From Spirochaetia bacterium (lineage in GTDB: Bacteria; Spirochaetota; UBA4802; UBA5550): a stretch of 64,000 nucleotides of DNA. Made by a program: the position numbers and the translations under genes. The notes beneath the pieces are model-generated. The model ran no database searches. It was given only the letters and a program-made list of their open reading frames with translations, and had not been told where the DNA came from. Positions 1 to 64,000 of the stretch are shown here, piece after piece. The DNA lies in assembly GCA_009885955.1 (NCBI GenBank), contig VFJS01000003.1:147086-211085 (forward strand). The letters are read 5' to 3'. Every line of letters starts with the position of its first letter. The first letter of the stretch is position 1.

Positions 1-912
1 ATCTTCATTGATTTAAAGTATCATGAAGGTTTAGGTACCAGGTTTTCGGGAGATGAGACCAGGATTAAGCAGATTCTCATGAACCTCCTGGGCAATGCAG
101 TTAAATTCACTGAAAGCGGCGGAGTTACACTATCGGCGGAGCCTTATCATAATGAAGATGGGTTCAGCCCGGGTTCCCCAGGCGGATGGCCGATTTTATT
201 CACGGTCCATGACAGCGGTATGGGGGTTCCTCAGGAAGATATTAAGATCATCTTTGAAAAATACAAGCATGCGGCCAGGAGGGGAAAGAAGGATTTCCGG
301 GGTACGGGACTTGGCCTTGCAATATGCAGAAAACTCGTGGAGCTTATGGACGGTAATATATGGGTTGAAAGCTCACTGTCAAAGGGGAGCAGTTTCAAGT
401 TTACTCTGAAACTCGGGCCATGGAAGGATTCAGATGTCATCAGTTCTCCGGAAACAGGCTTTACTGAGGCCGAAAAGAGGGTGCCTCTCCGGATACTTGT
501 TGCCGAGGATAACCCGGTAAATATAAAACTCATGACCAGGCTTCTCGAAAAAATCGGTGATATGCCGGAGACGGCATTGAACGGCAGGGAAGTGATTGAT
601 ATGCTGCAGAAAAAAACTTATGGCCTGGTCATCATGGATATGGAAATGCCGGTGATGAACGGCATAGAAGCTGCCGGAATGATCAGGAAGGGGGCCGCGG
701 GCGAGGATAACAGTACCATTCCCATTCTTATGATCACCGGGTTCGTGCACCCCGAGGCGGCCAGGCTCTGCAGCGAGGTGGGAATTGACGGGTATCTCAT
801 AAAACCGGTGAGCATAAAAATTCTTACATCAGCCATACACAGGCTCAAGGACAGGCTCGCCAACAGGCATACATGCGATGATTTAAGCGATACAGGAGCC
901 GTGCATGAGTAG
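1..912 (+). CDS. Hybrid sensor histidine kinase, C-terminal part (HATPase_c + REC receiver); 5' end lies outside the window
   Basis: Frame 1 reads ...DETRIKQILMNLLGNAVKFT (N-box), DSGMGVP (G1), GTGLGLAICRKLVELMDG (G2). A receiver domain follows: RILVAEDNPVNIKL...IMDMEMPVMNG. No start codon in-window upstream of the N-box. Confidence 0.85.
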   Translation: MFIDLKYHEGLGTRFSGDETRIKQILMNLLGNAVKFTESGGVTLSAEPYHNEDGFSPGSPGGWPILFTVHDSGMGVPQEDIKIIFEKYKHAARRGKKDFRGTGLGLAICRKLVELMDGNIWVESSLSKGSSFKFTLKLGPWKDSDVISSPETGFTEAEKRVPLRILVAEDNPVNIKLMTRLLEKIGDMPETALNGREVIDMLQKKTYGLVIMDMEMPVMNGIEAAGMIRKGAAGEDNSTIPILMITGFVHPEAARLCSEVGIDGYLIKPVSIKILTSAIHRLKDRLANRHTCDDLSDTGAVHE

Positions 913-1537
913 CATACGGGCATACCTTTTTGACTTTGACGGGACCCTTGTGGATACCATGCAGGGTTTTGCCGATATTGCCGCTGAAACAATTCACCGG
1001 TTCCATCCTGAAATGAGTTTTGAAACGGCAGGGAGGAGATACCTTGAAACATCGGGTGCACCTTTTTTCCAGCAGCTTGAGATACTGTTTCCCGGTGCCG
1101 GTAATAACGGTGATATCGCGGCAATCTTCGAGGAGACCAAGAAGGATGGATTTTTCAGGTCCTCCTTTTCTGAAGATGTGAGGCAGACAATCGGGACAAT
1201 ACGGTCCCGCGGGCAGATCGCCGGAATTGCCTCGAATAATTTTCAGGAGCTCGTCGACCGCTTTGTTGAAAGGGAGGGACTGGCCTTCGACATTGTCCTC
1301 GGGTACAGGGACGGATTTGAAAAAGGGAAAGACCACTTCAGCCATGTAATGGAGAAATTCAGGCTCGATAAGGAGGAGCTTGTTTTTATAGGAGACTCTT
1401 TAAAAGATGCAGAAAAGGCCTTCCACTTCGGCATCGGATTCATAGGGATATGCGGTACTTTCCAAAGGGAGGATTTTATGAAAATCAGAGACGGTATTGT
1501 TACGGTGAATAATATAAAGGAGATACTCTATCTATGA
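905..1537 (+). CDS. HAD-superfamily hydrolase (phosphatase/beta-phosphoglucomutase-like)
   Basis: N-terminal motif I 'YLFDFDGTLVDT' (DxDGT). Start overlaps the upstream stop by 8 nt, suggesting an operon. Confidence 0.8.
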   Translation: MSSIRAYLFDFDGTLVDTMQGFADIAAETIHRFHPEMSFETAGRRYLETSGAPFFQQLEILFPGAGNNGDIAAIFEETKKDGFFRSSFSEDVRQTIGTIRSRGQIAGIASNNFQELVDRFVEREGLAFDIVLGYRDGFEKGKDHFSHVMEKFRLDKEELVFIGDSLKDAEKAFHFGIGFIGICGTFQREDFMKIRDGIVTVNNIKEILYL

Positions 1538-2274
1538 AAGCAGTTGTTCTTGCGGCAGGTACCGGGAGCAGGCTCGGTGAAATTACCAGGGCCAGGACCA
1601 AGGGGATGGTTCCGGTACAGGGAAGGAAATTGATCGATTATCTCCTCGATTTTTTCGGGACAGATTTTTTTGATGAGATTCTTGTGGTAGGGGGTTTCTG
1701 CTATGAGGACCTGAGAGACCACATAACCGGAAGGGGGCAGGGGAACGTCAGGGTGATCCATAACAGCGAATACCTGAAGGGCAATATTTATACCCTGTTT
1801 ACCGCGCTGAAGGAATTTTCCGGGGAATCCTTTCTTATGACAAACGTAGACCACATCTATCCCCGGATCATGTTTGAGAAAATGAAAAAGTCCTTTTCCC
1901 GCATAACTGCCATGTGCGATTTTGACCGGAGCCTCACCGGCGACGACATGAAGGTGAAGCTGAGGAAGCATGGCAGAAGCATAGATACAATCAGCAAGGA
2001 GCTCCATGATTTCGATTGCGGGTATATAGGCATGACCTATGTGGACCAGGAGTTTGATAACACCTACCGCAATGCAGCGCAGGCGGCCCTCAGCCGTTAC
2101 GGGGAAAAGGCCGTTGTTGAGAACATACTTCAGATACTTGCAGCGGAGAGCGACGAGGTGCCTGCAATATGCGACCTTTCGGGCTTCGGGTGGTACGAGG
2201 TTGATAACATGGAGGATTTACAGAAGGCCGAGGAAGGCCTGGCAGCGGACCGGAATTTTAATTTTGACATATAA
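1534..2274 (+). CDS. Sugar-phosphate/choline-phosphate nucleotidyltransferase (NTP_transferase family, LicC-like)
   Basis: N-terminus 'MKAVVLAAGTGSRLGEIT...KGMVPV' is the classic nucleotidyltransferase G-loop. 4-nt ATGA overlap with the HAD gene. Confidence 0.75.
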   Translation: MKAVVLAAGTGSRLGEITRARTKGMVPVQGRKLIDYLLDFFGTDFFDEILVVGGFCYEDLRDHITGRGQGNVRVIHNSEYLKGNIYTLFTALKEFSGESFLMTNVDHIYPRIMFEKMKKSFSRITAMCDFDRSLTGDDMKVKLRKHGRSIDTISKELHDFDCGYIGMTYVDQEFDNTYRNAAQAALSRYGEKAVVENILQILAAESDEVPAICDLSGFGWYEVDNMEDLQKAEEGLAADRNFNFDI

Positions 2275-2425
2275 ATACCGGGGTCTGCCTCCTTTGAGAG
2301 TGTCCAAATAGTAAATAAAGGATTTGCCACAGAGGCCCTGAGACACAGAGAAGTATTAAGAATTATAAGCTCTTTCCGGAATGTTGGGCAATATAGATAT
2401 TTATAGACTTATCTTTGGAAATATT

Positions 2426-2468
2426 GCCCTCACCCCCGGCCCCTCTCCCGGAATAGGGAGAGGGGTGC
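2426..2468. repeat. GC-rich palindromic repeat, module A copy 1 (GCCCTCACCCCCGGCCCCTCTCCCGGAATAGGGAGAGGGG)
   Basis: Perfect hairpin CCCCTCTCCC/GGGAGAGGGG. The same 40-mer recurs reverse-complemented at 5549-5594 and degenerate at 10561-10602. Confidence 0.8.
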
Positions 2469-2577
2469 TAGTTATATATTTGTATGACCTCTTGATGCCA
2501 CTTATTCAGGGTAGAAACTATTTATTGTAAATGTTTTAGAAAAAGATGATTAATAAAAAGTATTAAAGATATATAAA

Positions 2578-2682
2578 ACCCTCGCCCTACTGGGAGAGGC
2601 GACAGGCAGGAGGCCTTAGTGTCGAGCGCGGACAGGATGGCCGAAAAGCGCTCGACGAACGCGCGGAGCGCGGGTGAGGGCA
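2578..2682 (+). repeat. 105-bp structured GC-rich repeat, module B copy 1
   Basis: Near-identical (1 mismatch) to 10629-10733. It has a closing helix CCCTCGCCC/GGGTGAGGG and an internal 9-bp stem GTCGAGCGC...GCGCTCGAC. Confidence 0.85.
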
Positions 2683-2730
2683 TCAGTTTTATAAGGCTGC
2701 TGATGCATTGACAATAACAGTGGTGATAAT

Positions 2731-3630
2731 GTGAAAATAGGATCCATCTCGGACATCCATATCGATATAAACAGATCCAGGGGGTACCCCGATGTTTCCG
2801 CTGACCTTTTACACTACATTGAGGGACTGGGCCTCGATGTCCTCATAATCCCAGGGGACATCTCAGGGACCTCCAGGACAATTGAGAATTTTTTTATTGA
2901 GGCAGATACGCTCTCTGTCCCGGTAAAGATCTTTGTGCCGGGGAACCATGACATCTGGGTTAACGGCAAAACTTCAGACGGCTCCATGATAAAGTATACT
3001 TCAATCCTTCCCGGGATCTGCAGTAACCATGGATGGCATTATCTTCCGGGCAACCCTCTGACACTGGGAAGAACAGCCTTCCTGGGTGCCATGGGATGGT
3101 ACGACTATTCACTGGCAGGGGACAAGGGGAGCCGTCTCTTTTCCAATGACGTGTATGAGAAAAAAATAAGCCCCGGCGGCGCCATGTGGATGGATGGAGA
3201 GTATGCCAGGTTCGGCATGTCAGATACCCGGGCCTCGGCATTGATGGTTGAAAATCTGAACAATGATTTGAAGAAAATAAAAATTCTCACCGATGCCGGC
3301 GGGGCGGATGAAACCTCCAGTCCGGTGAATGTAATTGTTGTGACCCATTTCATACCATACCGGGATTTTGTCTATTCCACCGGAGATCCCGATTATGACT
3401 TTTTCAATGCCTTCATGGGCTCGGCCGGTCTGGGTGAATGTATCAACACACTGCCGCAGCACCTGCGCCGTATAGCGCTTTTCGGGCACACTCACCGGCC
3501 CATGAAAAGGGCCATGGAGAGCGGTGTCGAGGCAGTCTGTGCGCCGCTGGGGTATCCGTCTGACCATGGGATGCTGTCTTTTCATGAAGCCCTGAACCGG
3601 AGGGTCGCTGTTTTCACTGTGGAGAATTGA
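2731..3630 (+). CDS. Calcineurin-like metallophosphoesterase
   Basis: Motifs 'SDIHID', 'IPGDISG', 'PGNHDIW', 'GHTH' fit the D-x-H / GD / GNH(D/E) / GH-x-H signature. Starts with GTG. Confidence 0.8.
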   Translation: MKIGSISDIHIDINRSRGYPDVSADLLHYIEGLGLDVLIIPGDISGTSRTIENFFIEADTLSVPVKIFVPGNHDIWVNGKTSDGSMIKYTSILPGICSNHGWHYLPGNPLTLGRTAFLGAMGWYDYSLAGDKGSRLFSNDVYEKKISPGGAMWMDGEYARFGMSDTRASALMVENLNNDLKKIKILTDAGGADETSSPVNVIVVTHFIPYRDFVYSTGDPDYDFFNAFMGSAGLGECINTLPQHLRRIALFGHTHRPMKRAMESGVEAVCAPLGYPSDHGMLSFHEALNRRVAVFTVEN

Positions 3631-3772
3631 GGGGGAATATCTATTGATAAAAGAAATTTTTTTACTCCGAAAATAACTTGACATACAAAATATTGAATAG
3701 TATTTTTTTTCAGTATTCAGTCACCGGTGTTCTAATTTTATATATTATTAACCTGTTATTTATTGTGAAATA

Positions 3773-3967
3773 ATGACCTATAAGGAAATTTTGAGGATTA
3801 TAGAAGAAGACGGCTGGTACCTTTCCCGGCAGAAAGGAAGCCACCGGCAATATAAACATCATACCAAGAAAGGACTTGTAACTATTGCCCATCACGGGGT
3901 CACGGAAACGATAGGACAGAAGATGCTGAAAAGCATTTTGAAGCAGGCACAGATTAATCTGAAGTGA
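3773..3967 (+). CDS. hicA: HicA-family toxin (mRNA interferase)
   Basis: 64 aa, 'LSRQKGSHRQYKHHTKKGLVTIAHHG...ILKQA' matches the HicA/YcfA fold signature. Immediately followed by hicB. Confidence 0.8.
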   Translation: MTYKEILRIIEEDGWYLSRQKGSHRQYKHHTKKGLVTIAHHGVTETIGQKMLKSILKQAQINLK

Positions 3968-3974
3968 GGAAAAC

Positions 3975-4190
3975 ATGTACAGATATATTGTAATATTTGA
4001 AAAGACAAATGACGGCTACAGCGCATCGGTTCCGGCACTGCCAGGCTGCGTTGCTATGGCAGATACAAAAAAGGAGATCGAAGAGCTTATATATAAGACG
4101 ATTTTATTTCATATCGAGGGCATGAAGGAAGAAGGCCTGGAAATTCCCGAAGAGAACGACATAGAAGTTGAGACCATGGTGTTCGCATGA
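3975..4190 (+). CDS. hicB: HicB-family antitoxin
   Basis: 71 aa, 'YRYIVIFEKTNDGYSASVPALPGCVAMADT' is the HicB/UPF0150 N-terminal motif. 8 nt downstream of hicA. Confidence 0.75.
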   Translation: MYRYIVIFEKTNDGYSASVPALPGCVAMADTKKEIEELIYKTILFHIEGMKEEGLEIPEENDIEVETMVFA

Positions 4191-4332
4191 AATATTTTTT
4201 TTAAATTCCGGTGGTCATACGCCAACCTACGCCCTTGAAACCTTCCAAATATATCAATATATCTTTAAAAAAACAGTTGAAATTAATAACCATTCCGATA
4301 GTTTTATCTAAATCAAAAAATAGAGGTTCACA

Positions 4333-5493
4333 ATGACCACAGGCCATAGGATCTTTTTTGGTATTGCTGTTTCAATCATCCTTATATTAACCGCTATAAT
4401 ATTTTTATCTAATAAAAAAGCCGATACCCATTTCAATTATCTCGATTTTTTCATAGGCAGGGTCGGTATCATTAAAAACAATAGGGCTGTTGAGGCCGCG
4501 GAAATTAAAAAAAAGCTCTTCCCCGGTGATACAGTGAAAACAGGCGCCGAAACAAAGGCCTTCATTCAGTTAGGCGCTGACAACATGGTCCAGGTTAATG
4601 AAAATACCGAAATCTCCATGGCCGGGCTCCCCGGCATGCTGGAATCATCAGACGGCAAAACATCTCTGGAGCTCAGACAGGGTAAAATTTTAATGTTCCT
4701 GAAGAAACTCGGGAAAAACGGCGAATTTTTTGTTAAATACAGGACTACGGTCATAGGTGTCAGAGGGACCGCCTTTTCCATGGAGGGCAGTGATGATGTA
4801 TTGTCCGTAACGGTATTGGAAGGGTCGGTGAGCATAAAGAGCGATAAAAATGATTTTCCCGGATTTATTATTGAAAGCGGGAAAAAGGGAGTGATTAAAG
4901 GAGCTGATGTTAAAATCGGAGAAATGAATCGGAGTGATCTCGATTCATTCAGGGAAATTACCGCGTTAAGGCCTCTGGCAGGGATAAGCTGCATGCCAAA
5001 AGAATATGTTGAGGAGTACTTCATCTGGAGGCTCGATATAAAAAAACATTCAAGGGGCGATGAAAAGGTCCCTGATGAAGAGAAAAAAACATCATCCCTG
5101 GAAAAGGAATCCAAAACAGATTCATTACCCGCGCACACTGATGCCAGGATAAGGATAAAAATCAACCCGCTGACAGCAAACGGGGTGGAGCCCGGGGAAG
5201 CCTCTGACATCACTGAAAAATTATACAACAGGCTGGCTGCATTAAAAGGAGGCGACTCCATAATTTATAATAAATCCGGAGATATATCAAAGAGCGCCAA
5301 CCGGCAGCTCACCGGAAGGATAAGCAAACTTGGAGCAAGCTACATTATCGCGGTCAGCGTCTCTCATGGCGAAACCGGAAGGGTGATGTTCACAAAGACA
5401 GTTACGGTGAAACCGGACCAGGTGGACAATGCCCTTAGTAACCTGGCCTCGCAGGTGAACGCCAGCGATGATATATGGGCAGTGGTGAAATGA
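4333..5493 (+). CDS. Membrane-anchored FecR-domain protein with a CsgG/LpoB-like C-terminal domain
   Basis: N-terminal TM helix, then a FecR-like block (GDTVKTGAETKAFIQLGADNMVQVNENTEI...LELRQGKILM...GTAFSME). The C-terminal ~90 aa resemble the alpha/beta fold of the downstream CsgG-like protein. Confidence 0.55.
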   Translation: MTTGHRIFFGIAVSIILILTAIIFLSNKKADTHFNYLDFFIGRVGIIKNNRAVEAAEIKKKLFPGDTVKTGAETKAFIQLGADNMVQVNENTEISMAGLPGMLESSDGKTSLELRQGKILMFLKKLGKNGEFFVKYRTTVIGVRGTAFSMEGSDDVLSVTVLEGSVSIKSDKNDFPGFIIESGKKGVIKGADVKIGEMNRSDLDSFREITALRPLAGISCMPKEYVEEYFIWRLDIKKHSRGDEKVPDEEKKTSSLEKESKTDSLPAHTDARIRIKINPLTANGVEPGEASDITEKLYNRLAALKGGDSIIYNKSGDISKSANRQLTGRISKLGASYIIAVSVSHGETGRVMFTKTVTVKPDQVDNALSNLASQVNASDDIWAVVK

Positions 5494-5548
5494 TTAAGAA
5501 TATATATTATGTTCTTGATATTAAAATTCCAACATTAGGTATTTAACG

Positions 5549-5594
5549 CCTTCTCCCCTCGCCCTATTCCGGGAGAGGGGCCGGGGGTGAGGGC
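5549..5594. repeat. GC-rich palindromic repeat, module A copy 2 (inverted orientation)
   Basis: Its reverse complement equals GCCCTCACCCCCGGCCCCTCTCCCGGAATAGGGcGAGGGG, nearly identical to 2426-2468. Confidence 0.8.
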
Positions 5595-5631
5595 AGATAG
5601 ATTTGGGCTGTAATCGTTTATCATGATTTGA

Positions 5632-6843
5632 ATGGGGAGATTTGACACAATGAAAAAATGTAACCTGGCGCTTCTTGCCGTAATTTTATTCCTTTCACAA
5701 AAACCATCGCAGGCCGAAACCATGAGGCTTGCCGTAATGGACTTAATAGCCAACAACGTGCCGAGAGTGGAGGCGCGGGCTGTAACAGACCTCATAAGGG
5801 CGGATCTCGTGGATTCGGGCATGTTCACCGTTGTAGAGAGGAGCCAGATGGATGAAATCCTGAAAGAGCAGGCCCTCCAGCAGATGGGCTGTACCGACAA
5901 CGCGTGCGCCGTGAAGGTGGGAAAGCTCCTGTCGGCGAACAAAATTCTCATTGGTGAGATGAGTAAAATAGGGGGCACCATAATATTAACCGTACGGATT
6001 GTAGATGTGGAAAAGGGCGTGGCCGAGGTTTCTTCCACCGAAAGGGTTAAATCCGCCGATGCCCTTGACGTTGCCGTGGGGAGCCTGGTCAAGCGCCTTG
6101 TTGACACACTGGGCGGCAAAAGGATAACTGACCTGGCCGGTGTCCTTGAAATACCGGAGAATTTTTCAGCCACTGACGGGGTTTACAGTGATAAAATTGT
6201 CATTACCTGGAGCCCGGTTAAGGAGGCGGATAAGTATTATGTCTTCAAGGAAATTAAGGGGAAATATGAACTGATTTTTACCACAAAGGAAACGGCCTTC
6301 ACAGACAAAAATGTCAAGTACGGCGAAAGATATTATTACCGGGTCAGGGCCGGGGTTTTTTCCAGGTTCAGCGAACTCAGCTCCACGGTTTCAGGTATGT
6401 GCGGCAAATCGGTCTCAGGATATTATTTGCGGGGGCTCATCCCCGGCTGGGGGCAGTTGTATTATAGAAATGATACAAAAGGATATATATTTCTCACCGG
6501 CTTTGCTGTTTTCACCGGAGCCCTGGGATATTCGCTTTACGATTATAATGCGAAGAAGGATGCTTACGACGGCCTCGATGCCAAATCATCGAAGAGCCGG
6601 TTCGATCCAAAATATAATGATTATAACAAGGCGGCTAACATGGCCATTAATGCAGCCGGAATTTGGGCGCTCTGGTATGCTGCAAACTGGATAGACCTTT
6701 TATGGTTTACTAAACCGGTTTTTGCCGACGATTCAGGGAGCGGTAAGACAGGTGCCAATATCGAAATTAATATATATAACAGGCAGTTGTCCAACGGGAA
6801 GGTTGATACCGTTGGGGTTCTATCGATTAATTGTAAATTCTAG
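5632..6843 (+). CDS. Secreted CsgG-like domain protein with an Fn3 domain and C-terminal TM segments
   Basis: Signal peptide. 'LAVMDL...ARAVTDLIRADLVDSGMFTVVERSQMDEILKEQ...GKLLSANKILIGEMS' matches the CsgG/curli-assembly lipoprotein family pattern. It is followed by an Fn3-like block (ITWSPV...YYYRVRA) and hydrophobic helices. Confidence 0.55.
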   Translation: MGRFDTMKKCNLALLAVILFLSQKPSQAETMRLAVMDLIANNVPRVEARAVTDLIRADLVDSGMFTVVERSQMDEILKEQALQQMGCTDNACAVKVGKLLSANKILIGEMSKIGGTIILTVRIVDVEKGVAEVSSTERVKSADALDVAVGSLVKRLVDTLGGKRITDLAGVLEIPENFSATDGVYSDKIVITWSPVKEADKYYVFKEIKGKYELIFTTKETAFTDKNVKYGERYYYRVRAGVFSRFSELSSTVSGMCGKSVSGYYLRGLIPGWGQLYYRNDTKGYIFLTGFAVFTGALGYSLYDYNAKKDAYDGLDAKSSKSRFDPKYNDYNKAANMAINAAGIWALWYAANWIDLLWFTKPVFADDSGSGKTGANIEINIYNRQLSNGKVDTVGVLSINCKF

Positions 6844-6856
6844 GAAGGAATAATTT

Positions 6857-7590
6857 ATGAAAAGAATTAATATAATGATAATCTTCACGATAATGAATTT
6901 TATGGCATGCTATATGGTATATGATACACCCAGGGACAATAAAAATGATCCCGGGGGAGATAAATATGTTTTAAGTGAAAACCTCCCAACAGTGACAATA
7001 GCTGTTACCGTGAATGTTAACGTAATAACAGTTTTAAGCACTGTCAGTAAAGGTACAACTGCTGTTACAGCTCGCGGTATATGCTGGAGCACCAGTCCAA
7101 ATCCCATTATAAGTAATTCCCATACCACTAATGGTATAGGAACTGGCAGTTTCACCGTTATTATTACAGATCTTTTTACGAGTAGTGCTCTATACTTTAT
7201 TCGGGCTTATGCAACAAATAATGCAGGAACAGCTTATAGTGATCAAATTAGTAGTAATATCTTGGAGTAATGTTGCTGATTTTATAGGAACAGGGCAGGC
7301 GAATGCTGATTTGATTATTAGTCAAACATGTCATTTATACAGTGCTGCAAAACTGTGTGACAATTATACTGACGGCGCCTATATCGACTGGTTTTTGCCG
7401 TCAAAAGATGAACTCAGTTTAATATATGCAAATTTGTATTTAAGCGGTGTTGAAGGTTTCGCTGGTTGCGGCTATTGGAATTCGTGAGGGGACTGGTTAC
7501 CCCGTGTGTTACCAGAATTTCTACGATGGCTTCCAGGGTACCGTCACTAATGACGCCACTTTCTATTTGCATGCTGTCCGGGCTTTTTAA
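6857..7590 (+). pseudogene. Frameshifted lipoprotein gene (Fn3-like 'CWSTSPNP...YFIRAYATNNAGTAYS' domain + DUF1566/Lcl-like domain) split over three frames
   Basis: Frame 2 (6857-7270) carries the lipobox and a Bacteroidetes-type Fn3-like domain. Frame 0 (7185-7487) carries DUF1566 'DWFLPSKDELSLIYANL...GFAGCGYWNS'. Frame 1 (7489-7590) carries the DUF1566 end 'CYQNFYDG...LHAVRAF'. Two +1 shifts near 7262 and 7486. Confidence 0.45.
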
Positions 7591-7654
7591 CAATTTATCT
7601 ATTTAACTATTTACTTTCCCGTGGAGCACCATTGGAGTTGTCCGTTGTGTTTCC

Positions 7655-7736
7655 GGACCGTAGGTTATTTGGTTATTTGCTTATTATGCGGGCTCCGCCC
7701 GCAGGGGATTTTCAATGGATCCTGGATTTGCTTTTA
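7655..7736 (+). repeat. Direct repeat copy 1 (~75 bp, contains palindrome GCGGGCTCCGCCCGC) flanking a two-gene cassette
   Basis: GGACCGTAGGTTATTTG(GTTATTTG)CTTATTATGCGGGCTCCGCCCGCAGGGGAT...GATTTGCT is repeated at 8496-8568 in the same orientation. Confidence 0.8.
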
Positions 7737-7795
7737 ATTGGAGGCATCAATGAGGATCCCCCTCCGATCTGGAGAAGAGTCTGCCTCCTAATCAT

Positions 7796-8134
7796 TCAAA
7801 GTCTGTGATTCGGTATATAGTTCAAAATATCATCAATGGTAATGTCATAATTGGGCATAATTTTTTCACCTTCATGTTTATGATGCGGGAAGGTTATCAC
7901 CTCTTTATGATGCGGTGAATTATCCCATCTTATAATTAAATCACCGTTAACTTTTTGCCAATGATAGGAATATTTTCTATCGAATTCATCTGAAAATTCC
8001 TTGATGAATAATCGGGTATTATTTAATAATTCAGATTCGATTTTTATAAAAAATCCGGTTTTAAAAACCCGGAAGTCCTGAATTGTATATTTTTTAATGA
8101 TTACCGAGGCATTAAGAGATTTGATAATTTCCAT
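7796..8134 (-). CDS. DUF6516/TumE-like small protein (putative toxin of an addiction-type pair)
   Basis: 112 aa with the motif 'RWDNSPHHKEVITFPHHKH'. This resembles the conserved YDNAPHH...FPHHKH signature I recall for the TumE-like family. It overlaps the upstream small gene by 23 nt. Confidence 0.45.
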   Translation of the reverse strand: MEIIKSLNASVIIKKYTIQDFRVFKTGFFIKIESELLNNTRLFIKEFSDEFDRKYSYHWQKVNGDLIIRWDNSPHHKEVITFPHHKHEGEKIMPNYDITIDDILNYIPNHRL

Positions 8135-8378
8135 TGATTATATCTTCTTTTTCTGAAATCAATTCTCTATAACTTTTATCGTATGCTTTCCATTCCATGT
8201 AGTCATCCCATTCGGTATAATTTTCAGTTTTTTCGCTATTTATCAAATTTTCAAATTCTTCAAAAGACATTTTATATTTAGTCTTCATCAAAGCGATTCT
8301 ATCCTCCGCTTTATGCAATTCATACAGGAGATTCATATAAAACAAATCTTTAATGTTATCATTATGTATAATTACCAT
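8112..8378 (-). CDS. Small hypothetical protein, putative partner (antitoxin?) of the TumE-like gene
   Basis: 88-aa acidic protein, co-oriented and overlapping the downstream gene. No recognisable motif. Confidence 0.35.
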   Translation of the reverse strand: MVIIHNDNIKDLFYMNLLYELHKAEDRIALMKTKYKMSFEEFENLINSEKTENYTEWDDYMEWKAYDKSYRELISEKEDIINGNYQIS

Positions 8379-8495
8379 ATTAGAGACCTGCCCGGAATAT
8401 CATATTTTTATATGAAAAAAATTATTATCAATTAATTGTTCTGTCAAGTAAAATATGTTTTTTGGAATCATACCTACTATGACCGCTGCATTTAC

Positions 8496-8568
8496 GGACC
8501 CTTGGTTATTTGCTTATTATGCGGGCTCCGCCCGCAGGGGATGTCCAGGTGAACCTAGATTTGCTAAA
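8496..8568 (+). repeat. Direct repeat copy 2
   Basis: See 7655-7736. Copy 2 lacks the 8-bp internal tandem duplication. Confidence 0.8.
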
Positions 8569-8576
8569 TTAATATA

Positions 8577-8981
8577 TCATTCTATCTTATCAATTAATTT
8601 TTTGATATTTTCCATAAATTTCATTAAATCAGAATAAGACCTGGTTAATTCGCCCTTTGAAAAAACTACAAAATCATCATAATCGCTTTTTGTTCTCAAG
8701 TCATAGGAATTATAAACTATTTCACCAATTTCGTGCGGGACAATGCCGGCCTTTACGAATTCCCTGTTGAACCAGCCGATCAGTTGAAGGTGCTTGGAGG
8801 TTTGGTAATTCTTTTTTAACGCAAACGCCGATAGCAAGTAATAGATACAGTAATATATCCGGTTTGCGGCTGTTTCCAGATAGCCAGTTTTTATTAAGAC
8901 ATCAATTTCAGATATAAGCGCGTCAGCTCTTTTTATGCGATGGGCAATTAAAATACTTTTATCTTCATCACTTAATGTCAT
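8577..8981 (-). CDS. HEPN-domain protein (toxin-like partner of the upstream nucleotidyltransferase)
   Basis: 134-aa all-helical protein. 4-nt ATGA overlap with the MNT gene, the classic HEPN/MNT arrangement. No canonical Rx4-6H motif was seen, so toxicity is uncertain. Confidence 0.6.
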   Translation of the reverse strand: MTLSDEDKSILIAHRIKRADALISEIDVLIKTGYLETAANRIYYCIYYLLSAFALKKNYQTSKHLQLIGWFNREFVKAGIVPHEIGEIVYNSYDLRTKSDYDDFVVFSKGELTRSYSDLMKFMENIKKLIDKIE

Positions 8982-9331
8982 ACGGTAATGCCGCTTTCAA
9001 TGGCCTTTTGAATAAAGGGTTGTTTTCCGCGAATTGTATTAAGCTGGGGTTTCGATATAATTTTTGCGTCAATTATAATATCGTATTTCAAGCTGATATC
9101 ATAACAAATTTTTTTTATATTCGATTCAATAGAAGAGTTAAAGTCTGATAATAATATGATAAGAATATCATAATCTGAATATTCACGGGCAGTTCCGTCA
9201 ATCCTGGATCCGAATAATAAAATATTATCCAGAATGTTTCCAAATGCTTTTAGTAATTCGTTTTTCAGGTCTATTAATAAAATATTATTATCCAATTTTT
9301 TGTTATCCTCGATGATGAATTTCTCTTGCAA
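8978..9331 (-). CDS. Minimal nucleotidyltransferase (MNT/MntA-like antitoxin)
   Basis: 'LLFGSRIDGTAREYSDYDILII' is the GS-x9-DxD polymerase-beta-type NTase motif. Confidence 0.75.
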   Translation of the reverse strand: MQEKFIIEDNKKLDNNILLIDLKNELLKAFGNILDNILLFGSRIDGTAREYSDYDILIILLSDFNSSIESNIKKICYDISLKYDIIIDAKIISKPQLNTIRGKQPFIQKAIESGITV

Positions 9332-9515
9332 TTCCTGTTTTATGCGCTTTCAGCGCCTTTTCGGCGATACTATCAAAGCGATGCTCCTTAATATCTTTTT
9401 CAATCTGCTTGTCCCACTCATCTGAATCATATTTTCTAAACCATTCCCTGAGAGTAGAAAGATCTTTCCGATCAAGCTTTATGATCTCTTGCTCCAATTT
9501 TTGAACTTTTGTCAT
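9303..9515 (-). CDS. Small hypothetical protein (possible addiction-module component)
   Basis: 70-aa charged helical ORF overlapping the MNT start by 29 nt. No motif recognised. Confidence 0.3.
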   Translation of the reverse strand: MTKVQKLEQEIIKLDRKDLSTLREWFRKYDSDEWDKQIEKDIKEHRFDSIAEKALKAHKTGIAREIHHRG

Positions 9516-9804
9516 TATTTTATAGTCTTAAAATTGAATAAATAAATGCTAAATATTAAATAATTATAGTTCAATAATATAAAATTAAAAAAAATACGTC
9601 AATTATTTTAAATGGTGTAAATTGGCAAAGTTCTCTGTTAATATTTAATGATATACAGTAGTTTATGCAAAAGGGTCAAGATTAGCGTCTGATAGGGAAT
9701 GCCTTCTTCCAGCGCTAATTTCCCTAGAACAGCCTGATTCCTGTCTGTAATATTTCTTTTGCAAAGGGATTTTCCCGGTTAAAGTCTTCAGGTAAAAAAA
9801 GGAA

Positions 9805-10200
9805 TTACTTCAAGTTCACTGCCCACTTCCGGATAAATACCGTTATATCCGCCTTGCCAATATCCCCTTTCGTTACTGATAAAACCATTTTCACAAGTTT
9901 ATCCTGTAACACGGTCATATCATATCCATTTGAGATAAGAAATACAAGTGCAGAGGCAACGGCGGTCCGTTTGTTTCCATCGACAAAAGGATGATTTTTA
10001 ACAATATGAAAGAGATATGCCGCAGCAATTTCAAAGAGGTCAGTGTGAAGGAATTCGCCGCCATAGGTGGCAATTGGAATTCCCAGTGCCGATTTAAGCA
10101 ATTCTATATTCCGGATGCCGGGTGAACCTCCATAGCGGGTGACCTGATCTCTATGGATTTCGAGAACTTCAGAAAGACTCAGGAAAGATATCTCTTTCAT
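9805..10200 (-). CDS. doc: Doc/Fic-family toxin (death-on-curing)
   Basis: Fic motif 'HPFVDGNKRTA' (HPFx[DE]GNKR). Confidence 0.85.
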   Translation of the reverse strand: MKEISFLSLSEVLEIHRDQVTRYGGSPGIRNIELLKSALGIPIATYGGEFLHTDLFEIAAAYLFHIVKNHPFVDGNKRTAVASALVFLISNGYDMTVLQDKLVKMVLSVTKGDIGKADITVFIRKWAVNLK

Positions 10201-10202
10201 CC

Positions 10203-10430
10203 CTATTGGGCCAGTTTTTTAAGGGCTCTGGCATATTTATTGTTAACCTTATCCAGGGCTGTTTTGAATGTGGCCTGCCGGTTTACGTCCCTTATTGGTG
10301 TGAGCACCAATGCCTGCCCGTCTGTCGTGACGTCAAAGGGGGTGTCTGCCTCAACCCCGAGAAGATCGAGAATCGGTTTTTCGATAACCAGCGCAAGGCT
10401 GTTCCCATGTTTTGTGAGTGTTTTTATCAT
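10203..10430 (-). CDS. AbrB/MazE/SpoVT-type antitoxin (Phd-like partner of Doc)
   Basis: 75 aa. 'HGNSLALVIEKPILDLLGVEADTPFDV' is a looped-hinge-helix swapped-hairpin motif. Its stop is 2 nt upstream of the doc start. Confidence 0.7.
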   Translation of the reverse strand: MIKTLTKHGNSLALVIEKPILDLLGVEADTPFDVTTDGQALVLTPIRDVNRQATFKTALDKVNNKYARALKKLAQ

Positions 10431-10560
10431 AATGAACCTCGCGCAATGTTAATACTATGTAGTTACAATGTATTAACAAAATATTTTTCTGTCAATATTT
10501 TCATTATTTTTCCTTGAAAAAAGTATTGCAAATCCCGGAAAAGATTATTTTTCAGATAAT

Positions 10561-10602
10561 GCTCCCACCCCCGGCCATCTCCCGGAACAGGTTGAGAGGT
10601 GG
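10561..10602. repeat. GC-rich palindromic repeat, module A copy 3 (degenerate)
   Basis: GCTCCCACCCCCGGCCATCTCCCGGAACAGG..GAGAGGTGG compared with module A. It lies 26 bp upstream of module B copy 2. Confidence 0.6.
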
Positions 10603-10628
10603 TTGTACATATAAGTTTTGTAATTGAA

Positions 10629-10733
10629 ACCCTCGCCCTACCGGGAGAGGCGACAGGCAGGAGGCCTTAGTGTCGAGCGCGGACAGGATGGCCGAAAAGC
10701 GCTCGACGAACGCGCGGAGCGCGGGTGAGGGCA
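10629..10733 (+). repeat. 105-bp structured GC-rich repeat, module B copy 2
   Basis: 1 mismatch relative to 2578-2682. It ends ~35 nt upstream of the SDR gene start. Confidence 0.85.
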
Positions 10734-10757
10734 ATGAGTTTAATTTAATTTTATTCC

Positions 10758-11486
10758 ATGCGAGGCAACATGAAAAAAGCAATAATCATCGGGGCAACAT
10801 CGGGCATCGGTTACGCCCTGGGCAAACTCCTCCTTGAAAAGGGGTTCCACGTTGGCATGTGCGGAAGGAGGACAGGGCTCCTCAATGATCTGAAGAAGGA
10901 ATATGGCGGCAGGCTGCATGTACAGAAGCTTGATCTATCGGATACTGCAAAGTCGATAAAAGGTGTTGCCGGCCTCATCAAAAAGATGGATGGCATGGAC
11001 CTTCTTGTCGTCAGCTCAGGCGTGGGGTTTCTCAATCATGAGATGGATCTGAAAAAGGAAATGGATACCATCAGCATAAATGTTGCCGGATTCACTGCCA
11101 TGGCAAATGCCGCTGTGAAATATTTTGAAAAGAAATGTTCCGGCCACATTGCAGCCATATCATCCATCGCCGCTGTCAGGGGAGGCTCTGAATCCCCGGC
11201 GTATAACGCGTCAAAGGCCTACATGTCCAGTTATATGGAAGGGCTGAGGCAGCGGATGTCCAGGAGGGGGGCTGAAATTTACGTGACCGACATCCAGCCG
11301 GGTTTTGTCAATACCGCCATGGCAAAGGGTGACGGGCTCTTCTGGGTGGCGCCGCCGGAAAAGGCTGCACGGCAGATATTCAGGGCAATACAAAAAAGGA
11401 AAACACATGTCTATATCACAAGGCGGTGGAGGCTCATCGCATGGCTCTTGAAAATAGCGCCGGCGTTTATCTATGACAGGTTTTGA
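10758..11486 (+). CDS. Short-chain dehydrogenase/reductase (SDR)
   Basis: 'IIGATSGIGYAL' (TGxxxGxG), 'NASKAYMSSY' (YxxxK). The likely true start is ATG at 10770 (MKKAIIIG), which has a GAGG RBS. Confidence 0.85.
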   Translation: MRGNMKKAIIIGATSGIGYALGKLLLEKGFHVGMCGRRTGLLNDLKKEYGGRLHVQKLDLSDTAKSIKGVAGLIKKMDGMDLLVVSSGVGFLNHEMDLKKEMDTISINVAGFTAMANAAVKYFEKKCSGHIAAISSIAAVRGGSESPAYNASKAYMSSYMEGLRQRMSRRGAEIYVTDIQPGFVNTAMAKGDGLFWVAPPEKAARQIFRAIQKRKTHVYITRRWRLIAWLLKIAPAFIYDRF

Positions 11487-11492
11487 GGGTTT

Positions 11493-12461
11493 TTACCAGA
11501 TGAGTTTTATCGGATCGATGATAATGCCGTGGTGCATGATAATGAAATGGAGATGGGGGCCCGTGGACCGTCCGGTGGACCCTATGGTGCCTATCTGGCT
11601 CTCCTTTGTGACCCATTCGCCCTTATAGGTATTGATGGTGGCGCAGTGCCCGTAAACCGTTGTGTAGCCGTCATGGTGCTGTATGATGATTGTCCTGCCG
11701 AGGCCGTCGCGCCACCCCGTGAACATTACCATCCCCTCCCTGGCCGGTTTGACGGGCTCTCCGTACCTTGCCATGATGTCGATGCCGTCATGGAAATCGA
11801 TTCCCTGGTTGAAGGGATCTACCCTGTTCCCGTAGAGTGATGAAAAATTCCCTTCTATGGGTGACTGGAAAACCTTTCTGAAATTATAAAGCCTGGCAAT
11901 GTATTCATTCAGAATCGCGGGCTTCGCGTGTTTAAAGAAGACCAGCCGTATGTCGTCGGTGGATATGAGCCTGAAAACAGTGGGGAGGTATTTTCCCTTA
12001 ACTTCCCCGGTATAGCCGAGGAGCTTTTTCATCCGTATGACATCGATGAAGGTGTTAAAGGGCATTAAAACGCCGTCTTCCAGGGGGATGACAATCTCCT
12101 TTCCCTCTTCCGCCGCCAGCGTTGTTATAAAGGGATTTGCCGCAATGAGCGTGTCCAGGGATATGTTATAGGTCTTTGTTATATCCCAGTAGGATTCGCC
12201 GTTTTTCATCTCATGGATGTTCAGCATCACCCCCGGATTTCCGGGATAATGCCTGATAAGATGTATATAGTCCTTTTCCGATGAAAATACAGGGTATCCG
12301 TTTACCAGGGTGTATGCGTTTTTATCAACCCTGATCTTATCCTTGATGAAGGCTGCTATGATGTTCCCTGAAATGATTATGACAAGCAGGGCAAGGCCTG
12401 CGGCTTTTGCGTAATAGGTAAATGTTCTGATCTGGTAATGTGTAATCCGCAAAGGCATTTC
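11493..12461 (-). CDS. M23 family metallopeptidase with N-terminal TM and LysM-like region
   Basis: 'HDGIDI...GYTTVYGH...GSTGRSTGPHLHF' (HxxxD, HxH). I chose the second ATG (12461) as the start to avoid a 47-nt overlap with proC; the longest ORF would start at 12512. Confidence 0.8.
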   Translation of the reverse strand, partial: EMPLRITHYQIRTFTYYAKAAGLALLVIIISGNIIAAFIKDKIRVDKNAYTLVNGYPVFSSEKDYIHLIRHYPGNPGVMLNIHEMKNGESYWDITKTYNISLDTLIAANPFITTLAAEEGKEIVIPLEDGVLMPFNTFIDVIRMKKLLGYTGEVKGKYLPTVFRLISTDDIRLVFFKHAKPAILNEYIARLYNFRKVFQSPIEGNFSSLYGNRVDPFNQGIDFHDGIDIMARYGEPVKPAREGMVMFTGWRDGLGRTIIIQHHDGYTTVYGHCATINTYKGEWVTKESQIGTIGSTGRSTGPHLHFIIMHHGIIIDPIKLIW

Positions 12462-12465
12462 TGTA

Positions 12466-13275
12466 TCATGCTCCAAGCTTTTTTGATTTAAGGGCCGCGG
12501 CTTCAACGGCATCCATGACGATACCTGAAAATCCGCCGTTTTCTAATATGTGAAGTCCCTCGATTGTGGTCCCCCCGGGCGATGCCACCCTGTTCCTGAG
12601 TGTAAAGGGTTCTTCACCGTTTTCCATGAGCATCCTGGCTGACCCGAGAACCGTCTGTGCAGCCAGAATCACGGCCTTGTCCCTCGGAATCCCCATTTTG
12701 ACCCCGCCGTCAGCCAGGGCCTGGATAAAGGTGAAGACAAATGCCGGACCGCTTCCCGAAAGCCCGGTTACCGCATCCATCAGGTCTTCGGATAAAACCA
12801 TCACCTTACCTGTTAGGGAAAAAATCTCCATGGCCATTTCCAGAGATATTTCATCGGCATTGGCGCCCGCTGACAGAACTGTCATCCCCTCTCCAATGAG
12901 AGCAGGGGTATTCGGCATGGCCCTGATAACCTTTTTATCCCGGCCAAGTTTTTTTTCTATTTTTTCTATACTTATACCCGCAGCAATGGATATTATGACT
13001 TTTTCAATCTTAAAATTCCCAAATTGGTCAAGGACAGGATCCATATCCTTCGGCTTAACGGCAATGATTATGATATCAGAGGCATGAACAAGTTCTTCAA
13101 CAGATTGAACGCTTTTTATGCCTGTCTTTTCCTTAAGTTCACCAGTTTTCAGTTTATCACTATCAACCACTTCTATGTTGTCAACTAAAATTTTACCTGC
13201 AAGGCGGCTTAAAATAGCCCCACCCATGTTCCCGGCCCCGATGCACCCGATTTTTTTGTTTAATAAAAGACTCAT
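12466..13275 (-). CDS. proC: Pyrroline-5-carboxylate reductase
   Basis: 'KIGCIGAGNMGGAILSRL' Rossmann motif, ProC-like length and C-terminal dimerisation region. Confidence 0.9.
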   Translation of the reverse strand: MSLLLNKKIGCIGAGNMGGAILSRLAGKILVDNIEVVDSDKLKTGELKEKTGIKSVQSVEELVHASDIIIIAVKPKDMDPVLDQFGNFKIEKVIISIAAGISIEKIEKKLGRDKKVIRAMPNTPALIGEGMTVLSAGANADEISLEMAMEIFSLTGKVMVLSEDLMDAVTGLSGSGPAFVFTFIQALADGGVKMGIPRDKAVILAAQTVLGSARMLMENGEEPFTLRNRVASPGGTTIEGLHILENGGFSGIVMDAVEAAALKSKKLGA

Positions 13276-13994
13276 GTATTATTCCTTTCGCCGAAAATGG
13301 CAGTCCCTATCCTGATCATGGTTGCCCCTTCTTCAATTGCCAGGATATAATCAGAGGACATGCCCATTGACAGTTCCCTGAGATTTGCACCCAGTTTTGC
13401 GTTCAGATTGAGCAATAATTCCCTGGTCAGCCTGAAGGATCTCCTGATTTCCCTGGAATCTTCAGTGAGGGGGCCCATGGTCATAAGGCCCAGTACCTCA
13501 ATATTCCTCATATCGGTCAATTTTTGCATAATATTCAGGCAATTTACAGGGTCTGCGCCGCTTTTTGAGGCTTCCCCGGAGGAATTCACCTGTAACAGTA
13601 CCTTCTGAATTTTACCTGCTTTTTCAGCTTCATGGTTTACCTTCTCCGCGGTCTCTGTTTTATCAATGGAATGGATAAGGTCAAAGAGCCTCACGGCCTC
13701 CCTGGCCTTGTTGGACTGGAGGTGGCCGATCATGTGGAGGATTATGTTTCCCCTGAGCATGGGGGCTTTTCTTTGTGCCTCCTGGATCCGGTTTTCACCG
13801 AAAAGGGTTATGCCCGAGTCAATGGCTTCCTGGATTACCTCGGACGGAAAGTTTTTGCTTACAGCTACTATTTTAATGCTGCCGGGGTCTCTTGAAGATG
13901 AGATTGCAGCTTTCGATACATTTTCCCATATGGTATTATAGTTGTCAATAATTGTCATTTGTGTTGATATCCCGGAATTATAAATATAATTCAT
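13272..13994 (-). CDS. yggS: YggS-family pyridoxal-phosphate homeostasis protein (PLPBP)
   Basis: 'VAVSKNFP...LFGENRIQE...HMIGHLQSNKAR...LGLMTMGP...LSMGMSSDY' are typical of YggS. 4-nt overlap with proC (yggS-proC is a common pair). Confidence 0.85.
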   Translation of the reverse strand: MNYIYNSGISTQMTIIDNYNTIWENVSKAAISSSRDPGSIKIVAVSKNFPSEVIQEAIDSGITLFGENRIQEAQRKAPMLRGNIILHMIGHLQSNKAREAVRLFDLIHSIDKTETAEKVNHEAEKAGKIQKVLLQVNSSGEASKSGADPVNCLNIMQKLTDMRNIEVLGLMTMGPLTEDSREIRRSFRLTRELLLNLNAKLGANLRELSMGMSSDYILAIEEGATMIRIGTAIFGERNNT

Positions 13995-14315
13995 GATAAA
14001 AATGATTTGTCAAGCAACTTATCATGCAGTCTGATAAGTGAGCCGGGCCGATACAGATGGGAGATCTCTTTTGATTGCGTGAAACATGCCATGAATCTGG
14101 TTCTCTGTTGACTGGAGTGGAATGCATCATGTTCTGCACAAGGCGTGAATTTCCATTCATAATGAAAAAATTTTTGACATTGTGCATAAGCTTGTTATTT
14201 TATAAGGGTACAGGTGATGTCAAGGCACCTCGAAAATTTTAATTCTGCAGTGAAAAGGGATTGTAGAATATTTCAAAATGTAAAGTCCCTTTAGTGTATA
14301 TGCCGGGGAGGGTTT

Positions 14316-15620
14316 ATGTCAGAAAAGGTTATCAATAAAGGGGTCAGGGTAGTAATGGCAGGAACCGGGATAAATCTGGCCCTCGGCGTACTTTACACAT
14401 GGAGTATTTTCAAGGGGGCGATAAAGGAATCGATTCAGGCCGGCGGGCCCGATGCCTTTCAATGGGAGCTGTCATCGCTGAACGATCCCTATGCTGTCTG
14501 CTGCATTGTTTTTGCATGTATGATGATTGCTGCAGGGCGTATCCAGGACCGCTTCGGGCCGCGGGTCACGGCTTTCATCGGCGGAGTGCTGGTGGGTATC
14601 GGATTTTTATGGATCTCGCAGACCACCGGTTACCTGAGCTGGGTATTCGGGTTCGGGGTGCTGGCTGGAACAGGAATTGCCTTTGGTTATTCCACTGCCA
14701 CGCCGGCTGCGCTCAAGTGGTTCCATCCGGGAAAAACAGGCATGATCAGCGGCATCGTTGTTGCCGGTTTCGGCCTTGCGTCTGTATACATCGCGCCGCT
14801 GGCTCAATATCTGCTTACGACACGCGGCATTCATGAATCAATGCAGATCTTCGGGATAGCTTTTTTCCTGATCGTGAGTCTGTTTGCTATTTTTCTGAAA
14901 AACCCGCCCGGAGGTTATTGCGCGCCTGGAGACTTTGCGTGCCGGAGGGATTCCGGGAATGATGACAGAAGAAAAAAATTTCAGGATGTAACTGCTCATC
15001 CCGCGGATCTATTCAAGGAACCTTTTTTCTGGATGCTCTGGATACTGTATTTTATCGGCGCAGGCGCAGGTCTCATGGTCATCGGCAGCGTGGCAGGCAT
15101 GGCCAGGGCGAGCATGGGACAGAACGCCTTCATTGCCGTGGCCATTCTTGCTGTCGGCAATGCCGGCGGGCGGATTGCCGCGGGCATGCTCTCTGACAGG
15201 ATCGGGAGAAAGCAGACGCTCCTGGCAATATTCCTGTTTCAGGGCCTGCTCATGTTTGCGGCGATTCCCATTACCGGGTCAGCGCAGACCGAGCCGCTTA
15301 TCCTGATTGTGGTTGCAACTCTCATCGGCTTCAACTACGGCGCGAACCTGGCTCTCTTTCCTTCCTTTACCAAGGACCACTGGGGCATGAGGCACTTCGG
15401 TGTTAACTACGGAGTCCTTTTCACCGCCTGGGGTTTCGGCGGGCTGATCATGGGGAGGGTGTCGGAGTCGCTCTATGCCGGGAGCGCCTCTTTCACCACA
15501 TCGTTTATAAGCGCGGGTGTGCTTTTGATGATTGGGTCTGTCATCATCATATTCATGCACGATAAGAAGGAAAAAATGCGTATCGAAATACGGAACCTGT
15601 CAGCGAAGACCGGAGTTTAG
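14316..15620 (+). CDS. MFS transporter, oxalate/formate antiporter (OFA) family-like
   Basis: 12 predicted TM helices. N-terminus 'GVRVVMAGTGINLALGVLYTWSIFK' is typical of the OFA family. Confidence 0.8.
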   Translation: MSEKVINKGVRVVMAGTGINLALGVLYTWSIFKGAIKESIQAGGPDAFQWELSSLNDPYAVCCIVFACMMIAAGRIQDRFGPRVTAFIGGVLVGIGFLWISQTTGYLSWVFGFGVLAGTGIAFGYSTATPAALKWFHPGKTGMISGIVVAGFGLASVYIAPLAQYLLTTRGIHESMQIFGIAFFLIVSLFAIFLKNPPGGYCAPGDFACRRDSGNDDRRKKFQDVTAHPADLFKEPFFWMLWILYFIGAGAGLMVIGSVAGMARASMGQNAFIAVAILAVGNAGGRIAAGMLSDRIGRKQTLLAIFLFQGLLMFAAIPITGSAQTEPLILIVVATLIGFNYGANLALFPSFTKDHWGMRHFGVNYGVLFTAWGFGGLIMGRVSESLYAGSASFTTSFISAGVLLMIGSVIIIFMHDKKEKMRIEIRNLSAKTGV

Positions 15621-15688
15621 GAATATTTTCTTTTAACTGCATGTTTTTTCGTATTTATACATCAAATAATCAAAAACTTAATAAAAAT

Positions 15689-15717
15689 TTGACATAATGG
15701 GAAACATTGGGTATATT
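15689..15717 (+). promoter_or_regulatory. Sigma70-type promoter of dnaK (TTGACA-17-TATATT)
   Basis: TTGACA at 15689-15694 and TATATT at 15712-15717, with exactly 17 bp spacing. Confidence 0.7.
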
Positions 15718-15718
15718 A

Positions 15719-15745
15719 TTAGCACTCATATGTAGTGAGTGCTAA
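15719..15745 (+). promoter_or_regulatory. CIRCE operator (HrcA binding site)
   Basis: TTAGCACTC-N9-GAGTGCTAA perfect inverted repeat, placed directly after the -10 and ~110 nt upstream of dnaK. Confidence 0.9.
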
Positions 15746-15855
15746 TAATATTGAAAATTGAATTATGGAAGCAATTTTCCATTAAAAGATATTACAGATG
15801 AACAATAATATCTGGTAAATTGCTGATAAACATTTTGAAAATAGAGGTGAATAAA

Positions 15856-17787
15856 ATGAGCAAAATAATAGGTATAGATCTGGGAACAACAAATTCCGTT
15901 GTGTCCATCATGGAAGGCGGAGATGCAAAGGTGATTCAGAACTCCGAGGGGCAGAGGACTACCCCATCAATAGTTGCCTTTACGAATAACGGCGAAAAAC
16001 TTGTGGGACAGGTGGCAAAAAATCAGACAATAACAAATCCTGAAAATACCATACGCTCCATTAAGAGGTTCATGGGGAGGAGGTTTGATGAAATCTCCAA
16101 TGAATCCAGGATGGTGCCGTATAAAATATCCGATGACGGAAAGGGCGGCATAAAGGTTGTCACGGCATCAGGAGATTTTACACCGCCGGAGATTTCGGCA
16201 AGGATCCTCCAGAAGATGAAGGAGACCGCCGAAGATTACCTGGGTGAACCGGTTAAAAAGGCGATCATAACAGTACCTGCATATTTTAATGACCAGCAGA
16301 GGCAGGCAACAAAGGACGCCGGAAGGATCGCCGGCCTTGAGGTTGAAAGGATTATTAATGAGCCCACTGCCGCAGCCCTTGCCTACGGGCTTGATAAAAA
16401 AATGGATAACTTTAAAGTGGCCATTTATGACCTGGGCGGCGGGACATTTGATGTATCGATCCTTGAGCTTGGAGGCGGGGTTTTCGAGGTAAAATCGACA
16501 AACGGCAATACCCATCTCGGCGGGGATGATTTTGACCAGAGGATTATAGAATACCTGGCAGCAGAGTTTAAGAAGCAGACCGGGATTGATGTGACCAGTG
16601 ACAAGATGGCCCTCCAGAGGCTGCAGGAGGCAGCGGAAAAGGCAAAGATTGAGCTCTCAAGCAAGATGCAGACCGATATAAATATCCCTTTCCTGACAGC
16701 AGACCAGGGCGGGCCCAAACATATGCTTCTTACCATGACAAGGTCTAAACTGGAGCAGCTCATCAGGGATCTTGTGGATTCAACCAGGGAGCAATGCCTG
16801 CACGCCCTTGAGGATGCGGGGCTCAACCCCGCCGAGATTGACGAGGTCATTCTTGTGGGCGGTTCAACAAGGATGCCGGCTGTCCAGGAGATTGTAAAAA
16901 GCATTTTTGGAAGGGAGCCGGGGAAAAACGTAAACCCTGATGAGGTTGTTGCGATTGGCGCGGCAATACAGGGTGGGGTACTTTCCGGAGATGTACATGA
17001 CGTGCTTCTCCTCGATGTAACCCCGCTGTCACTGGGGATAGAGACCATGGGCGGGGTAATGACAAAGCTCATAGACAGGAACACAACCATCCCTACAAGG
17101 AAGAGCCAGGTCTTCTCCACGGCAGAGGACAATCAGCCTGCTGTTTCCATACATGTGCTGCAGGGTGAAAGGGAGATGGCCCGGGACAACAGGACACTCG
17201 GGAGGTTCGAACTTGTTGGAATACCTCCGGCGCCCAGGGGCCTGCCGAAAATCGAGGTAACCTTTGACATTGATGCAAACGGCATAGTCCATGTATCGGC
17301 CAGGGACCAGGGTACAGGAATAGAACAAAAGATAAGAATAGAGTCCTCAAGCGGGCTGTCGGAAGATGAAATCAAGAGGATGGTCAGGGAGGCCGAGGCG
17401 AATGCAGGGGAAGACATAAAGGCCAGGGAGCTGGTGGAGGCCAGGAACGAAGGCGACAGCCTGGCATATGCCGGAGAAAAGATGCTGAAGGAAAATAACG
17501 GCGCAATAGGTCAGGCCGAGAGGCTCAGCATTGAAGAGAAAACGGGTAGGCTCAGAAGGGCCATGGAGGCAAACGATATAGATGCCATTCGGAGCGCTAA
17601 ATCAGAGCTTGAAAAGGTACTCCATGAATATGCCGGCAGGGCAGGCCATGCTTCACAGGCAGGAAACGGCCAGGAAGGGGCTGCGGGGAACGGCAGCTTT
17701 AGTGAAGGAGGAAAAAACCCGGGCGACGGAAAGGTCTATGATGCCGAGTATGAGGTGGTTGACGAGGATCAGAAAAAAGCCAGTTAA
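15856..17787 (+). CDS. dnaK: Molecular chaperone DnaK (Hsp70)
   Basis: '[11 protein letters not shown]', 'DLGGGTFD', '[11 protein letters not shown]'. Start chosen at ATG 15856, preceded by a GAGGTG RBS; the ORF track extends to 15820. Confidence 0.95.
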
Positions 17788-17803
17788 TAATTACCATACA
17801 TTC

Positions 17804-17830
17804 CGGGCCGCATACGCAACGTGCGGCCCG
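17804..17830. terminator. Hairpin between convergent dnaK and downstream gene (possible bidirectional terminator)
   Basis: CCGGGCCGCATACGCAACGTGCGGCCCG, a 9-bp GC stem, but with a weak U-tract. Confidence 0.4.
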
Positions 17831-17845
17831 TGAATATAAACCCTC

Positions 17846-18415
17846 CTATTTATGGAATCTCCCCTTGTCCCACACATACTGAACTTCCGAGTTTTTATCA
17901 TTTCTGCATATGATATTCATACCGACTTTGGGCAGGTTACAGAAGATCATACCTCTGATTACAGCATCGGGCCCCTGGAAATCGGATGGGGAAATACCGG
18001 GAAATACCGATTTGGTAACATCGGTAAATGCATTATTCCTGAATTCAAAAAAACGGATGTGATCCATGTAACATGAGCCCTGCCCGCATGTCATGCTGTT
18101 GACGCCGATGATATCCGGTTTGCCCGGCTCAGTCCACAATGCAATCTCCAGGGCGCTGCCGCCGCTCAAGCCCGGGCATTTAAAGTATAAATAGCCATTG
18201 GCCCTGTCAATATCGACAAAGCCGCATTGTCCTTCAGCCGCAGGTTTCCGGTTCAGCGCAGTCTTTCTTGAATCAACACTCCAGTTTAGAGCCTCTTCCG
18301 GAAGGAGCAAAAAGTAGTCCACCACGTCTTTTTTCCGGTTCTGCGCCGTTCCTGTAAGGGAAATGAGCAGTATTAAAACAACAAGTGATTTTTTTGATTT
18401 CATATGCAGGCACAC
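17846..18415 (-). CDS. Secreted hypothetical protein (signal peptide)
   Basis: N-terminal 'MKSKKSLVVLILLISLTGTAQN' signal peptide. No recognised domain. Confidence 0.5.
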   Translation of the reverse strand: MCLHMKSKKSLVVLILLISLTGTAQNRKKDVVDYFLLLPEEALNWSVDSRKTALNRKPAAEGQCGFVDIDRANGYLYFKCPGLSGGSALEIALWTEPGKPDIIGVNSMTCGQGSCYMDHIRFFEFRNNAFTDVTKSVFPGISPSDFQGPDAVIRGMIFCNLPKVGMNIICRNDKNSEVQYVWDKGRFHK

Positions 18416-18751
18416 CTAGTCAATGAATGTATTAGTAATCCTTTTTTACTCTAAAAGATATTTTATTGCAAGTCAATGATTTTTTGAATTTTTTTAATTC
18501 AGAAGATTTACCACGAAAGGCACGAACAACACGAAAGGAAAAATTTTTTTATTTCATGTTTTTCGTGGTTCTATTTTTTTATTGATAAATATATTTAATG
18601 TGCCCGGGGAAGAGTTTAGAATGTCAAATTTCTGATATGGTGGAGCGGAAAATCCCGTCATATTAATATCTTGACTATACTCTATTGCGAAATTTAATGT
18701 CAAATCAAATGGGAAATCCTGATTAATCCGGGATTCACCTGAAAGCGCTAT

Positions 18752-19987
18752 GTGAGGGGTAATGCCGTGAAATCAAGCACAATACCTGAAATAATAGATG
18801 ATATAAGAAACGGAAAAATGGTCATCCTTGTGGACAATGAAGACAGGGAGAATGAAGGCGACCTGATTATTGCAGCGGAGCACTGTACACCGGAGACCAT
18901 AAATTTTATGGCAACCTACGGCAGGGGCCTCATATGCGCGCCTGTTTCCCAGGAGATAGCAGGCCGGTTGGGCCTTGTCCTCATGGTTGCGGACAACAGC
19001 GATAAGTTCGGCACGGCATTTACCGTGACCATCGATGCCAAAGAGGGGACCACAACAGGCATCTCGGCACACGACAGGGCTAAAACCGTCCATGCCATGA
19101 TCGATGAAAAATCCGGCCCCGGGGATTTCCGCAGGCCCGGCCATATATTTCCCCTTGCAGCGAGAAACGGCGGTGTGCTGGTCCGGGCAGGGCATTCGGA
19201 GGGGGCCGTGGACCTTGCAAAACTTGCAGGCCTGAAGCCCGCAGGGGTAATCTGTGAAATACTCAATGATGACGGCACCATGGCCCGCAGGACCGACATT
19301 GACGCCTTTGCATCAAAACATGGAGTCAAGGTGGGAACCATCGCGGACCTCATCAAGCACAGGCAGCACAAGGATAGGCTTGTGAAGAGGATATCATCGG
19401 CAACGCTCCCCACTGACCATGGCGAATTCACCATCATAGCATACGAGACCGAAATCGCAGACACGACCCACGTGGCCATTGTCAAGGGCGATGTGGACAG
19501 TAAAGAGGATGTCCTTGTCCGGGTCCACTCTGAATGCCTCACCGGGGATGTCTTTGCGTCCAGGAGGTGCGACTGCGGAAGCCAGCTCCACCGGGCCATG
19601 GAGATGATCGAGGCCGCAGGTACGGGCGTCATCCTGTACATGAGACAGGAGGGGAGGGGGATTGGACTGGGAAATAAGATAAAGGCCTACTGCCTCCAGG
19701 ATAAGGGGCTCGACACGGTCGAGGCAAACCTTGAGCTGGGCTTTCCAGAAGACCTCCGCGATTACGGAATCGGAGCCCAGATACTCGTTGACCTGGGGCT
19801 CCATAAGATTAAGCTCCTTACAAATAATCCGAAGAAAATCATAGGCCTTGAAGGCTATGGCCTGGAGATAAGCGAAAGGGTTCCCATCGAGATAATCCCT
19901 CAGAGAGATAATTACCGGTATCTTGAAACCAAGCGCGACAAGCTCGGCCATCTGATACTGAACCACACCCCGGGAAAAAAAGGATGA
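18752..19987 (+). CDS. ribBA: Bifunctional 3,4-dihydroxy-2-butanone-4-phosphate synthase / GTP cyclohydrolase II
   Basis: DHBP synthase '[17 protein letters not shown]'. GTP cyclohydrolase II zinc site '[21 protein letters not shown]'. Alternative GTG start at 18767 with a GAGGGG RBS. Confidence 0.9.
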
Positions 19988-20922
19988 ACGAAAGTCACGC
20001 AACAATACTTATTGTTGATGACGAGGACATTATCAGGTATGCTCTTCAGAAGAAGCTTTCAAGGATAGGATACAATGTCATATCCCTTGAAAAAGCGGAG
20101 GATGTCCTCTATCTTGTTAAAAACGGCGGGCAGAAGATAGACCTCATCATCACCGACATCAAACTCAGGAAGATGGACGGCATAGAACTTCTCAGGCGCA
20201 TCAGGAACCTGGATGATCCCATACCGGTGATGATCATAACCGGGCACGGCAATGTCGAGGATGCCATACGGGCTCTCCGTTTCGGGGCCAGCGATTTCAT
20301 TAGAAAGCCCTTTGACATTAACGAGATAGCATCATCGGTGAGGGCCATACTCCGGAGCAGGGATGAGAAGGAGCTGGCCGATAATTTTTCCCAGTATGCC
20401 GACTTTGAAAAAGCTGAATTCAGGATACCGCCCGATATATCTATTATTAATCCGCTGGCATACAGGCTCACGAGAAATCTTGTGGCATCAGGCCTGTGCA
20501 ACAATAATACTTCTGAAAACTTATCCCTTGCCCTTGTAGAGGCTATCAGCAACGCCATGTATCACGGGACCCTTGAGATTTCATCGGATATCAGGGAGGA
20601 AGGGGGAATAAAAAAATTTAATGAAGAAGTGGAGCGCAGGAAAAATGACAGCGCCTACATGAACCGTTTTATAAAAATAAGCTACCACCTCACAAAGGAA
20701 TATGTTGAATACATCATCGAAGACGAGGGCCCGGGCTTTAATTACCATTCACTGCCGGATCCCAGGGACCCTGAAAATTTTTTCAAGGAGAGCGGCAGGG
20801 GGCTCCTTATCATCAGGATCCACATGGATGAAGTTGAATGGGTCGGCAGGGGGAACATCGTGAGGCTGAAAAAGAATAAAATAGAGAGGAACGGTATAAA
20901 GTACCAGGAGGAGATATTATGA
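19984..20922 (+). CDS. Response-regulator receiver fused to an RsbW/SpoIIAB-like HATPase_c_2 (anti-sigma factor-type Ser/Thr kinase) domain
   Basis: REC: '[14 protein letters not shown]...[17 protein letters not shown]'. C-terminal '[12 protein letters not shown]...[18 protein letters not shown]' is a GHKL ATPase of the partner-switching kinase type. It is translationally coupled (ATGA overlaps) to both ribBA and mtnA. Confidence 0.7.
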
Positions 20923-21950
20923 TGTCAATAAAGTGGAATGGAGATTCTGTTAAAATTCTCGACCAGAGGAGGCTTCCTCTTGAAGAGGCATACAACACAT
21001 ATACCAACTACTATGACGTTGCCTCTTCCATACGGGACATGGAGATACGGGGCGCTCCGGCCATCGGAATTGCGGCCGCCATGGGGATAGCCCTTGCCGC
21101 GAAAAGTATGATTGGCGGCAGGGCCGAAGAATTCAGGGAAAAGATGAATTCTGTTTTTACCCTTTTTGCCGGTACCAGGCCCACGGCGGTGAACCTGTTC
21201 TGGGCCATAAACAGGATGAGGGGAATAATTAAAGACAGGTCCGATGTTCCGGGAATGGTTGATCTCCTGGAAAAGGAGGCCATAAAGATGTATGATGAGG
21301 ATATAGATATCAACAGGAGGATCGGCAAAAACGGCAGCAGGTTCCTTAACGATGGGGATGTTGTCATGACACACTGCAACGCAGGAGCCCTTGCCACGGC
21401 CGGATACGGCACTGCCCTTGGAGTCATACGGGCAGCGGTTGAGGAGGGGAAAAAAATCGAGGTCTATGCCTGTGAAACCAGGCCCTATCTTCAGGGCGCC
21501 AGGCTGACGGCATGGGAACTCTTACAGGATAATATTCCGGTGACGCTCATAACAGACAGCATGTCCGGCTATTTCATGAAGTCCGGCGTGATAAAGAAGG
21601 TCATCGTCGGGGCGGACAGGATAGCGGCCAACGGCGACACAGCAAACAAGATCGGGACATACACCCATTCGGTTCTTGCAAAAAACCACCGTATTCCATT
21701 TTACATAGCGGCTCCGCTGTCGACGCTGGATGCAGATACGCCGTCAGGGGACAGTATACCGATTGAAGAGAGGAGCATGGACGAAGTGGTGTACATAGGG
21801 TCATATCAGATCGCTCCCGAGGGGATTTCTGTCCGGAACCCGGCATTTGATGTCACGCCTGCGGCCAATATTACCGCAATCATCACCGAGGCCGGCGTCA
21901 TTGAGAATCCGGGGAGGGACGGAATTTCAGCTGTTCTAAAGAAGAAGTGA
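20919..21950 (+). CDS. mtnA: S-methyl-5-thioribose-1-phosphate isomerase (eIF-2B alpha/beta/delta-like)
   Basis: 'IRGAPAIGIAAAMGIALAA', 'GTRPTAVNLFWAI', 'TDSMSGYFM', 'VGADRIAANGDTANKIGTY' are typical of MtnA/e2B2-family isomerases. Confidence 0.75.
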   Translation: MMSIKWNGDSVKILDQRRLPLEEAYNTYTNYYDVASSIRDMEIRGAPAIGIAAAMGIALAAKSMIGGRAEEFREKMNSVFTLFAGTRPTAVNLFWAINRMRGIIKDRSDVPGMVDLLEKEAIKMYDEDIDINRRIGKNGSRFLNDGDVVMTHCNAGALATAGYGTALGVIRAAVEEGKKIEVYACETRPYLQGARLTAWELLQDNIPVTLITDSMSGYFMKSGVIKKVIVGADRIAANGDTANKIGTYTHSVLAKNHRIPFYIAAPLSTLDADTPSGDSIPIEERSMDEVVYIGSYQIAPEGISVRNPAFDVTPAANITAIITEAGVIENPGRDGISAVLKKK

Positions 21951-22871
21951 TTATTGGGGGTTTCTTTTTTTCGTATAGCTCTCCCGTATCGCTGTATACT
22001 CCGGTCCCTTCTCTTTTTTATAGAAACAGAACCTGTTTTTTCCCTGGTCTTTTGCGTCATAGAGCGCGTCGTCGGCCCTGCACTGCATCTTTATGAAAAT
22101 ATCCTCAATCTCCTGGTCCACAATTTTTTTTCCGTTGTTGAAGATATATTCATATATTGAGGCTCCGGCGCTCACCGTCACCTGTAATTCCTTTCCGTCG
22201 TACATGACACAGGTTTTTCTTATTTTTTCATAGAGGTTGTTTAAAAATATTTTTGCGCCGTCCATGTCCGTGGATGGCAGTAGAACGTCCATTTCCTCCC
22301 CGCCGAAGCGTATGGCATAGTCTGTCGGCCTTGAATTCTCTTTTATAATATCTGCGATACGTTTCAGTACCCTGTCCCCTGCTTCATGGCTATACTTGTT
22401 GTTGAACAGGGAAAAATCGTCAATATCAAGCCTTATCAGGGTGATATGATAGGATGTCACTTTTCCGCCATAGTATATCCTGGACGCAGTCTTGATGATG
22501 TTTGTGAGATAGTCCTTTTTGTATTTTAATAAATTTGTCTTTTCATCAATATTGATTTTCTGCTCCATGAGACTCAGCTTGTCCACGATTGAGAAATAAT
22601 CGAGCTCCGATCTTCTCAAAAGTTCAACGATATCATCATCAATGGCATTGTGAACCAGGAGATGCGATAAGATCCGTATGTTCCGTATCTGGAATTCGTT
22701 AAGGTCTCTGCTGTCTTTTTTATTGTTCATTTTTTCCAATGGTATTTTTTTATTCTTCACCCGTATTTGTTTAACATCATTCAAAGCAAAAATGCAGGCG
22801 AAGATTTTATCCGGAATAATCCCCTGATCCTGGACTTTGACTGTTTCCTGAAATATATAAAAAGTAAACAA
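21951..22871 (-). CDS. GGDEF-domain diguanylate cyclase-like protein
   Basis: 'RLDIDDFSLFNNKYSHEAGDRVLKRIA...RFGGEEMDVLL'. The active-site-like GGEEM differs from canonical GG(D/E)EF. Confidence 0.75.
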   Translation of the reverse strand: MFTFYIFQETVKVQDQGIIPDKIFACIFALNDVKQIRVKNKKIPLEKMNNKKDSRDLNEFQIRNIRILSHLLVHNAIDDDIVELLRRSELDYFSIVDKLSLMEQKINIDEKTNLLKYKKDYLTNIIKTASRIYYGGKVTSYHITLIRLDIDDFSLFNNKYSHEAGDRVLKRIADIIKENSRPTDYAIRFGGEEMDVLLPSTDMDGAKIFLNNLYEKIRKTCVMYDGKELQVTVSAGASIYEYIFNNGKKIVDQEIEDIFIKMQCRADDALYDAKDQGKNRFCFYKKEKGPEYTAIRESYTKKRNPQ

Positions 22872-23022
22872 AAATATAAAATTTTATGATAGTTGTCAAT
22901 AAAAAAAGTGAAACCATGACTTCAGTTGGAAGGATTGAGTAATATCAAAAAATAAGATTTTTAAGCGCATAATGAAAAATTACAGGATACTGATGTAAAT
23001 ATTAATTAATATCTTTATTTAA

Positions 23023-23262
23023 GTGAAAATTCTGCCGAATTCAATATTGGTTATACAAATCTGTTCATGGAGGAACGGAATAACCATGGAGGTTGCTATG
23101 GATAATCTCATGAAAAAGGAGGATCGTGAGATAAAACCGGGTAATGGCAAGGCTGATCAGAAAAAGATTCTTGAATATAGAGAAAAGATTTCAAACAATA
23201 CTTATCTTGATCAAGCAATTTCTAAAATTGCCACTGATTTATCCCATTATCTTACAAAGTAA
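23023..23262 (+). CDS. FlgM-like anti-sigma-28 factor (tentative)
   Basis: C-terminal 'EKISNNTYLDQAISKIATDL' resembles the FlgM 'IANGTYKVDAEKIADKL' helix. The probable start is ATG 23086, after a GGAGGA RBS. No flagellar genes nearby. Confidence 0.35.
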   Translation: MKILPNSILVIQICSWRNGITMEVAMDNLMKKEDREIKPGNGKADQKKILEYREKISNNTYLDQAISKIATDLSHYLTK

Positions 23263-23335
23263 TGTTATTATCTTGATGTCATCATCAATTGTATAATTGA
23301 TGATTGATATTCTTGATCAAACCAAATAAAATAAT

Positions 23336-23390
23336 GGTCTGCCCCTTTTAATTTCAGGGAAATGATAAAGGGGCAGATCATTTTTTTGAT
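23336..23390 (+). terminator. Rho-independent terminator
   Basis: GGTCTGCCCCTTTT-loop-AAAGGGGCAGATC (12-bp stem) followed by ATTTTTTTGATTT. Confidence 0.75.
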
Positions 23391-23535
23391 TTAACATGGC
23401 CCTCATGCCTGTAATCGAATCAATACGTATCCACTCAAGGGAACCGCCTGTATCAGTTATTTAAGGCTCTATTAAAATTTATTATTGCGGATAATAAGAT
23501 GTTGACAGGGGAAAATAAAGTATCAATTTTTATTC

Positions 23536-24615
23536 ATGGTTGAAAAGAGTTCATATTTCGCAATAAGGAACGATAAAAAAATGAAGGTCATTTTCTTTGT
23601 CCTTTTTTTTATCATAACAGCCGGCATACTTTATATTTTCCAATATTTTTTCTGGCCATTTCTCTTCGCCCTGATCCTTTATATTGCTTTGAGGCCGGTT
23701 CAGGAAAAGCTCCTTGCCCATATGAGAAACAGGACATTGAGTACTATTGCAGTAATCGTAATTTTATTTATAATAATTATTGTCCCGTTTTTTTATCTGG
23801 TTATGAACCTCGCCAACCAGAGCTACCAGCTCTATAATATCATCCAGGAGAAGGTGGAGAAGGGCGATTTCAATGACATCGGGATAATTAAACAGGCAAT
23901 GGAATATTTCCAGATCCATAGCACCAATCTCATAAAAAAGGCGGCTGAATTTCTGGAGAAAACGGCTGTCACCGCATTCATGAACCTGACAAAACTGATA
24001 TCTTTCCAGATAAGTTTTACCATGAATTTTCTTTTCATGATTATGATCCTCTTCTTCCTCCTGAAAGACGGGCACAGGCTTGGAGGAGCTTTTTACAGAA
24101 TACTCCCTTTCCCCGACGATATTGAAAAGAAGATCGTTCTGAGGCTCAAAGATGTCATAAAGGTGCTTCTTGCCGGTAACCTTATCATCATGTCCCTCCA
24201 GGGCCTGGGCCTGGGCCTGGGATTTTTCTTAGCCGGCATTGACATGCCTCTTCTATGGGGGAGCTTTGCTGCTGTCCTGTCGCTCATCCCTGTTGTGGGG
24301 ACTACGCTCATCTGGCTCCCCGGCGCACTCTATCTTTTTTTCAAGGGTTATTATATAAGCGCCATATTTGTCGGGATCTGGTCAATGTTGTGGTACCTCC
24401 TTCTGGAAAATATCGTAAAACCTAAGATTTTCGGCAGGAGACTCAACTTTCATCCCATGGTTTTCTTTTTTCTTATTCTCGGAAGCATACAGGCTTTCGG
24501 CATCGCGGGGGTCATCGTCGGCCCGCTGCTCCTGACCCTGTTCTTCTCCTTATGGGAAATTTACAAGTTCATCAATGAATATGAGCTTATGGAGAAGGAT
24601 GAGGGGAGAAGATGA
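23536..24615 (+). CDS. AI-2E family transporter (PerM/YhhT, UPF0118)
   Basis: 8 TM helices. Characteristic 'FFWPFLFALILYIALRP', C-terminal conserved 'GIAGVIVGPLL'. Confidence 0.8.
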   Translation: MVEKSSYFAIRNDKKMKVIFFVLFFIITAGILYIFQYFFWPFLFALILYIALRPVQEKLLAHMRNRTLSTIAVIVILFIIIIVPFFYLVMNLANQSYQLYNIIQEKVEKGDFNDIGIIKQAMEYFQIHSTNLIKKAAEFLEKTAVTAFMNLTKLISFQISFTMNFLFMIMILFFLLKDGHRLGGAFYRILPFPDDIEKKIVLRLKDVIKVLLAGNLIIMSLQGLGLGLGFFLAGIDMPLLWGSFAAVLSLIPVVGTTLIWLPGALYLFFKGYYISAIFVGIWSMLWYLLLENIVKPKIFGRRLNFHPMVFFFLILGSIQAFGIAGVIVGPLLLTLFFSLWEIYKFINEYELMEKDEGRR

Positions 24616-24643
24616 ACGCCGGGATTTTTCTGGAGGATTTTTG

Positions 24644-27625
24644 ATGACTATTACCCGGAGGGATTTCCTTAAAATCACCGGACTGGCATCAACCGCCGCG
24701 CTCTTCGGGAGCCCGTTGCTTTTTACCCGCTGCACGGGTAAAAAGGGGAGGAGCGGCAGTTCCAGCGGGACTTCAGGCATATGCCCCCTGTGCAGCGCAG
24801 GATGCGGGATAGTTGTTTCGGTAAAGGACGGGAGGATCTCAGGGATTGACGGGGACCCGGAACATCCGTTGAACAGGGGAATGCTCTGCGCCGCAGGGAG
24901 TTCCATGTCCGGCCTTTATCAGCCCTCATTTACCGCGCGCATAACCAGGCCGCTTTATAGAAAGCCGGGCGCCGATGCATGGGAGGAGATCACCTGGGAC
25001 GAGGCTTTGAAAAAGATTGCCGACAGGTTTATCAAAACCAGGGAACTCTCACTGCAGAAGATAAAAAAGGACCAGGCGGTCCCTGCATCCATGGATATAG
25101 CCCTTCTCACCGGCGAGGGCCTTAACAACGAGGAATCCTACCTGATTTCAAAATTTGCCGCCCTTACGGGCATAAGCAGGCGTGACCATGAAGGGAGGCT
25201 CGACGATTTTCCATCGAAAACCGCGCTCATGAACAGCCTGGGTTATGGCGGCATGACAAATACATGGCACGACATTTCCAGGTCCAATGCGCTGCTTATA
25301 ATAGGGAGTAACCCGGCCCTTAACCACCCGATGGCCATGAGGCACATCATGGCGGCAAAAGAGAAAGGCTGTAAAATAATTTGCGCAGACCCGCGCTTCA
25401 CCGGGACTGCTGCCGTTTCTGACTATCATATTCCCATCCGGCCGGGCACCGATACGGCTTTTATCCTGGGAATAATAAACCATGCCCTTGGCAGCGGCAG
25501 GGTGAACAGGGAGTATCTTGCAAATTATACAAATGCCCCTTATCTTGTAAACAGCGGTTTCTCGCTGAAAGACGGGCTGTTTTCAGGATATAACAGGGAG
25601 GACAGGGAGTACGACAGCACTACGTGGAGCTATGTCATAGACGCGAAGGGCATCCCGAGAAAGGACCGCGCCATGAACGGGCCCGACACGGTATATCAGC
25701 TGCTGAAAAAACATGCCGCGCGTTATACGCCCGACAGGGTGTCGGAGATAACCGGCTGCCCGAGGGATCTGTTTATCAGCGCCGCGGAAGTTTTTACATC
25801 AACATTCAGCAATGAAAATTCCGGCGCGGTGGTATGCGGAAGGGGGATATTCCAGCATTCAACCGGGACACAGGGGACGAGGGCGCTGATCATACTTCAG
25901 CTCCTTCTCGGCAACATAGGCAGGCCCGGCGGGGGCATCTCTCCCCTGCCTTCGGGGGGAGGCGGGCAGGGCGCCTTTGACCAGGGCCTGTACAGCGGTA
26001 TTCTTCCGGGCTGCCTGCAGGCGCCCGATATTTACAGCGACTCAAACCTTACGGCATACCTGAAAAACAGGACCCCGAAGAGCAATGATCCAATGAGCAT
26101 AAACTGGTTAGGCGCTGACCCGGGAGGCAAGGGCGCGCCTAATACCAGGAGGTACATTGTGAGCCTCCTGAAAGCATGGTTCGGGGGAAATGCCACAGCT
26201 GGAAATAATTTCTGCTATGACTGGCTGCCCAAAAGGGACGATTCCTTCACGTATCCCGCGGTATTCAGGGAGGCGCAGATGGGGAGCATAAAGGGCCTCA
26301 TGCTCTTTCACACTGATCCCCTGGCGCTGCTGCCGAACCAGGGAAAGGCGCTTGATTCTTTGAAAAATCTTGAATGGCTGGTCTGCGCAGATACCTCTGA
26401 GCCGGAAATATCCTCATTCTGGAAGAGGGACGGGATACATCCCAAAGATGTGAAGACCGAGGTATTCCTGCTTCCCATGGCGCTCCCACTGGAAAAGGAC
26501 GGGAGCCTTACGGATGCAGCCAGGACAGTGCAGTGGAGCAGCGGGGCCGTGAGCCCTGCAGGCATGGCCATTTCAGCGCTTGAATATGTGGACAGGCTTT
26601 TTATGCACATAAGAAAAAATCCGGCGATGAACACCGGTGAGTTCCCGGAGCCCATTGCCAGGGCGGAGTGGAATTATAGAGATGCATCACGGGGAGAAGG
26701 GGCAAATCCCCTTGCGGTAGCCAGGGAGATAAACGGGTATTTTACCGGCAGCGGGAAATTTCTCGGCGGCTTCAATTCCCTTGAGCCCGATGGTACTACA
26801 GCCTGCGGCAACTGGCTCTACAGCGGATGCATGGCTTCCGGTGAAAACATGATGACCCGCAGGGATTCCCGGCAGCCTGGCAGTTCCGGAATATTTCCCG
26901 GGTGGGCATGGTCGTGGCCCCAGAACAGACGCATCCTCTACAACAGGGCAGGGACAGACGTGAAAGGGGAACCCTGGGATAAAAAAAAGTACAGTGTCAA
27001 CTGGGACGGGAAAAACTGGACAGGGGATGTACCCGACGGCGACGGGGAACCGGGTGTTAAAAATCCTTTTATCATGCTCGATGAGGGAGTGGCAAGAATT
27101 TTCTGCAGCGCCATGGGAGACGGCCCATTCCCGGAATATTATGAGCCCATGGAGGGGCCTCTGAAGAATATCATGAATTCCGCCGGTTTCAACCCCATTG
27201 GCGTCGCGGCAAAGGAAATGAAAAACAGCGCCGGCAGCACAGAAAAATTTCCCCATGCGGCAACTACATTCAGCTCTGGCCCGGGAGGGAAGCTCCTCAA
27301 TTCCCTGCAGCGCGCCAGGGAGATGTTTCCGCTGATATATTGCGAAATCAGTCCGGGGCTTGCCGCCATGAAGGGGATTGAAAGCGGCGACATGGTTAAA
27401 ATAATATCACGGCGCGGTGCAATTTCAATGAGGGCCCTTGTAACCGCGAGGGTGTTTCCCTGGGAATACAGGGACAGGAAAATTGAACTCGTAGCTATTG
27501 TCGATTTCTGCAATACTGGCGGACCTTCAGGGCTTGCGCATATTTTTACCGATCCTGTCAGCGGCGCGCCTGAATCCAAGGCCTTTCTTGTTAATGTTGA
27601 AAAGGTCAGGGAAAGGAGGGTATAA
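24644..27625 (+). CDS. Tat-exported molybdopterin oxidoreductase catalytic subunit, FdnG/FdhA (formate dehydrogenase alpha)-like
   Basis: Twin-arginine signal 'TRRDFLKITGLASTAALFG' and FeS motif 'CPLCSAGCG...C'. Collinear similarity to E. coli FdnG across the length (LFSGYNREDREYDSTTWSY, WAWSWPQNRRILYNRAGTDVKGEPWD, SKAFLVNVEK). Start set at ATG 24644 after a GGAGG RBS. At the position aligned to Sec-His there is Asp-Asp, with no in-frame TGA. Confidence 0.85.
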   Translation: MTITRRDFLKITGLASTAALFGSPLLFTRCTGKKGRSGSSSGTSGICPLCSAGCGIVVSVKDGRISGIDGDPEHPLNRGMLCAAGSSMSGLYQPSFTARITRPLYRKPGADAWEEITWDEALKKIADRFIKTRELSLQKIKKDQAVPASMDIALLTGEGLNNEESYLISKFAALTGISRRDHEGRLDDFPSKTALMNSLGYGGMTNTWHDISRSNALLIIGSNPALNHPMAMRHIMAAKEKGCKIICADPRFTGTAAVSDYHIPIRPGTDTAFILGIINHALGSGRVNREYLANYTNAPYLVNSGFSLKDGLFSGYNREDREYDSTTWSYVIDAKGIPRKDRAMNGPDTVYQLLKKHAARYTPDRVSEITGCPRDLFISAAEVFTSTFSNENSGAVVCGRGIFQHSTGTQGTRALIILQLLLGNIGRPGGGISPLPSGGGGQGAFDQGLYSGILPGCLQAPDIYSDSNLTAYLKNRTPKSNDPMSINWLGADPGGKGAPNTRRYIVSLLKAWFGGNATAGNNFCYDWLPKRDDSFTYPAVFREAQMGSIKGLMLFHTDPLALLPNQGKALDSLKNLEWLVCADTSEPEISSFWKRDGIHPKDVKTEVFLLPMALPLEKDGSLTDAARTVQWSSGAVSPAGMAISALEYVDRLFMHIRKNPAMNTGEFPEPIARAEWNYRDASRGEGANPLAVAREINGYFTGSGKFLGGFNSLEPDGTTACGNWLYSGCMASGENMMTRRDSRQPGSSGIFPGWAWSWPQNRRILYNRAGTDVKGEPWDKKKYSVNWDGKNWTGDVPDGDGEPGVKNPFIMLDEGVARIFCSAMGDGPFPEYYEPMEGPLKNIMNSAGFNPIGVAAKEMKNSAGSTEKFPHAATTFSSGPGGKLLNSLQRAREMFPLIYCEISPGLAAMKGIESGDMVKIISRRGAISMRALVTARVFPWEYRDRKIELVAIVDFCNTGGPSGLAHIFTDPVSGAPESKAFLVNVEKVRERRV

Positions 27626-27627
27626 TA

Positions 27628-28320
27628 ATGCCTGATAAGGCATTTTTTGTGGATACAACAAAGTGCACCGGATGCAGGTCATGCCAGTCTGCGTGCAAGG
27701 AGTGGAACAGCCTTCCTGGCGAAGCAGTAGATTTTTTCCAGGGGCCCGAAATTACCGGCCCCGGGAAACTGTCTGCGATTACATGGAACCATGTGGTCTT
27801 TTATCCATTTGTGAGGAATATCCCCGGGCGGGACAGCTGGAATATTGTCCATAAAAAGTGCAACCACTGCAAAAAGGCGAAATGTATTGATGTCTGCCCG
27901 GTAAAGGCAATATCAACAGTGGACGGCTGGAATATCATAGACCAGGAAAGATGCATCGGCTGCGGGAAATGCGCTGAGGAATGCCCGTATAAAGTGCCCA
28001 TGGTGAGCATAATATCCCATGATGACAATTCCGGGAAAAAAGTAATTTCAAAGGACAGGGCATATAAATGCAATGCCTGCACCGTCAATACCAGGGATAT
28101 CCCTGCCTGTGTCGGGGCCTGTATAACCGGGGCACTGGATTTCGGATACAGGCTGAAAATCATCAAGGAAGCTGATTTGCATCTGAAAAGAGTGGTAAAA
28201 AATCATCCCGATGCAAGTATTTACGGGATCAGGGAGTTCGGCGGCCTCAGGGTCATCACCCTTTTAAAAGATAAACCGGAAAAATACATGCTCCCGGCCG
28301 GTTATCAGTCCCTGGATTAA
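27628..28320 (+). CDS. 4Fe-4S ferredoxin-type electron-transfer subunit (FdnH/FdhB-like), lacking a C-terminal membrane anchor
   Basis: Four Cys clusters (CTGCRSCQSAC, CNHCKKAKCIDVCP, CIGCGKCAEECP, CNACTV...CVGAC). 230 aa, 2 nt downstream of the alpha subunit. Confidence 0.85.
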   Translation: MPDKAFFVDTTKCTGCRSCQSACKEWNSLPGEAVDFFQGPEITGPGKLSAITWNHVVFYPFVRNIPGRDSWNIVHKKCNHCKKAKCIDVCPVKAISTVDGWNIIDQERCIGCGKCAEECPYKVPMVSIISHDDNSGKKVISKDRAYKCNACTVNTRDIPACVGACITGALDFGYRLKIIKEADLHLKRVVKNHPDASIYGIREFGGLRVITLLKDKPEKYMLPAGYQSLD

Positions 28321-28619
28321 GAGAGTATAAAAAATATTCAATTTTAACTATCCATCCCCGATAATATATGTAGGGGCTTTTTTTGGTGAATAAAAACAGC
28401 GGCCTGATTTTTAAAAGGGTGTTTATATTTTACTTGACGCATATTATTTTAAGTATAATATTAAGGCCGGTACAAAAAATAAGGTTTTTATAATTTGCTT
28501 TGGGGTTTTTTAAGTAAAAACCGGTATTTTCCCATTTCAATTAATTGAAAAATACCGGTTTTTGTGATAGCCCTTAAAAACTGCCGGATAAAATCTGGAA
28601 TTATAACAAGGATGTAAGA

Positions 28620-29852
28620 ATGAAAAACTGGTCGATTTCAGGCGCTTCCATTTTAACGGCTGATTCAAAAATTGATGAAGGGAGTATCCTCATCAATAAG
28701 GATAAAATTGAGAAAGTATCACCCGGGAAGAAGCTGGAAGGGGAAATTTCTATAAATATGGATAATTCCATCATAGTGCCGGGTCTCATCAACAGCCATG
28801 ACCACCTCCTCGGGACCTACTATCCAAAGGTGGGGAACGGCCCTTATGAAAACTGGCTCCCCTGGGACAATGATCTGAAAAGCTCCCCTGTTTACAGGGA
28901 GAGGCAGCAGATTGAGAGCCGCGATCTCTACCTCCTTGGCGGTTACCGGAACCTTATCTCCGGTGTAACCACGGTCTCCGACCATATTCCGCATTTTGTG
29001 GGACAGCCGTTTTACAGCATGCTTCCCATGAAGGCCATATCGAAATATGCGCTTGCCCATTCCATCGGCTCTTTTGCCCTTGCCTGGGGCGATGGCGTTG
29101 AAGCAGAATATAAAAAGGCCCTGAAAGAGGATATTCCTTTTATCACACATATTTCAGAGGGATTTGACGAGGAAACGATAAACGCAATCAGGACAATAGA
29201 TAAATCGGGCGGCCTGGGAGATCATTCTGTTTTAGTCCATGGTATTGCCTTTTCAGAGTCCGACATGAATCTGATAAAGGTGAGAAAGGCCTCTGTTGTC
29301 TGGTGCGCCGATTCAAACTGGTTCATGTTCAATGAGACAACGAATATTAAGATGCTCCTGGACAAGGGAATAAATGTCTGCATCGGAACCGACTCCCCCA
29401 TGTCCGGCGGGCTCAACATTTTAAGTGAGATAAAATTTGACAAGTCCCTCTATGAAGAGATATACGGTGAGGAGCTTTCCGATAAGACAATTTTCAGGAT
29501 GATAACCGATAATCCCGCCAGGGCATTCAGGTTCAAAAACCTCGGGCAGATTAAAGAAAATTTTCAGGCTGATTTTGTGATTTTCAGATACCGGGAGAGT
29601 ACTGCCTACCGCTCAGTGATAAATGCTGAGATGGAGGACATCCTCCTTGTTGTCATAGACGGCAAACCTGTCTACGGGGCCTCGGATTTCTCTGAATTAT
29701 TTGATTATTTTAAAATAGAATACCAGGAGATTACATTAAAAGGCTCGAAAAAAATAATTATAGGCGACCTGATTGGCCTTTTACGCAGAATTAGCAGGGC
29801 GGTTGGTTTTAAGAAAGAATTTCCATTTATTCCAGTTGATTTTGATTTTTAA
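28620..29852 (+). CDS. Amidohydrolase-superfamily metal-dependent hydrolase (deaminase/chlorohydrolase-like)
   Basis: N-terminal metal-binding 'VPGLINSHDHL' (HxH). Also 'CIGTDSP' and 'HGIAFSE' conserved residues of the TIM-barrel amidohydrolases. Confidence 0.7.
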   Translation: MKNWSISGASILTADSKIDEGSILINKDKIEKVSPGKKLEGEISINMDNSIIVPGLINSHDHLLGTYYPKVGNGPYENWLPWDNDLKSSPVYRERQQIESRDLYLLGGYRNLISGVTTVSDHIPHFVGQPFYSMLPMKAISKYALAHSIGSFALAWGDGVEAEYKKALKEDIPFITHISEGFDEETINAIRTIDKSGGLGDHSVLVHGIAFSESDMNLIKVRKASVVWCADSNWFMFNETTNIKMLLDKGINVCIGTDSPMSGGLNILSEIKFDKSLYEEIYGEELSDKTIFRMITDNPARAFRFKNLGQIKENFQADFVIFRYRESTAYRSVINAEMEDILLVVIDGKPVYGASDFSELFDYFKIEYQEITLKGSKKIIIGDLIGLLRRISRAVGFKKEFPFIPVDFDF

Positions 29853-29869
29853 GCTCCGGGGGAAAGAGA

Positions 29870-31114
29870 ATGTCTAATGGGGTTCCAAAAGCGAGCGGCA
29901 TAATTACACGGGTCTATAAATCCGGATCAATAATATATTTTGCCGGCGACAAGAGTGAAAAGATCTATATACTAAAGTCCGGAAGGGTCATCCTTACTTC
30001 AATCAAACCCGATACCGGCGCAGAGATCAAGGAGGATGTGCGCAGAGGTGAATTTTTCGGAGTAAAGTCATCACTGGGCAAATATCCCAGGGAAGAGACC
30101 GCCCAGACCGTAGGCGAAACCATAGTCCTCGTCCTCGGGCTTGTTGATTTCGAAAAGCTTATTTCCAAGAATGTCGAAGTTGTACGGAAAATGCTGAGCG
30201 TATTCAGCAACCAGCTGAGGAGAATCGGGAAAATGGTAAGGTCTGTCCTGGGCGACAGCGACAACCTTAACCCCGATGCTGAGCTTTTCAGGATAGGTGA
30301 ATACTATTACAAGACCGGTGTTTTCCGCCAGGCGCAGTACGCATTCAAGAGGTACATGGAATATTATCCCGACGGAAATTATGCGAAGACAGCCATGCAG
30401 AGGATTAAGGCTATAGATTCAGGTGAAGCCGTCGCCGGGGATACGGGGTTCAACATGAATACCGTATCAAAAAAAGAGGCTCCCAAAGATATTCAAATGG
30501 ACAATGCGCCGATTGATGAGGGCCCGGCTGACCTGGATGATTTCAGCTTTGATGATAAAGAGAGCAAAGACGACAGCCCGGATTTAGCCGGAGGTTCGGG
30601 TCCTGATGATTTTTTCAGTAATGAAAGTTCCGGGTCAAAGTCATCGCTGACGAACGAAATGGATGACTTTCTTTCCGGCGATTCTTCCAGCGCCATGGAT
30701 GATTTTCTTACGGAAGATCCCAAATCGGGAGGAAATAAATTTGAAAAGCTCTATAAACAGGGCGTGAAGAATTTTTCAGATGAAAATTTTGATGATGCAG
30801 TTGAAATGTTCAGCAAAGTGATTGACGGTGCGGACCAGGGAGACAGTCTGGAGGGAAAATTACTGGAGGACTCATATATTGAAAAGGGAAGGTCCTACAT
30901 TAACCTTGGCAAAAACAGGGAGGCCCTGGAGACCCTTTCGTTTTTTATTAAAAATTATCCCAAATCAGCCAATCTGAAAAAGGCGCTGTTTTACATGGGA
31001 ACCGTATTTGAGGCAAGCAGCCAGGATGACAAGGCGCAGACCTATTTTAAAAAGGTTGCCTCAATGCCGCCGAAAGATGCGATAAGCAAAGAGGCTGAAA
31101 ATAAATTAAGCTAA
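29870..31114 (+). CDS. Cyclic-nucleotide-binding domain protein with acidic linker and C-terminal TPR repeats
   Basis: cNMP-binding block 'IYFAGDKSEKIYILKSGRV...GEFFG'. D/E/S-rich low-complexity middle. TPR-like C-terminus (YYKTGVF..AQYAFKRY...). Confidence 0.6.
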   Translation: MSNGVPKASGIITRVYKSGSIIYFAGDKSEKIYILKSGRVILTSIKPDTGAEIKEDVRRGEFFGVKSSLGKYPREETAQTVGETIVLVLGLVDFEKLISKNVEVVRKMLSVFSNQLRRIGKMVRSVLGDSDNLNPDAELFRIGEYYYKTGVFRQAQYAFKRYMEYYPDGNYAKTAMQRIKAIDSGEAVAGDTGFNMNTVSKKEAPKDIQMDNAPIDEGPADLDDFSFDDKESKDDSPDLAGGSGPDDFFSNESSGSKSSLTNEMDDFLSGDSSSAMDDFLTEDPKSGGNKFEKLYKQGVKNFSDENFDDAVEMFSKVIDGADQGDSLEGKLLEDSYIEKGRSYINLGKNREALETLSFFIKNYPKSANLKKALFYMGTVFEASSQDDKAQTYFKKVASMPPKDAISKEAENKLS

Positions 31115-31145
31115 ACAATACAATACAGGTTCAGGAAAACAAAAA

Positions 31146-31790
31146 ATGTTGTTAGATAACAGTTTTTTCGGGAAATTCGGTGTTGAATATTCCCCCAGTG
31201 ATATAATATTCTGTGAATTTGAGCCGGGATATGAATTCTACTTTGTGCAGTCAGGCAAGGTAAAAATTACAAAACTCATTAAGGACAGGGAAAAGACAAT
31301 TGACGTGCTCAGCGACGGAGATGTTTTCGGTGAGATGGCTATTCTTGAGTCCGAGCCCAGGTCCGCCACAGCAATTGCAATGACCCACGTGAAACTTCTG
31401 AAATTTCACAGGGATAATTTCGATACCCTCCTCCTTGGAAACCCCCAGCTTGCATATAAACTCCTCCTCATTTTTTCCAAAAGGATCTATGATGCCAAGA
31501 GGAGGCTCATGATTCTCCTTCTTGACGAGCCTCAGCTCAAGGTTATGGATGTTCTCAACATGCTTGCAGAGCAGGACCCTCACCTCGATTTTCAGGATGA
31601 AATATCACTTTCCATCACCTCGGAGCAGGTGGCCAGCTGGGCCGGTATGGCTGAGCCGGAGGTTCAAAAAGTATTGACACATTTAAACAAGATGAACAAA
31701 ATTGAACTTTATGTTGACAGAATTGTTGTCAGAAATATAAGAGACTTTCAGCGCGTAGTTGCTTCCAAACGCAAAAACATGAGCGCTTAG
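31146..31790 (+). CDS. Crp/Fnr-family transcriptional regulator
   Basis: cNMP-binding 'GDVFGEMAIL...SATAIA' plus C-terminal HTH 'SEQVASWAGMAEPEVQKVLTHL'. Confidence 0.75.
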   Translation: MLLDNSFFGKFGVEYSPSDIIFCEFEPGYEFYFVQSGKVKITKLIKDREKTIDVLSDGDVFGEMAILESEPRSATAIAMTHVKLLKFHRDNFDTLLLGNPQLAYKLLLIFSKRIYDAKRRLMILLLDEPQLKVMDVLNMLAEQDPHLDFQDEISLSITSEQVASWAGMAEPEVQKVLTHLNKMNKIELYVDRIVVRNIRDFQRVVASKRKNMSA

Positions 31791-31800
31791 CCGCAATATT

Positions 31801-31874
31801 GCTCCCGTAGCTCAGGTGGATAGAGCAGTAGTTTCCTAAACTATGTGCCAGAGGTTCGAGTCCTCTCGGGAGCG
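31801..31874 (+). tRNA. tRNA-Arg (anticodon CCT)
   Basis: Cloverleaf folded by hand. Acceptor GCTCCCG/CGGGAGC, D-arm GCTC-AGGTGGATA-GAGC, anticodon stem GTAGT/ACTAT with loop TTCCTAA, T-arm AGAGG-TTCGAGT-CCTCT. Confidence 0.85.
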
Positions 31875-32131
31875 AAGATACAAATAGTATATAATTTGTA
31901 GGCATAAATTGTTAAATGTCGGAATTATGCTTTCTGCCAGCAATTTAATCATTCCAAGCTGAACCAATTTCCTGATATTTTACCCGGCCGGAAAGTTTAC
32001 AAAAGGAATCCGATAAACTGTTACATTAAATTTATTGACTCAAAACCGGTAATGTGCCTCATTGAGTGAAATGGTTGAGTACCGTTTCTTTATATCATAC
32101 CCGATCATTATAGAAAAAAGACCGGAGACAT

Positions 32132-33202
32132 ATGGAAAACAAACTTAATGAAATTTCCGCGAAATTTCATGACATTGAAGAGAGGATGAGCAGGCCCGAG
32201 ATAATTTCGGACGTGAACCAATTCAGAAACCTCACAAAGGAGAGGTCGCTGCTTGCGCCGATCATACACAGCTTTGTCGAATATAAACGCCTGAAAGGGG
32301 AATATAAAAATTCGTCCGGGCTTCTGGAGACCGAGAAGGATGAAGAGATGAAGGAGATGCTCAAGGCCGATGTTGCCGAGCTCCAGAAGAAGATATCCGA
32401 TCTGGAAGAAAAACTTCTTTTCATGCTCCTTCCCAAAGACCCGAATTCAGGGAAGGACCTGCTGATAGAGATACGGGCCGGCACCGGAGGCGAGGAGGCT
32501 GCCCTGTTTGCCGCTGTCCTTTTTAGAATGTACTCCAGGTATGTGGATATCAAGGGGTGGAAGTTTGAATTTATCGATGCCAATTATACCGGCATCGGCG
32601 GGTATAAGGAGGTGGTTTTCTCCATTAAGAACGCCGAAGCCTATGATATGATGAAATATGAATCAGGGGTGCACAGGGTGCAGAGGATCCCCACGACAGA
32701 ATCGGGCGGGAGGATACACACATCGGCCGTTACCGTTGTTGTCCTTGCCGAGGCAGAGGACAACGACGTTGTGATAGATCCCAACGATATCAGGATAGAT
32801 GTCTACAGGTCGTCGGGTCACGGAGGCCAGTCTGTGAATACCACCGATTCTGCGGTGCGGCTTACTCATATTCCATCGGGAATGGTGGTGACATGCCAGG
32901 ACGAAAAGTCGCAGCTGAAGAACAAGGCCAAGGCGCTCCGCGTTCTCAGGGCCCGCCTGTATGAAAAGGAGTTGAAGGAAAAAATGGCCAGGGAATCGGA
33001 ACTCAGAAAAGCGCAGATCGGTTCCGGAGACAGGAGTGAACGGATACGGACATACAATTTTCCCCAGTCAAGGGTGACGGACCACAGGATTGGCCTCACG
33101 CTTTACTCCCTGGATTCAATACTGGACGGCAATATAGATGTTCTCATAGAACCGCTGAAGAAGCATGAGATCGAACAGCTCTTGAAGACAACACAGAAAT
33201 GA
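32132..33202 (+). CDS. prfA: Peptide chain release factor 1
   Basis: GGQ motif 'SSGHGGQSVNTTDSAVRLTHIP' and the RF1-type tripeptide region 'RVQRIPTTESGGRIHTS'. Confidence 0.9.
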   Translation: MENKLNEISAKFHDIEERMSRPEIISDVNQFRNLTKERSLLAPIIHSFVEYKRLKGEYKNSSGLLETEKDEEMKEMLKADVAELQKKISDLEEKLLFMLLPKDPNSGKDLLIEIRAGTGGEEAALFAAVLFRMYSRYVDIKGWKFEFIDANYTGIGGYKEVVFSIKNAEAYDMMKYESGVHRVQRIPTTESGGRIHTSAVTVVVLAEAEDNDVVIDPNDIRIDVYRSSGHGGQSVNTTDSAVRLTHIPSGMVVTCQDEKSQLKNKAKALRVLRARLYEKELKEKMARESELRKAQIGSGDRSERIRTYNFPQSRVTDHRIGLTLYSLDSILDGNIDVLIEPLKKHEIEQLLKTTQK

Positions 33203-33271
33203 GGAAAAAGAGTATGTTTTTTTTATTTTGTTGATGAGACAGTATATTTTATAAATGATGAAGGTAAAGTT

Positions 33272-34102
33272 TTGCAGATATCGGAATTATTATTACACAT
33301 CGTGGACAATTTTAATGTGGCCGGCATAGAGAGCCCGCTCCTCGATGCCAGGATTTTGATTTCCCATGTCCTGGATATGGAGCCCTACCTGGTGGCGGTT
33401 GAAAGGGACCTCAACGTCACACCGCAACAGCTCCGGAAGATTAAAAAGCTCGTCAGCAGGAGGCTGACCCATGAGCCCGTGGCATATATCACCGGCTTCA
33501 AGGAATTTTATTCGCTCCCATTTGCCGTAACCAGGGACGTGCTCATTCCCAGGCCCGAAACCGAACTTGCCGTTGACCTGGCCATTTATTATGCCGACAG
33601 GAACAGCAGGGTCCTGGACCTGGGGACCGGCTCCGGCGCCATCGCTGTGTCAATCAAGCATTGCCGCCCGGATATTGAGATCTTTGCCTCGGACATATCA
33701 CAGGAGGCGCTGAAAGTCGCGAAAAAAAATGCAAAGGCAATCCTGGGCCCCGGGGCAGTCAGATTTTTTCATGGCCCCGGGTTCGAGCCGTTTGATTCAA
33801 ATCATTTTGACGTTATTGTATCCAATCCTCCCTATATTAATCCTGAAATAGCCGGCACGTTACAGAAGGAGCTTGCTTTTGAGCCCCCCATCGCCCTTTT
33901 CTCAATGGACAGGGGGAGGGAGATGATGCGCGGTATAATCGGCGAGGGGAGGAAATACCTGTCGCCCCGGGGTATGATGATAATTGAAATAGGCTATGAC
34001 ATGAAGGATTTTCTGACTGTCACGGCAGGTAAGGCAGGATTCGACATTTCTGTTATGAACGACCATGCCGGACTGCCGAGAATGGCGGTTCTGAAACAAT
34101 AA
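33272..34102 (+). CDS. prmC: Release-factor glutamine N5-methyltransferase (HemK/PrmC)
   Basis: 'VLDLGTGSGAIAV' SAM motif and 'VIVSNPPYI' NPPY motif. Directly downstream of prfA. TTG start. Confidence 0.85.
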   Translation: MQISELLLHIVDNFNVAGIESPLLDARILISHVLDMEPYLVAVERDLNVTPQQLRKIKKLVSRRLTHEPVAYITGFKEFYSLPFAVTRDVLIPRPETELAVDLAIYYADRNSRVLDLGTGSGAIAVSIKHCRPDIEIFASDISQEALKVAKKNAKAILGPGAVRFFHGPGFEPFDSNHFDVIVSNPPYINPEIAGTLQKELAFEPPIALFSMDRGREMMRGIIGEGRKYLSPRGMMIIEIGYDMKDFLTVTAGKAGFDISVMNDHAGLPRMAVLKQ

Positions 34103-34125
34103 AAAAAGAGTACAGGCCGGTCCCC

Positions 34126-35454
34126 ATGAATATTTTTTTTCAACAGCTCAGAAAATTTTCCACGTTTATATATATCCTTATTGCCCTTTTCATCGGCGCA
34201 GTCATTTTTAATTTTAATTTCAGATGGGAGGGAGTATCAATAATCCTCAGGATTTATCTTTTCATTTTTGCTTTCTATATAATTTATACCTTTTCAATGA
34301 TGGACATTGACGGGCTTAAGGCAAAGTACCATGACATGTACGGCCGGAAGGGGATTTTTATACTGTTTTCCCAGGCCAGGGTCTTTCCGTTTCTTTTTAT
34401 TTATTTCACCATAATAATCCTTACATTTATCAATTATATCGGATCCCCTGACTGGCCTGCGGAGCCGATCTTAAATATTCTTAACGGGAGATATTCCAAT
34501 ACGCTTATCTATTCGCTGATCCTGCTTCTGATCCTCAATATGAAGAAGAGCCCCAGGGTAACGGTACCCATGTTTTTGATATTCGCTGTTTTATATTTCA
34601 TTCTTTATAAGGTGGTCTATTTCTATTCCCCGGCCGGAATTCTGACGACGTTGCTTAAAATTCTTAATTTCATCATAGTCATTTTTATTCTCCTGTTCGA
34701 ATTTTTTTATGACAGGAGCAATCTCCTGAAGATTTCAATTCATACGGTCAGTATTGCCCTGGCGCTGCATTTTATTGTCGTGGGCTGTTTATACTCCATA
34801 AACAGGTATTCTAAACCGGCTTCCTATGGAGAGGTCAGGTCCTCAACTTTTCTGCTGAAAATGGGCTTTTCCTTTCCACTGGTGAAGCTCAGGAATGCGA
34901 TTATCAAACATTCGAAATTCCAGCTGATACATCACCTCATATACTATTCCAGGAAATACAACAGAGAGATTGATTTCAGCATAGAGGAGTGGGAGGATCT
35001 TATGTTTTCCGGAACGGTTCAGAGGACAGACCTGATATCCATGTACCTCCTGGACAAGATAAAGAGCGTTTCATATAAAAGCCTCATTGCTTTCGCGGAG
35101 ATGAATTCCAGGACCTCTGGAGAGGAGCTCATAAACGCCGGGCGTTTCATCAAATATTCCTCGAAGTATTTTGAGGAATTCATGGATGATTTTTTTGCAA
35201 GGTATAAAAGGCATAATTTCCATTTCAAGATCTGGGTGCTCAAAGTAATTGGAGATGCCGAGGTGGTAAAGTCAATACCATTCCTCATTGACAAACTTAC
35301 CGATCTTAACCTGAGCATCTCAGAGGAGGCTTTCAGGTCCATTGCAAAGATTACAAAGATGGATGCTGCAAAGAAGTACGGCATTAAGATAAATTCTCCT
35401 GCAGTGGTCAGGGCATATAAGGAGTATTACCAAATGCTTCGCAAAGATGACTGA
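34126..35454 (+). CDS. Polytopic membrane protein with C-terminal HEAT-like repeat region
   Basis: At least 7 hydrophobic helices in the first 220 aa. The C-terminal soluble domain has HEAT/PBS-lyase-like repeats (VIGDAEVVKSIPFLIDKLTDLN...). Confidence 0.5.
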   Translation: MNIFFQQLRKFSTFIYILIALFIGAVIFNFNFRWEGVSIILRIYLFIFAFYIIYTFSMMDIDGLKAKYHDMYGRKGIFILFSQARVFPFLFIYFTIIILTFINYIGSPDWPAEPILNILNGRYSNTLIYSLILLLILNMKKSPRVTVPMFLIFAVLYFILYKVVYFYSPAGILTTLLKILNFIIVIFILLFEFFYDRSNLLKISIHTVSIALALHFIVVGCLYSINRYSKPASYGEVRSSTFLLKMGFSFPLVKLRNAIIKHSKFQLIHHLIYYSRKYNREIDFSIEEWEDLMFSGTVQRTDLISMYLLDKIKSVSYKSLIAFAEMNSRTSGEELINAGRFIKYSSKYFEEFMDDFFARYKRHNFHFKIWVLKVIGDAEVVKSIPFLIDKLTDLNLSISEEAFRSIAKITKMDAAKKYGIKINSPAVVRAYKEYYQMLRKDD

Positions 35455-36049
35455 CCGGGCATTGGCCGCACAGCGGGTTCCTTGCCCTGCAAAGGGTTCT
35501 GCCATGCTTAATGAGGAGGAGGTGGGCCAGGATCCAGTTTTTTGCGGGGATGGCGGACTGGAGCGCCTTCTCTGCTTCAAGGGGGCTGGATGTCCCGGCA
35601 TAACCGAGCCTGTTCGATAACCTGAGAACATGGGTGTCCACTGCCATCGCAGGCCGGTGAAAGCCCATGGAAATAATTACGTTTGCCGATTTTCTGCCCA
35701 CTCCCGGGATGGACATGAGCTCATCAATATTTTCCGGCAGCCTGCCGCCGTGCTTATCCATGATATGTCTGGAGCCGTAAACAATATTCTTCGACTTATT
35801 TCTGAAAAAGCCGGTGCTCCGTATTATTTTTTCAACATCACTGATCCTCGCCTTTGAGAGTTCATGGAAGCCGGGATATTTTTTAAACAGGACCGGAGTA
35901 ACGGTATTGACCTGCCTGTCAGTGGTCTGGGCCGACAGGATAACGGAAATCGTGAGCTGGTAGAGGTCCACGTAGTCCAGTCCCGGCTTGACATCGCCGT
36001 AATAAGACGAGAGGATAGAGATTATTTTTTTTGATCTGGTTTTATCCAT
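35408..36049 (-). CDS. nth: Endonuclease III
   Basis: HhH-GPD 'LMSIPGVGRKSANVI', catalytic 'VDTHVLR', FeS cluster 'CRARNPLCGQCPVSHLC'. Confidence 0.9.
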   Translation of the reverse strand: MDKTRSKKIISILSSYYGDVKPGLDYVDLYQLTISVILSAQTTDRQVNTVTPVLFKKYPGFHELSKARISDVEKIIRSTGFFRNKSKNIVYGSRHIMDKHGGRLPENIDELMSIPGVGRKSANVIISMGFHRPAMAVDTHVLRLSNRLGYAGTSSPLEAEKALQSAIPAKNWILAHLLLIKHGRTLCRARNPLCGQCPVSHLCEAFGNTPYMP

Positions 36050-36101
36050 AATACAATAAGAATATATTTCATTATAATTACAAGTTTTTTTGGTAACTAC
36101 T

Positions 36102-36297
36102 CAGCCAGAAAATAGGAAAAAAATTTTGCTCAGGTCTTAGCACGGATAAACACTGATAAAAATGAGATAATAATGAAAATGTATTATCTCATTAAAAAAA
36201 TAAACCTAAAATGAGAATAAGTTTCTAATAATGATATTAAAAAAATCCGTGAATATCCGCGTGAAGACCTGAGCTATTATTTATAGCTGAGTAGTAA
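36102..36297. repeat. Nested inverted-repeat element with AT-rich core (MITE-like or looped operator region)
   Basis: Outer arms GGTAACTACTCAGC / GCTGAGTAGTAAC (perfect). Middle arms GCTCAGGTCTT / AAGACCTGAGC. Inner CACGGAT / ATCCGTGA + ATCCGCGTGA. ~130 bp AT-rich centre. Lies in the nth / methyltransferase divergent intergenic region. Confidence 0.7.
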
Positions 36298-36428
36298 CTT
36301 TTTTTGTATGGCATTTCTTACTTTTTTCAATGGAAAAATTTTTTAAAATTTGACAGGATGCAGGGGATTATGGAATTACCTATAAGGTGAATAGAGGTAT
36401 CATGCGGTTGATGATAGGGAATTGATAT

Positions 36429-37277
36429 ATGGAAACAGTAGATTGCATAATCTGCGGCAGCGAGGATGCCGGGGCCCTGTTCGCCAAGGCATCGGAAAGG
36501 GGGGAACTGTTTACCCTCATGAAGTGCAGCGGGTGCGGCCTGGAGTATATATCTCCGAGGCCCTCGCTCGAGGAGATGAAGGAGTATTACGGTACGGGCT
36601 ACTTCTGCAAGAGGACCGAACGGGGCTACGACAATTATTTTTCAGGGAAGGTGAGGGGGGAGATTGAACGGGTCTTCCGCATGAACCTTGCCGACCTGGG
36701 ATTTTTTCCCTTTGAGCATGGGCTTCAGCCTGATAAGAGGTGCCTCGACATAGGCTGCGCAGCAGGATACTTTGTCGGCTACATGAAAGACCGGGGCTGG
36801 GATTCCATGGGGATCGATGTGTCAGGGGAATGTGTCGACTTTGCGGTTTCCAACGGGCTTCATGTGATAAACGGGAACTACCTGGATGTGAAATTTGAAA
36901 AAAAGTTCAGCCTCATCACCCTCTGGGCGTCCCTGGAACACCTCCACAGGCCCGATATGTTTCTTGAAAAGATACGTGATGACCTGGATGACGGCGGCAG
37001 GCTATACCTGTCAACATGCAGGACCGGGGGTATGAACTTCAAGTCGCTTTTCGGAAAGGGGTGGAGGTTCTACAATTTTCCCGAGCATCTCTATTTTTTT
37101 TCGATGAAGACAATGGGAAGGCTTTTGTCGATGAAGGGTTTCACCATGACAGGGTACAGGACCTACGGGAGCGGTATCGGGAGCGGGAGGTCCCTTTTAA
37201 AAAAGGGCGCCGATTTTATGGCAAAGGAGTTCTACATGGGCGACATGATGATCATAGGCGCCTGCAAAGCAGGGTAA
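36429..37277 (+). CDS. Class I SAM-dependent methyltransferase with N-terminal zinc-ribbon
   Basis: 'CIICGS...CSGCG' zinc ribbon, then 'CLDIGCAAGYFV' motif I (Methyltransf_11/23-like). Confidence 0.7.
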   Translation: METVDCIICGSEDAGALFAKASERGELFTLMKCSGCGLEYISPRPSLEEMKEYYGTGYFCKRTERGYDNYFSGKVRGEIERVFRMNLADLGFFPFEHGLQPDKRCLDIGCAAGYFVGYMKDRGWDSMGIDVSGECVDFAVSNGLHVINGNYLDVKFEKKFSLITLWASLEHLHRPDMFLEKIRDDLDDGGRLYLSTCRTGGMNFKSLFGKGWRFYNFPEHLYFFSMKTMGRLLSMKGFTMTGYRTYGSGIGSGRSLLKKGADFMAKEFYMGDMMIIGACKAG

Positions 37278-37295
37278 CGTTCGCGGAGGGGGCTG

Positions 37296-38165
37296 ATGAA
37301 AGTAACGGGCAGCATACAAGAGGCAAGGGAATGGATAGGCCTGGCCAGGAGGGAGAACAGGACCGTGGGTTTTGTCCCCACAATGGGGTACCTCCACAGG
37401 GGGCATATCAGCCTTGTAAAGGAGTCGGCACTGCATTCCGATTTCCAGGTAATGAGCATATTCGTCAACAGGAAACAGTTTAACAATATACATGATTTCG
37501 ACACATACCCGAAGGACACCTCAAGGGATCTTGAATTGGCAGAGGCGGGCGGGGTCGATATGGTCTATATGCCCGATGACAGGGAAATGTACCATGAAAG
37601 CCTGACATCAGTCCACCTCAATGTGATCACGGAACATCTCTGCGGCGCACACAGGCCCGGCCATTTCGACGGCGTATTCCTTGTCGTCAGCAAGCTTTTT
37701 AATATCATCCAGCCAGATATTGCAGTTTTCGGCCAGAAGGATATTCAGCAGGCCCTGGGAATAAAAAAAATGGTTCTGGATTTGAACTTCCCTGTTGAAA
37801 TAATAATTTCACCTATTGTGAGGGAAGAGGACGGGCTTGCCATGAGTTCCAGGAACAAGCACCTTGATGCCGGAAACAGGGCAGGAGCTGCACTGATCTG
37901 CAAGAGTCTGAAAAGGTGCGAAGAGCTTATCATGTCCGGGGAGAGGGGCCAGGGAATGATAACTTCAGAGGCCATGGAAATTTTAAGACAGGGATCCCCG
38001 GAAAAGATTGAATATTACACCATGGCCAGGTTCAGCGATCTCTCGCCTGTGGATACGCTCAGGGAAAAATCGGTCCTTGCAGTGGCTGCATATTTCGGGA
38101 CAACGCGGCTTATTGACAATATGATAATTGAGTACATGGACGGTAAGGTAAAATGCATATACTGA
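37296..38165 (+). CDS. panC: Pantoate--beta-alanine ligase
   Basis: 'GFVPTMGYLHRGHISL' (HIGH-like motif of PanC) and 'VFGQKDIQQ'. Confidence 0.9.
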   Translation: MKVTGSIQEAREWIGLARRENRTVGFVPTMGYLHRGHISLVKESALHSDFQVMSIFVNRKQFNNIHDFDTYPKDTSRDLELAEAGGVDMVYMPDDREMYHESLTSVHLNVITEHLCGAHRPGHFDGVFLVVSKLFNIIQPDIAVFGQKDIQQALGIKKMVLDLNFPVEIIISPIVREEDGLAMSSRNKHLDAGNRAGAALICKSLKRCEELIMSGERGQGMITSEAMEILRQGSPEKIEYYTMARFSDLSPVDTLREKSVLAVAAYFGTTRLIDNMIIEYMDGKVKCIY

Positions 38166-38617
38166 GACAATCCCGGTTTTTCTGCGCTGTTTTTGCGGTT
38201 TTTATTTCATGGTCATGCGCGCCAAGGGCTCCCCTTACCCCGGGCGATGCCTTTATGAAAATAAGGGCGGCTTTCGGTTCATCTGATTATGAGGCGGTTT
38301 ACGGTATCCTTTCTTCCGGGAGCAGGGAGAAACTGAAAAAGACTGCTGGTATGGTTTCCGGCATGAATGATGCCCAGCTTTCCTATTCCGCCGGGATTTA
38401 CGGCACAACGCCGGAGAGGTTCAAAAACATCAGCGGCAGGGACTTATTTTTATTATATGCCAGGTCTGATAGGAATGATGTGAGAGCTGCGGTGAAATAT
38501 AATATTTATTCAATTACCGTTTCGGGGAAATTTGCATCAATAGTATCGGAAAACGGTATGAAACTGCTTTTAGTCCAGGAAGGGCCCTACTGGAAACTCG
38601 ATATTTCTGATTTTTAG
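38153..38617 (+). CDS. Hypothetical secreted protein/lipoprotein
   Basis: Signal peptide 'FFCAVFAVFISWSCAP'. No domain recognised. Confidence 0.4.
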   Translation: MHILRQSRFFCAVFAVFISWSCAPRAPLTPGDAFMKIRAAFGSSDYEAVYGILSSGSREKLKKTAGMVSGMNDAQLSYSAGIYGTTPERFKNISGRDLFLLYARSDRNDVRAAVKYNIYSITVSGKFASIVSENGMKLLLVQEGPYWKLDISDF

Positions 38618-38624
38618 AGGCGCT

Positions 38625-39095
38625 TTACATAGTAACCCTGGTCTGTTTAAATAGATCCATGCTTGCAAATATGGGGATGTATTTCTCCATTTCAAAAACC
38701 GAAAACATTTTGTGAATTCTGTCTGACTTGCATACAACTGAAAGTGATTTAAATCTTTTTGAGTGCATTTTATTGAATGAGTAGAGAAAGGTTATCCCTG
38801 CGGAATCAATAGAGTTTAAATCATCCAGGTCCAGTATCAGGTTCAAACCATCCAGGTCTTCCATGTCGGCTTCTATGGATTTCATGAAAACCTGTGAATT
38901 GGAGAGCCCAAGTTCATTTAACAATACCTTGATAACTGCTGTATCACCGGTTTTATAAATTTCAAAATTTTTTGGAAACATAATTAATTCATCCGGGTAA
39001 TCAAAATTTTTTTCTCTTTTCTGTTCATTTTTGTAAAATGTGTTAATCTTTATATCCTTTTCGTTTACAGGATCATTAATTATATATACATGCAT
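38625..39095 (-). CDS. STAS-domain protein (anti-sigma-factor antagonist-like)
   Basis: 'LNLILDLDDLNSIDSAGITFLYSF' is a typical STAS/SpoIIAA motif. Co-oriented immediately downstream of the large sensor kinase. Confidence 0.65.
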   Translation of the reverse strand: MHVYIINDPVNEKDIKINTFYKNEQKREKNFDYPDELIMFPKNFEIYKTGDTAVIKVLLNELGLSNSQVFMKSIEADMEDLDGLNLILDLDDLNSIDSAGITFLYSFNKMHSKRFKSLSVVCKSDRIHKMFSVFEMEKYIPIFASMDLFKQTRVTM

Positions 39096-39228
39096 GAAAG
39101 GGAAAAGAGTAAAAAAAAATCAGAATTAATAACTATTTCATTGAATTTTTTAGGTTTATGATGACCTGTTCCAATACCTCCACCTGGTCGCAACTCGGCT
39201 AAAGCCTTTTTTGCATGCTCCATCTATA

Positions 39229-42144
39229 TTATGCTTCAAATTCCAGGATACAGCTTGTGCCGTCACCCCTCTCAATTCTGAAAGTTCCATTTACCTGCCT
39301 GGCCAGGCTATCCACAAGTACAAGCCCGAAACCTTTTAAGTCATCAATTTGGTAGCCTTCAGGAATTCCGACTCCGTTATCATGAATTGTGAGTGATACC
39401 ATGTTGCCATTTTTTGATCCGATGATCCGGATTAATCCTTTCTTCCTGCCGGCAAAGGCATGTTTCATTATGTTCGTCAGCAATTCATTGACTATGATCC
39501 CCAGCGGGAAGATCAGCCTGGCATGGAGGATAATATCATCAAAACTTTTTTCAATTTTTATTTTTCCATGATCCGGGAACATGGATATAATTTCATCTGC
39601 CAGATCATTGAGATACTCGTTAATGGGTATTTCCCTGTAGTTGTCCGCGCGGTAGAGCTTGTCATAGAGGATTCCCATGCTCTGAATACGGCTCCTGGCT
39701 GTCTGGATCGATTGAAGCGCAGCATGGTCCATGATAGAATCTTCCTGCATCGAAAGTATGTTTTCAATGACATTCATGTTGTTTTTAATCCGGTGGTGCA
39801 CCTCTTTCAGCAGCATTTCCTTCTCATGAAGCAGGGCCAGGACCCTGTCTTCGGCAATTTTACGGCCGGCAATGTTTTCAACCATGGCAAAGTAGTAGAG
39901 GAAGTTTCCCCTGTTGTCCGCCATTTTGCTCACCGTAAGCGAGCCCCATACCAGGGCCCCGTCCTTTTTTATATACTGCTTTTCGGTATGATATATCGGT
40001 AATTCACCGAGGTAAAGTTTCCTGATTGATTCAATGTCCCTGTTTATCCGGTCGGGGAGTGTCACGTCCTTTATGGTGAGCCTGCACAGCTCCTCTTCAT
40101 CATAGCCGAGCATTTCGCAGTATGAATCGTTGACTTGCAGGAACCGGAGGTCAGCTCCCACAATACTCATTCCCATGGGGCTCCTTTCAAAGATATTCCT
40201 GAACTGCTCTTCGCTCTCACGGAGGAGCGCCTCGATTTTTTTTCTTTCTGTGATGTCCCGGATAAATCCCACAATGGAGCCGTTTTGACCGGGAAGGTGC
40301 CTGGCGCTTATCTCCACATCGTAGAGCGTCCCATCCTTTCGGCGGTGCCTGCTTTCAAATCTGTCACTGCCCATTGAAATGATTATTTGAATATGGTTCC
40401 TGGTATCTTTTCTGGTCTCAACTGCTTCCAGGTCATTAATGCTCATTTTCAACAGCTCATATTCACTGTATCCGCTCATTTTTGAGAAGGCTTCGTTCAC
40501 CTGCAGCAGCCCCCCCTTCATGTCCACCTGGAAGAAGCCGTCCATTGCGGATTGAATAAATGATCGGTTTTTATCCTCGCTCCAGCGGAGCACCTCCTCC
40601 ATGAGCCTTCTTTCAGTGATATCCATGACGCTTCCAAGGATCGAAACAGGGTTCCCATCGCTGCTTTTTAAAATTACCGCGTTCAGGGAAATCCAGTAGT
40701 GCATGCCGTCCTTTCTTACCGATTTCACTTCCCTGTTTCTCACATGCCCTTTTGCATTTAAATCAGCAATAAATGATACCCTGTCAACGGCGTCGGCATA
40801 GAGATTGCCGGCCGGCATGGCCATGAATTGCTCTATGTTTTCATAACCGGCCATCTGGGCAATGGCCGAGTTGACGCTTAAAAATTTTCCATCAAATGTG
40901 CTCTGGAAAATTCCTACGTTGATGTTTTCCACCAGTATACGGTATTTTTCTTCACTATCCCGGAGTGATATTTCCGCTCTCTTGCTTTCTGTAATGTCTT
41001 TGACGGCGCCTACCATTGAAAGAGAGCCTTCACTGCTCTTTTTCGGGTTTGCAAAAATTCTGATCCACCTCTCTGTACCTGATTTTCTTATTGATCTGCA
41101 CTCAAATGTTCCTGATTCATCGGACTGCAGCATTTTTTTCATAAATTCGGCAAATAAAGCCCTGTCACCGGGGTGAATGGTTTTATTCCACTCCTCTGGC
41201 CCCGGGATATCATCCACGGTCCGTCCAGTGGCCAGGGACATGTTATCCGAAGCCCACCTCAGTTTCAATCCGCCATCCGGCTGAATATCCACGACAAAAA
41301 TATAGTCCGTGGTAAGCTCGGATATGATTTTGGTCCTCCATTCGCTTTCCTTCAGCGCTTCTCCGGCCTTTATGCGATCGGTGACATCCCTGGCGAGCAC
41401 CACGAACCTTGTATTGCCGGAAATTCTATCTCTCTTTTCGGCTATAGACATTTCAAACCATTTTTTCCCATCAGGCAGATCAAGGGAGTAAACAGAGCCG
41501 GTGTGCCACCCCTTTTGTGCTGCATCGGCGAGGGCTTTGTCTATAACTTCAGCAGCATCGGGCGGCAGCACCTCGCTCATGCGCCTTCCCATGAATGTTT
41601 CCGGCGGCGCATAGAGGTTGCTGTATGTCGGAGCCCGGTAGTCATAGATGCGCCCCTCCCGGTCGACCTCGAACATCAGGTCGGGAATTGCAGCCAGGGT
41701 GGCCTTCATATCCGTGTCTGCCCGGATCAGCTTCTCCTCCCTCTCCTTCAGTCCGGTATGGGCATCGAAAAGTTCAAAGGCCATTTCGATTGATGACTGG
41801 AGCACAAAATTTCCCGAATTTTTTATGATGTATCCGTACCGTGTAATGTGGCGGACTTTTTCCACCATTTCCCGCTCTATATGGGAGGTGAGAAACACTA
41901 TGGGGAGACACCTCTTTTCAAGGATCCTCCTGGCAGCCTCGGTCCCGTCAATCCCCTTTCCCAGATCGATATCCATGAGTATGAGGCTGATAGAGAGGTC
42001 TGTGGAGGCAATGGTGACAGCCTTCTCCCCGGATTCCGTTGTAATCACTTCATATCCGAAACGTTTTATGGCTTTTGACTGGGCCATTGCTATGAACGGC
42101 TCATCTTCTACAAGGAGGATTGTTTTTTTTTCATCAGTTGTCAT
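39229..42144 (-). CDS. Multi-PAS sensor histidine kinase with N-terminal receiver domain (HisKA_2-type H-box)
   Basis: N-terminal REC (ILLVEDEPFIA...LILMDIDLGKGIDG), several PAS/PAC blocks, H-box 'EVHHRIKNNMNVIENIL', HATPase 'HDNGVGIP...GFGLVLVDSLA'. Confidence 0.85.
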   Translation of the reverse strand: MTTDEKKTILLVEDEPFIAMAQSKAIKRFGYEVITTESGEKAVTIASTDLSISLILMDIDLGKGIDGTEAARRILEKRCLPIVFLTSHIEREMVEKVRHITRYGYIIKNSGNFVLQSSIEMAFELFDAHTGLKEREEKLIRADTDMKATLAAIPDLMFEVDREGRIYDYRAPTYSNLYAPPETFMGRRMSEVLPPDAAEVIDKALADAAQKGWHTGSVYSLDLPDGKKWFEMSIAEKRDRISGNTRFVVLARDVTDRIKAGEALKESEWRTKIISELTTDYIFVVDIQPDGGLKLRWASDNMSLATGRTVDDIPGPEEWNKTIHPGDRALFAEFMKKMLQSDESGTFECRSIRKSGTERWIRIFANPKKSSEGSLSMVGAVKDITESKRAEISLRDSEEKYRILVENINVGIFQSTFDGKFLSVNSAIAQMAGYENIEQFMAMPAGNLYADAVDRVSFIADLNAKGHVRNREVKSVRKDGMHYWISLNAVILKSSDGNPVSILGSVMDITERRLMEEVLRWSEDKNRSFIQSAMDGFFQVDMKGGLLQVNEAFSKMSGYSEYELLKMSINDLEAVETRKDTRNHIQIIISMGSDRFESRHRRKDGTLYDVEISARHLPGQNGSIVGFIRDITERKKIEALLRESEEQFRNIFERSPMGMSIVGADLRFLQVNDSYCEMLGYDEEELCRLTIKDVTLPDRINRDIESIRKLYLGELPIYHTEKQYIKKDGALVWGSLTVSKMADNRGNFLYYFAMVENIAGRKIAEDRVLALLHEKEMLLKEVHHRIKNNMNVIENILSMQEDSIMDHAALQSIQTARSRIQSMGILYDKLYRADNYREIPINEYLNDLADEIISMFPDHGKIKIEKSFDDIILHARLIFPLGIIVNELLTNIMKHAFAGRKKGLIRIIGSKNGNMVSLTIHDNGVGIPEGYQIDDLKGFGLVLVDSLARQVNGTFRIERGDGTSCILEFEA

Positions 42145-42814
42145 AGTGTATACCTGGCCAGTATTCTGCCATAAAGTATCGAATTAATGGCAGAATCAAA
42201 TATTTTCCCCCATAACCGAAATATCTATTAATTCTTAGAAGTTGAGATTGATACGTATACTCTATTCATTGTTTTCAAATAGTCAATTACTTTTTAGAAG
42301 AAAATAAGGGATTCAGAAGGACGTGAATTAAAATTCGTCAAGTAAATTGGGAAATACTCCGGCATCCCTGTCAATTTAATAATTGCCCACATCTATTGCA
42401 TTCCGGCCCCCTAAAGTATGTTATTGAGCTCGCCAGAAAAATGAGACTTAATTTGACGCCATCTGAAAAAGTTTTATGGAAAAAATTGAAGAATAAAAAA
42501 TTGGTTGGAATATCTACTTTACGATTTACAAATGAAGGTAGTAATTCACAATATAAACTATGTTTTAGCTGATATTAAAAAGAATTTAATTTTATAACTA
42601 CGTTTCTTCAAGTCCCCCTTTGGGGGATTTAGGGGGCCTTTTTCGGATGGGTAATGGATAGCTTGTCAAGAGGGAGCAATAGAGTTATGGGGAAGGGTTC
42701 TATTTTTCCGAAAAATAATTTACACCCGGCCCGATGGAATTCATGTAACCTGTAAATATATTGACAAAAACCTTCACCGGGGAATATGGTGCTCAAAGAG
42801 ATGTTCATGCTCAG

Positions 42815-42886
42815 GCGCCTGTAGCTCAAAGGATAGAGCACTGGTCTCCGGAACCAGGTGTGCAGGTTCAATTCCTGCCAGGCGCA
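42815..42886 (+). tRNA. tRNA-Arg (anticodon CCG)
   Basis: Acceptor GCGCCTG/CAGGCGC, D-arm GCTC-AAAGGATA-GAGC, anticodon stem CTGGT/ACCAG with loop CTCCGGA, T-arm GCAGG-TTCAATT-CCTGC, discriminator A. Confidence 0.85.
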
Positions 42887-43016
42887 GATAATAGTAGTAT
42901 CGATTTTTTCCATTCACAATGGCAACAGTAAATTGCTTAAAAATTCTCGAATTGTTCTAGTCGATTGAATTACTTCATGATTGTATAAAAGTAACTTAAA
43001 AGAAATTGTTTTTTTT

Positions 43017-44834
43017 TCACGTAATTAAGTCAAATTCAAAAGTAACCTTTGTACCATGTTCCTGTTCAATTTTTATTCTGCCTTTTACTTCCTTTACCAG
43101 AAGATTGACAAGCATAGTGCCAAATCCTGATGATTCATTGATGTTACCCGTATTTGGATACCCTTTTCCGTTATCCTGAATGATAACTGTTACGTGCCCA
43201 TTTTTCTGTGCTGCGGTCACAGTTATTACCCCTTCTGCATCATCAGGAAAGGCATATTTCATAACATTTGTCAGCAGTTCATTAATAATAATTCCGAGAA
43301 GCTGTGTTGTTTTAGCATTAATAACAATATTTTGTATATTTTGTTCAGTCTGCACTGACCCGCTATTTGGGAAGTTACTGAGAATATGTTCAATCAGGGA
43401 AGGGAGATAATCTGCAAGATTTACCGCTGTAACATTTTCTGAACGGTAAATTTTATCATAGAGTATTGACATGCTGAGAACACGTTTTGCAGTATCTTCC
43501 AGGGCTTTGATTGCCAGAGGATCTTTCAGAGTATGTGTCTGAAGATTTAAAATTGCATGCACAGTGGTGAGGTTATTCTTCAGCCGGTGATGGACTTCTT
43601 TGAGAATGAGTTCTTTTTCGTTAAGCAGAGAATGTATTTTTTCTTCAGCTTTTTTTCTATCGGTTATGTCCATTGATATACCAATGATTCCGATTATTTC
43701 ACCTTCATCATTTACAAAGGGAATTTTACTCGTATTCACCCATTTAGTACCGGTTTTGGTTTCCCAGGGTTCTTCAATATTGATTTTCGGTTTACCTGAG
43801 TTTATCACCGATAGATCATCCTGATAATATTTTTCAGCAATCTCTTTAGGATAGAGGTCATAGAGGCTTTTATTTTCCAGTTCTGACTTCTCTTTTTCCT
43901 GTGCAGCAGCCATGAATTTGTTAACCATTATAAAATTATTATTTTTATCTTTATAGAAAATCAGTCCCGGGATATGATCAAGTATTGCTTCAAGCTGTAG
44001 GGATAGCTGTTTATACCTGGTCTCACTAATTTGAATTTTTGTATTTAATCTTGAAACTTCGGCTAACTGAAAATTTAAATCTGAGAATACCGTGGCATAG
44101 GGTTCTTCAATGCTGACAAGAACGATTGATCGATAGATAAAATAAAATGAGATAATTTTTAATAGATGCCCAAAAACATTTGTCAATCCATAATTATCGG
44201 TATAGAGCGTAAAGCAGAATTCACTCAGTATCGTGGTGATGATGGATGCTACTAAATATTTATACGTCTTTTCATTCACAGATTTTTTATATTTTATCAA
44301 AAACCCCAGGGAGAGGAATAATATAAAACATATAATATATTCGGATACTATTTTAAATTGTGTCTGTCCCTGTCCTTCTATGAAGCATAAAGGAAATATT
44401 TTAAAATAGAATACAGACAATAATGCAGAAGCGGTAATGCTGAAATATACGACAAAAATAACATTGGCATGCACTTTAAATTGCCGCTTGATAAATAGGG
44501 TGAATATCAATAAAGATATACTTTCTATTCCCCTGGCGCATATCCATAACTGATTCGCATAAAATATATCCGAACTGAAAATCATCATACCTTTATATGA
44601 TAAGGTATGGAAGAAATCAATGACGCCTACAAAGAGATAGACAACCCCTAAGAAGACAAAATGGTTTTGTCCGGTTTTATTTCTTGAAATCCACGCAATG
44701 ATAAATATACAGCTTGATATTACTACACTGAATAATTCGGCAAATCCGTGAAATAATAAATAATTATTTCTGCTGACAATGTACGATGCTGCGAGTATTA
44801 GAAGTAAGCCTGCATAAGATACATATTTACCCAT
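43017..44834 (-). CDS. Membrane-embedded sensor histidine kinase (multi-TM sensor + PAS + HisKA_2 + HATPase_c)
   Basis: ~7 N-terminal TM helices, PAS block, H-box 'EVHHRLKNNLTTVHAIL', HATPase 'QDNGKGYP...GFGTMLVNLL'. Confidence 0.8.
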   Translation of the reverse strand: MGKYVSYAGLLLILAASYIVSRNNYLLFHGFAELFSVVISSCIFIIAWISRNKTGQNHFVFLGVVYLFVGVIDFFHTLSYKGMMIFSSDIFYANQLWICARGIESISLLIFTLFIKRQFKVHANVIFVVYFSITASALLSVFYFKIFPLCFIEGQGQTQFKIVSEYIICFILFLSLGFLIKYKKSVNEKTYKYLVASIITTILSEFCFTLYTDNYGLTNVFGHLLKIISFYFIYRSIVLVSIEEPYATVFSDLNFQLAEVSRLNTKIQISETRYKQLSLQLEAILDHIPGLIFYKDKNNNFIMVNKFMAAAQEKEKSELENKSLYDLYPKEIAEKYYQDDLSVINSGKPKINIEEPWETKTGTKWVNTSKIPFVNDEGEIIGIIGISMDITDRKKAEEKIHSLLNEKELILKEVHHRLKNNLTTVHAILNLQTHTLKDPLAIKALEDTAKRVLSMSILYDKIYRSENVTAVNLADYLPSLIEHILSNFPNSGSVQTEQNIQNIVINAKTTQLLGIIINELLTNVMKYAFPDDAEGVITVTAAQKNGHVTVIIQDNGKGYPNTGNINESSGFGTMLVNLLVKEVKGRIKIEQEHGTKVTFEFDLIT

Positions 44835-44923
44835 GTTTTTCCCTCAATTTCAGGATTCCCACTTTTTTTTTTCGAATGACTTTTCAATTTTACATTATGT
44901 TTGTTATTGATGCAATCTTATTT

Positions 44924-47900
44924 TCATTTTATAAATGCCTTCATGAATTCCAGTATTTTCCCATCTTTATTCTGCTCAAAGGCGTTTCGGAGCATCAGGT
45001 AGGGCTCGTCCTTTGCGGTGAAGTCGGCATGCTGGATCAGGTAATGGATTGCGTCGGCATAATTTTCCATTTTGGCGCTGATCTGGAAGAGCTTCTGTAA
45101 AATGGCCCTTGGATCAATCTGGCCCGTGTAGTCATTGTTCAGGCTGCCCAGGGCCCTGAGGAGTTCATCCCGCGTTTCCTGGTAATCGTTTTCCATGTAC
45201 GCTATATCGGCAAGGGCAAGATGGGGGAGGATGAGGCCTTTGTCGCTGGCCAGGGCCTTCACAAGGGCTGTTTTCGCAGATTTTACATCTTTTAATTGTA
45301 TTGCGATTTCGGCGATCTGGAGCTGTGTCAGGTGGTTGTCATAGGCCTTTGGATCGGAATTGTTTTTTTCCATAACGGATTTTATCAAACTCATATCCCC
45401 GCCGCTCAGTTCCTTTCTCCTTGAAAGTTCCGCAAGTATCCTCAGGCGGTGGTGAACAAGGAAATCCTCCCTGTCCCTGTCGGGCCCTTTTTTTTCAATT
45501 TCCCCGAGCAAAGCGCGCAGCTTTACGGATTCTGCACCAAGGCTGTTTTGATCAAGATAATTAAAGATGGCCTGCGCCGCACTTGTTTTATCCCATGCGT
45601 ATTCCCCCTCCTTTTTTTTGGGGACTACAGCAAGGAATATGGGCCCGAACTCAAACTGGTATTTTGCCAGGACAGCGCCCTCCATTGAAAGGAAAACCGG
45701 CTTTGATCCTGGTTCGTAGAGGTAAACGGTATCATCCTTTTTATCGTACCCGACCACAGCCGAGATATGCGCCTGGTTCACGCCCGGGAGGCGCAGGAGG
45801 GTGAGCATGGGGACACCCTGCTTCAGGAGGTTAAGGGCAGATGCCATGCTTTCAACCGGGACCGGCATGTACCCTTTGCCTGTGAAATATTCAGTTATCC
45901 TGTTGAGCTGTGTCCCGCCTGCTTCATGGCCGGTGCCCATTGCATCGGCAATATTTTTCTGCGAGGTTGAGTAGTCTCCGTAATGCCTGAGGATAAATTG
46001 GACTGCTATGGGCGCGCAGTAGCTTTTCCCCTGGTAGCCCATACCCGGTTTGAATTTCAGGCGGTAACGCTCCCCGGCATTCTGGTTTTTTACAGAATAG
46101 AAGTTGTTTATTGTTTTAAGGAATTCCCCTGTTCTGTTCAAGGCATTGAGGCCTGAAAACCTGCCGTCGGCAATGACGCTGTTCAGGAGTGTAACTGACT
46201 GCTCCCATTTTCCCGCACGAACTAAAATGTCTGAGATATAAAAGTCCAGGAGGAACTCCCTTTCCCTGTTGTTTGTGACCTTTGCCTGCTGCGCCTTTCT
46301 CCTGGCGAATTTTTCAGCATGTTCCAGGTCCCCAAGGTTGATGAGGGTGTCAATGTACATGTCATCAATTTCATATTCCTTGAACAGTGAAAATTTAAGC
46401 TGATCGGGATTCTCCATGCCCTCCCTGGCGGCAAAATATTTTTCAAGGACCCTTCTGGAATCGCCGAACCTGTATGACCGGGTATGGACATGGGAGGAAA
46501 AGACCAGGTGCCCGGCCAGTTCCGGTTTGGAAAGCCCCTCCTTTTCATACCGTTCTGCCAGCCTGGAAAGTTCATCTGCGCTGAGCCTGGATAGATTCGA
46601 TATCTCTTCAAAGCTCTTTTTCATCACGGAGATGTCCCCTCCGGAGCCTGTCCCTGTATCTCCTTTTTTGTCCTGGCTTGAATAGATATGGGTCAGCATG
46701 GCCCTCTGCATGAGTACGAGGGGGAGGGGATATTCCAGTTCCGGGACAGATGAAACAAGGGTGCCTGTTTTTCCGGCATCGGTTCTGGCAGCGCCTTTCC
46801 CGAATGTAAGGTCCCTGAATGCAAAATGGGTAACGTCTTCCAGGAGGGCCTTCATTGCAACGCCTGACGGGAGTCCGCCTGAAACGGCGATGTCAAAGAT
46901 GTATGATTTAAAGGGGTTGGTGAATGATACCTGGTTGATCCTGCTCACCCCTGATGATTCCATGGAGAGGCCGGGCTGATCAAGTAACATGCGCCACAGA
47001 CCGTCCCAGTTGATGCTGAATTTCCGGGCTGTTCCAAGTGAAAATGAAAAGTCGAGGTTGTTGCCCATGTCGGATTCGCTGAAGGAGATGTTCAGGTTCA
47101 GATAATGGGTTACAGGCCTGTATTCCGAATAGGTCCTCCTGGTCATGAATTTTTTTTCACCGCTTATCCAGAAGATCTGTTCGTTCCTGGACAACATCAC
47201 CGTGGCCCCCCCTATTTTTATGGCTGATGAATTATCCTCGCCGTCCTTCATGTAGGAAATTTCCGTGACAGGGCTGCCGAATATTAATGCCCCCTCCTGG
47301 AAGGCCGGATTGGCAGTGGCCCTGATCCATTCTTTTATTTTTTTCCTTAACTCAATTGTGTTCTTGAATGACATGCCGATATCGGGGAACATATGCTTTA
47401 TTGCACTATGAATGCCCGGATTCGATTTTTTTATATCCGGGAAGAGCAGAGGCAAAGCCGGAATATCCTTTTGGAGTGATGCTGCGCCTGTTTTCTCCAT
47501 ATTTATCAGGGCATCATAACCGATGGCCAGGTCATGGAGCCCGGCCATCACTGAATTGAAGGTGATATTTTTTTTCTCTTTCAGGGGTATTCCTGCCATG
47601 GCACGGGCAAAGAGCCGGGCCGCAGTTTTGTAATCGCCTTTTCTGATGGATTCGCAGCCCAGGAGGTAGTTCAACGGCCCCATGATCCCGGGTATCGTAT
47701 TAATTTCGGAAAAGGATGCAAAGCCAGTCATCCAGAGGACCATTCCCCGGGGAAATAGTTTTTTTGTCTCATCACCGGAACTATCAATATGGTTTTTAAG
47801 GGACCAGCGCCCCCTGTCCAGCGCAGCAAGGAGTATGGAGCCGTAATCGGCATATTTTTTCCCTGCGCCGGCGGACTTGATCCTGCCTTCTGCCGCAGTG

Positions 47901-48112
47901 CGGCCGTTGAGCCAGTAATAGACTATAAGGTCGATGCTGAACTGTTCAATATTCCCATAGGTGAATGTATAATCACTGCCGGGCGGTATCAGGTCTTTTT
48001 TAATCCCGGAGAACAGGCTGTCATTTTCATGTTTCGCTTCTGCGGGTAGAAGGCTTGTATAAAAGATCAGGATGAAAGCCAGGAGGATTGCATGAATTTT
48101 ACAGGGTTTCAT
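44924..48112 (-). CDS. Large secreted TPR-repeat protein with a papain-like (peptidase C39-like) domain
   Basis: Signal peptide. Cys/His catalytic pair context 'GKSYCAPIAVQFILRHYG ... NQAHISAVVGYD' resembles Peptidase_C39_2. Multiple TPR-like helical repeats at the C-terminus. Confidence 0.55.
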   Translation of the reverse strand: MKPCKIHAILLAFILIFYTSLLPAEAKHENDSLFSGIKKDLIPPGSDYTFTYGNIEQFSIDLIVYYWLNGRTAAEGRIKSAGAGKKYADYGSILLAALDRGRWSLKNHIDSSGDETKKLFPRGMVLWMTGFASFSEINTIPGIMGPLNYLLGCESIRKGDYKTAARLFARAMAGIPLKEKKNITFNSVMAGLHDLAIGYDALINMEKTGAASLQKDIPALPLLFPDIKKSNPGIHSAIKHMFPDIGMSFKNTIELRKKIKEWIRATANPAFQEGALIFGSPVTEISYMKDGEDNSSAIKIGGATVMLSRNEQIFWISGEKKFMTRRTYSEYRPVTHYLNLNISFSESDMGNNLDFSFSLGTARKFSINWDGLWRMLLDQPGLSMESSGVSRINQVSFTNPFKSYIFDIAVSGGLPSGVAMKALLEDVTHFAFRDLTFGKGAARTDAGKTGTLVSSVPELEYPLPLVLMQRAMLTHIYSSQDKKGDTGTGSGGDISVMKKSFEEISNLSRLSADELSRLAERYEKEGLSKPELAGHLVFSSHVHTRSYRFGDSRRVLEKYFAAREGMENPDQLKFSLFKEYEIDDMYIDTLINLGDLEHAEKFARRKAQQAKVTNNREREFLLDFYISDILVRAGKWEQSVTLLNSVIADGRFSGLNALNRTGEFLKTINNFYSVKNQNAGERYRLKFKPGMGYQGKSYCAPIAVQFILRHYGDYSTSQKNIADAMGTGHEAGGTQLNRITEYFTGKGYMPVPVESMASALNLLKQGVPMLTLLRLPGVNQAHISAVVGYDKKDDTVYLYEPGSKPVFLSMEGAVLAKYQFEFGPIFLAVVPKKKEGEYAWDKTSAAQAIFNYLDQNSLGAESVKLRALLGEIEKKGPDRDREDFLVHHRLRILAELSRRKELSGGDMSLIKSVMEKNNSDPKAYDNHLTQLQIAEIAIQLKDVKSAKTALVKALASDKGLILPHLALADIAYMENDYQETRDELLRALGSLNNDYTGQIDPRAILQKLFQISAKMENYADAIHYLIQHADFTAKDEPYLMLRNAFEQNKDGKILEFMKAFIK

Positions 48113-48381
48113 AAGGTCTCCTTGTTATCATGCACTTTTATCATGGACTTTGTACAGGCACAAGCTTTTTTTATGGAAGAAGAAGCAGTCTTGAAATATA
48201 TAAAAGAATAGATTGCCACCGGGGATCAGAGACACAGGAGTATTATATTGAATGTGTTAAAGAAGGATCAATATAAGAATTTTACTAAGTATATAGATAC
48301 TATTGATAAATAATCCTAACTTTCTCCGTGCCTCAGTGTCTCTGTGGCTGCTTTTTAATCAGCTCAGATATAATAATATTG

Positions 48382-49059
48382 TTACAGCCCGCTGCCCAGT
48401 TTATACAGCGTCCCTTCTGAAGTGATGTTGCCCTGCGGTTCACTGGTTATTATCATATTTTTTATTTTTTCCGCATTTCCCTCAAGCGCATATTCTTTGC
48501 TCTCGGCATCGGTGGGGTTTCTCGGGGAACAGAGGATCGAATATTTATTATTCATAACCTCAATGCTGTCAATAATGCAGTAGGAGTGGCTGCTCATCGA
48601 GCCCCCGTAGTATTTGGCGATGATTTTTTTATCCAGCTTTATCCTTGAAGGGGCGGACCCTGCCATCACCGGGCCGGTGGCATGATATGTCTTCAACAGG
48701 GCAGCGGGCAATGCCATGCCGCCAGAGGTTTTTACGGCCCCGGACAGGTATCCTCCGAATCCCCAGCCAGTCTTATCCTTCCATTTAATTTTACTCCACC
48801 TGCCGGTTGCTCCGGTTATTGTCATGCTGTTCCCGGTCTCCTCAATGAGGTCCACCCTGTCGCCTTCGGGGATGGTAACAAGAACGGCGCCTGCCGTATC
48901 GGGTTTATCCCTGAGCCGGAGGCCGCCCTTTGCCGTTACATACCTGGAATCGGCTTTCATATCATTTTTATTTGCATCTCCCTGCTGTTTGTCTGACTTG
49001 CCGCATCCGGCAGAGAAAATTATTGAAATGATCAGCAACATACCGGCAATTGATTTCAT
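48382..49059 (-). CDS. Lipoprotein with bacterial SH3 (SH3b) domain
   Basis: Lipobox 'IFSAGCG'. SH3b-like 'YVTAKGGLRLRDKPDTAGAVLVTIPEGDRVDLIEE...WSKIKWKDKTGWGFGGYLS'. Confidence 0.55.
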   Translation of the reverse strand: MKSIAGMLLIISIIFSAGCGKSDKQQGDANKNDMKADSRYVTAKGGLRLRDKPDTAGAVLVTIPEGDRVDLIEETGNSMTITGATGRWSKIKWKDKTGWGFGGYLSGAVKTSGGMALPAALLKTYHATGPVMAGSAPSRIKLDKKIIAKYYGGSMSSHSYCIIDSIEVMNNKYSILCSPRNPTDAESKEYALEGNAEKIKNMIITSEPQGNITSEGTLYKLGSGL

Positions 49060-49228
49060 ATACTGCTCCAGAATTTTTATTATGTCTCACCTGCTGCAAT
49101 ACCCTTTTTATAGATGTTTCCATTTGTCAACAAATTTGTTTGAGGATGTTTTAAAAAATGACATACAGTTTTTTTAATTGACAAATGTTTTTTTGTGTAA
49201 ATGCTTAAATGGGAATAAAAAATTTCGC

Positions 49229-49410
49229 TCACGGATTTGCACGGATAAAAAGGGATAATATTGAATATAAAAGAATTTTTATTTTAATAGGAGAAATAAT
49301 AGGGATTAGTTCACGGTAAAATTTTGAAAATAATCCTTCAATTGATGGGAATATATTTGAGAGTAGCTTTAAGAAATAAATAATCCGTGACTATCCGTGA
49401 AAATCCGTGA
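49229..49410. promoter_or_regulatory. Inverted arrays of TCACGGAT / ATCCGTGA motifs flanking an AT-rich ~135 bp core
   Basis: Left: TCACGGATttgCACGGAT (49229-49246). Right: ATCCGTGActATCCGTGAaaATCCGTGA (49383-49410). Same motif and architecture as 36102-36297. Lies in a divergent intergenic region. Confidence 0.55.
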
Positions 49411-49504
49411 ACAAATATTTGTTTTTGAGCTGAAGCCTTTCAGCAAAATAAAATAATAATGTGAGACGATATGGTGAAGAAGAATATGAAACCGCTGTTT
49501 AAGA

Positions 49505-50848
49505 ATGATTGAATCTGTTGCCGCAGTCCTGGTCCATGGGGACCATCTGTTTCATATCAGGAGGCAGCTGAACCTCAATGCTTTTCCCGGGTACCTGGCA
49601 TTTCCCGGCGGGAAGATCGATGAAGGAGAACAGGAAACGCCATTTCTTAGCCCCATGCTCCAGAGGCATCCCCCCAGGCTGCTCCATGCGCTCTGCAGGG
49701 AGCTGAATGAAGAGCTTCAATTCGACCTCGTCGGCGCTATCCAGGCCGGGGATGTGAAAGATGTCATGTACCTTGGCCTGGCAAAACCGCCGACGCCGGC
49801 AATGGGAAGGTTTTCCTCCCATCATTTCAAGATTCTCCTCAATAGAAAAATTGATTTTACCGTTGACCCCAATGAGGCCTTCAGTTCCGGCTGGGAAAGA
49901 GCCGTAGACCTTTATGAGATGTTTAACCTGGGGAAGTTTCTTGCGGTAATTCCAACAATCAGGGTGATTGAAGAGCTGGCAAGGGATATACATGCCGGGC
50001 CCATTGAAAAGCTCAACGCCGTATGTGATTCCTCTGTGGAGGTCCCCATCCTCGAGCTCATTCGCGGTGTACGCCTGCTCTTCATCGAGTCGCGAACCTT
50101 CAAGCCCGTGCAGAAGACTAACGCACTCATCGTCGGCGACCCTCCCTATCTCATTGACCCTTCGCCGTCGTCGCCGGAAGAGCTGGCACGGGTCCTCTAT
50201 ACCATCAAGCCCTTCGCCCTGAAAGGCATCCTCATCACCCATCATCACCCGGATCACCATGAAAATGCCTTTGCCATCGCCGGGGAACTGGGGCTCCCGG
50301 TAAGGTGCAGCCCGGAAACCATTGTGCTCATGAAGGAACGTTACGGCGCCGGCTGCTTCAGCAATTGTGAAGTCATTCCCATTGACGAGGGGGATGTCCT
50401 CACCATGTGGCTCGGCCAGGCTATTCGCGTTTACAGTCTTCCGGGACATGACCGCGGTCAGATTGGGATAGCGCCTGACGGAATGGAGTGGTTTCTCGTT
50501 GGGGACCTCATTCAGGCATCAAACTGGAATATCCTCGGTGTTGTAATACCTGAAAAGGAAGGGGATATGGGAAGCTACATCTCATCCCTTCAACACGTAA
50601 TTGATCTCAACCCCGGTATCATAATCCCGTCCCATGGGATGCCCCTGGGGACAATCTTTCCAATCAGGGATACTCTGAAGGCCAGGCTGGAGAGGGAGGA
50701 ACTCATGCTGAAGCTCCACCTCGAGGGGAAAGACGAGGACGGTATTCTTTTCAGCGCCTACGGGCAGATTGATGAGTCGATGAAAATTTTTGCACGTTGG
50801 AATATACGGGCCCATCTGAAGAAGCTTGCCCGCGAGGGGAGGATATGA
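49505..50848 (+). CDS. NUDIX hydrolase domain fused to a metallo-beta-lactamase-fold hydrolase
   Basis: NUDIX box 'FPGGKIDEGEQE...ALCRELNEELQ'. MBL motif 'ILITHHHPDHHENA' (HxHxDH). Confidence 0.7.
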   Translation: MIESVAAVLVHGDHLFHIRRQLNLNAFPGYLAFPGGKIDEGEQETPFLSPMLQRHPPRLLHALCRELNEELQFDLVGAIQAGDVKDVMYLGLAKPPTPAMGRFSSHHFKILLNRKIDFTVDPNEAFSSGWERAVDLYEMFNLGKFLAVIPTIRVIEELARDIHAGPIEKLNAVCDSSVEVPILELIRGVRLLFIESRTFKPVQKTNALIVGDPPYLIDPSPSSPEELARVLYTIKPFALKGILITHHHPDHHENAFAIAGELGLPVRCSPETIVLMKERYGAGCFSNCEVIPIDEGDVLTMWLGQAIRVYSLPGHDRGQIGIAPDGMEWFLVGDLIQASNWNILGVVIPEKEGDMGSYISSLQHVIDLNPGIIIPSHGMPLGTIFPIRDTLKARLEREELMLKLHLEGKDEDGILFSAYGQIDESMKIFARWNIRAHLKKLAREGRI

Positions 50849-50898
50849 AAAGGAGGATCGTGAGTTTGAATTTTCATTGTTAATAAAATGTGCCGGTG

Positions 50899-50950
50899 CA
50901 ATGGAATTTGTGTTGACATCACCGGCATAATATATTATTTTTTTTCAAGA
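50899..50950 (+). terminator. Putative rho-independent terminator
   Basis: ATGCCGGTG-22 nt loop-CACCGGCAT followed by AATATATTATTTTTTTT. Confidence 0.4.
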
Positions 50951-51034
50951 GTTGATGCCTCGTGTAATAATTTTGTTCGATATTTTACATTGCATTTTTC
51001 AAGGTGACAGATTATTTTTATATATCATTACTGG

Positions 51035-52684
51035 TTGAACGTATTGAATCAGTTCTGTTTTCAGGTTCCCCCGCGGGAGTATTTGGGTTTCATGCATGAT
51101 ATGCTGCTCAATTATCCGGGGGATCGGTATGATGTTTTATACCTATTTCTGATCGAAGAGGAATGCATGAACAACAGGCGGCCTTCAATTATTGTAACCG
51201 GCGCTTCCGGCTTTATCGGGAGCTATTTTCTCGATTCGGCAAAGGATACATACAGGATATATGCCATTGCCCGGCGGTCACAGAAAGAGGCCGGCATCAA
51301 GCTGCACGACAATATCACCTGGATGCAGATCGATATATCCAACTGGACATCGCTGAAAGTACTGGCACACAAGATAATGAATGACGGGGGGGCTGATTAT
51401 ATTTTCCACCTGGCAGGATATTATGATTTTTCGATGCAGGACAACCCTGAATACGAATTGACCAATGTGGTGGGAACAAAGAATATGCTTCTCCTGGCCA
51501 GGATGCTTTCTATCAAACGCTTCATATTTTCCAGCTCCCTGGCGATATCAAACTTTATCAACATTAAGGAAAAGATAACGGAGTCGACTCCCCCCGATGC
51601 CGACTATCCCTACGCGGTGAGCAAGAGAAAGGGTGAGGAACTGGTAAAGGAATATTCAGCATGGGTCCCGGCGTCCATTGTAAGGTTTGCCGCGGTGTTC
51701 AGCGACTGGTGCCAGTACCCGCCGCTCTATGTTTTTCTCTCGACATGGCTCTCGCAGAGATGGAACGCGAGGATCCTGGGGGGGAGGGGGGAATCGGCAG
51801 TGAGTTATATTTATATCTCGGAACTGATCAGTCTCATTAACACTATCCTGGAAAAAAGTGACTCCCTTTTAAACATCGACACCTATATTGCCAGCCCAAG
51901 CGGCTGTACATCCCATGGAGAACTTTTCAGCCGTGCCACAGAGTATTTTTACGGGGGGAAAATAAAGCCTTTAAAGATTCCTGTGACACTGGCATATCCG
52001 GGAGTGTACTTGAGGAATATCATCGGTTCACTGAAAGGAGTCCCTCCCTTTGAAAAGCCATGGATGCTGAAATATATTGATCACAAGCTGGATGTCGATT
52101 CATCATACACGTCGAAGACCCTGGGTTGGGAACCGAATCCGCGGTCTGACATTTCCAGCAGGCTCCTCTATATGATTGCAAAGCTGAAAACAGAGCCGGA
52201 TACATGGATTGCAAAAAATGAAGCAGCACTTAAGCGGATAGCCCTGAGGCCGAACCTCCTGATTTCAGAAGAAATGGCAATATCAAAAGATATTTTTGTC
52301 AGGGAGATTATCGGGCACATTCTCGGGCCTGGAAACAGGCAGATTTTTAAAACTCTCAACAAAATCAATCCCGGCGAGCTTGAAAATGAGATCAATGAAA
52401 TTTATGATGTACTCATGTCATCGGTGCAGATAAACGACAGGATAATCCTGTTTAATTACATATGCTATTTCTGTTTTCATCATTTTGACAGCGGTATTGA
52501 GCCCGGTGAGGCAAAGCAGCTTGTATCCGCCTTCAATGAAATCCTGGTGAGAAGACTGGCGCCAAAGCTTAAGCACAGGGTAACCCGGCAGGATATCCAT
52601 GATTCATTGACAATGATGCTGGTCATTGTCAATGATGAAATAACCGATATATATGAAAATGTTTTATCCAGGAAAAATGATTAG
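51035..52684 (+). CDS. NAD-dependent epimerase/dehydratase-family protein with ~230-aa C-terminal extension
   Basis: 'IIVTGASGFIGSYF' Rossmann and 'YAVSKRKGE' YxxxK. Probable start ATG 51167 (MNNRRPSII). Confidence 0.75.
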   Translation: MNVLNQFCFQVPPREYLGFMHDMLLNYPGDRYDVLYLFLIEEECMNNRRPSIIVTGASGFIGSYFLDSAKDTYRIYAIARRSQKEAGIKLHDNITWMQIDISNWTSLKVLAHKIMNDGGADYIFHLAGYYDFSMQDNPEYELTNVVGTKNMLLLARMLSIKRFIFSSSLAISNFINIKEKITESTPPDADYPYAVSKRKGEELVKEYSAWVPASIVRFAAVFSDWCQYPPLYVFLSTWLSQRWNARILGGRGESAVSYIYISELISLINTILEKSDSLLNIDTYIASPSGCTSHGELFSRATEYFYGGKIKPLKIPVTLAYPGVYLRNIIGSLKGVPPFEKPWMLKYIDHKLDVDSSYTSKTLGWEPNPRSDISSRLLYMIAKLKTEPDTWIAKNEAALKRIALRPNLLISEEMAISKDIFVREIIGHILGPGNRQIFKTLNKINPGELENEINEIYDVLMSSVQINDRIILFNYICYFCFHHFDSGIEPGEAKQLVSAFNEILVRRLAPKLKHRVTRQDIHDSLTMMLVIVNDEITDIYENVLSRKND

Positions 52685-52814
52685 AATTTTGTATTGTTGA
52701 TAAAATTCTTTGAAGCAATTCATCACAGGGGCCCGCGGCAGTCCCGGCATTCAATTTCCGGTGGCCCCTGCAAATAGCTGCATCACTGTCCAGTACCGTA
52801 ATTTTCCCCTGCTG

Positions 52815-53963
52815 TTACAGCCCCAGCCCCTTGGATATAATCAATTTCATGATTTCCGATGTCCCTGCATAGATGGTCTGTATCCTGGCATCAGCATAAA
52901 ATCTTGAAATAGGATATTCGGCGCAGTATCCGTAGCCTCCGAAGAGCTGCAGACACCTGTCGGTCACCCGTTTCAGCATTTCGCATACCCAGAGTTTGGC
53001 CATGGAGGTCTCCTGAGTCACATCTTTGCCTGCCATGTGATTTTTTATGAGGTCGTCGGTAAAGCTCCTGCCCACGGCGATTTCTGCCGCAGTTTCAGCC
53101 AGGACAAACTGCGTGTTCTGGAACCGGGATAACTTTTTCCCGAAGGCGCTTCTCTCTTTCACGTAGTCCAGGGTAATCTCCAGGCACCTCTCGGCAGCGG
53201 CCTGGGCGCCCATGGCGCATACCAGCCTTTCCTGCTGAAGTTTCTGCATGAGATAGATGAAGCCCATTCCCTCCATGCCGAGGAGGTTTTCCGAAGGGAT
53301 GATGCAGTCATCAAAGAAGAGTTCTGCCGTGTCCTGGGCGTGGAGGCCTATTTTTTTTATGGGGCCATTCCGTGAAAATCCCGGCGCATCCCTCTCCACG
53401 ACAAAGAGGCTCATGGACTTGTGGAGCGGCGTATCACCGGTGCCGGTCTTTGCCGCAACGACAATGATGTCGGAAATGAGGCCGTTTGATATGAAGGTCT
53501 TCTGGCCGTTCAGCACCCATGAATCGCCGTTTTTTACGGCCCGTGTTCTCATTGACGCAAGGTCGGAACCGGTTTCGGGCTCGGTCATGGCCACGGCAAG
53601 GATGGCGTCGCCGCTTGTGCACCGGGGGAGCCAGCGCATCTTCTGCTCTTCCGTTCCATAAGATGCGATATAGGGGGCCACGATGTCATTATGCATTGCA
53701 ATGAAAAGGCTCCCGAAGCCGGACCGTGCGATCTCCTCTGCGATGATGACCGAGTAGAGGAAATCGGCCCCGTTCCCGCCGTAGGTTTCATCGGCCCAGG
53801 GCACCAGGTAGCCGCTGTCGCCGAATTTTTTCCAGATTTCACGCGGGACCATCCCTGCCGATTCCCACGAGCTGTAGTGATCCGCGGCCTCCCGTGCAAT
53901 GAACCTCCTGAATGTTTCGCGGAAGATGACGTGCTCCTCCAGGAAATTAATTGACCTGTCCAT
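52815..53963 (-). CDS. Acyl-CoA dehydrogenase
   Basis: ACAD N/M/C domain signatures: 'YGGNGADFLYSVIIAEEIAR', 'LNGQKTFISNG', 'QLFGGYGYCAEYPISRFYADARIQTIYAGTSEI'. Confidence 0.9.
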   Translation of the reverse strand: MDRSINFLEEHVIFRETFRRFIAREAADHYSSWESAGMVPREIWKKFGDSGYLVPWADETYGGNGADFLYSVIIAEEIARSGFGSLFIAMHNDIVAPYIASYGTEEQKMRWLPRCTSGDAILAVAMTEPETGSDLASMRTRAVKNGDSWVLNGQKTFISNGLISDIIVVAAKTGTGDTPLHKSMSLFVVERDAPGFSRNGPIKKIGLHAQDTAELFFDDCIIPSENLLGMEGMGFIYLMQKLQQERLVCAMGAQAAAERCLEITLDYVKERSAFGKKLSRFQNTQFVLAETAAEIAVGRSFTDDLIKNHMAGKDVTQETSMAKLWVCEMLKRVTDRCLQLFGGYGYCAEYPISRFYADARIQTIYAGTSEIMKLIISKGLGL

Positions 53964-54022
53964 AGTAACTCCTTGTAGTGAATGTCTTTATGCCCTCATC
54001 AACTTCGACAAGCTCAGTGCAC

Positions 54023-54365
54023 CGCCCGGCCCCTTCTCCCGGCAAGGCTGACTTCTACCCACATTTCTGTAAAAGAAGCACTTTAACCTAAGCCCCCGGC
54101 GGATAGAATCAATTCTTGATTATAACATACTGCCGCCACCCCCGGAGGGGGTTTATTACCATTTTTTTCATTCCAGAAAACGTTTTTCACAAACTATTTA
54201 TATAAAAATATCTGAATTAATGTATTTCACTGCATAAAAAATACTTTTTTTATTAACCCCCTCCGGGGGTGGCCGGAAAAGATTAACACATCATAAAAAT
54301 TCCCTCGGCCGGGGGCTGCTACATAAGATGTGGGTAGAAATCAGCCGGCAGGGAGAAGGGGTGTG
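54023..54365. repeat. ~345-bp composite palindrome with three nested GC-rich inverted-repeat pairs around an AT-rich core
   Basis: Pairs: CCCGGCCCCTTCTCCCGG..CTTCTACCCACAT / ATGTGGGTAGAA..CCGGCAGGGAGAAGGGG; GCCCCCGGC / GCCGGGGGC; GCCACCCCCGGAGGGGGTT / AACCCCCTCCGGGGGTGGC. The outer arms share the CCCCTCTCCCGG-type motif of repeat module A. Confidence 0.8.
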
Positions 54366-54378
54366 GAAAATCAGGCTT

Positions 54379-56067
54379 TTATCCTGTTTTTTTATTACCG
54401 GTGATGATTTTATCAACCTTCCACTTTTTTTCGAAATTGAAAAGGCGTATCCCCTTTTTCTCTGCGGATTCCGCAGGCGGGACCATTGACATGGCCCTTT
54501 CGGTGATTGCGGTTATGGAAAGCGAGGGGTTCACGCCCAGGTTGGCAGGGATCATGGACCCGTCGCAGACCCACATGTTTTTGTATCCGTATACCCTGTT
54601 GGACATGTCGATTACCCCTTCATCAACCGTGGGACCAATGGAGCAGCCTCCAAGGATATGGGCCGTGAGGGGGATGTTGAACAGGGCCTCGTTGATGGAA
54701 CTGCCTGGATATCCATCGATATTTTTTGCCAGAGCCCTGGCAAAGGTGTTGGCAACGGGGATGTGCGAGGGAATTTTTTTGAACCCCGGTTCGTCGCCTG
54801 AGGTCAGGGTTTTTTTAAAGGGATTCAGGAATCCGCGCCTCAGCATGAGCCTGATTCTGTTGTCATAGGTCTGCATGACCAGGAGGATTATTGTCCTTCT
54901 GGCAAAGTCCAGGGGGAATATCCACCTGAGCCATCTCACGGGATGTTTCAAAATCCCGGCTAAATATTGAATCCACCTCGGGGTCTTTCTGTCGCCGTCG
55001 GTCATAATCGAGCTTGATATGAATCCCATGGCGTCGGAGCCCTTTGAGAACCTGACAGGCTCTATGTGGGTATGACTGTCGGGGTGGACGCTCGATGTTA
55101 TTGCCGGGCCACGGGAGAAATCGATGGTCCTGTTTTTTGAATATACTCCCAGGAGCGTCTCGCTGTTGGTCCTGGTGCTCAACCCCAGTGCAGGGGAGAT
55201 GCCGGGCATGATCCCCTTACCCTTCATCCTGAGGAGAAGGTTCACCGTGCCCAGTACACCGGCTGAAAGGACAATCCCTTTCGCTCTGAATTTTTTTCTT
55301 TTTATTATCGAAAGGCCCGTTGTGCCTTTTGCCGTCACCTCGTATCCGGCTGAGCCGTCTTCCGACAGGGGCCGAATCCCTGTCACCGTGGTTTCGCTGA
55401 TAACGGCGGCGCCGAGTTTTTCCGCGAAGTAGAGGTAGTTCTTGTCCAGGGTGTTCTTGGCGTCGAACCTGCAGCCCACCATGCACCCTCCGCAGAAGTT
55501 GCATCCTGTCCTGTCGGGCCCGTCGCCCATGAAATAGGGGTCCTTTACCCTGACGTCGGGGTCGCCGGTGAATATGCCGATTTCCGTGGGGGTGAATGTT
55601 TTTTCTGCGCCGAACTCCCCTGCTGTTTTTTTCATGAGTTCATCCACCTCGCTCAGGTGGGGATTCTGAATGGCCCCGAGCATCCGCTTTGCCAGCTCAT
55701 AGTAGGGGAGGAGGCCCTTTTTCCCGCCCATTTTTTTTACCGTAGAATTTTCAAAGAATTCCGGCAACGGTAGGTAGAGGGTGTTGGCGTAGTTCAGGCT
55801 GCCGCCGCCCACACCGGCGCCTGCGAGAATTGCCACGTCCCTGAGAAACTTTATCCTCCACGTGCCGTAGAGAAAGAGTGACGGGACGAAGAGGTACTTT
55901 CGAAGGTTCCAGTTGGTTTTGGGAAAATCTTCAGGCCTGTACCTTCTGCCGGCTTCAAGGACTGCAACTTTGTATCCCTTCTGCGACAGCCTCATTGCTG
56001 AAACGCTCCCGCCGAATCCCGAGCCTATTATTATAAAGTCGTAATCATATTCACTATCGCGGTTCAT
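54379..56067 (-). CDS. GMC-family FAD-dependent oxidoreductase
   Basis: 'DYDFIIIGSGFGGSVSAMRLSQKGYKVAVLEAG' FAD-binding fold. C-terminal GMC_oxred_C-like region 'GGCSIGPTVDEGVIDMSNRVYGYKNMWVCDGSMIPANLGVNPSLSITAI'. Confidence 0.8.
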   Translation of the reverse strand: MNRDSEYDYDFIIIGSGFGGSVSAMRLSQKGYKVAVLEAGRRYRPEDFPKTNWNLRKYLFVPSLFLYGTWRIKFLRDVAILAGAGVGGGSLNYANTLYLPLPEFFENSTVKKMGGKKGLLPYYELAKRMLGAIQNPHLSEVDELMKKTAGEFGAEKTFTPTEIGIFTGDPDVRVKDPYFMGDGPDRTGCNFCGGCMVGCRFDAKNTLDKNYLYFAEKLGAAVISETTVTGIRPLSEDGSAGYEVTAKGTTGLSIIKRKKFRAKGIVLSAGVLGTVNLLLRMKGKGIMPGISPALGLSTRTNSETLLGVYSKNRTIDFSRGPAITSSVHPDSHTHIEPVRFSKGSDAMGFISSSIMTDGDRKTPRWIQYLAGILKHPVRWLRWIFPLDFARRTIILLVMQTYDNRIRLMLRRGFLNPFKKTLTSGDEPGFKKIPSHIPVANTFARALAKNIDGYPGSSINEALFNIPLTAHILGGCSIGPTVDEGVIDMSNRVYGYKNMWVCDGSMIPANLGVNPSLSITAITERAMSMVPPAESAEKKGIRLFNFEKKWKVDKIITGNKKTG

Positions 56068-56213
56068 GTATGCCTGCCTAGTGTTGCAAAATATAAATAT
56101 ATAATCCTTTCTGAAAAGGATTATATATTCTTTATTGAAAATTGCAAGAATAAAATTATGTCCCTCCGCTTGAAAAGCGGTTTTCTGTAAAAAATCATCA
56201 TGTTCAAGAATAG

Positions 56214-56315
56214 AGATAGGGAGATGTGGGGATAAGAAAATGTGATAGGGGGATGAGATAATAATTTAAATTTTTTTATTATCCCCATAATCTCTCTTTC
56301 TTCTCCCCCTATCTC
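56214..56315. promoter_or_regulatory. Inverted repeat with C/G tracts upstream of the csoR-family gene promoter (candidate operator)
   Basis: GAGATAGGGAGATGTGGGGATAA...GATAGGGGGAT...TTATCCCCATAATCTCTC..CTCCCCCTATCTC. Followed by TTGACA (56327-56332) -17- TATGAT (56350-56355) and a leader of under 20 nt. Confidence 0.5.
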
Positions 56316-56370
56316 CACAAAAAAGCTTGACATTCAACCCCTGTTCCTTTATGATACTCTTAGGGAGTAC

Positions 56371-56688
56371 ATGTATATGAATAAAAAGGATACACATGGC
56401 GTGAATGCTGAAAGGACGGCCCATCATTCTGGGGAGCTGAAGGATAACATACTCAAAAGGCTCGGCAGGATAGAGGGTCAGATACGCGGGATCTCGAGGA
56501 TGGTCAATGAGAATACCTACTGCAACGACGTGCTTCAGCAGATATCATCGGTTGAATCGGCGCTGGACGGTGTCAAGACCGTACTCCTCGAGGCCCACCT
56601 GAGGAGCTGCATCATTGAGCAGATCCGCGATGGGAAGGATGATGTCATGGATGAATTGATTGTAACCCTCAGGAAGTTCATGAGGTAG
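56371..56688 (+). CDS. CsoR/RcnR/FrmR-family metal-sensing transcriptional repressor
   Basis: 'LKRLGRIEGQIRGISRMVNENTYCNDVLQQISSVESALDGV...EAHLRSCI' with the C..H..C ligand pattern of DUF156. Confidence 0.8.
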   Translation: MYMNKKDTHGVNAERTAHHSGELKDNILKRLGRIEGQIRGISRMVNENTYCNDVLQQISSVESALDGVKTVLLEAHLRSCIIEQIRDGKDDVMDELIVTLRKFMR

Positions 56689-56835
56689 CGCGGGCCTGTT
56701 CATATTTCAACCCTTTCATTGATTCATATTTTTAAAAGATTTATCATGAATACATATATATTAAAATGTAACAATTTTTTGATTGACCTTTCATAATGTC
56801 AGGCCATGATGACTAATCTATAAAAGATTTGCCTT

Positions 56836-57273
56836 ATGATAAATATATATAATACTAAAATGAAGAGAAACATTTTAACGGCCGCACTGGTGAGCGTAAT
56901 TTTTGTCATATCCATGGGGCATCTCTGTTTCTGTGCTGCTGATTCCGGGATTTCAGAGAAGAAAAACATTCATCACGGCTGTTCCCAATCTGCTCAGAAG
57001 CAGGAGACAAAGAATAATTTTGTTCTTAAAAATTCATGCTGCTGCGGTGAAGGAAAATATGAAATTCAGCTTATCACCAGTCCATCAGGCTCATACTCCC
57101 TTGAGAATAAACAGAAATTTCATGATTCATTTTTTATTTTTTCAGACAGGAATATATTATTATCAGGTACTAAAATACAAAATACCGGAATTTTTAACAT
57201 AAAGTATTATCTCTCATTACGATCGATATTCACTGACGACCTCCATATCAAGCATTCTTCTTTTCTGATTTAA
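56836..57273 (+). CDS. Small secreted Cys-rich protein (CxC, CCCG motifs)
   Basis: Signal peptide, then 'HLCFCAAD', 'HHGCSQS', 'NSCCCGEG'. Paralogous CC(C)G motif in the 58698 gene. Confidence 0.35.
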   Translation: MINIYNTKMKRNILTAALVSVIFVISMGHLCFCAADSGISEKKNIHHGCSQSAQKQETKNNFVLKNSCCCGEGKYEIQLITSPSGSYSLENKQKFHDSFFIFSDRNILLSGTKIQNTGIFNIKYYLSLRSIFTDDLHIKHSSFLI

Positions 57274-57446
57274 ATTCACCTGTAAGATCTATTTATTCTT
57301 TTACATTAGTGTCATGAAGGCATTCATTTCTTTATGGTATGTATTTGCCATATTCAATCAGCCGTGCACTGAAAAGGAGAGTACAACTGATGATAAGAAA
57401 AAATGTTCAGGTTGATTAAAAATTTAATTTTATCTGCGAGAAATAA

Positions 57447-58001
57447 ATGAAAAACTTTAATAAATTAGTGCCGCTGGCAATTCTTCTTTTTGTCCTGGCA
57501 CCCAGTTCAAAAATACTCATGGCACAGCATTCTCACGGCGGGAGCGGTCGTGGAAGTAATAATATGTCGGGTCACGGGAATCATGTCATATCTGATCAGA
57601 AAAACAAGGATGATGTAGATTCCGGTGATGTAAAAATGGTTGTTGTAGATAATATCCAGGCTGCCTTTGAAATCTACAGCAAAGCAAAATATAATGAAAT
57701 GGCGGATTCGATGAAAGTCAGAAAGGTCCATGCAGATAATAATTCCAGCCATTTTATCATCATAAGCCTTATGAACAGGCCGGACATGAAGCAGATAAAA
57801 AATGCTTCAATTGAAGTTGAACTCATGTCTCCCTATACGGGAAGCGCAAAGAAGAAGGCCTATGCAATGGAAGGGGGCGGCATGTTCCATTATGCCGTAG
57901 ACTTTACGATGAATACCAGGGGGACCTATAAGGTGAGCGCAGTGATTAATATCGACGGGAAAGATTTAAAAGCCGAAACGGATTTTACCATAAAAAAATA
58001 A
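57447..58001 (+). CDS. Secreted His-rich protein, putative periplasmic metal-binding
   Basis: Signal peptide, then 'AQHSHGGSGRGSNNMSGHGNH'. C-terminal beta-rich domain with 'MEGGGMFHY'. Confidence 0.4.
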   Translation: MKNFNKLVPLAILLFVLAPSSKILMAQHSHGGSGRGSNNMSGHGNHVISDQKNKDDVDSGDVKMVVVDNIQAAFEIYSKAKYNEMADSMKVRKVHADNNSSHFIIISLMNRPDMKQIKNASIEVELMSPYTGSAKKKAYAMEGGGMFHYAVDFTMNTRGTYKVSAVINIDGKDLKAETDFTIKK

Positions 58002-58123
58002 AAAGATAACTGGGTTCAATTGATACCGGTACATGTCAGATAACTATAAAGTCCTGAGTTGAGTGTTTTAATATATTGATGTATTGAATAAACGTTTTAA
58101 ACCAGAAAAAAAGGAGAAAAAAA

Positions 58124-58651
58124 ATGAGAATCAAATCATGTTTGCTTGTCGCTGCTTTTATTGCGGGAATGAGTGGGAATCTAATGGCTTATGAAGATAT
58201 TCAACATCATCCGAAGTGCAAATATTCCGGGATGGACAGGGAGAAATTCGCCCATAGCAGAATTCTCGTGGTATATGACGATGGGTCGTCTGTGGGGACC
58301 GGAAGCCTCAGGTGCGCTTCAATCGATCTGGCAATCAATTTTACCAGGAAAGTCAAATCCATGAAAGCCGGCGACTATAAGACAAAGAACCTTATTGATG
58401 CCGGGAAAGCGTACTGGGTAATCGGAGGTAAGGTAAAAGGGGTGATGACAAAAAATCCCAAGTGGGCATTTGAAAAAAAAGAGGATGCCCAGGCCTTCAT
58501 TAATGAAAATGGAGGGACTCTTACCTCCTTTGACACAGCATTAAAGACCACATATAATGATATGATGAGCGACACCTCCTATCTTCATGATATGATGAAA
58601 GGAATGAAGGGCAATAATGGCGGTCATGGAGATTCACACCATGGTCATTGA
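58124..58651 (+). CDS. NosL-family-like copper-binding protein with His-rich C-terminal tail
   Basis: Matches P. stutzeri NosL recalled from memory: 'LIDAGKAYWVIGGKVKGVMT...FEKKEDAQAFINENGGTLTSFDTALK' versus NosL 'LIDATSAYYVVGTSLKGAMG...FAEEQDAKALAGMHGGRVLRFEEIDQALL'. His-rich end 'GGHGDSHHGH'. The N-terminal CxxC of NosL is reduced to a single Cys. Confidence 0.5.
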   Translation: MRIKSCLLVAAFIAGMSGNLMAYEDIQHHPKCKYSGMDREKFAHSRILVVYDDGSSVGTGSLRCASIDLAINFTRKVKSMKAGDYKTKNLIDAGKAYWVIGGKVKGVMTKNPKWAFEKKEDAQAFINENGGTLTSFDTALKTTYNDMMSDTSYLHDMMKGMKGNNGGHGDSHHGH

Positions 58652-58697
58652 AAGCCCGGTAAAGACTGATCATAAATATAGATAAGGGGGTTATTCC

Positions 58698-58931
58698 ATG
58701 CGTAAGTACATAATTATAACCGGAGTTGTTGGATTAATCGGGCTGGCATTCGTCTTGTCAGATTTCAAGAGTTCCGTAATGTCAAAAGGCATTGACAGGG
58801 AAAGATTGCAGGGTGTCTGTCCTGGAGCAGGCGGATCTCTGAAAAGCGGCAATGAAAACGGATCAGAGGGAAATAACGGGACGGGTGCTTCATGTTGCGG
58901 GAAGGGGAATCAGTGCTGTAACAGGCGATGA
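58698..58931 (+). CDS. Small membrane-anchored Cys-rich protein (SCCGKGNQCC)
   Basis: N-terminal TM helix. C-terminal 'GVCPGAGG...GASCCGKGNQCCNRR'. Confidence 0.35.
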   Translation: MRKYIIITGVVGLIGLAFVLSDFKSSVMSKGIDRERLQGVCPGAGGSLKSGNENGSEGNNGTGASCCGKGNQCCNRR

Positions 58932-59143
58932 ATGGAGAGAAGGTGATGAGTATGGCTATTTCATTCTGGGCAGCGCCAAAAATGACCGCCGGGCATCTTA
59001 TGTTTTCTGCGGTTATGACCGCTTATATGTTGATAGGGATACAATTTGAGGAACGGGACCTGGTAAAAATTTTTGGTGATGATTACAGGAATTACCGGGA
59101 GCGGGTGCCGATGCTGATCCCAGTGACGGGAAAAAACAAATGA
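58928..59143 (+). pseudogene. Isolated C-terminal fragment of an isoprenylcysteine carboxyl methyltransferase (ICMT/PEMT)-family protein
   Basis: 71 aa: 'GIQFEERDLVKIFGDDYRNYRERVPMLIP' matches the ICMT C-terminal EE..L...FG..Y..Y...VP motif. The upstream in-frame codon is TAA at 58919, so the ~120-aa membrane N-terminus is absent. Confidence 0.45.
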
Positions 59144-59200
59144 AAATTTTTATTCGAGTATATTTTGTAAATAATATATGAAACAAGAAGGAGCCGTTAT

Positions 59201-60175
59201 ATGCGTATAAAATTTCAAATGTCTTATCTTATTAAGATAGTGCCTGACATTCTCTGTGGAATTCTACTCGGCTTTTTCATACTCCACCCTGTGGCCATGC
59301 TCATTACAGGTTCGTCATTTTATGAGCATGGGGAGGGCCATTTTTCCTCAAAGTTTATTTATTTTTTTCTCAGCCCAATGAGCATATATTTTACTCTTTT
59401 GGGTATGTGCATTGGACTTTTGAGCGGAGTTTTTCGCAGCGTATTGAGAGTCCAGAATGTTCAATTAAATGAAAGAATAACTGAACGCAACTCTCTGTTG
59501 CGCATACTGTCGCACGACCTGAATAATAGTGTGGGTGCGGCATCGGGATACGTTCGATTGCTTGGGTACAAAGAAGTTCCTTTTTCTAAATCAAGAGAAT
59601 TTATGTGTATTGCAACTTCTCTAAAACAGGCAATTGCTTTGATGGAAACCGCGAAGAATATTATAGCCCTTCAATCCGGAAAGCTTACATTGGCTATTGA
59701 TAAATCTGACATGATTGCATTAGTAAAAGATGTACTCTTGCTTTTTGAATTTAAGTGTTCTTCAAGGGGTATTGTTATTGATTTGAAAATCCCATCCGAT
59801 GAAACATGTTTTGCGTATGTTGACCCTGTTATTTTTCAGAACTCTATTCTTGGCAATATTCTGAGCAACGCAGTAAAATTTTCAAAATCGAATGAGAGTA
59901 TTGAGATTGTCATTTTTAATGAAAGTTCCAAAGTTATTGTTTCAGTAACTAATACAGGGCCGGAAATTCCAGTGAAAAAAATAGAGAATCTTTTTCAAGA
60001 GGGGGAAAATATTTCATCCGCCGGCGTAACCGGGGAGCGTGGAACTGGTTTCGGACTTCCACTGGCATATACATTCACAAAAATGATGGGTGGGGAAATA
60101 TGGGCCGAATGCGTGAGAACGGAGCGAAAAGATTTATATCGAAATACATTTACCGTGCAGATTTCAGCCGCATGA
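59201..60175 (+). CDS. Membrane sensor histidine kinase (HisKA + HATPase_c)
   Basis: Two N-terminal TM helices, H-box 'LSHDLNNSVGAASGYVRLL', N-box 'GNILSNAVKFS', G2 'GTGFGLPLAYTF'. Confidence 0.8.
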   Translation: MRIKFQMSYLIKIVPDILCGILLGFFILHPVAMLITGSSFYEHGEGHFSSKFIYFFLSPMSIYFTLLGMCIGLLSGVFRSVLRVQNVQLNERITERNSLLRILSHDLNNSVGAASGYVRLLGYKEVPFSKSREFMCIATSLKQAIALMETAKNIIALQSGKLTLAIDKSDMIALVKDVLLLFEFKCSSRGIVIDLKIPSDETCFAYVDPVIFQNSILGNILSNAVKFSKSNESIEIVIFNESSKVIVSVTNTGPEIPVKKIENLFQEGENISSAGVTGERGTGFGLPLAYTFTKMMGGEIWAECVRTERKDLYRNTFTVQISAA

Positions 60176-60437
60176 AATTGCCAGTGTTTTCGTTAGAATT
60201 GTTTAGGAAACCGTGTGCTATGTCAATAAAGTTAGACTTCATAACCGGACTTTCTGTTCAAACTTTTTTTTCAACAGGGGGTAAGCAAGGAGTAAATCAA
60301 TTTTTGATCAAAAAAACAACAGGGATAACGAAAATGATTCATGTTATAAATATTAATACAGATACAATATAACTTATCTCAGCCAAGAAATATGATTACG
60401 TTATGGTAAGGAATATTAAAGAATAGGGGAAAAGAAA

Positions 60438-61160
60438 ATGATAAAATTGAAATACTTAACAGCTGTTATATTCATAATGGGGCTTGTTCACATGGTTTAT
60501 GCAGAAGAGCTGCATACATTCCATGATTCGGATCCGTTTCCGCATTCGTTCTTACTGCCTATGGCGATACCCGGCCCTCCCTGGTCTTATAACGTGCAGC
60601 TAACCCCGTTCCTTCAGCAAAAAGACGGTGAGAATAAACTTGATGCCGGCGCTCATGCGAGCCTGGGACTCTTCGACTGGGGCGGCATTCATTTCAGGAG
60701 TCCTGGAGCGCGCACCGCGCCAACTGCTGAAATCATAGCAATGGTTGGACTTGTTAATGATTCTGCAAAACAGAACGGCCTTTCGCTGCTTGCAATTGCA
60801 GGAATACCCACCAAGCAGCCTGCCGATGGCCACCATGCGGAATTATCATACATACTGGGGGTCTCGTGGCAGCTGACCCCTGCTGACTGGTTCAGGTGGA
60901 CCGCAAACCTGCATTACGATTTCACCGAAAAACACATGATACCTGAGAGTGGAATCCTTATCAGGTTATTCCCGAAATTTTTCGCGGGGCTGGAGGGTCG
61001 CGCAACCATTGGTAAAGAAAAGATAGTGTATCTGCTGCCGTCTTTGAAATATAACCTTATTGAGAACCACTTTATAGGTATCGGTTATGAAGCTCCGGTT
61101 AAGAGAGACAGGGAATACGACTGGAGGATATATTTCCAGATCGAACACGGGAATCATTAA
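60438..61160 (+). CDS. Secreted hypothetical protein (possible outer-membrane protein)
   Basis: Signal peptide 'AVIFIMGLVHMVYA'. Beta-rich alternating pattern, no domain recognised. Confidence 0.4.
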   Translation: MIKLKYLTAVIFIMGLVHMVYAEELHTFHDSDPFPHSFLLPMAIPGPPWSYNVQLTPFLQQKDGENKLDAGAHASLGLFDWGGIHFRSPGARTAPTAEIIAMVGLVNDSAKQNGLSLLAIAGIPTKQPADGHHAELSYILGVSWQLTPADWFRWTANLHYDFTEKHMIPESGILIRLFPKFFAGLEGRATIGKEKIVYLLPSLKYNLIENHFIGIGYEAPVKRDREYDWRIYFQIEHGNH

Positions 61161-61222
61161 AAATTTTCGCATACAGTTAAGTTTAAAGTAACATTATTGG
61201 ATGAAAAGCGACTCTATGTACA

Positions 61223-61981
61223 ATGATTAATAACATCACAACAGTAATATTGATCGATAGTGGATTTTTCGCTATGGTTCGTCCAAAAGCAGCGATTGTA
61301 AATTTCAAGAGGCATAACATGAACGTGATCCCTGATGAGGAAAAAAAGTATTATGACCTGACCAGGAAGGCCTTCGATTTCCTGGCGCCTTTCTACGACG
61401 CGGCGGTGTTCCCTTTTTCCGGACTGAGGGATAGGGTTGCTGAATTAACGGGTGCGGGTAATGCCGCAAAGATACTCGACGTGGCTACAGGGACAGGCAA
61501 ACAGGCTTTCGCATTCGCGAAAAAGGGATACGCGGTGACCGGTGTTGATATCACCGAATCCATGCTCTCTGTCGCTAGAAGGAAAAATAAATTTCCCAAC
61601 GTGAAATTCGAAATCGCGGACGCGACGAAGCTTGAATTTGATTCCGGCAGTTTTGATGTTGTGAGTATATCTTTCGCCCTGCACGATATGCCTTTATCGA
61701 TAAGGGAAAGGGTACTGGCTGAAATGGCCCGTGTTACGAAACCGGAAGGAAACATTGTGATCGTGGATTACTTCCTTCCGAAGAATAAAATTGGAAAATT
61801 TCTGATCTATCATATTATCAGTTTATATGAGGGAGAATATTACAAAAAATTCATTAAAAGCGATCTTCGTGATTTCATCGAAAATTCCGGTATTTATATT
61901 AAAGAGGAAGTGCCTGCTTTGTTCGGCGCAGCAAGGATTATAAAAGGAGTTAAAAATCAAAGAGCCCGGGAAAACAATTAA
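61223..61981 (+). CDS. Class I SAM-dependent methyltransferase (UbiE/COQ5-like)
   Basis: 'ILDVATGTGKQAFAFAKKGYAVTGVDITESML' motif I/post-I, 'FDVVSISFALHDM' motif II. Alternative start at 61313. Confidence 0.75.
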   Translation: MINNITTVILIDSGFFAMVRPKAAIVNFKRHNMNVIPDEEKKYYDLTRKAFDFLAPFYDAAVFPFSGLRDRVAELTGAGNAAKILDVATGTGKQAFAFAKKGYAVTGVDITESMLSVARRKNKFPNVKFEIADATKLEFDSGSFDVVSISFALHDMPLSIRERVLAEMARVTKPEGNIVIVDYFLPKNKIGKFLIYHIISLYEGEYYKKFIKSDLRDFIENSGIYIKEEVPALFGAARIIKGVKNQRARENN

Positions 61982-62104
61982 ATTTTTGAGTGAGATATTT
62001 TTGACAATCTTTTTGCAGCTGAATATATTCAAGTATAATGAAAGTATAATGGACTATAAGCTTATACGTAATTAAAATTTAACATAACAAAAGGAGAAAT
62101 AGTT

Positions 62105-62500
62105 ATGAAAAAAATTCTGGTAATGACTTTGATGGTTTTTGGTATTACAGTGACTGCCGTTTTTTCGCAAATGGGCGGTAGCATGGGTTCTCATCAGTCC
62201 TCAAAGATGATGGGCGGCCAGATGATGAATCAGCAGATGATGCGTGATATGTCCGGAATGATGGGACGAATGAACGACATGATGCAGAAGATGTCCGTCG
62301 GGATGGATCAAAAGCAGGGCATGGACCATTCCAGGATGAAGGACATGTCGAAGATGATGAATGATATGTCCGTAACCATGAAAGAAATGTCCGGGCAGAT
62401 GGACAAGGGAACGGCAGACCCGGCCATGATGACAAAAATGCAGGAGCGGATGAAAACCATGAATCAGATGATGGATAATATGCAGAAAGGCGATAAATAA
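62105..62500 (+). CDS. Secreted methionine-rich protein (MxxM/MMxxM repeats), putative Cu(I)/Ag(I)-binding
   Basis: Signal peptide, then a mature region of roughly 30% Met: 'MMGGQMMNQQMMRDMSGMMGRMNDMMQKM...'. Confidence 0.6.
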   Translation: MKKILVMTLMVFGITVTAVFSQMGGSMGSHQSSKMMGGQMMNQQMMRDMSGMMGRMNDMMQKMSVGMDQKQGMDHSRMKDMSKMMNDMSVTMKEMSGQMDKGTADPAMMTKMQERMKTMNQMMDNMQKGDK

Positions 62501-62545
62501 AATGAAGCATGGAGTAAAAGACTATTTTTTTCGGGCAGGATGTAA

Positions 62546-63337
62546 ATGAGACCAAAAAAAATGAAGATGTTTTCGGGGACCGGTTTTCCGGATCACAGAA
62601 TTTTTAGATTGGCCGTTTATGTTCTGTTCATTTTTTTGTTCAGCGTCATATTGGTTCCTTTGGCTGCTTCGGCAAATATGGGACGCGGGTATATTGACCT
62701 GGGCGGAGGTTATAAAACCGGTGATTTCGGCACTCCAACAACATCGAACCTCTATTATCTCTCATCGATCATTGGATATGGTGAGCCCCGGTACGATATC
62801 AGTGTTAATATACCTTATCTATTAATCATGAATAAAATTAACAGCCAAAATACTTCTGAGTACGGCCTTGGAGATATCATCCTGAGGGGAGGCAGTTCAA
62901 TAGTCCCGGAAGGGGAATCCGGTTTTTCTCTCTATTGGGCTTTGGCAGTCAAGCTGCCGACTGCCGACAATACTAAGGGTCTTGGTACCGGGGAAGCTGA
63001 TTATGGTTCATTCGTAAAGATGAATCAGGTACTAATGAAATTAAAATTTTCGCTTGTAGGCGGGTATATAAAAATTGGCGACACAGCTGATATTAATTAC
63101 AATGATATTTATCTCTATGGATTTGAAATATCAAGGGTCTTCGGGAGCACCGATATTTCAGTATCTTTTGTTGAAAGGAGATCCGCAATCCCTGGCAATC
63201 AAAATGCCCGGGAGATTACCATAGGAATTTTCCATGTATTAAACATGGATTACGCGGTTAGAGGGAGCGCCTTTAAAGGCTTGAACAAAAGCAGTCCGGA
63301 TTTCGGCATTGATCTGGGTATCGTAAAATGGTTTTAA
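62546..63337 (+). CDS. Putative outer-membrane beta-barrel protein
   Basis: Signal peptide, alternating amphipathic beta-strand pattern, C-terminal 'GIVKWF' ending in Phe (OMP signature). Confidence 0.5.
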   Translation: MRPKKMKMFSGTGFPDHRIFRLAVYVLFIFLFSVILVPLAASANMGRGYIDLGGGYKTGDFGTPTTSNLYYLSSIIGYGEPRYDISVNIPYLLIMNKINSQNTSEYGLGDIILRGGSSIVPEGESGFSLYWALAVKLPTADNTKGLGTGEADYGSFVKMNQVLMKLKFSLVGGYIKIGDTADINYNDIYLYGFEISRVFGSTDISVSFVERRSAIPGNQNAREITIGIFHVLNMDYAVRGSAFKGLNKSSPDFGIDLGIVKWF

Positions 63338-63540
63338 TGAATTTGCCGGATACATTGTGTTTTATTCATAAAAATTCATATTTGGCGGTGATAAACAAGT
63401 GGAAAGAATAAAATCGGAGGGAAAATATTTATGCTAAAAAATATTTACTGTTTCAGGTAGGGAGTGTTTGATTGATAATTATAAATCAAAGTATTTTCAG
63501 AATTACTGTATTGATTAATATTAAAATTAAAGGAGATTTC

Positions 63541-64000
63541 GATGAAAAAGAAAATCATACTCGCAACATTTACATTTCTATTCGCAGCCTCATTGCTGCA
63601 TGCTGAACCCGATACCCTGATAAAATCAGAAATTGAAAATGGAGGCTACATAGCCCCGGTATTGAAATTCTCTCAGATCAACAAGGAACTTGGGATATTC
63701 GGCGGTTGGAAACTCGGCTGGATAATAAACCACTCATTTTCGATTGGTTTTAGCGGAAACATGCTATTCAACAGCCCGGATTCAATAAAAGATGAGAACA
63801 ACAACAGGATATACATGGGATACATGGGTGGTCTGATCGAATACATCATAAACCCGGATAAACTGGTCCACTTTTCATTATCAGCGCTCATCGGAGGGGG
63901 CGGAACGGGGACGAATACCAATACCAATACCAATACCAGTGGCAACAGCAATGGTTACATGATGGGAGGAAACTTTAATCGTTTTTTCGTAGCGGAGCCG
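63541..64000 (+). CDS. Secreted hypothetical protein, 3'-truncated by the window end
   Basis: ATG with signal peptide 'ILATFTFLFAASLLHA'. Open to the end of the window. Gly/Asn/Thr-rich region. Confidence 0.4.

Follow-up and report, generated by a model that had tools for sequence, protein, structure and literature searches.

A large intergenic palindrome in a Spirochaetia genome as a dimer of a REP/BRE-like repeat

What is the unusually large palindrome between the genes of an acyl-CoA dehydrogenase (ACAD) and a GMC-family oxidoreductase in a Spirochaetia genome, and what could it do there? The analysed DNA (hereafter the window) was a stretch of 64,000 nt, in which the GMC-ACAD intergenic stretch occupied positions 53964-54378 and both flanking ORFs were on the − strand. 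There is good support for identifying the palindrome as a dimer of a REP/BRE-like repeat; it is an intergenic repeat of the REP type and not a one-off regulatory device. The features of the locus are given below; module A is a hairpin repeat located elsewhere in the window.

52815-53963, − strand: ACAD ORF, the downstream gene (precomputed Pfam match)
54019-54045, + strand: left outer arm, C-rich (GCACCGCCCGGCCCCTTCTCCCGGCAA), like the 5' half of module A; holds the left arm of I4
54046-54064, + strand: left GGCTGACTTCTACCCACAT box, arm I2; its counterpart is the CTAACAACTACCCACAT box in the PPR_0602 copies L006 and L009
54093-54151, + strand: left core module, matching model R1 (E 0.0097)
54093-54097, 54098-54137, 54138 and 54139-54151, + strand: parts of the left core, namely C5, P2 (GGCGG...CCGCC), A, and the C5-GGA-G5 hairpin
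54152-54256, no strand: AT-rich spacer of 105 nt with 18% GC, its sequence not conserved among dimers
54257-54315, − strand: right core module, inverted relative to the left one and read in the same sense as both neighbouring genes, matching model R1 (E 0.004)
54257-54269, 54271-54310 and 54311-54315, read on the + strand: parts of the right core, namely C5-TCC-G5, P2, and G5
54328-54346, − strand: right GGCTGATTTCTACCCACAT box, arm I2 (repeat finder)
54347-54366, − strand: right outer arm, G-rich on the + strand (GGCAGGGAGAAGGGGTGTGG), like the 3' half of module A; holds the right arm of I4
54379-54381, − strand: GMC stop codon, 17 nt off the outermost palindrome arm
54379-56067, − strand: GMC-family oxidoreductase ORF, the upstream gene (precomputed Pfam match)
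54030-54043 and 54348-54361: arm pair I4, 14 nt, 93% (repeat finder)
54046-54064 and 54328-54346: arm pair I2, 19 nt, 95% (18/19 complementary; repeat finder)
54091-54109 and 54299-54317: arm pair I3, 19 nt, 84% (repeat finder)
54135-54156 and 54252-54273: arm pair I1, 22 nt, 95% (repeat finder)

The palindrome seen in the initial annotation was real, with nested arms and a fold z-score of about −9. The GC-rich inverted-repeat pairs were also present, but the repeat finder returned four of them, covering 54030-54361, and not three. The AT-rich centre described earlier was located between the two C5-N3-G5 hairpins, and the inner arms were self-complementary as claimed: both CCCCCGGAGGGGG copies form self-pairing hairpins, and this string occurred twice in the 64 kb (0.12 expected). 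The palindrome had been said to abut a gene stop, which is close to right given the 17-nt distance to the GMC stop. As RNA, the − strand folded to −157.1 kcal/mol (shuffles, −100.4 ± 6.2; z −9.1, 0/100), and as DNA, the + strand folded to −82.8 (shuffles, −40.1 ± 4.4; z −9.8). At two transition-type arm mismatches, the − (mRNA) strand had G-U where the + strand had A-C, and these two mismatches are a weak hint of selection at the RNA level.

The ACAD start was 66 nt past the palindrome and was preceded by an AAGGAG ribosome-binding site. No sigma-70-like promoter was called by the scan between GMC and ACAD, nor between the palindrome and the ACAD start, and the terminator scan of 53800-54600 gave zero calls. 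Since neither a promoter nor a terminator was called between the genes, ACAD is probably transcribed by read-through that starts at the GMC promoter. GMC and ACAD are probably one operon with a ~330-nt hairpin in between, which may set their relative expression. A gene for a CsoR-type metal-sensing repressor (Trns_repr_metal) was found at 56371-56688 (+ strand), divergent from the GMC-ACAD pair, and may be the regulator of the pair.

Rfam searches with gathering and permissive thresholds, applied to the window, the palindrome region, and ten family loci, gave no family match: the whole window yielded two tRNAs only, and the palindrome region gave weak miRNA-type hairpin matches far under the threshold. 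The initial annotation had named as refuting its reading the same sequence inside a longer conserved gene or ncRNA; this was looked for and not seen. Small ORFs within the palindrome had no database record by exact look-up.

Each palindrome half carries, with good support, the core module of an intergenic repeat family that is dispersed over many genomes. The core module reads CCCCC-GG[hairpin P2]CC-A-CCCCC-NGA-GGGGG. The 21-nt core CCACCCCCGGAGGGGGTTWAT was scanned exactly in one genome per GTDB species (185,579 species genomes), and it was found at ten loci, only in six Spirochaetota MAGs (ADurb.BinA120, UBA5550, PPR_0600, PPR_0602, and two Leptospirales MAGs). Many of these matches sat at contig ends, a position that suggests repeats and gives no copy count. 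In metagenomes, the scan pattern CCACCCCCNGAGGGGGTT was found at at least 120 loci, with a CCCCCGG box at most 75 nt upstream in 117/173 matches (among the metagenome matches listed). A looser family rule, CCCCC-GG[P2]CC-R-CCCCC-NRA-GGGGG, collected 125 modules in 82 loci of 35-71% GC among the matches listed. The further copies proposed for checking in the initial annotation are thus many in other genomes and metagenomes, but none was found elsewhere in the 64-kb window, which holds this one composite only. Viral contigs gave chance matches only, without the upstream CCCCCGG box, plasmids had nothing matching the whole palindrome, and a literature search with the sequence strings returned nothing relevant.

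Across the family, P2 ranged from 9 to 43 nt. The mean closing stem of 46 distinct P2 sequences was 5.65 bp, compared with 2.77 bp when the interior was shuffled. For the covariation test, P2 was reduced to its five outer pairs and then aligned; 21 two-sided changes were counted (7.2 ± 1.9 in shuffles, 0/500), and the covariation score was 0.235 (at most 0.038 for controls with slid partners). This shows that the P2 helix is kept by compensatory changes while its sequence and length vary. The C5/G5 hairpin never varies and therefore gives no covariation evidence either way. Single modules were no more stable than shuffles (z −0.4 to −2.9), and in their predicted fold G5 switched between pairing with the first and the second C5 run. 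The duplicated C5 run is the oddest conserved feature of the family.

The family copies were intergenic, in either orientation relative to their neighbours, and beside unrelated housekeeping genes. They occurred as singletons, head-to-tail tandem arrays, and tail-to-tail pairs, most members being singletons or direct arrays. Among the ORFs within 2.5 kb of the modules (81 loci), neither a recurrent neighbouring protein family nor a transposase or RAYT was found; the window at 1-11.5 kb also held no transposase or RAYT, and the family copies had no tRNA linkage. Where the upstream gene was co-oriented, about nine copies began 9-24 nt past its stop. Some copies were antisense to both neighbours, and the L010 copy was between divergent genes. 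Inverted pairs recurred with a spacer of 16-111 nt: tail-to-tail pairs between co-oriented genes were found at L008/L052 (argF-argG) and L062, a pair with a 16-nt spacer at L012, and a further one, cut by the contig end, at L006. L008 and L052 were orthologous, with flanking proteins 87-95% identical, modules 83% and 90%, and the spacer 44%. No significant conserved motif was present in the dimer spacers; ATTCAGA was common to three spacers, but a 7-mer shared in this way arose in 30% of shuffles.

The tandem arrays flanked pheT, fba, mnmA, nadA, glnA, and sufBD. In ADurb.BinA120-like (digester) organisms, the head-to-tail arrays had the compact module in 3-6 units of 82-91 nt (L013, 5649-5862; L039, 13214-13425; L042, 1669-2191; L046, 4639-4947). 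Their units were conserved beyond the module, with GATGCCGATGGCC plus CTTTCAA-type heptad repeats, or with TTGGGGTTTCATCCTGCCGATCGGATAGTCCG. The tandem loci are not CRISPR arrays, since the "spacers" are also conserved, and not type III toxin-antitoxin repeats, since the arrays have no neighbouring nuclease gene. Fragments were also considered as hammerhead, twister, T-arm, or tRNA-like sequences, and these readings were rejected: the patterns did not fit, and Rfam was silent.

Beyond the core, both palindrome halves had a GGCTGAYTTCTACCCACAT box (I2) and then a C-rich or G-rich box (I4). The latter, the outer arms, had been annotated as reusing the motif of module A; the two are similar, but not identical (CCCCTTCTCCCGG and CCCCTCTCCCGG, respectively). 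In the PPR_0602 copies (L006, L009), CTAACAACTACCCACAT was at the I2 place with an adjoining C-run or G-run box, and in L045 a box CCCTCTCCCGGAAGGTGACTTC was upstream of the compact core. Because a C- or G-rich box also adjoins an I2-like box in these three loci, the outer arm looks like a part of the element. The comparison suggests that it belongs to the element rather than to the target, which is a better reading than an insertion into module A.

Module A itself (TGCCCTCACCCCCGGCCCCTCTCCCGGAATAGGGAGAGGGG) was present as 41-nt REP-like hairpin copies at 2425-2465 (+ strand) and 5555-5595 (− strand), 98% complementary to each other. The copies bracketed 3.1 kb with metallophosphoesterase and FecR-domain genes and no transposase. 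Like the core module, module A starts with CCCCCGG followed by a C-run/G-run hairpin; it scored weakly with the core model. A 107-nt direct repeat (2576-2682 and 10627-10733, 99% identical, 8 kb apart) had a multi-stem fold closed by CCCUCGCCC/GGGUGAGGG, with z −3.1 on both strands and no match in Rfam. Its 3' end (GGGTGAGGGCA) was the complement of the module A start. In addition, a 64-nt direct repeat (89%; 7669-7732 and 8502-8565) contained the hairpin GCGGGCTCCGCCCGC and adjoined toxin-antitoxin-type genes (TumE, 7796-8134; a HEPN/nucleotidyltransferase pair, 8577-9331; Fic/Doc, 9805-10200).

The orthologous site without the element was sought via the GMC homologues. The closest of these were Leptospiraceae and Spirochaetaceae MAG proteins of at most 63% identity, and no empty site and no synteny were found, since these homologues have different neighbours. 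The homologues indicate that the host is probably of an uncultured Spirochaetota lineage. By exact look-up, the flanking proteins matched short Logan contigs only, all of which stopped inside the palindrome. In the same organism (L001-L005), all four ACAD contigs, which came from four sequencing runs, ended at 54031, and the GMC contig ended at 54293, both positions being within the palindrome. A genomic repeat alone is insufficient to account for the break at 54031, because the 30-mer there takes in the unique flank; the breaks may stem from strain heterogeneity, from a centre that has flipped, or from a drop in coverage.

The closest described relative of the family is BRE (Beta-proteobacterial repeat element), which is ~90 bp long, intergenic, and repeated in tandem a variable number of times (Hot et al. 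2011, BMC Genomics 12:207; PMC3110155). Genes next to BRE are co-oriented or convergent, with 0/13 Bordetella loci divergent (Hot et al. 2011, PMC3110155). No work on BRE later than Hot et al. 2011 was found in the literature search. In reverse complement, the B. pertussis BRE reads CCCCC-ACGCTGCGCCCGCTGTGCGGGCTTGCTG-CCCCCCGAGGGGGC-TTTTTT-GCCTTGGGCGGCCCGCGGCC. At the 63-71% GC loci, the same CCCCCGG-P2-CCACCCCCCGAGGGGGTT was followed by the BRE-type tail GCTTGGGGCGGCCCGGCGC, and a related copy was found on the Acidovorax temperans plasmid pEP1. With nhmmer, a profile of 11 Bordetella BREs matched the pEP1 copy (E 1e-5) and had no match in the window. The alignment forms a chain from the window type through the high-GC type to BRE, and it is by these high-GC copies that the window core appears connected to BRE. 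One high-GC module (L113, 13984-14041, − strand) was between tuf and rpsJ, 9 nt past the tuf stop; this setting resembles the betaproteobacterial str/S10 region, and the module is followed by another hairpin, in which a GCCCGG arm is duplicated.

Several other readings of the palindrome were considered. The initial annotation had proposed a MITE, and a classical one would be a 301-bp element with 19-bp terminal inverted repeats (GGCTGAYTTCTACCCACAT, 54046-54346), inserted in the loop of a module-A REP hairpin with the target GGCA duplicated. Such an insertion is conceivable because the unit bounded by the I2 arms has a GGCA just beyond each end, one at 54041-54044 and the other at 54347-54350. 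Each outer arm corresponds to one half of module A, the I2 arms are complementary in 18/19 positions, and two PPR_0602 copies are ~99% identical over ~125 nt with the loop and the spacer included. However, the C- or G-rich box adjoining the I2-like box in L006, L009, and L045 speaks for arms that are part of the element, and no transposase was found near the copies. One direct repeat of 4 nt, seen at a single site, is weak evidence, with a 1-nt offset on the left, and neither terminal repeats nor duplications of this kind are present at the dimers L008, L052, and L062. The check for TA or target duplications thus yielded a candidate 4-bp GGCA from this single case. A classical MITE is considered unlikely, while the idea of a dispersed repeat is retained in modified form. 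A back-to-back intrinsic terminator, also proposed initially, would stop transcription from either side at the AT-rich centre, since each module ends with a C5-N3-G5 hairpin and a T-rich sequence. T-rich tails (TTTATAAA-like) follow the hairpin in AT-rich genomes, in Bordetella BRE, T6 comes after the hairpin on one strand and the unit ends with T7-9 on the other, copies are often just past stop codons, and in the tail-to-tail layout the sense module comes first from both sides. Here, the sequences after the two C5-N3-G5 hairpins were TTTATTAC and TTAATAAA, the sense-strand tail was UUAAUAAAAAAA, and the window modules lacked the GC-rich stem with a directly following T run that defines an intrinsic terminator. 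The scan around the palindrome found no terminator, and termination would leave ACAD without a called promoter. The 3-6-unit tandem arrays, the doubly antisense copies, and the copy between divergent genes do not fit either, and Comamonadaceae copies have only TT after the hairpin. A classical bidirectional terminator is not supported, and we give it a small chance of being correct.

A DNA-level role would make the palindrome a candidate cruciform, protein-binding palindrome, or recombination site, the AT-rich centre aiding extrusion. E. coli BIMEs are sites for nucleoid, gyrase, or IHF-type proteins. In line with this, the palindrome is long and imperfect and its centre melts easily, the C5-N3-G5 is a 13-bp near-palindrome that could bind a dimer, and the core is unchanged across genomes of 35-71% GC. 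Yet P2 covaries and varies from 9 to 43 nt, so a folded single strand fits better than duplex recognition; most members of the family form no palindrome, being single modules or direct arrays, and the spacers have no significant motif, a shared 7-mer arising in 30% of shuffles. We regard a DNA-level site as very improbable. The same low probability is given to an independent small RNA gene or cis-regulatory RNA, for which the P2 helix is suitably conserved and which has a precedent in the BRE-containing spacer of B. pertussis, the source of the BprJ1 RNA (~80 nt, from a BRE copy) and the Bvg-regulated BprJ2 (~200 nt; PMC3110155). Against it, a promoter-like site is absent from the region, no Rfam family was matched, and the copies have no associated gene family and occur in both orientations.

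The reading preferred here, with confidence only a little on the favourable side, is that the palindrome is a REP/BRE-like repeat dimer that, when transcribed between GMC and ACAD, forms a stable hairpin serving as a decay barrier or attenuator. The extended module would have the order C-rich box, GGCTGAYTTCTACCCACAT, and core CCCCC-GG[P2 hairpin]CC-A-CCCCC-GGA-GGGGG, and the palindrome would be two such modules tail-to-tail with their 3' ends facing. The element may spread, or once have spread, as a non-autonomous repeat whose folded ssDNA is handled by a putative enzyme. Transcribed within the GMC-ACAD message, the two halves would pair into a ~150-bp imperfect hairpin, which could protect the GMC message upstream of it against 3' exonucleases and/or reduce read-through or stability of the ACAD part, and which might be cut by RNase III. 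In E. coli REP/BIME elements, the hairpin blocks 3' exonucleases and favours the upstream cistron. By this analogy, a large intercistronic hairpin could plausibly cause attenuation or stabilise the mRNA. Several observations count against the preferred reading. The L010 copy has divergent neighbours, so that a role at 3' ends would be meaningless there, and there is one composite in the 64 kb, which gives no sign of a high copy number in the source genome. Neither a transposase or RAYT (next to the copies or in the first 11.5 kb of the window) nor an empty orthologous site was found, single modules fold no better than shuffles, the strand evidence comes from two mismatches, and the Bordetella BRE profile has no direct match in the window.

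Small repeats in intergenic DNA influence how operons are expressed and disrupt the assembly of metagenomes, and few families have been characterised outside Proteobacteria. Here, the anatomy of one such family was defined (a C5 run present twice, a hairpin that covaries, and a C5-N3-G5 hairpin), and the family was placed in uncultured Spirochaetota and tied to BRE, a Bordetella/Comamonadaceae repeat of open function since 2011. A wider proposal, which we put forward as doubtful, is that the core CCCCC-[hairpin]-CCCCC-NGA-GGGGG marks a superfamily including BRE and reaching at least Betaproteobacteria and Spirochaetota. Since G5 can pair with either C5 run, the core might adopt a two-state fold or a C+.G-C triple helix, read by a putative protein (ssDNA transposase or RNA-binding factor). 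If a shared core does mean a common handling enzyme or RNA fold, both questions could be tested with one small motif. The locus itself is ordinary; what deserves further attention is the family and its extension over both Betaproteobacteria and Spirochaetota.

Among the known systems, Neisseria Correia elements (NEMIS), which are MITEs, are like the window element in their size (100-350 bp), terminal inverted repeats, and intergenic position, and the transcripts of both are expected to be long hairpins that RNase III could cut. Terminal inverted repeats are formed here by the I2 arms (18/19) and GGCA is present at both ends, which was not seen at the dimers L008, L052, and L062. The window family further differs from MITEs in that the target duplication is a candidate from one site, the members are mostly single modules or direct arrays, and no parent IS is known. 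Rho-independent terminators share with the module a GC hairpin followed by T-rich sequence downstream of genes; for a terminator, the conserved 5' C5 and P2 would be superfluous, and the T tract of the module is weak and its orientation mixed.

REP/REPIN/BIME elements are short GC-rich intergenic hairpin repeats, often in inverted pairs 20-100 bp apart with variable spacers, and the pairs fold separately or as one long hairpin, often near stop codons and sometimes nested in longer palindromes (PMC3733652, PMC12306157). The window element likewise consists of short GC-rich imperfect palindromes and is intergenic only, and the window, L006, L008, L052, L062, and L012 resemble REPINs as inverted doublets with a short spacer and one possible long hairpin. 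The terminal tag GTAG or CGTC of REPs (defined in PMC3733652) was absent from both strands of the aligned modules. A REP/REPIN-RAYT system has tens to hundreds of copies in a genome and a cognate RAYT (Y1/HUH transposase) gene flanked by the repeats; the 64 kb contain one dimer, and no RAYT was found within 2.5 kb of the modules or at 1-11.5 kb of the window. In contrast to REPs, the window family has a bipartite core in which the C5 run is duplicated. REP families are usually lineage-specific, whereas here the same core is present over very different GC contents and apparently in two phyla.

BRE and the window modules, in module orientation, share a 5' C5 run, a variable GC hairpin, a C5-6-NGA-G5 hairpin, and the intergenic position. 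With the wider family, BRE also shares several copies per genome, ~80-91-bp head-to-tail arrays, and location on the 3' sides of genes, and in metagenomes the high-GC copies combine the BRE tail with the window-type CCCCCGG-P2-CCA prefix. Polaromonas sp. JS666 has 29 BREs. The window modules, on the other hand, are without the BRE tail GCYTTGGGCGGCCCG, are AT-rich outside the core, and have a 40-nt P2 and an extra CTACCCACAT box; they form an inverted pair and not a tandem array, in a Spirochaetota-like host. BRE membership is defined by >70% identity to the ~90-bp Bordetella consensus across the greater part of the unit, with which the window has only C5, the hairpin, and C5-NGA-G5 in common. 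As to the head-to-tail arrays typical of BRE, the window has none, and arrays of 82-91 nt exist in the wider family. BRE is intergenic and multi-copy in Betaproteobacteria; the window element is intergenic, with one dimer in the 64 kb, and multi-copy across its family. The element works like a REP dimer (REPIN), shares its core with BRE, and falls outside the strict membership of both.

Follow-up and report, generated by a model that had tools for sequence, protein, structure and literature searches.

The window, the 64,000-nucleotide stretch of DNA from an uncultured bacterium analysed here, carries a copper-sensor gene and, behind it, a series of genes for secreted proteins that are rare, for the most part unassigned to any family, and rich in Cys, His or Met. 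The eleven ORFs of the cluster are real, co-directional on the plus strand, and lie where the first-pass annotation had placed them. Its calls of a CsoR-family repressor, an ICMT fragment, a sensor kinase, a methyltransferase, a secreted protein of about 30% methionine and a beta-barrel outer-membrane protein all agree with the evidence given below. Signal peptides were assigned by eye. The features are as follows.

56213..56316, no strand assigned: nested inverted repeat, imperfect and about 104 bp long; the left arm has G4-5 boxes, the right arm C4-5 boxes
56327..56355, plus strand: sigma-70-like promoter of csoR, TTGACA-17-TATGAT (11/12 matches)
56355..56369, no strand assigned: candidate CsoR operator TACTCTTAGGGAGTA, TAC-N9-GTA, the unique exact TACTC-N5-GAGTA in the 64 kb
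56377..56688, plus strand: csoR-family repressor, 103 aa, carrying an RLGR motif and Cys-His-Cys ligands whose first Cys follows a Tyr
56836..57273, plus strand: p145, predicted secreted Cys-rich protein with HHGC and CCCG motifs
57447..58001, plus strand: p184, secreted, candidate periplasmic Cu(I)/Ag(I) binder (His-rich N-terminus, beta-sandwich, MEGGGMFHYA)
58124..58651, plus strand: NosL-like protein, 175 aa, with a NosL domain (PF05573) and a His-rich tail
58530..58558, plus strand: perfect sigma-70 consensus TTGACA-17-TATAAT in the 3' end of the NosL-like gene
58698..58931, plus strand: p77, one N-terminal transmembrane helix, pairs with the NosL-like gene
58928..59143, plus strand: p71, C-terminal remnant of an MddA/ICMT-type methyltransferase (NF045656)
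59201..60175, plus strand: orphan sensor histidine kinase with two membrane segments and a short His/Glu-containing loop
60438..61160, plus strand: p240, predicted secreted, 13 His, family searches without a match
61223..61981, plus strand: class I SAM methyltransferase, UbiE/MenG-like by homology
62001..62029, plus strand: promoter-like site TTGACA-17-TATATT (11/12 matches) upstream of the Met131 gene
62105..62500, plus strand: Met131, secreted Met-rich protein, 30% Met after the predicted signal peptide
62546..63337, plus strand: p263, outer-membrane beta-barrel of the MetA-like 'transporter' family (PF13557), ending in VKWF
63542..64000 and on to about 64153 outside the window, plus strand: p203, predicted secreted, OMP-like, with an AGIF end and an (Asn-Thr)n stretch

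The methyltransferase fragment p71 excepted, the small proteins are without annotated function, and none has a known non-metal function that would count against a role in metal handling. All window ORFs of 600 aa or more encode other proteins, and none is left that could hold NosZ or a P-type ATPase, in agreement with the absence of nos genes and P-type ATPases noted before. No cuproenzyme gene is found in the window or the flanking contigs, and a profile and annotation survey found no sulfurtransferase, persulfide dioxygenase or SQR genes.

The regulator matches the CsoR family (PF02583, E 7e-28), and in the alignment its Cys-His-Cys set falls on the ligand positions of the Geobacillus and Streptomyces CsoRs. 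By sequence, its best structural relatives are Cu(I)-CsoRs, the two best scoring 70 and 61 bits against 55 bits for the nickel sensor InrS, and the regulator has the Tyr found ahead of the first Cys in Cu-sensing CsoRs, a position taken by Pro in InrS. The effector is nonetheless uncertain, since H17 (103-aa numbering) aligns with His21 of InrS, with the same spacing to the Cys, His and Cys. The csoR frame can also be read from 56371, which had suggested a near-leaderless promoter. Gene callers start at 56377, however, leaving a short leader with an AGGGAG ribosome-binding site, so the csoR mRNA is not leaderless. Placed ahead of the csoR ATG, the candidate operator covers the last part of the -10 hexamer as well as the expected transcription start and ribosome-binding site, and fits the TAC-N9-GTA rule of CsoR operators (PMC3902906). 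It is the sole such box in the intergenic DNA of the cluster, and no CsoR-type box was found before any other cluster gene or in the cusCBA segment described below.

The C/G-tract palindrome proposed as a possible CsoR operator corresponds to the inverted repeat between the divergent promoters of a GMC-oxidoreductase gene and csoR. The repeat exists, with arms 77-78% complementary, but its fold is weakly non-random, being modestly better than those of shuffled sequences (z -2.2; 6 of 200 shuffles equally good). Neither its architecture nor its position fits a CsoR operator; its G5 box shows no window-wide enrichment, and the Rfam search yielded sub-threshold hairpin matches only.

The p145 gene has a GC content of 0.34 and carries no ribosome-binding site. 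The segment it sits on is repeated, and a paralog with 79% identity lies about 10 kb downstream. The 145-codon frame is intact in both copies, which differ at 1 position of the 50-residue Cys core versus 19 of 42 residues in the segment after it. The proposed paralogy of the two Cys-rich mini-proteins p145 and p77 is not supported, because they have only a CCGxG pentapeptide in common (pairwise E 0.24).

In p184, a disordered His-rich N-terminus is followed by a beta-sandwich domain with the motif MEGGGMFHYA. The family is very rare, with 7 homologs among 5.8 billion clusters, and the motif is invariant. The AlphaFold model averages pLDDT 76-97 in 10-residue blocks over residues 61-180, and structure comparison shows the predicted fold to resemble the periplasmic copper proteins CrdA and P19. 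In every informative case (L008, L009 and the Leptospirales MAG L010), p184 relatives adjoin cusC-cusB(HMBD)-cusA; the pump scores 996 bits to E. coli CusA versus 474 bits to ZneA and retains the M573/M623/M672 triad. We infer that the p184 family fills a CusF/CrdA-like accessory role; the CrdA gene also adjoins an RND pump (PMC9182242).

One of these contexts belongs to the locus itself. According to contig overlaps, a cusCBA operon, here without a cusF gene, lies about 7 kb beyond the last gene, and p145 and p184 both have paralogs at the head of the cusCBA segment. The tail of contig L001 is identical to window positions 56783-56812 and the head of L008 to positions 57246-57275, one 408,100-bp NCBI contig encodes all L008 proteins together with the window proteins, and all contigs of the source organism are identical to each other. 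The p184 paralog in L008 is preceded by a DUF2318/FtsX/ABC trio, a set similar to the accessory genes that accompany P19-type iron uptake.

The NosL-like protein carries a NosL domain as proposed (PF05573, E 2e-11, 44.5 bits against a cutoff of 24), but its tail, GGHGDSHHGH, is His-rich rather than poly-His. Its M108 aligns with the Cu ligand Met109 of A. cycloclastes NosL, in the ligand set described in PMC8457098, and its N-terminal motif reads C-K-Y-S-G-M in place of the canonical C-x-x-C-x-M. The adjacent p77 is composed of the transmembrane helix, a Gly/Asn/Ser-rich linker, CPG and SCCG-x4-CC-x-RR. Only one homolog was found among 1.84 billion representatives (E 1.5e-5), which retains the transmembrane helix, CPG and SCCG-x4-CC-RR and is encoded directly downstream of a 63%-identical NosL-like gene in a distant metagenome (L011), the pair being conserved across 40-60% divergence. 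There the pair has genes for a sulfate-binding protein and a ThiI-like protein as neighbours, and copper genes are absent. In L011, the sole related locus, the ThiI-like gene comes directly after p77; in this genome it lies 5.4 kb further along, with the p71-to-p203 segment, missing from L011, in between. The perfect sigma-70 consensus, 140 nt upstream of p77, is not conserved in L011.

The ATG of p71 overlaps the p77 stop codon (ATGA). The 71-aa product matches the MddA/isoprenylcysteine carboxyl methyltransferase family (NCBIfam NF045656, E 5e-25) over the last 59 profile positions only (180-238 of 238); p71 is a remnant and not an enzyme, since about 180 N-terminal residues are missing. The kinase matches HATPase_c (E 2e-16), and no response regulator gene was found near it. 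For p240, labelled OMP-like in the first-pass annotation, family searches gave no match, and a single-sequence AlphaFold model has a pLDDT of 33. The UbiE-like methyltransferase probably begins at a start codon further downstream than 61223. For Met131, the ribosome-binding site is strong, GC3 is 0.66 and a signal peptide is predicted. The protein contains 27.5% Met overall and 33 Met among the 110 residues of the predicted mature part, with Met spaced at i+3/i+4, 2 His and no Cys, and no family or PDB match was obtained. The 263-aa p263 matches PF13557 (29.9 bits against a cutoff of 22), and its distant homologs lie in no consistent metal context. At least two of the genes from p71 onward have promoter-like sites of their own.

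It is probable, in our view, that this is a mosaic envelope locus for Cu(I)/Ag(I) handling and not a single operon. The analysis establishes the family assignments, the conservation of ligands, the gene neighbourhoods, the similarity in fold and the linkage to cusCBA; metal binding, regulation by copper and transfer to the pump are inferred. A copper/silver role is the best reading of csoR, p184, the NosL-like protein and p77. The copper/silver reading of the first half is supported; in the second half it is amino-acid composition that suggests a copper link, for Met131 with its 30% Met as well as for the kinase and the outer-membrane proteins. The CsoR-type protein with its Cys-His-Cys ligands would probably repress its own promoter through the TAC-N9-GTA box over the transcription start, and rising cytoplasmic Cu(I) would make it leave the DNA. 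The core would comprise four secreted or membrane-anchored proteins with soft-metal ligands, p145, p184, the NosL-like chaperone and p77, which may bind periplasmic Cu(I)/Ag(I) and then pass the metal to the CusCBA pump. The block from p71 to p203, which includes the kinase, the His-rich p240, the methyltransferase, Met131 and two barrel-like proteins, would be a variable add-on with its own promoter-like sites. Judging from composition, Met131 may act as a Cu(I)/Ag(I) sponge based on Met, with the barrel encoded after it as the exit through the outer membrane, an arrangement comparable to a PcoB whose barrel and Met/His-rich N-terminal region are encoded by separate genes.

The first-pass annotation had regarded all eleven genes as one CsoR-repressed operon, a self-contained periplasmic Cu(I)-sequestration module. 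The common direction of the genes would fit this, as would the soft-metal ligand composition throughout the cluster and the prediction of no intergenic plus-strand intrinsic terminator, the three plus-strand matches falling in coding sequence. Intergenic gaps of 122-262 nt and the internal promoter-like sites at 58530-58558 and 62001-62029 argue against one transcript, however, and the single CsoR-type box is the one at csoR. The p71-to-p203 segment starts with a truncated gene and is missing from L011, and the gene set is not self-contained, as an efflux pump lies nearby. We consider this version unlikely: the copper/silver role proposed for csoR, p184, the NosL-like protein and p77 stands, reinforced by the nearby cusCBA, but the single CsoR box, the internal promoter-like sites and the gene order in L011 speak against one coherent CsoR-controlled unit. 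It also seems improbable that the regulator senses Ni(II)/Co(II) like InrS (His-Cys-His-Cys) or persulfide, with the His-rich proteins serving nickel, cobalt or other stress. The InrS-like position of H17, the 55-bit InrS score, the His-rich p184, NosL-like tail and p240, and the sulfur-related genes beside the NosL-p77 pair in L011 point in this direction, and CsoR-family members with non-copper regulons likewise act via TAC/GTA dyads (PMC10318464). Yet the closest structural relatives and the Tyr before the first Cys are those of copper sensors, the pumps beside p184 relatives are clearly CusA-type with the Met triad and not Czc/Cnr-type, and Met- and Cys-dominated sites favour Cu(I)/Ag(I); the persulfide variant would lack all the sulfur genes surveyed.

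Alternatively, the core might serve copper supply rather than defence, with the NosL-like protein, p77 and p184 providing Cu(I) for a cuproenzyme in the periplasm or membrane, in the way NosL serves N2O reductase. NosL is a dedicated Cu(I) chaperone whose homologs outside nos clusters are possibly of wider use (PMC8457098), P19/FtrA-like folds act in metal uptake, and the DUF2318/FtsX/ABC trio precedes the p184 paralog. We find this doubtful, given that no cuproenzyme gene was seen in the window or flanking contigs and that the CusCBA exporter is present in every informative p184-family context. CsoR-type regulators de-repress at copper excess, which suits detoxification. Lastly, only csoR and perhaps p184 might be metal-related, the rest being unrelated envelope genes or partly non-coding DNA. 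The low GC, missing ribosome-binding site and repeat location of p145, the gene remnant p71, the lack of homologs or families found for p240, Met131 and p203, and the lack of a consistent metal context among distant p263 homologs would agree with this. It is unlikely in view of the conserved p77-NosL pair, the intact frames and preserved Cys core of p145 and its paralog, the recurrence of p145 and p184 paralogs at the head of the cusCBA segment, and the strong gene signals of Met131.

The mosaic copper/silver envelope locus is most likely a form of bacterial copper-defence locus and not a new kind of system, since the string of secreted-protein genes runs into a copper/silver efflux pump just beyond the window. 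p184 resembles H. pylori CrdA, the CopC-type proteins and P19/FetP/FtrA in its predicted beta-sandwich fold, periplasmic location and conserved Met/His/Glu, but it has no sequence-level membership in these families and differs in its own invariant motif and disordered His-rich extension. With CusF it shares small size, putative Met/His ligands, the periplasm and an accessory position by cusF-less cusCBA operons. CusF is a small beta-barrel, whereas p184 is predicted to be an Ig-like sandwich and gives no CusF family match.

The C-terminal domain of the NosL-like protein is homologous to NosL, the Cu(I) chaperone of N2O reductase (7OG7, 7ZNQ, 2HPU). M108 corresponds to the Met ligand of NosL, which is Met145 in the S. 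denitrificans protein and Met109 in that of A. cycloclastes; N-terminal Cys, Met, Cys and Asp occur at the expected spacing, and a His-rich tail is also found in P. stutzeri NosL. Unlike NosL, the protein has no lipobox and is not a lipoprotein, no nos genes lie near, and its gene is paired with a CC-x4-CC mini-protein gene in both known loci. A Ser appears to replace the strictly conserved bridging Cys, as read from motif spacing because the N-terminus is not alignable.

Met131 is similar to SilE/PcoE and the PcoB N-terminal region in being secreted, low-complexity and rich in soft ligands with helix-compatible spacing (PMC5008109), and the barrel gene directly after it recalls the fused PcoB architecture (PMC12509749). 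It shows no sequence similarity to these proteins, has 33 Met and 2 His where SilE/PcoE have 10 His and 10-15 Met, and is without their MxxH motifs; the p263 barrel family also differs from that of PcoB.

The regulator belongs to the same family as CsoR of M. tuberculosis, B. subtilis, Geobacillus (4M1P) and S. lividans (4ADZ), sharing the Cys-His-Cys ligands, the Tyr before the first Cys, the RLxR motif, a conserved Gln and a TAC-N9-GTA dyad in autoregulatory position. It differs in the N-terminal His that aligns with the extra ligand of InrS and in an operator box with one GGG tract instead of two clear G/C tracts, and the usual copZ/copA pair of CsoR loci is replaced downstream by secreted binders.

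The cluster is a co-directional string of plus-strand open reading frames between 56.2 and 64 kb of the window, in the order csoR, p145, p184, a NosL-like gene, p77, p71, a kinase gene, p240, a methyltransferase gene, Met131, p263 and p203 (numbers are protein lengths in amino acids; Met131 is a Met-rich secreted protein). It is preceded by a divergently transcribed GMC/cholesterol-oxidase-like gene, and elsewhere the window encodes housekeeping and signalling functions unrelated to it, such as DnaK, a molybdopterin oxidoreductase, PAS/MASE3 kinases and an acyl-CoA dehydrogenase. GC content is lower in the cluster (0.40) than over the whole window (0.45), and values of 0.32 to 0.36 also occur at 8000-10000, 22000-24000 and 42000-44000. 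The source organism is uncultured, and identical short contigs were found in six sequencing runs. All window proteins that were looked up lie on a single 408,100-bp NCBI contig and are singletons at 90% clustering, except Met131, whose exact sequence is absent from the collection. The genes and families described in the first-pass annotation, which read the locus as a copper/silver homeostasis cluster, are largely right, and its statement that the window has no nos genes and no P-type ATPase agrees with the finding that every window ORF is too short to encode NosZ or a P-type ATPase.

The copper reading is strengthened by what lies beyond the window. In three independent runs the short contigs end at 56812-56814 and the next contig, L001, begins at 57246, and these breaks at both edges of 56813-57245 identify the p145 segment as a repeat. 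L001 extends 2.8 kb past the window end and closes on the 30-mer that precedes p145, and contig L008 opens with the 30-mer that ends p145, diverging right after the stop codon. According to these overlaps (L001 9524-9572, L008 1-30), the region downstream, at a window-equivalent position of about 66.8-78.4 kb, contains a second p145 element, a DUF2318(FtrD-like)/FtsX/ABC trio, two p184 paralogs and cusCBA. The L008 proteins are all found on the same 408,100-bp NCBI contig as the window proteins, which, together with the overlaps, places an efflux pump about 7 kb past the last gene of the first-pass annotation. We infer the gene order csoR - p145 - p184 - NosL-like - p77 - ... - p203 - ThiI-like - HD protein, continuing with p145 paralog - DUF2318/FtsX/ABC - p184 paralog - cusC - cusB - cusA and then pseudouridine synthase - third p184 paralog. 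The L008 pump is a clear CusA ortholog, scoring 996 bits to E. coli CusA vs 474 to ZneA and keeping the three-Met Cu(I)/Ag(I) site (M573, M623, M672), and L008 also encodes a CusB-type adaptor with an HMBD domain and an OEP gene.

The p145 ORF itself looks weak as a gene, with a GC content of 0.34 and no ribosome-binding site. A search with a chimeric p145 and p77 query gave, besides p145, a sole other match, the full-length paralog with 79% identity on the same contig. The 30 differences between the two copies are unevenly spread, with 1 in the 50-residue Cys-rich core vs 19/42 in the next segment, and the copies share identical stretches that include the upstream promoter-like TTGACC-16-CATGAT, a pattern that suggests gene conversion or local diversification. 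The two Cys-rich mini-proteins p145 and p77 had been thought paralogous, which fails because there is no significant similarity between them.

The most clear-cut result concerns the p184 family. Only seven homologs were found among 5.8 billion protein clusters, a GTDB genome scan with the p184 alignment returned one locus, and a tblastn search of plasmids gave no match. The motif MEGGGMFHYA and further Met and Glu residues are invariant across the homologs. Three of them directly adjoin cusC-cusB-cusA: one in the same organism as the window (L008), one in another metagenome (L009) and one in a MAG of the Leptospirales (L010). A fourth family member lies on L008 just past cusA and the pseudouridine-synthase gene. 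The cusCBA operons beside the p184 homologs contain no cusF gene. The AlphaFold model built from the family alignment is confident for most of residues 61-180 (means of 10-residue blocks between pLDDT 76 and 97), with the His-rich N-terminus predicted to be disordered, and the predicted fold is common to CrdA/CopC and P19/FetP, at a structural-alignment identity of 9-18%. No Pfam or NCBIfam match places p184 in the CrdA/CopC or P19/FetP sequence families. Its scores are below threshold for YtkA-like PF13115 (17.1 bits vs 25.9, with 23.8 for the L010 homolog as the highest-scoring member of the family) and DUF4426 (17.1 bits vs 25), as is the family's match to FixH, and by these profile searches p184 is a member of no described family. 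The third p184 paralog, on the minus strand of L008, has an inverted repeat 35-60 nt ahead of its start codon (L008 11165-11195; GGGTAC-N13-GTACCC-like, GGTGGGTACTATCTGATATTGATACCCCAT), with G and C tracts outermost. This repeat could be a regulator site, though without the canonical CsoR arrangement.

The first gene, csoR, encodes a repressor of the CsoR/RcnR family (PF02583; E 7e-28, 97.3 bits vs a cutoff of 22.8), and its closest solved relatives are the Cu(I)-sensing CsoRs of Geobacillus (PDB ID 4M1P) and Streptomyces (PDB ID 4ADZ), whose Cu(I)-binding Cys, His and Cys are aligned in it. A Tyr directly precedes the first Cys (YC), and the conserved Glu of the fingerprint is present (...DEL). 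An extra N-terminal His aligns with His21 of InrS, the fourth ligand of this nickel sensor, so that the ligand fingerprint is also compatible with H-C-H-C. The candidate regulatory features of the cluster are the following.

Ending at 56355, plus strand: csoR promoter-like site, TTGACA-17-TATGAT
56355-56369: candidate CsoR operator, TACTCTTAGGGAGTA, directly after the csoR promoter-like site
56377, plus strand: ATG start codon of csoR according to the gene callers, 9 nt past an AGGGAG ribosome-binding site
58530-58558: perfect 12/12 sigma-70 consensus, TTGACA-17-TATAAT, in the 3' coding end of the NosL-like gene, 140 nt before p77
Starting at 62001: promoter-like site with an 11/12 match to the consensus, before Met131

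The TAC-N9-GTA dyad is reported to be conserved and required in CsoR operators, where an RLxR motif and a Gln of the protein are implicated in DNA binding (PMC3902906), and the csoR product carries both. Apart from the box TACTCTTAGGGAGTA, the window contains no exact TACTC-N5-GAGTA, and the intergenic regions of the cluster contain no TAC-N9-GTA. The TAC/GTA dyad of the box and its promoter-overlapping position are as expected, but of the G/C tracts that such dyads flank it has only one GGG tract. The first-pass annotation had raised the large inverted repeat at 56213-56316 as a possible CsoR operator. This repeat is real but imperfect, and its fold is only modestly better than that of shuffled sequence (z -2.2; 6/200 shuffles equally good). 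It sits between two divergent promoters, upstream of the csoR -35 hexamer, and, in contrast to known CsoR sites, runs from a G-tract to a C-tract over an AT-rich centre of roughly 30 bp. One of its elements, TTATCCCCATAA, is similar to the 'type 1' sites of the CsoR family, which have a single tract (PMC3902906), and 3/4 of the GATAGGGGGA-like boxes of the window lie within it, although their window-wide count is within chance. The available contigs covering it are all identical. With its position, its tract layout and a canonical dyad at the csoR promoter all against it, we rejected the large repeat as the operator; the dyad makes the 56355-56369 box the likely operator and csoR likely autoregulated. 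Cu(I) is the probable effector, though not a certain one, since a CsoR-family member controlling sulfur oxidation likewise uses TAC/GTA dyads (PMC10318464) and one His aligns with a ligand of InrS.

Rfam matches of 56206-56328 to plant microRNA precursors are far below the gathering scores (MIR408, 34 bits vs 64) and are artefacts of the long purine/pyrimidine hairpin. A perfect 15-bp inverted repeat, AATATATAATCCTTT / AAAGGATTATATATT with a 4-nt loop, lies at 56096-56129, where it overlaps the promoter predicted for the divergent GMC/cholesterol-oxidase-like gene and the 5' leader of that gene. It may serve as an operator or a leader hairpin and have no connection with csoR.

The 175-aa NosL-like protein carries a NosL C-terminal domain and matches PF05573 with 44.5 bits vs 24, covering only profile positions 63-124 of 131, and a two-sequence profile matches the NosL chains of the PDB with E values of 4e-5 to 6e-3. 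The strictly conserved Cu ligands of NosL are Cys62, Met64 and Met145 in S. denitrificans numbering (PMC8457098). M108 of the NosL-like protein aligns with the known Cu-ligand Met, and the motifs C-K-Y-S-G-M and C-x3-D in its N-terminal part are spaced as in the Zn/Cu site of NosL, with M37 present. In C32-K-Y-S35-G-M37 the position of the bridging Cys62 is a Ser, here and in the related locus L011, a comparison at motif level in a region left unaligned by HMMER. Inspection suggests signal-peptide cleavage after LMA. The N-terminus gave nothing significant against PDB sequences, a JGI metagenome scan with the NosL alignment found no relatives, and the only plasmid match by tblastn is a canonical nos cluster.

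Among 1.84 billion representatives, full HMMER found one homolog of p77 (E 1.5e-5), which keeps the transmembrane helix, CPG and SCCG-x4-CC-x-RR. It is encoded in L011, directly downstream of a NosL-like gene whose product shares 63% identity and the C-K-Y-S-G-M motif with the one in the window. This recurrence marks the pair as a conserved unit and p77 as a real gene, as judged from the two loci, and it is an attractive idea that p77 would supply the missing thiolate to the NosL-like chaperone. The perfect sigma-70 consensus at 58530-58558 is not conserved in L011. In that contig (L011 1-2352, run ERR10755943), which is the sole related locus, the pair is flanked by a divergent sulfate-binding-protein gene and by a gene for a ThiI/MnmA-like PP-loop ATPase carrying several Cys motifs, neighbours that hint at a possible sulfur link.

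The ThiI-like gene follows the NosL-like/p77 pair by 6 nt in L011 and is 72% identical to one found 5.4 kb further on in the present locus. The comparison of the two loci indicates that the intervening block from p71 to p203 is a variable add-on. No direct repeats or scars were found at its ends, which makes gain here and loss elsewhere equally possible. The block opens with p71, a 71-aa MddA/ICMT methyltransferase remnant (88 bits vs a cutoff of 270, profile positions 180-238 of 238 only), followed by an orphan kinase, the His-rich p240, a UbiE-like methyltransferase, Met131, a PF13557 barrel and the OMP-like p203. The kinase has a HATPase_c domain (E 2e-16), a weak HisKA match (E 0.025) and an SHDLNN box, and neither the cluster nor the flanking contigs contain a response regulator for it. 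Between the kinase gene and p240, the 262-nt gap (window 60100-60372) contains only a weak ORF of 66-90 aa, which is called inconsistently from contig to contig, at 66 aa in L001 and 50 aa in L002; this ORF is probably non-coding, and the gap may carry regulatory DNA for p240. The single-sequence AlphaFold model of p240 has a pLDDT of 33, too low to be usable, and p240 has no relatives in the JGI metagenome scan or the plasmid tblastn search and nothing significant among PDB sequences. Mature Met131 has 33 Met in 110 residues, with i+3/i+4 spacing and almost no other hydrophobic residues; it has no Pfam or PDB match and no plasmid relatives by tblastn. The p263 barrel matches PF13557 (MetA-like outer-membrane transporter; 29.9 bits vs 22) and ends in an aromatic residue; its plasmid tblastn matches are distant 'transporter' genes in inconsistent contexts, and PDB sequences gave nothing significant. 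An AATACC hexanucleotide repeat (x4.2, window 63914-63938) encodes an (Asn-Thr)n stretch in p203 and is possibly slippage-prone.

The copper/silver reading divides. For the core genes it is supported, and strengthened by the neighbouring pump, whereas in the second half Met131, p240, the kinase and the barrels are linked to copper by composition and position only. The proposal of one CsoR-controlled sequestration operon is not supported, since the block is absent in L011 and promoter-like sites precede p77 and Met131. Two more general points are that a window edge can conceal a key partner, here an efflux pump just outside, and that genes lined up in one direction can form a mosaic rather than an operon.

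Good understanding of copper handling in the periplasm is limited to a few model bacteria, and this locus is assembled from very rare, uncharacterised components. A speculative and rather unlikely reading is that three previously undescribed components make up a new relay for Cu(I)/Ag(I) in the periplasm. In such a relay, the p184 family, with its MEGGGMFHYA motif and P19/CrdA-like sandwich, would replace CusF at CusCBA pumps; the NosL variant minus the bridging Cys would take thiolates in trans from the membrane-anchored CC-x4-CC protein p77, giving a two-protein chaperone; and the 30%-Met secreted protein and an outer-membrane barrel would provide a thioether-only sponge and exit route. If the inferences hold, they would add to copper handling a new accessory-protein family for CusCBA pumps, a NosL-type chaperone partnered by a very small Cys-rich membrane protein, and a secreted protein with an unusually high Met content. 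The components are small and could be expressed for metal-binding and complementation tests, and the locus is valuable chiefly for the new candidate copper-binding proteins of the periplasm that it offers for testing.

The components compare with known systems as follows. MddA/ICMT enzymes have a full catalytic membrane domain, which p71 lacks. SilE/PcoE are characterised by conserved MxxH/HxxM motifs and ten conserved His (PMC5008109), whereas Met131 has 2 His and neither these motifs nor sequence homology to them. NosL is an outer-membrane lipoprotein from the nos cluster with the full Cys62/Met64/Met145 ligand set, whereas the NosL-like protein has no lipobox, no nos genes nearby and, at motif level, Ser at the Cys62 position. 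CusF is like p184 in gene position only, with no family match between them and no CusF chain among the fold matches listed. CrdA is encoded beside an RND pump (PMC9182242), as the p184 relatives adjoin cusCBA, and we conclude that p184 would work like a CrdA/CusF-type periplasmic accessory protein.
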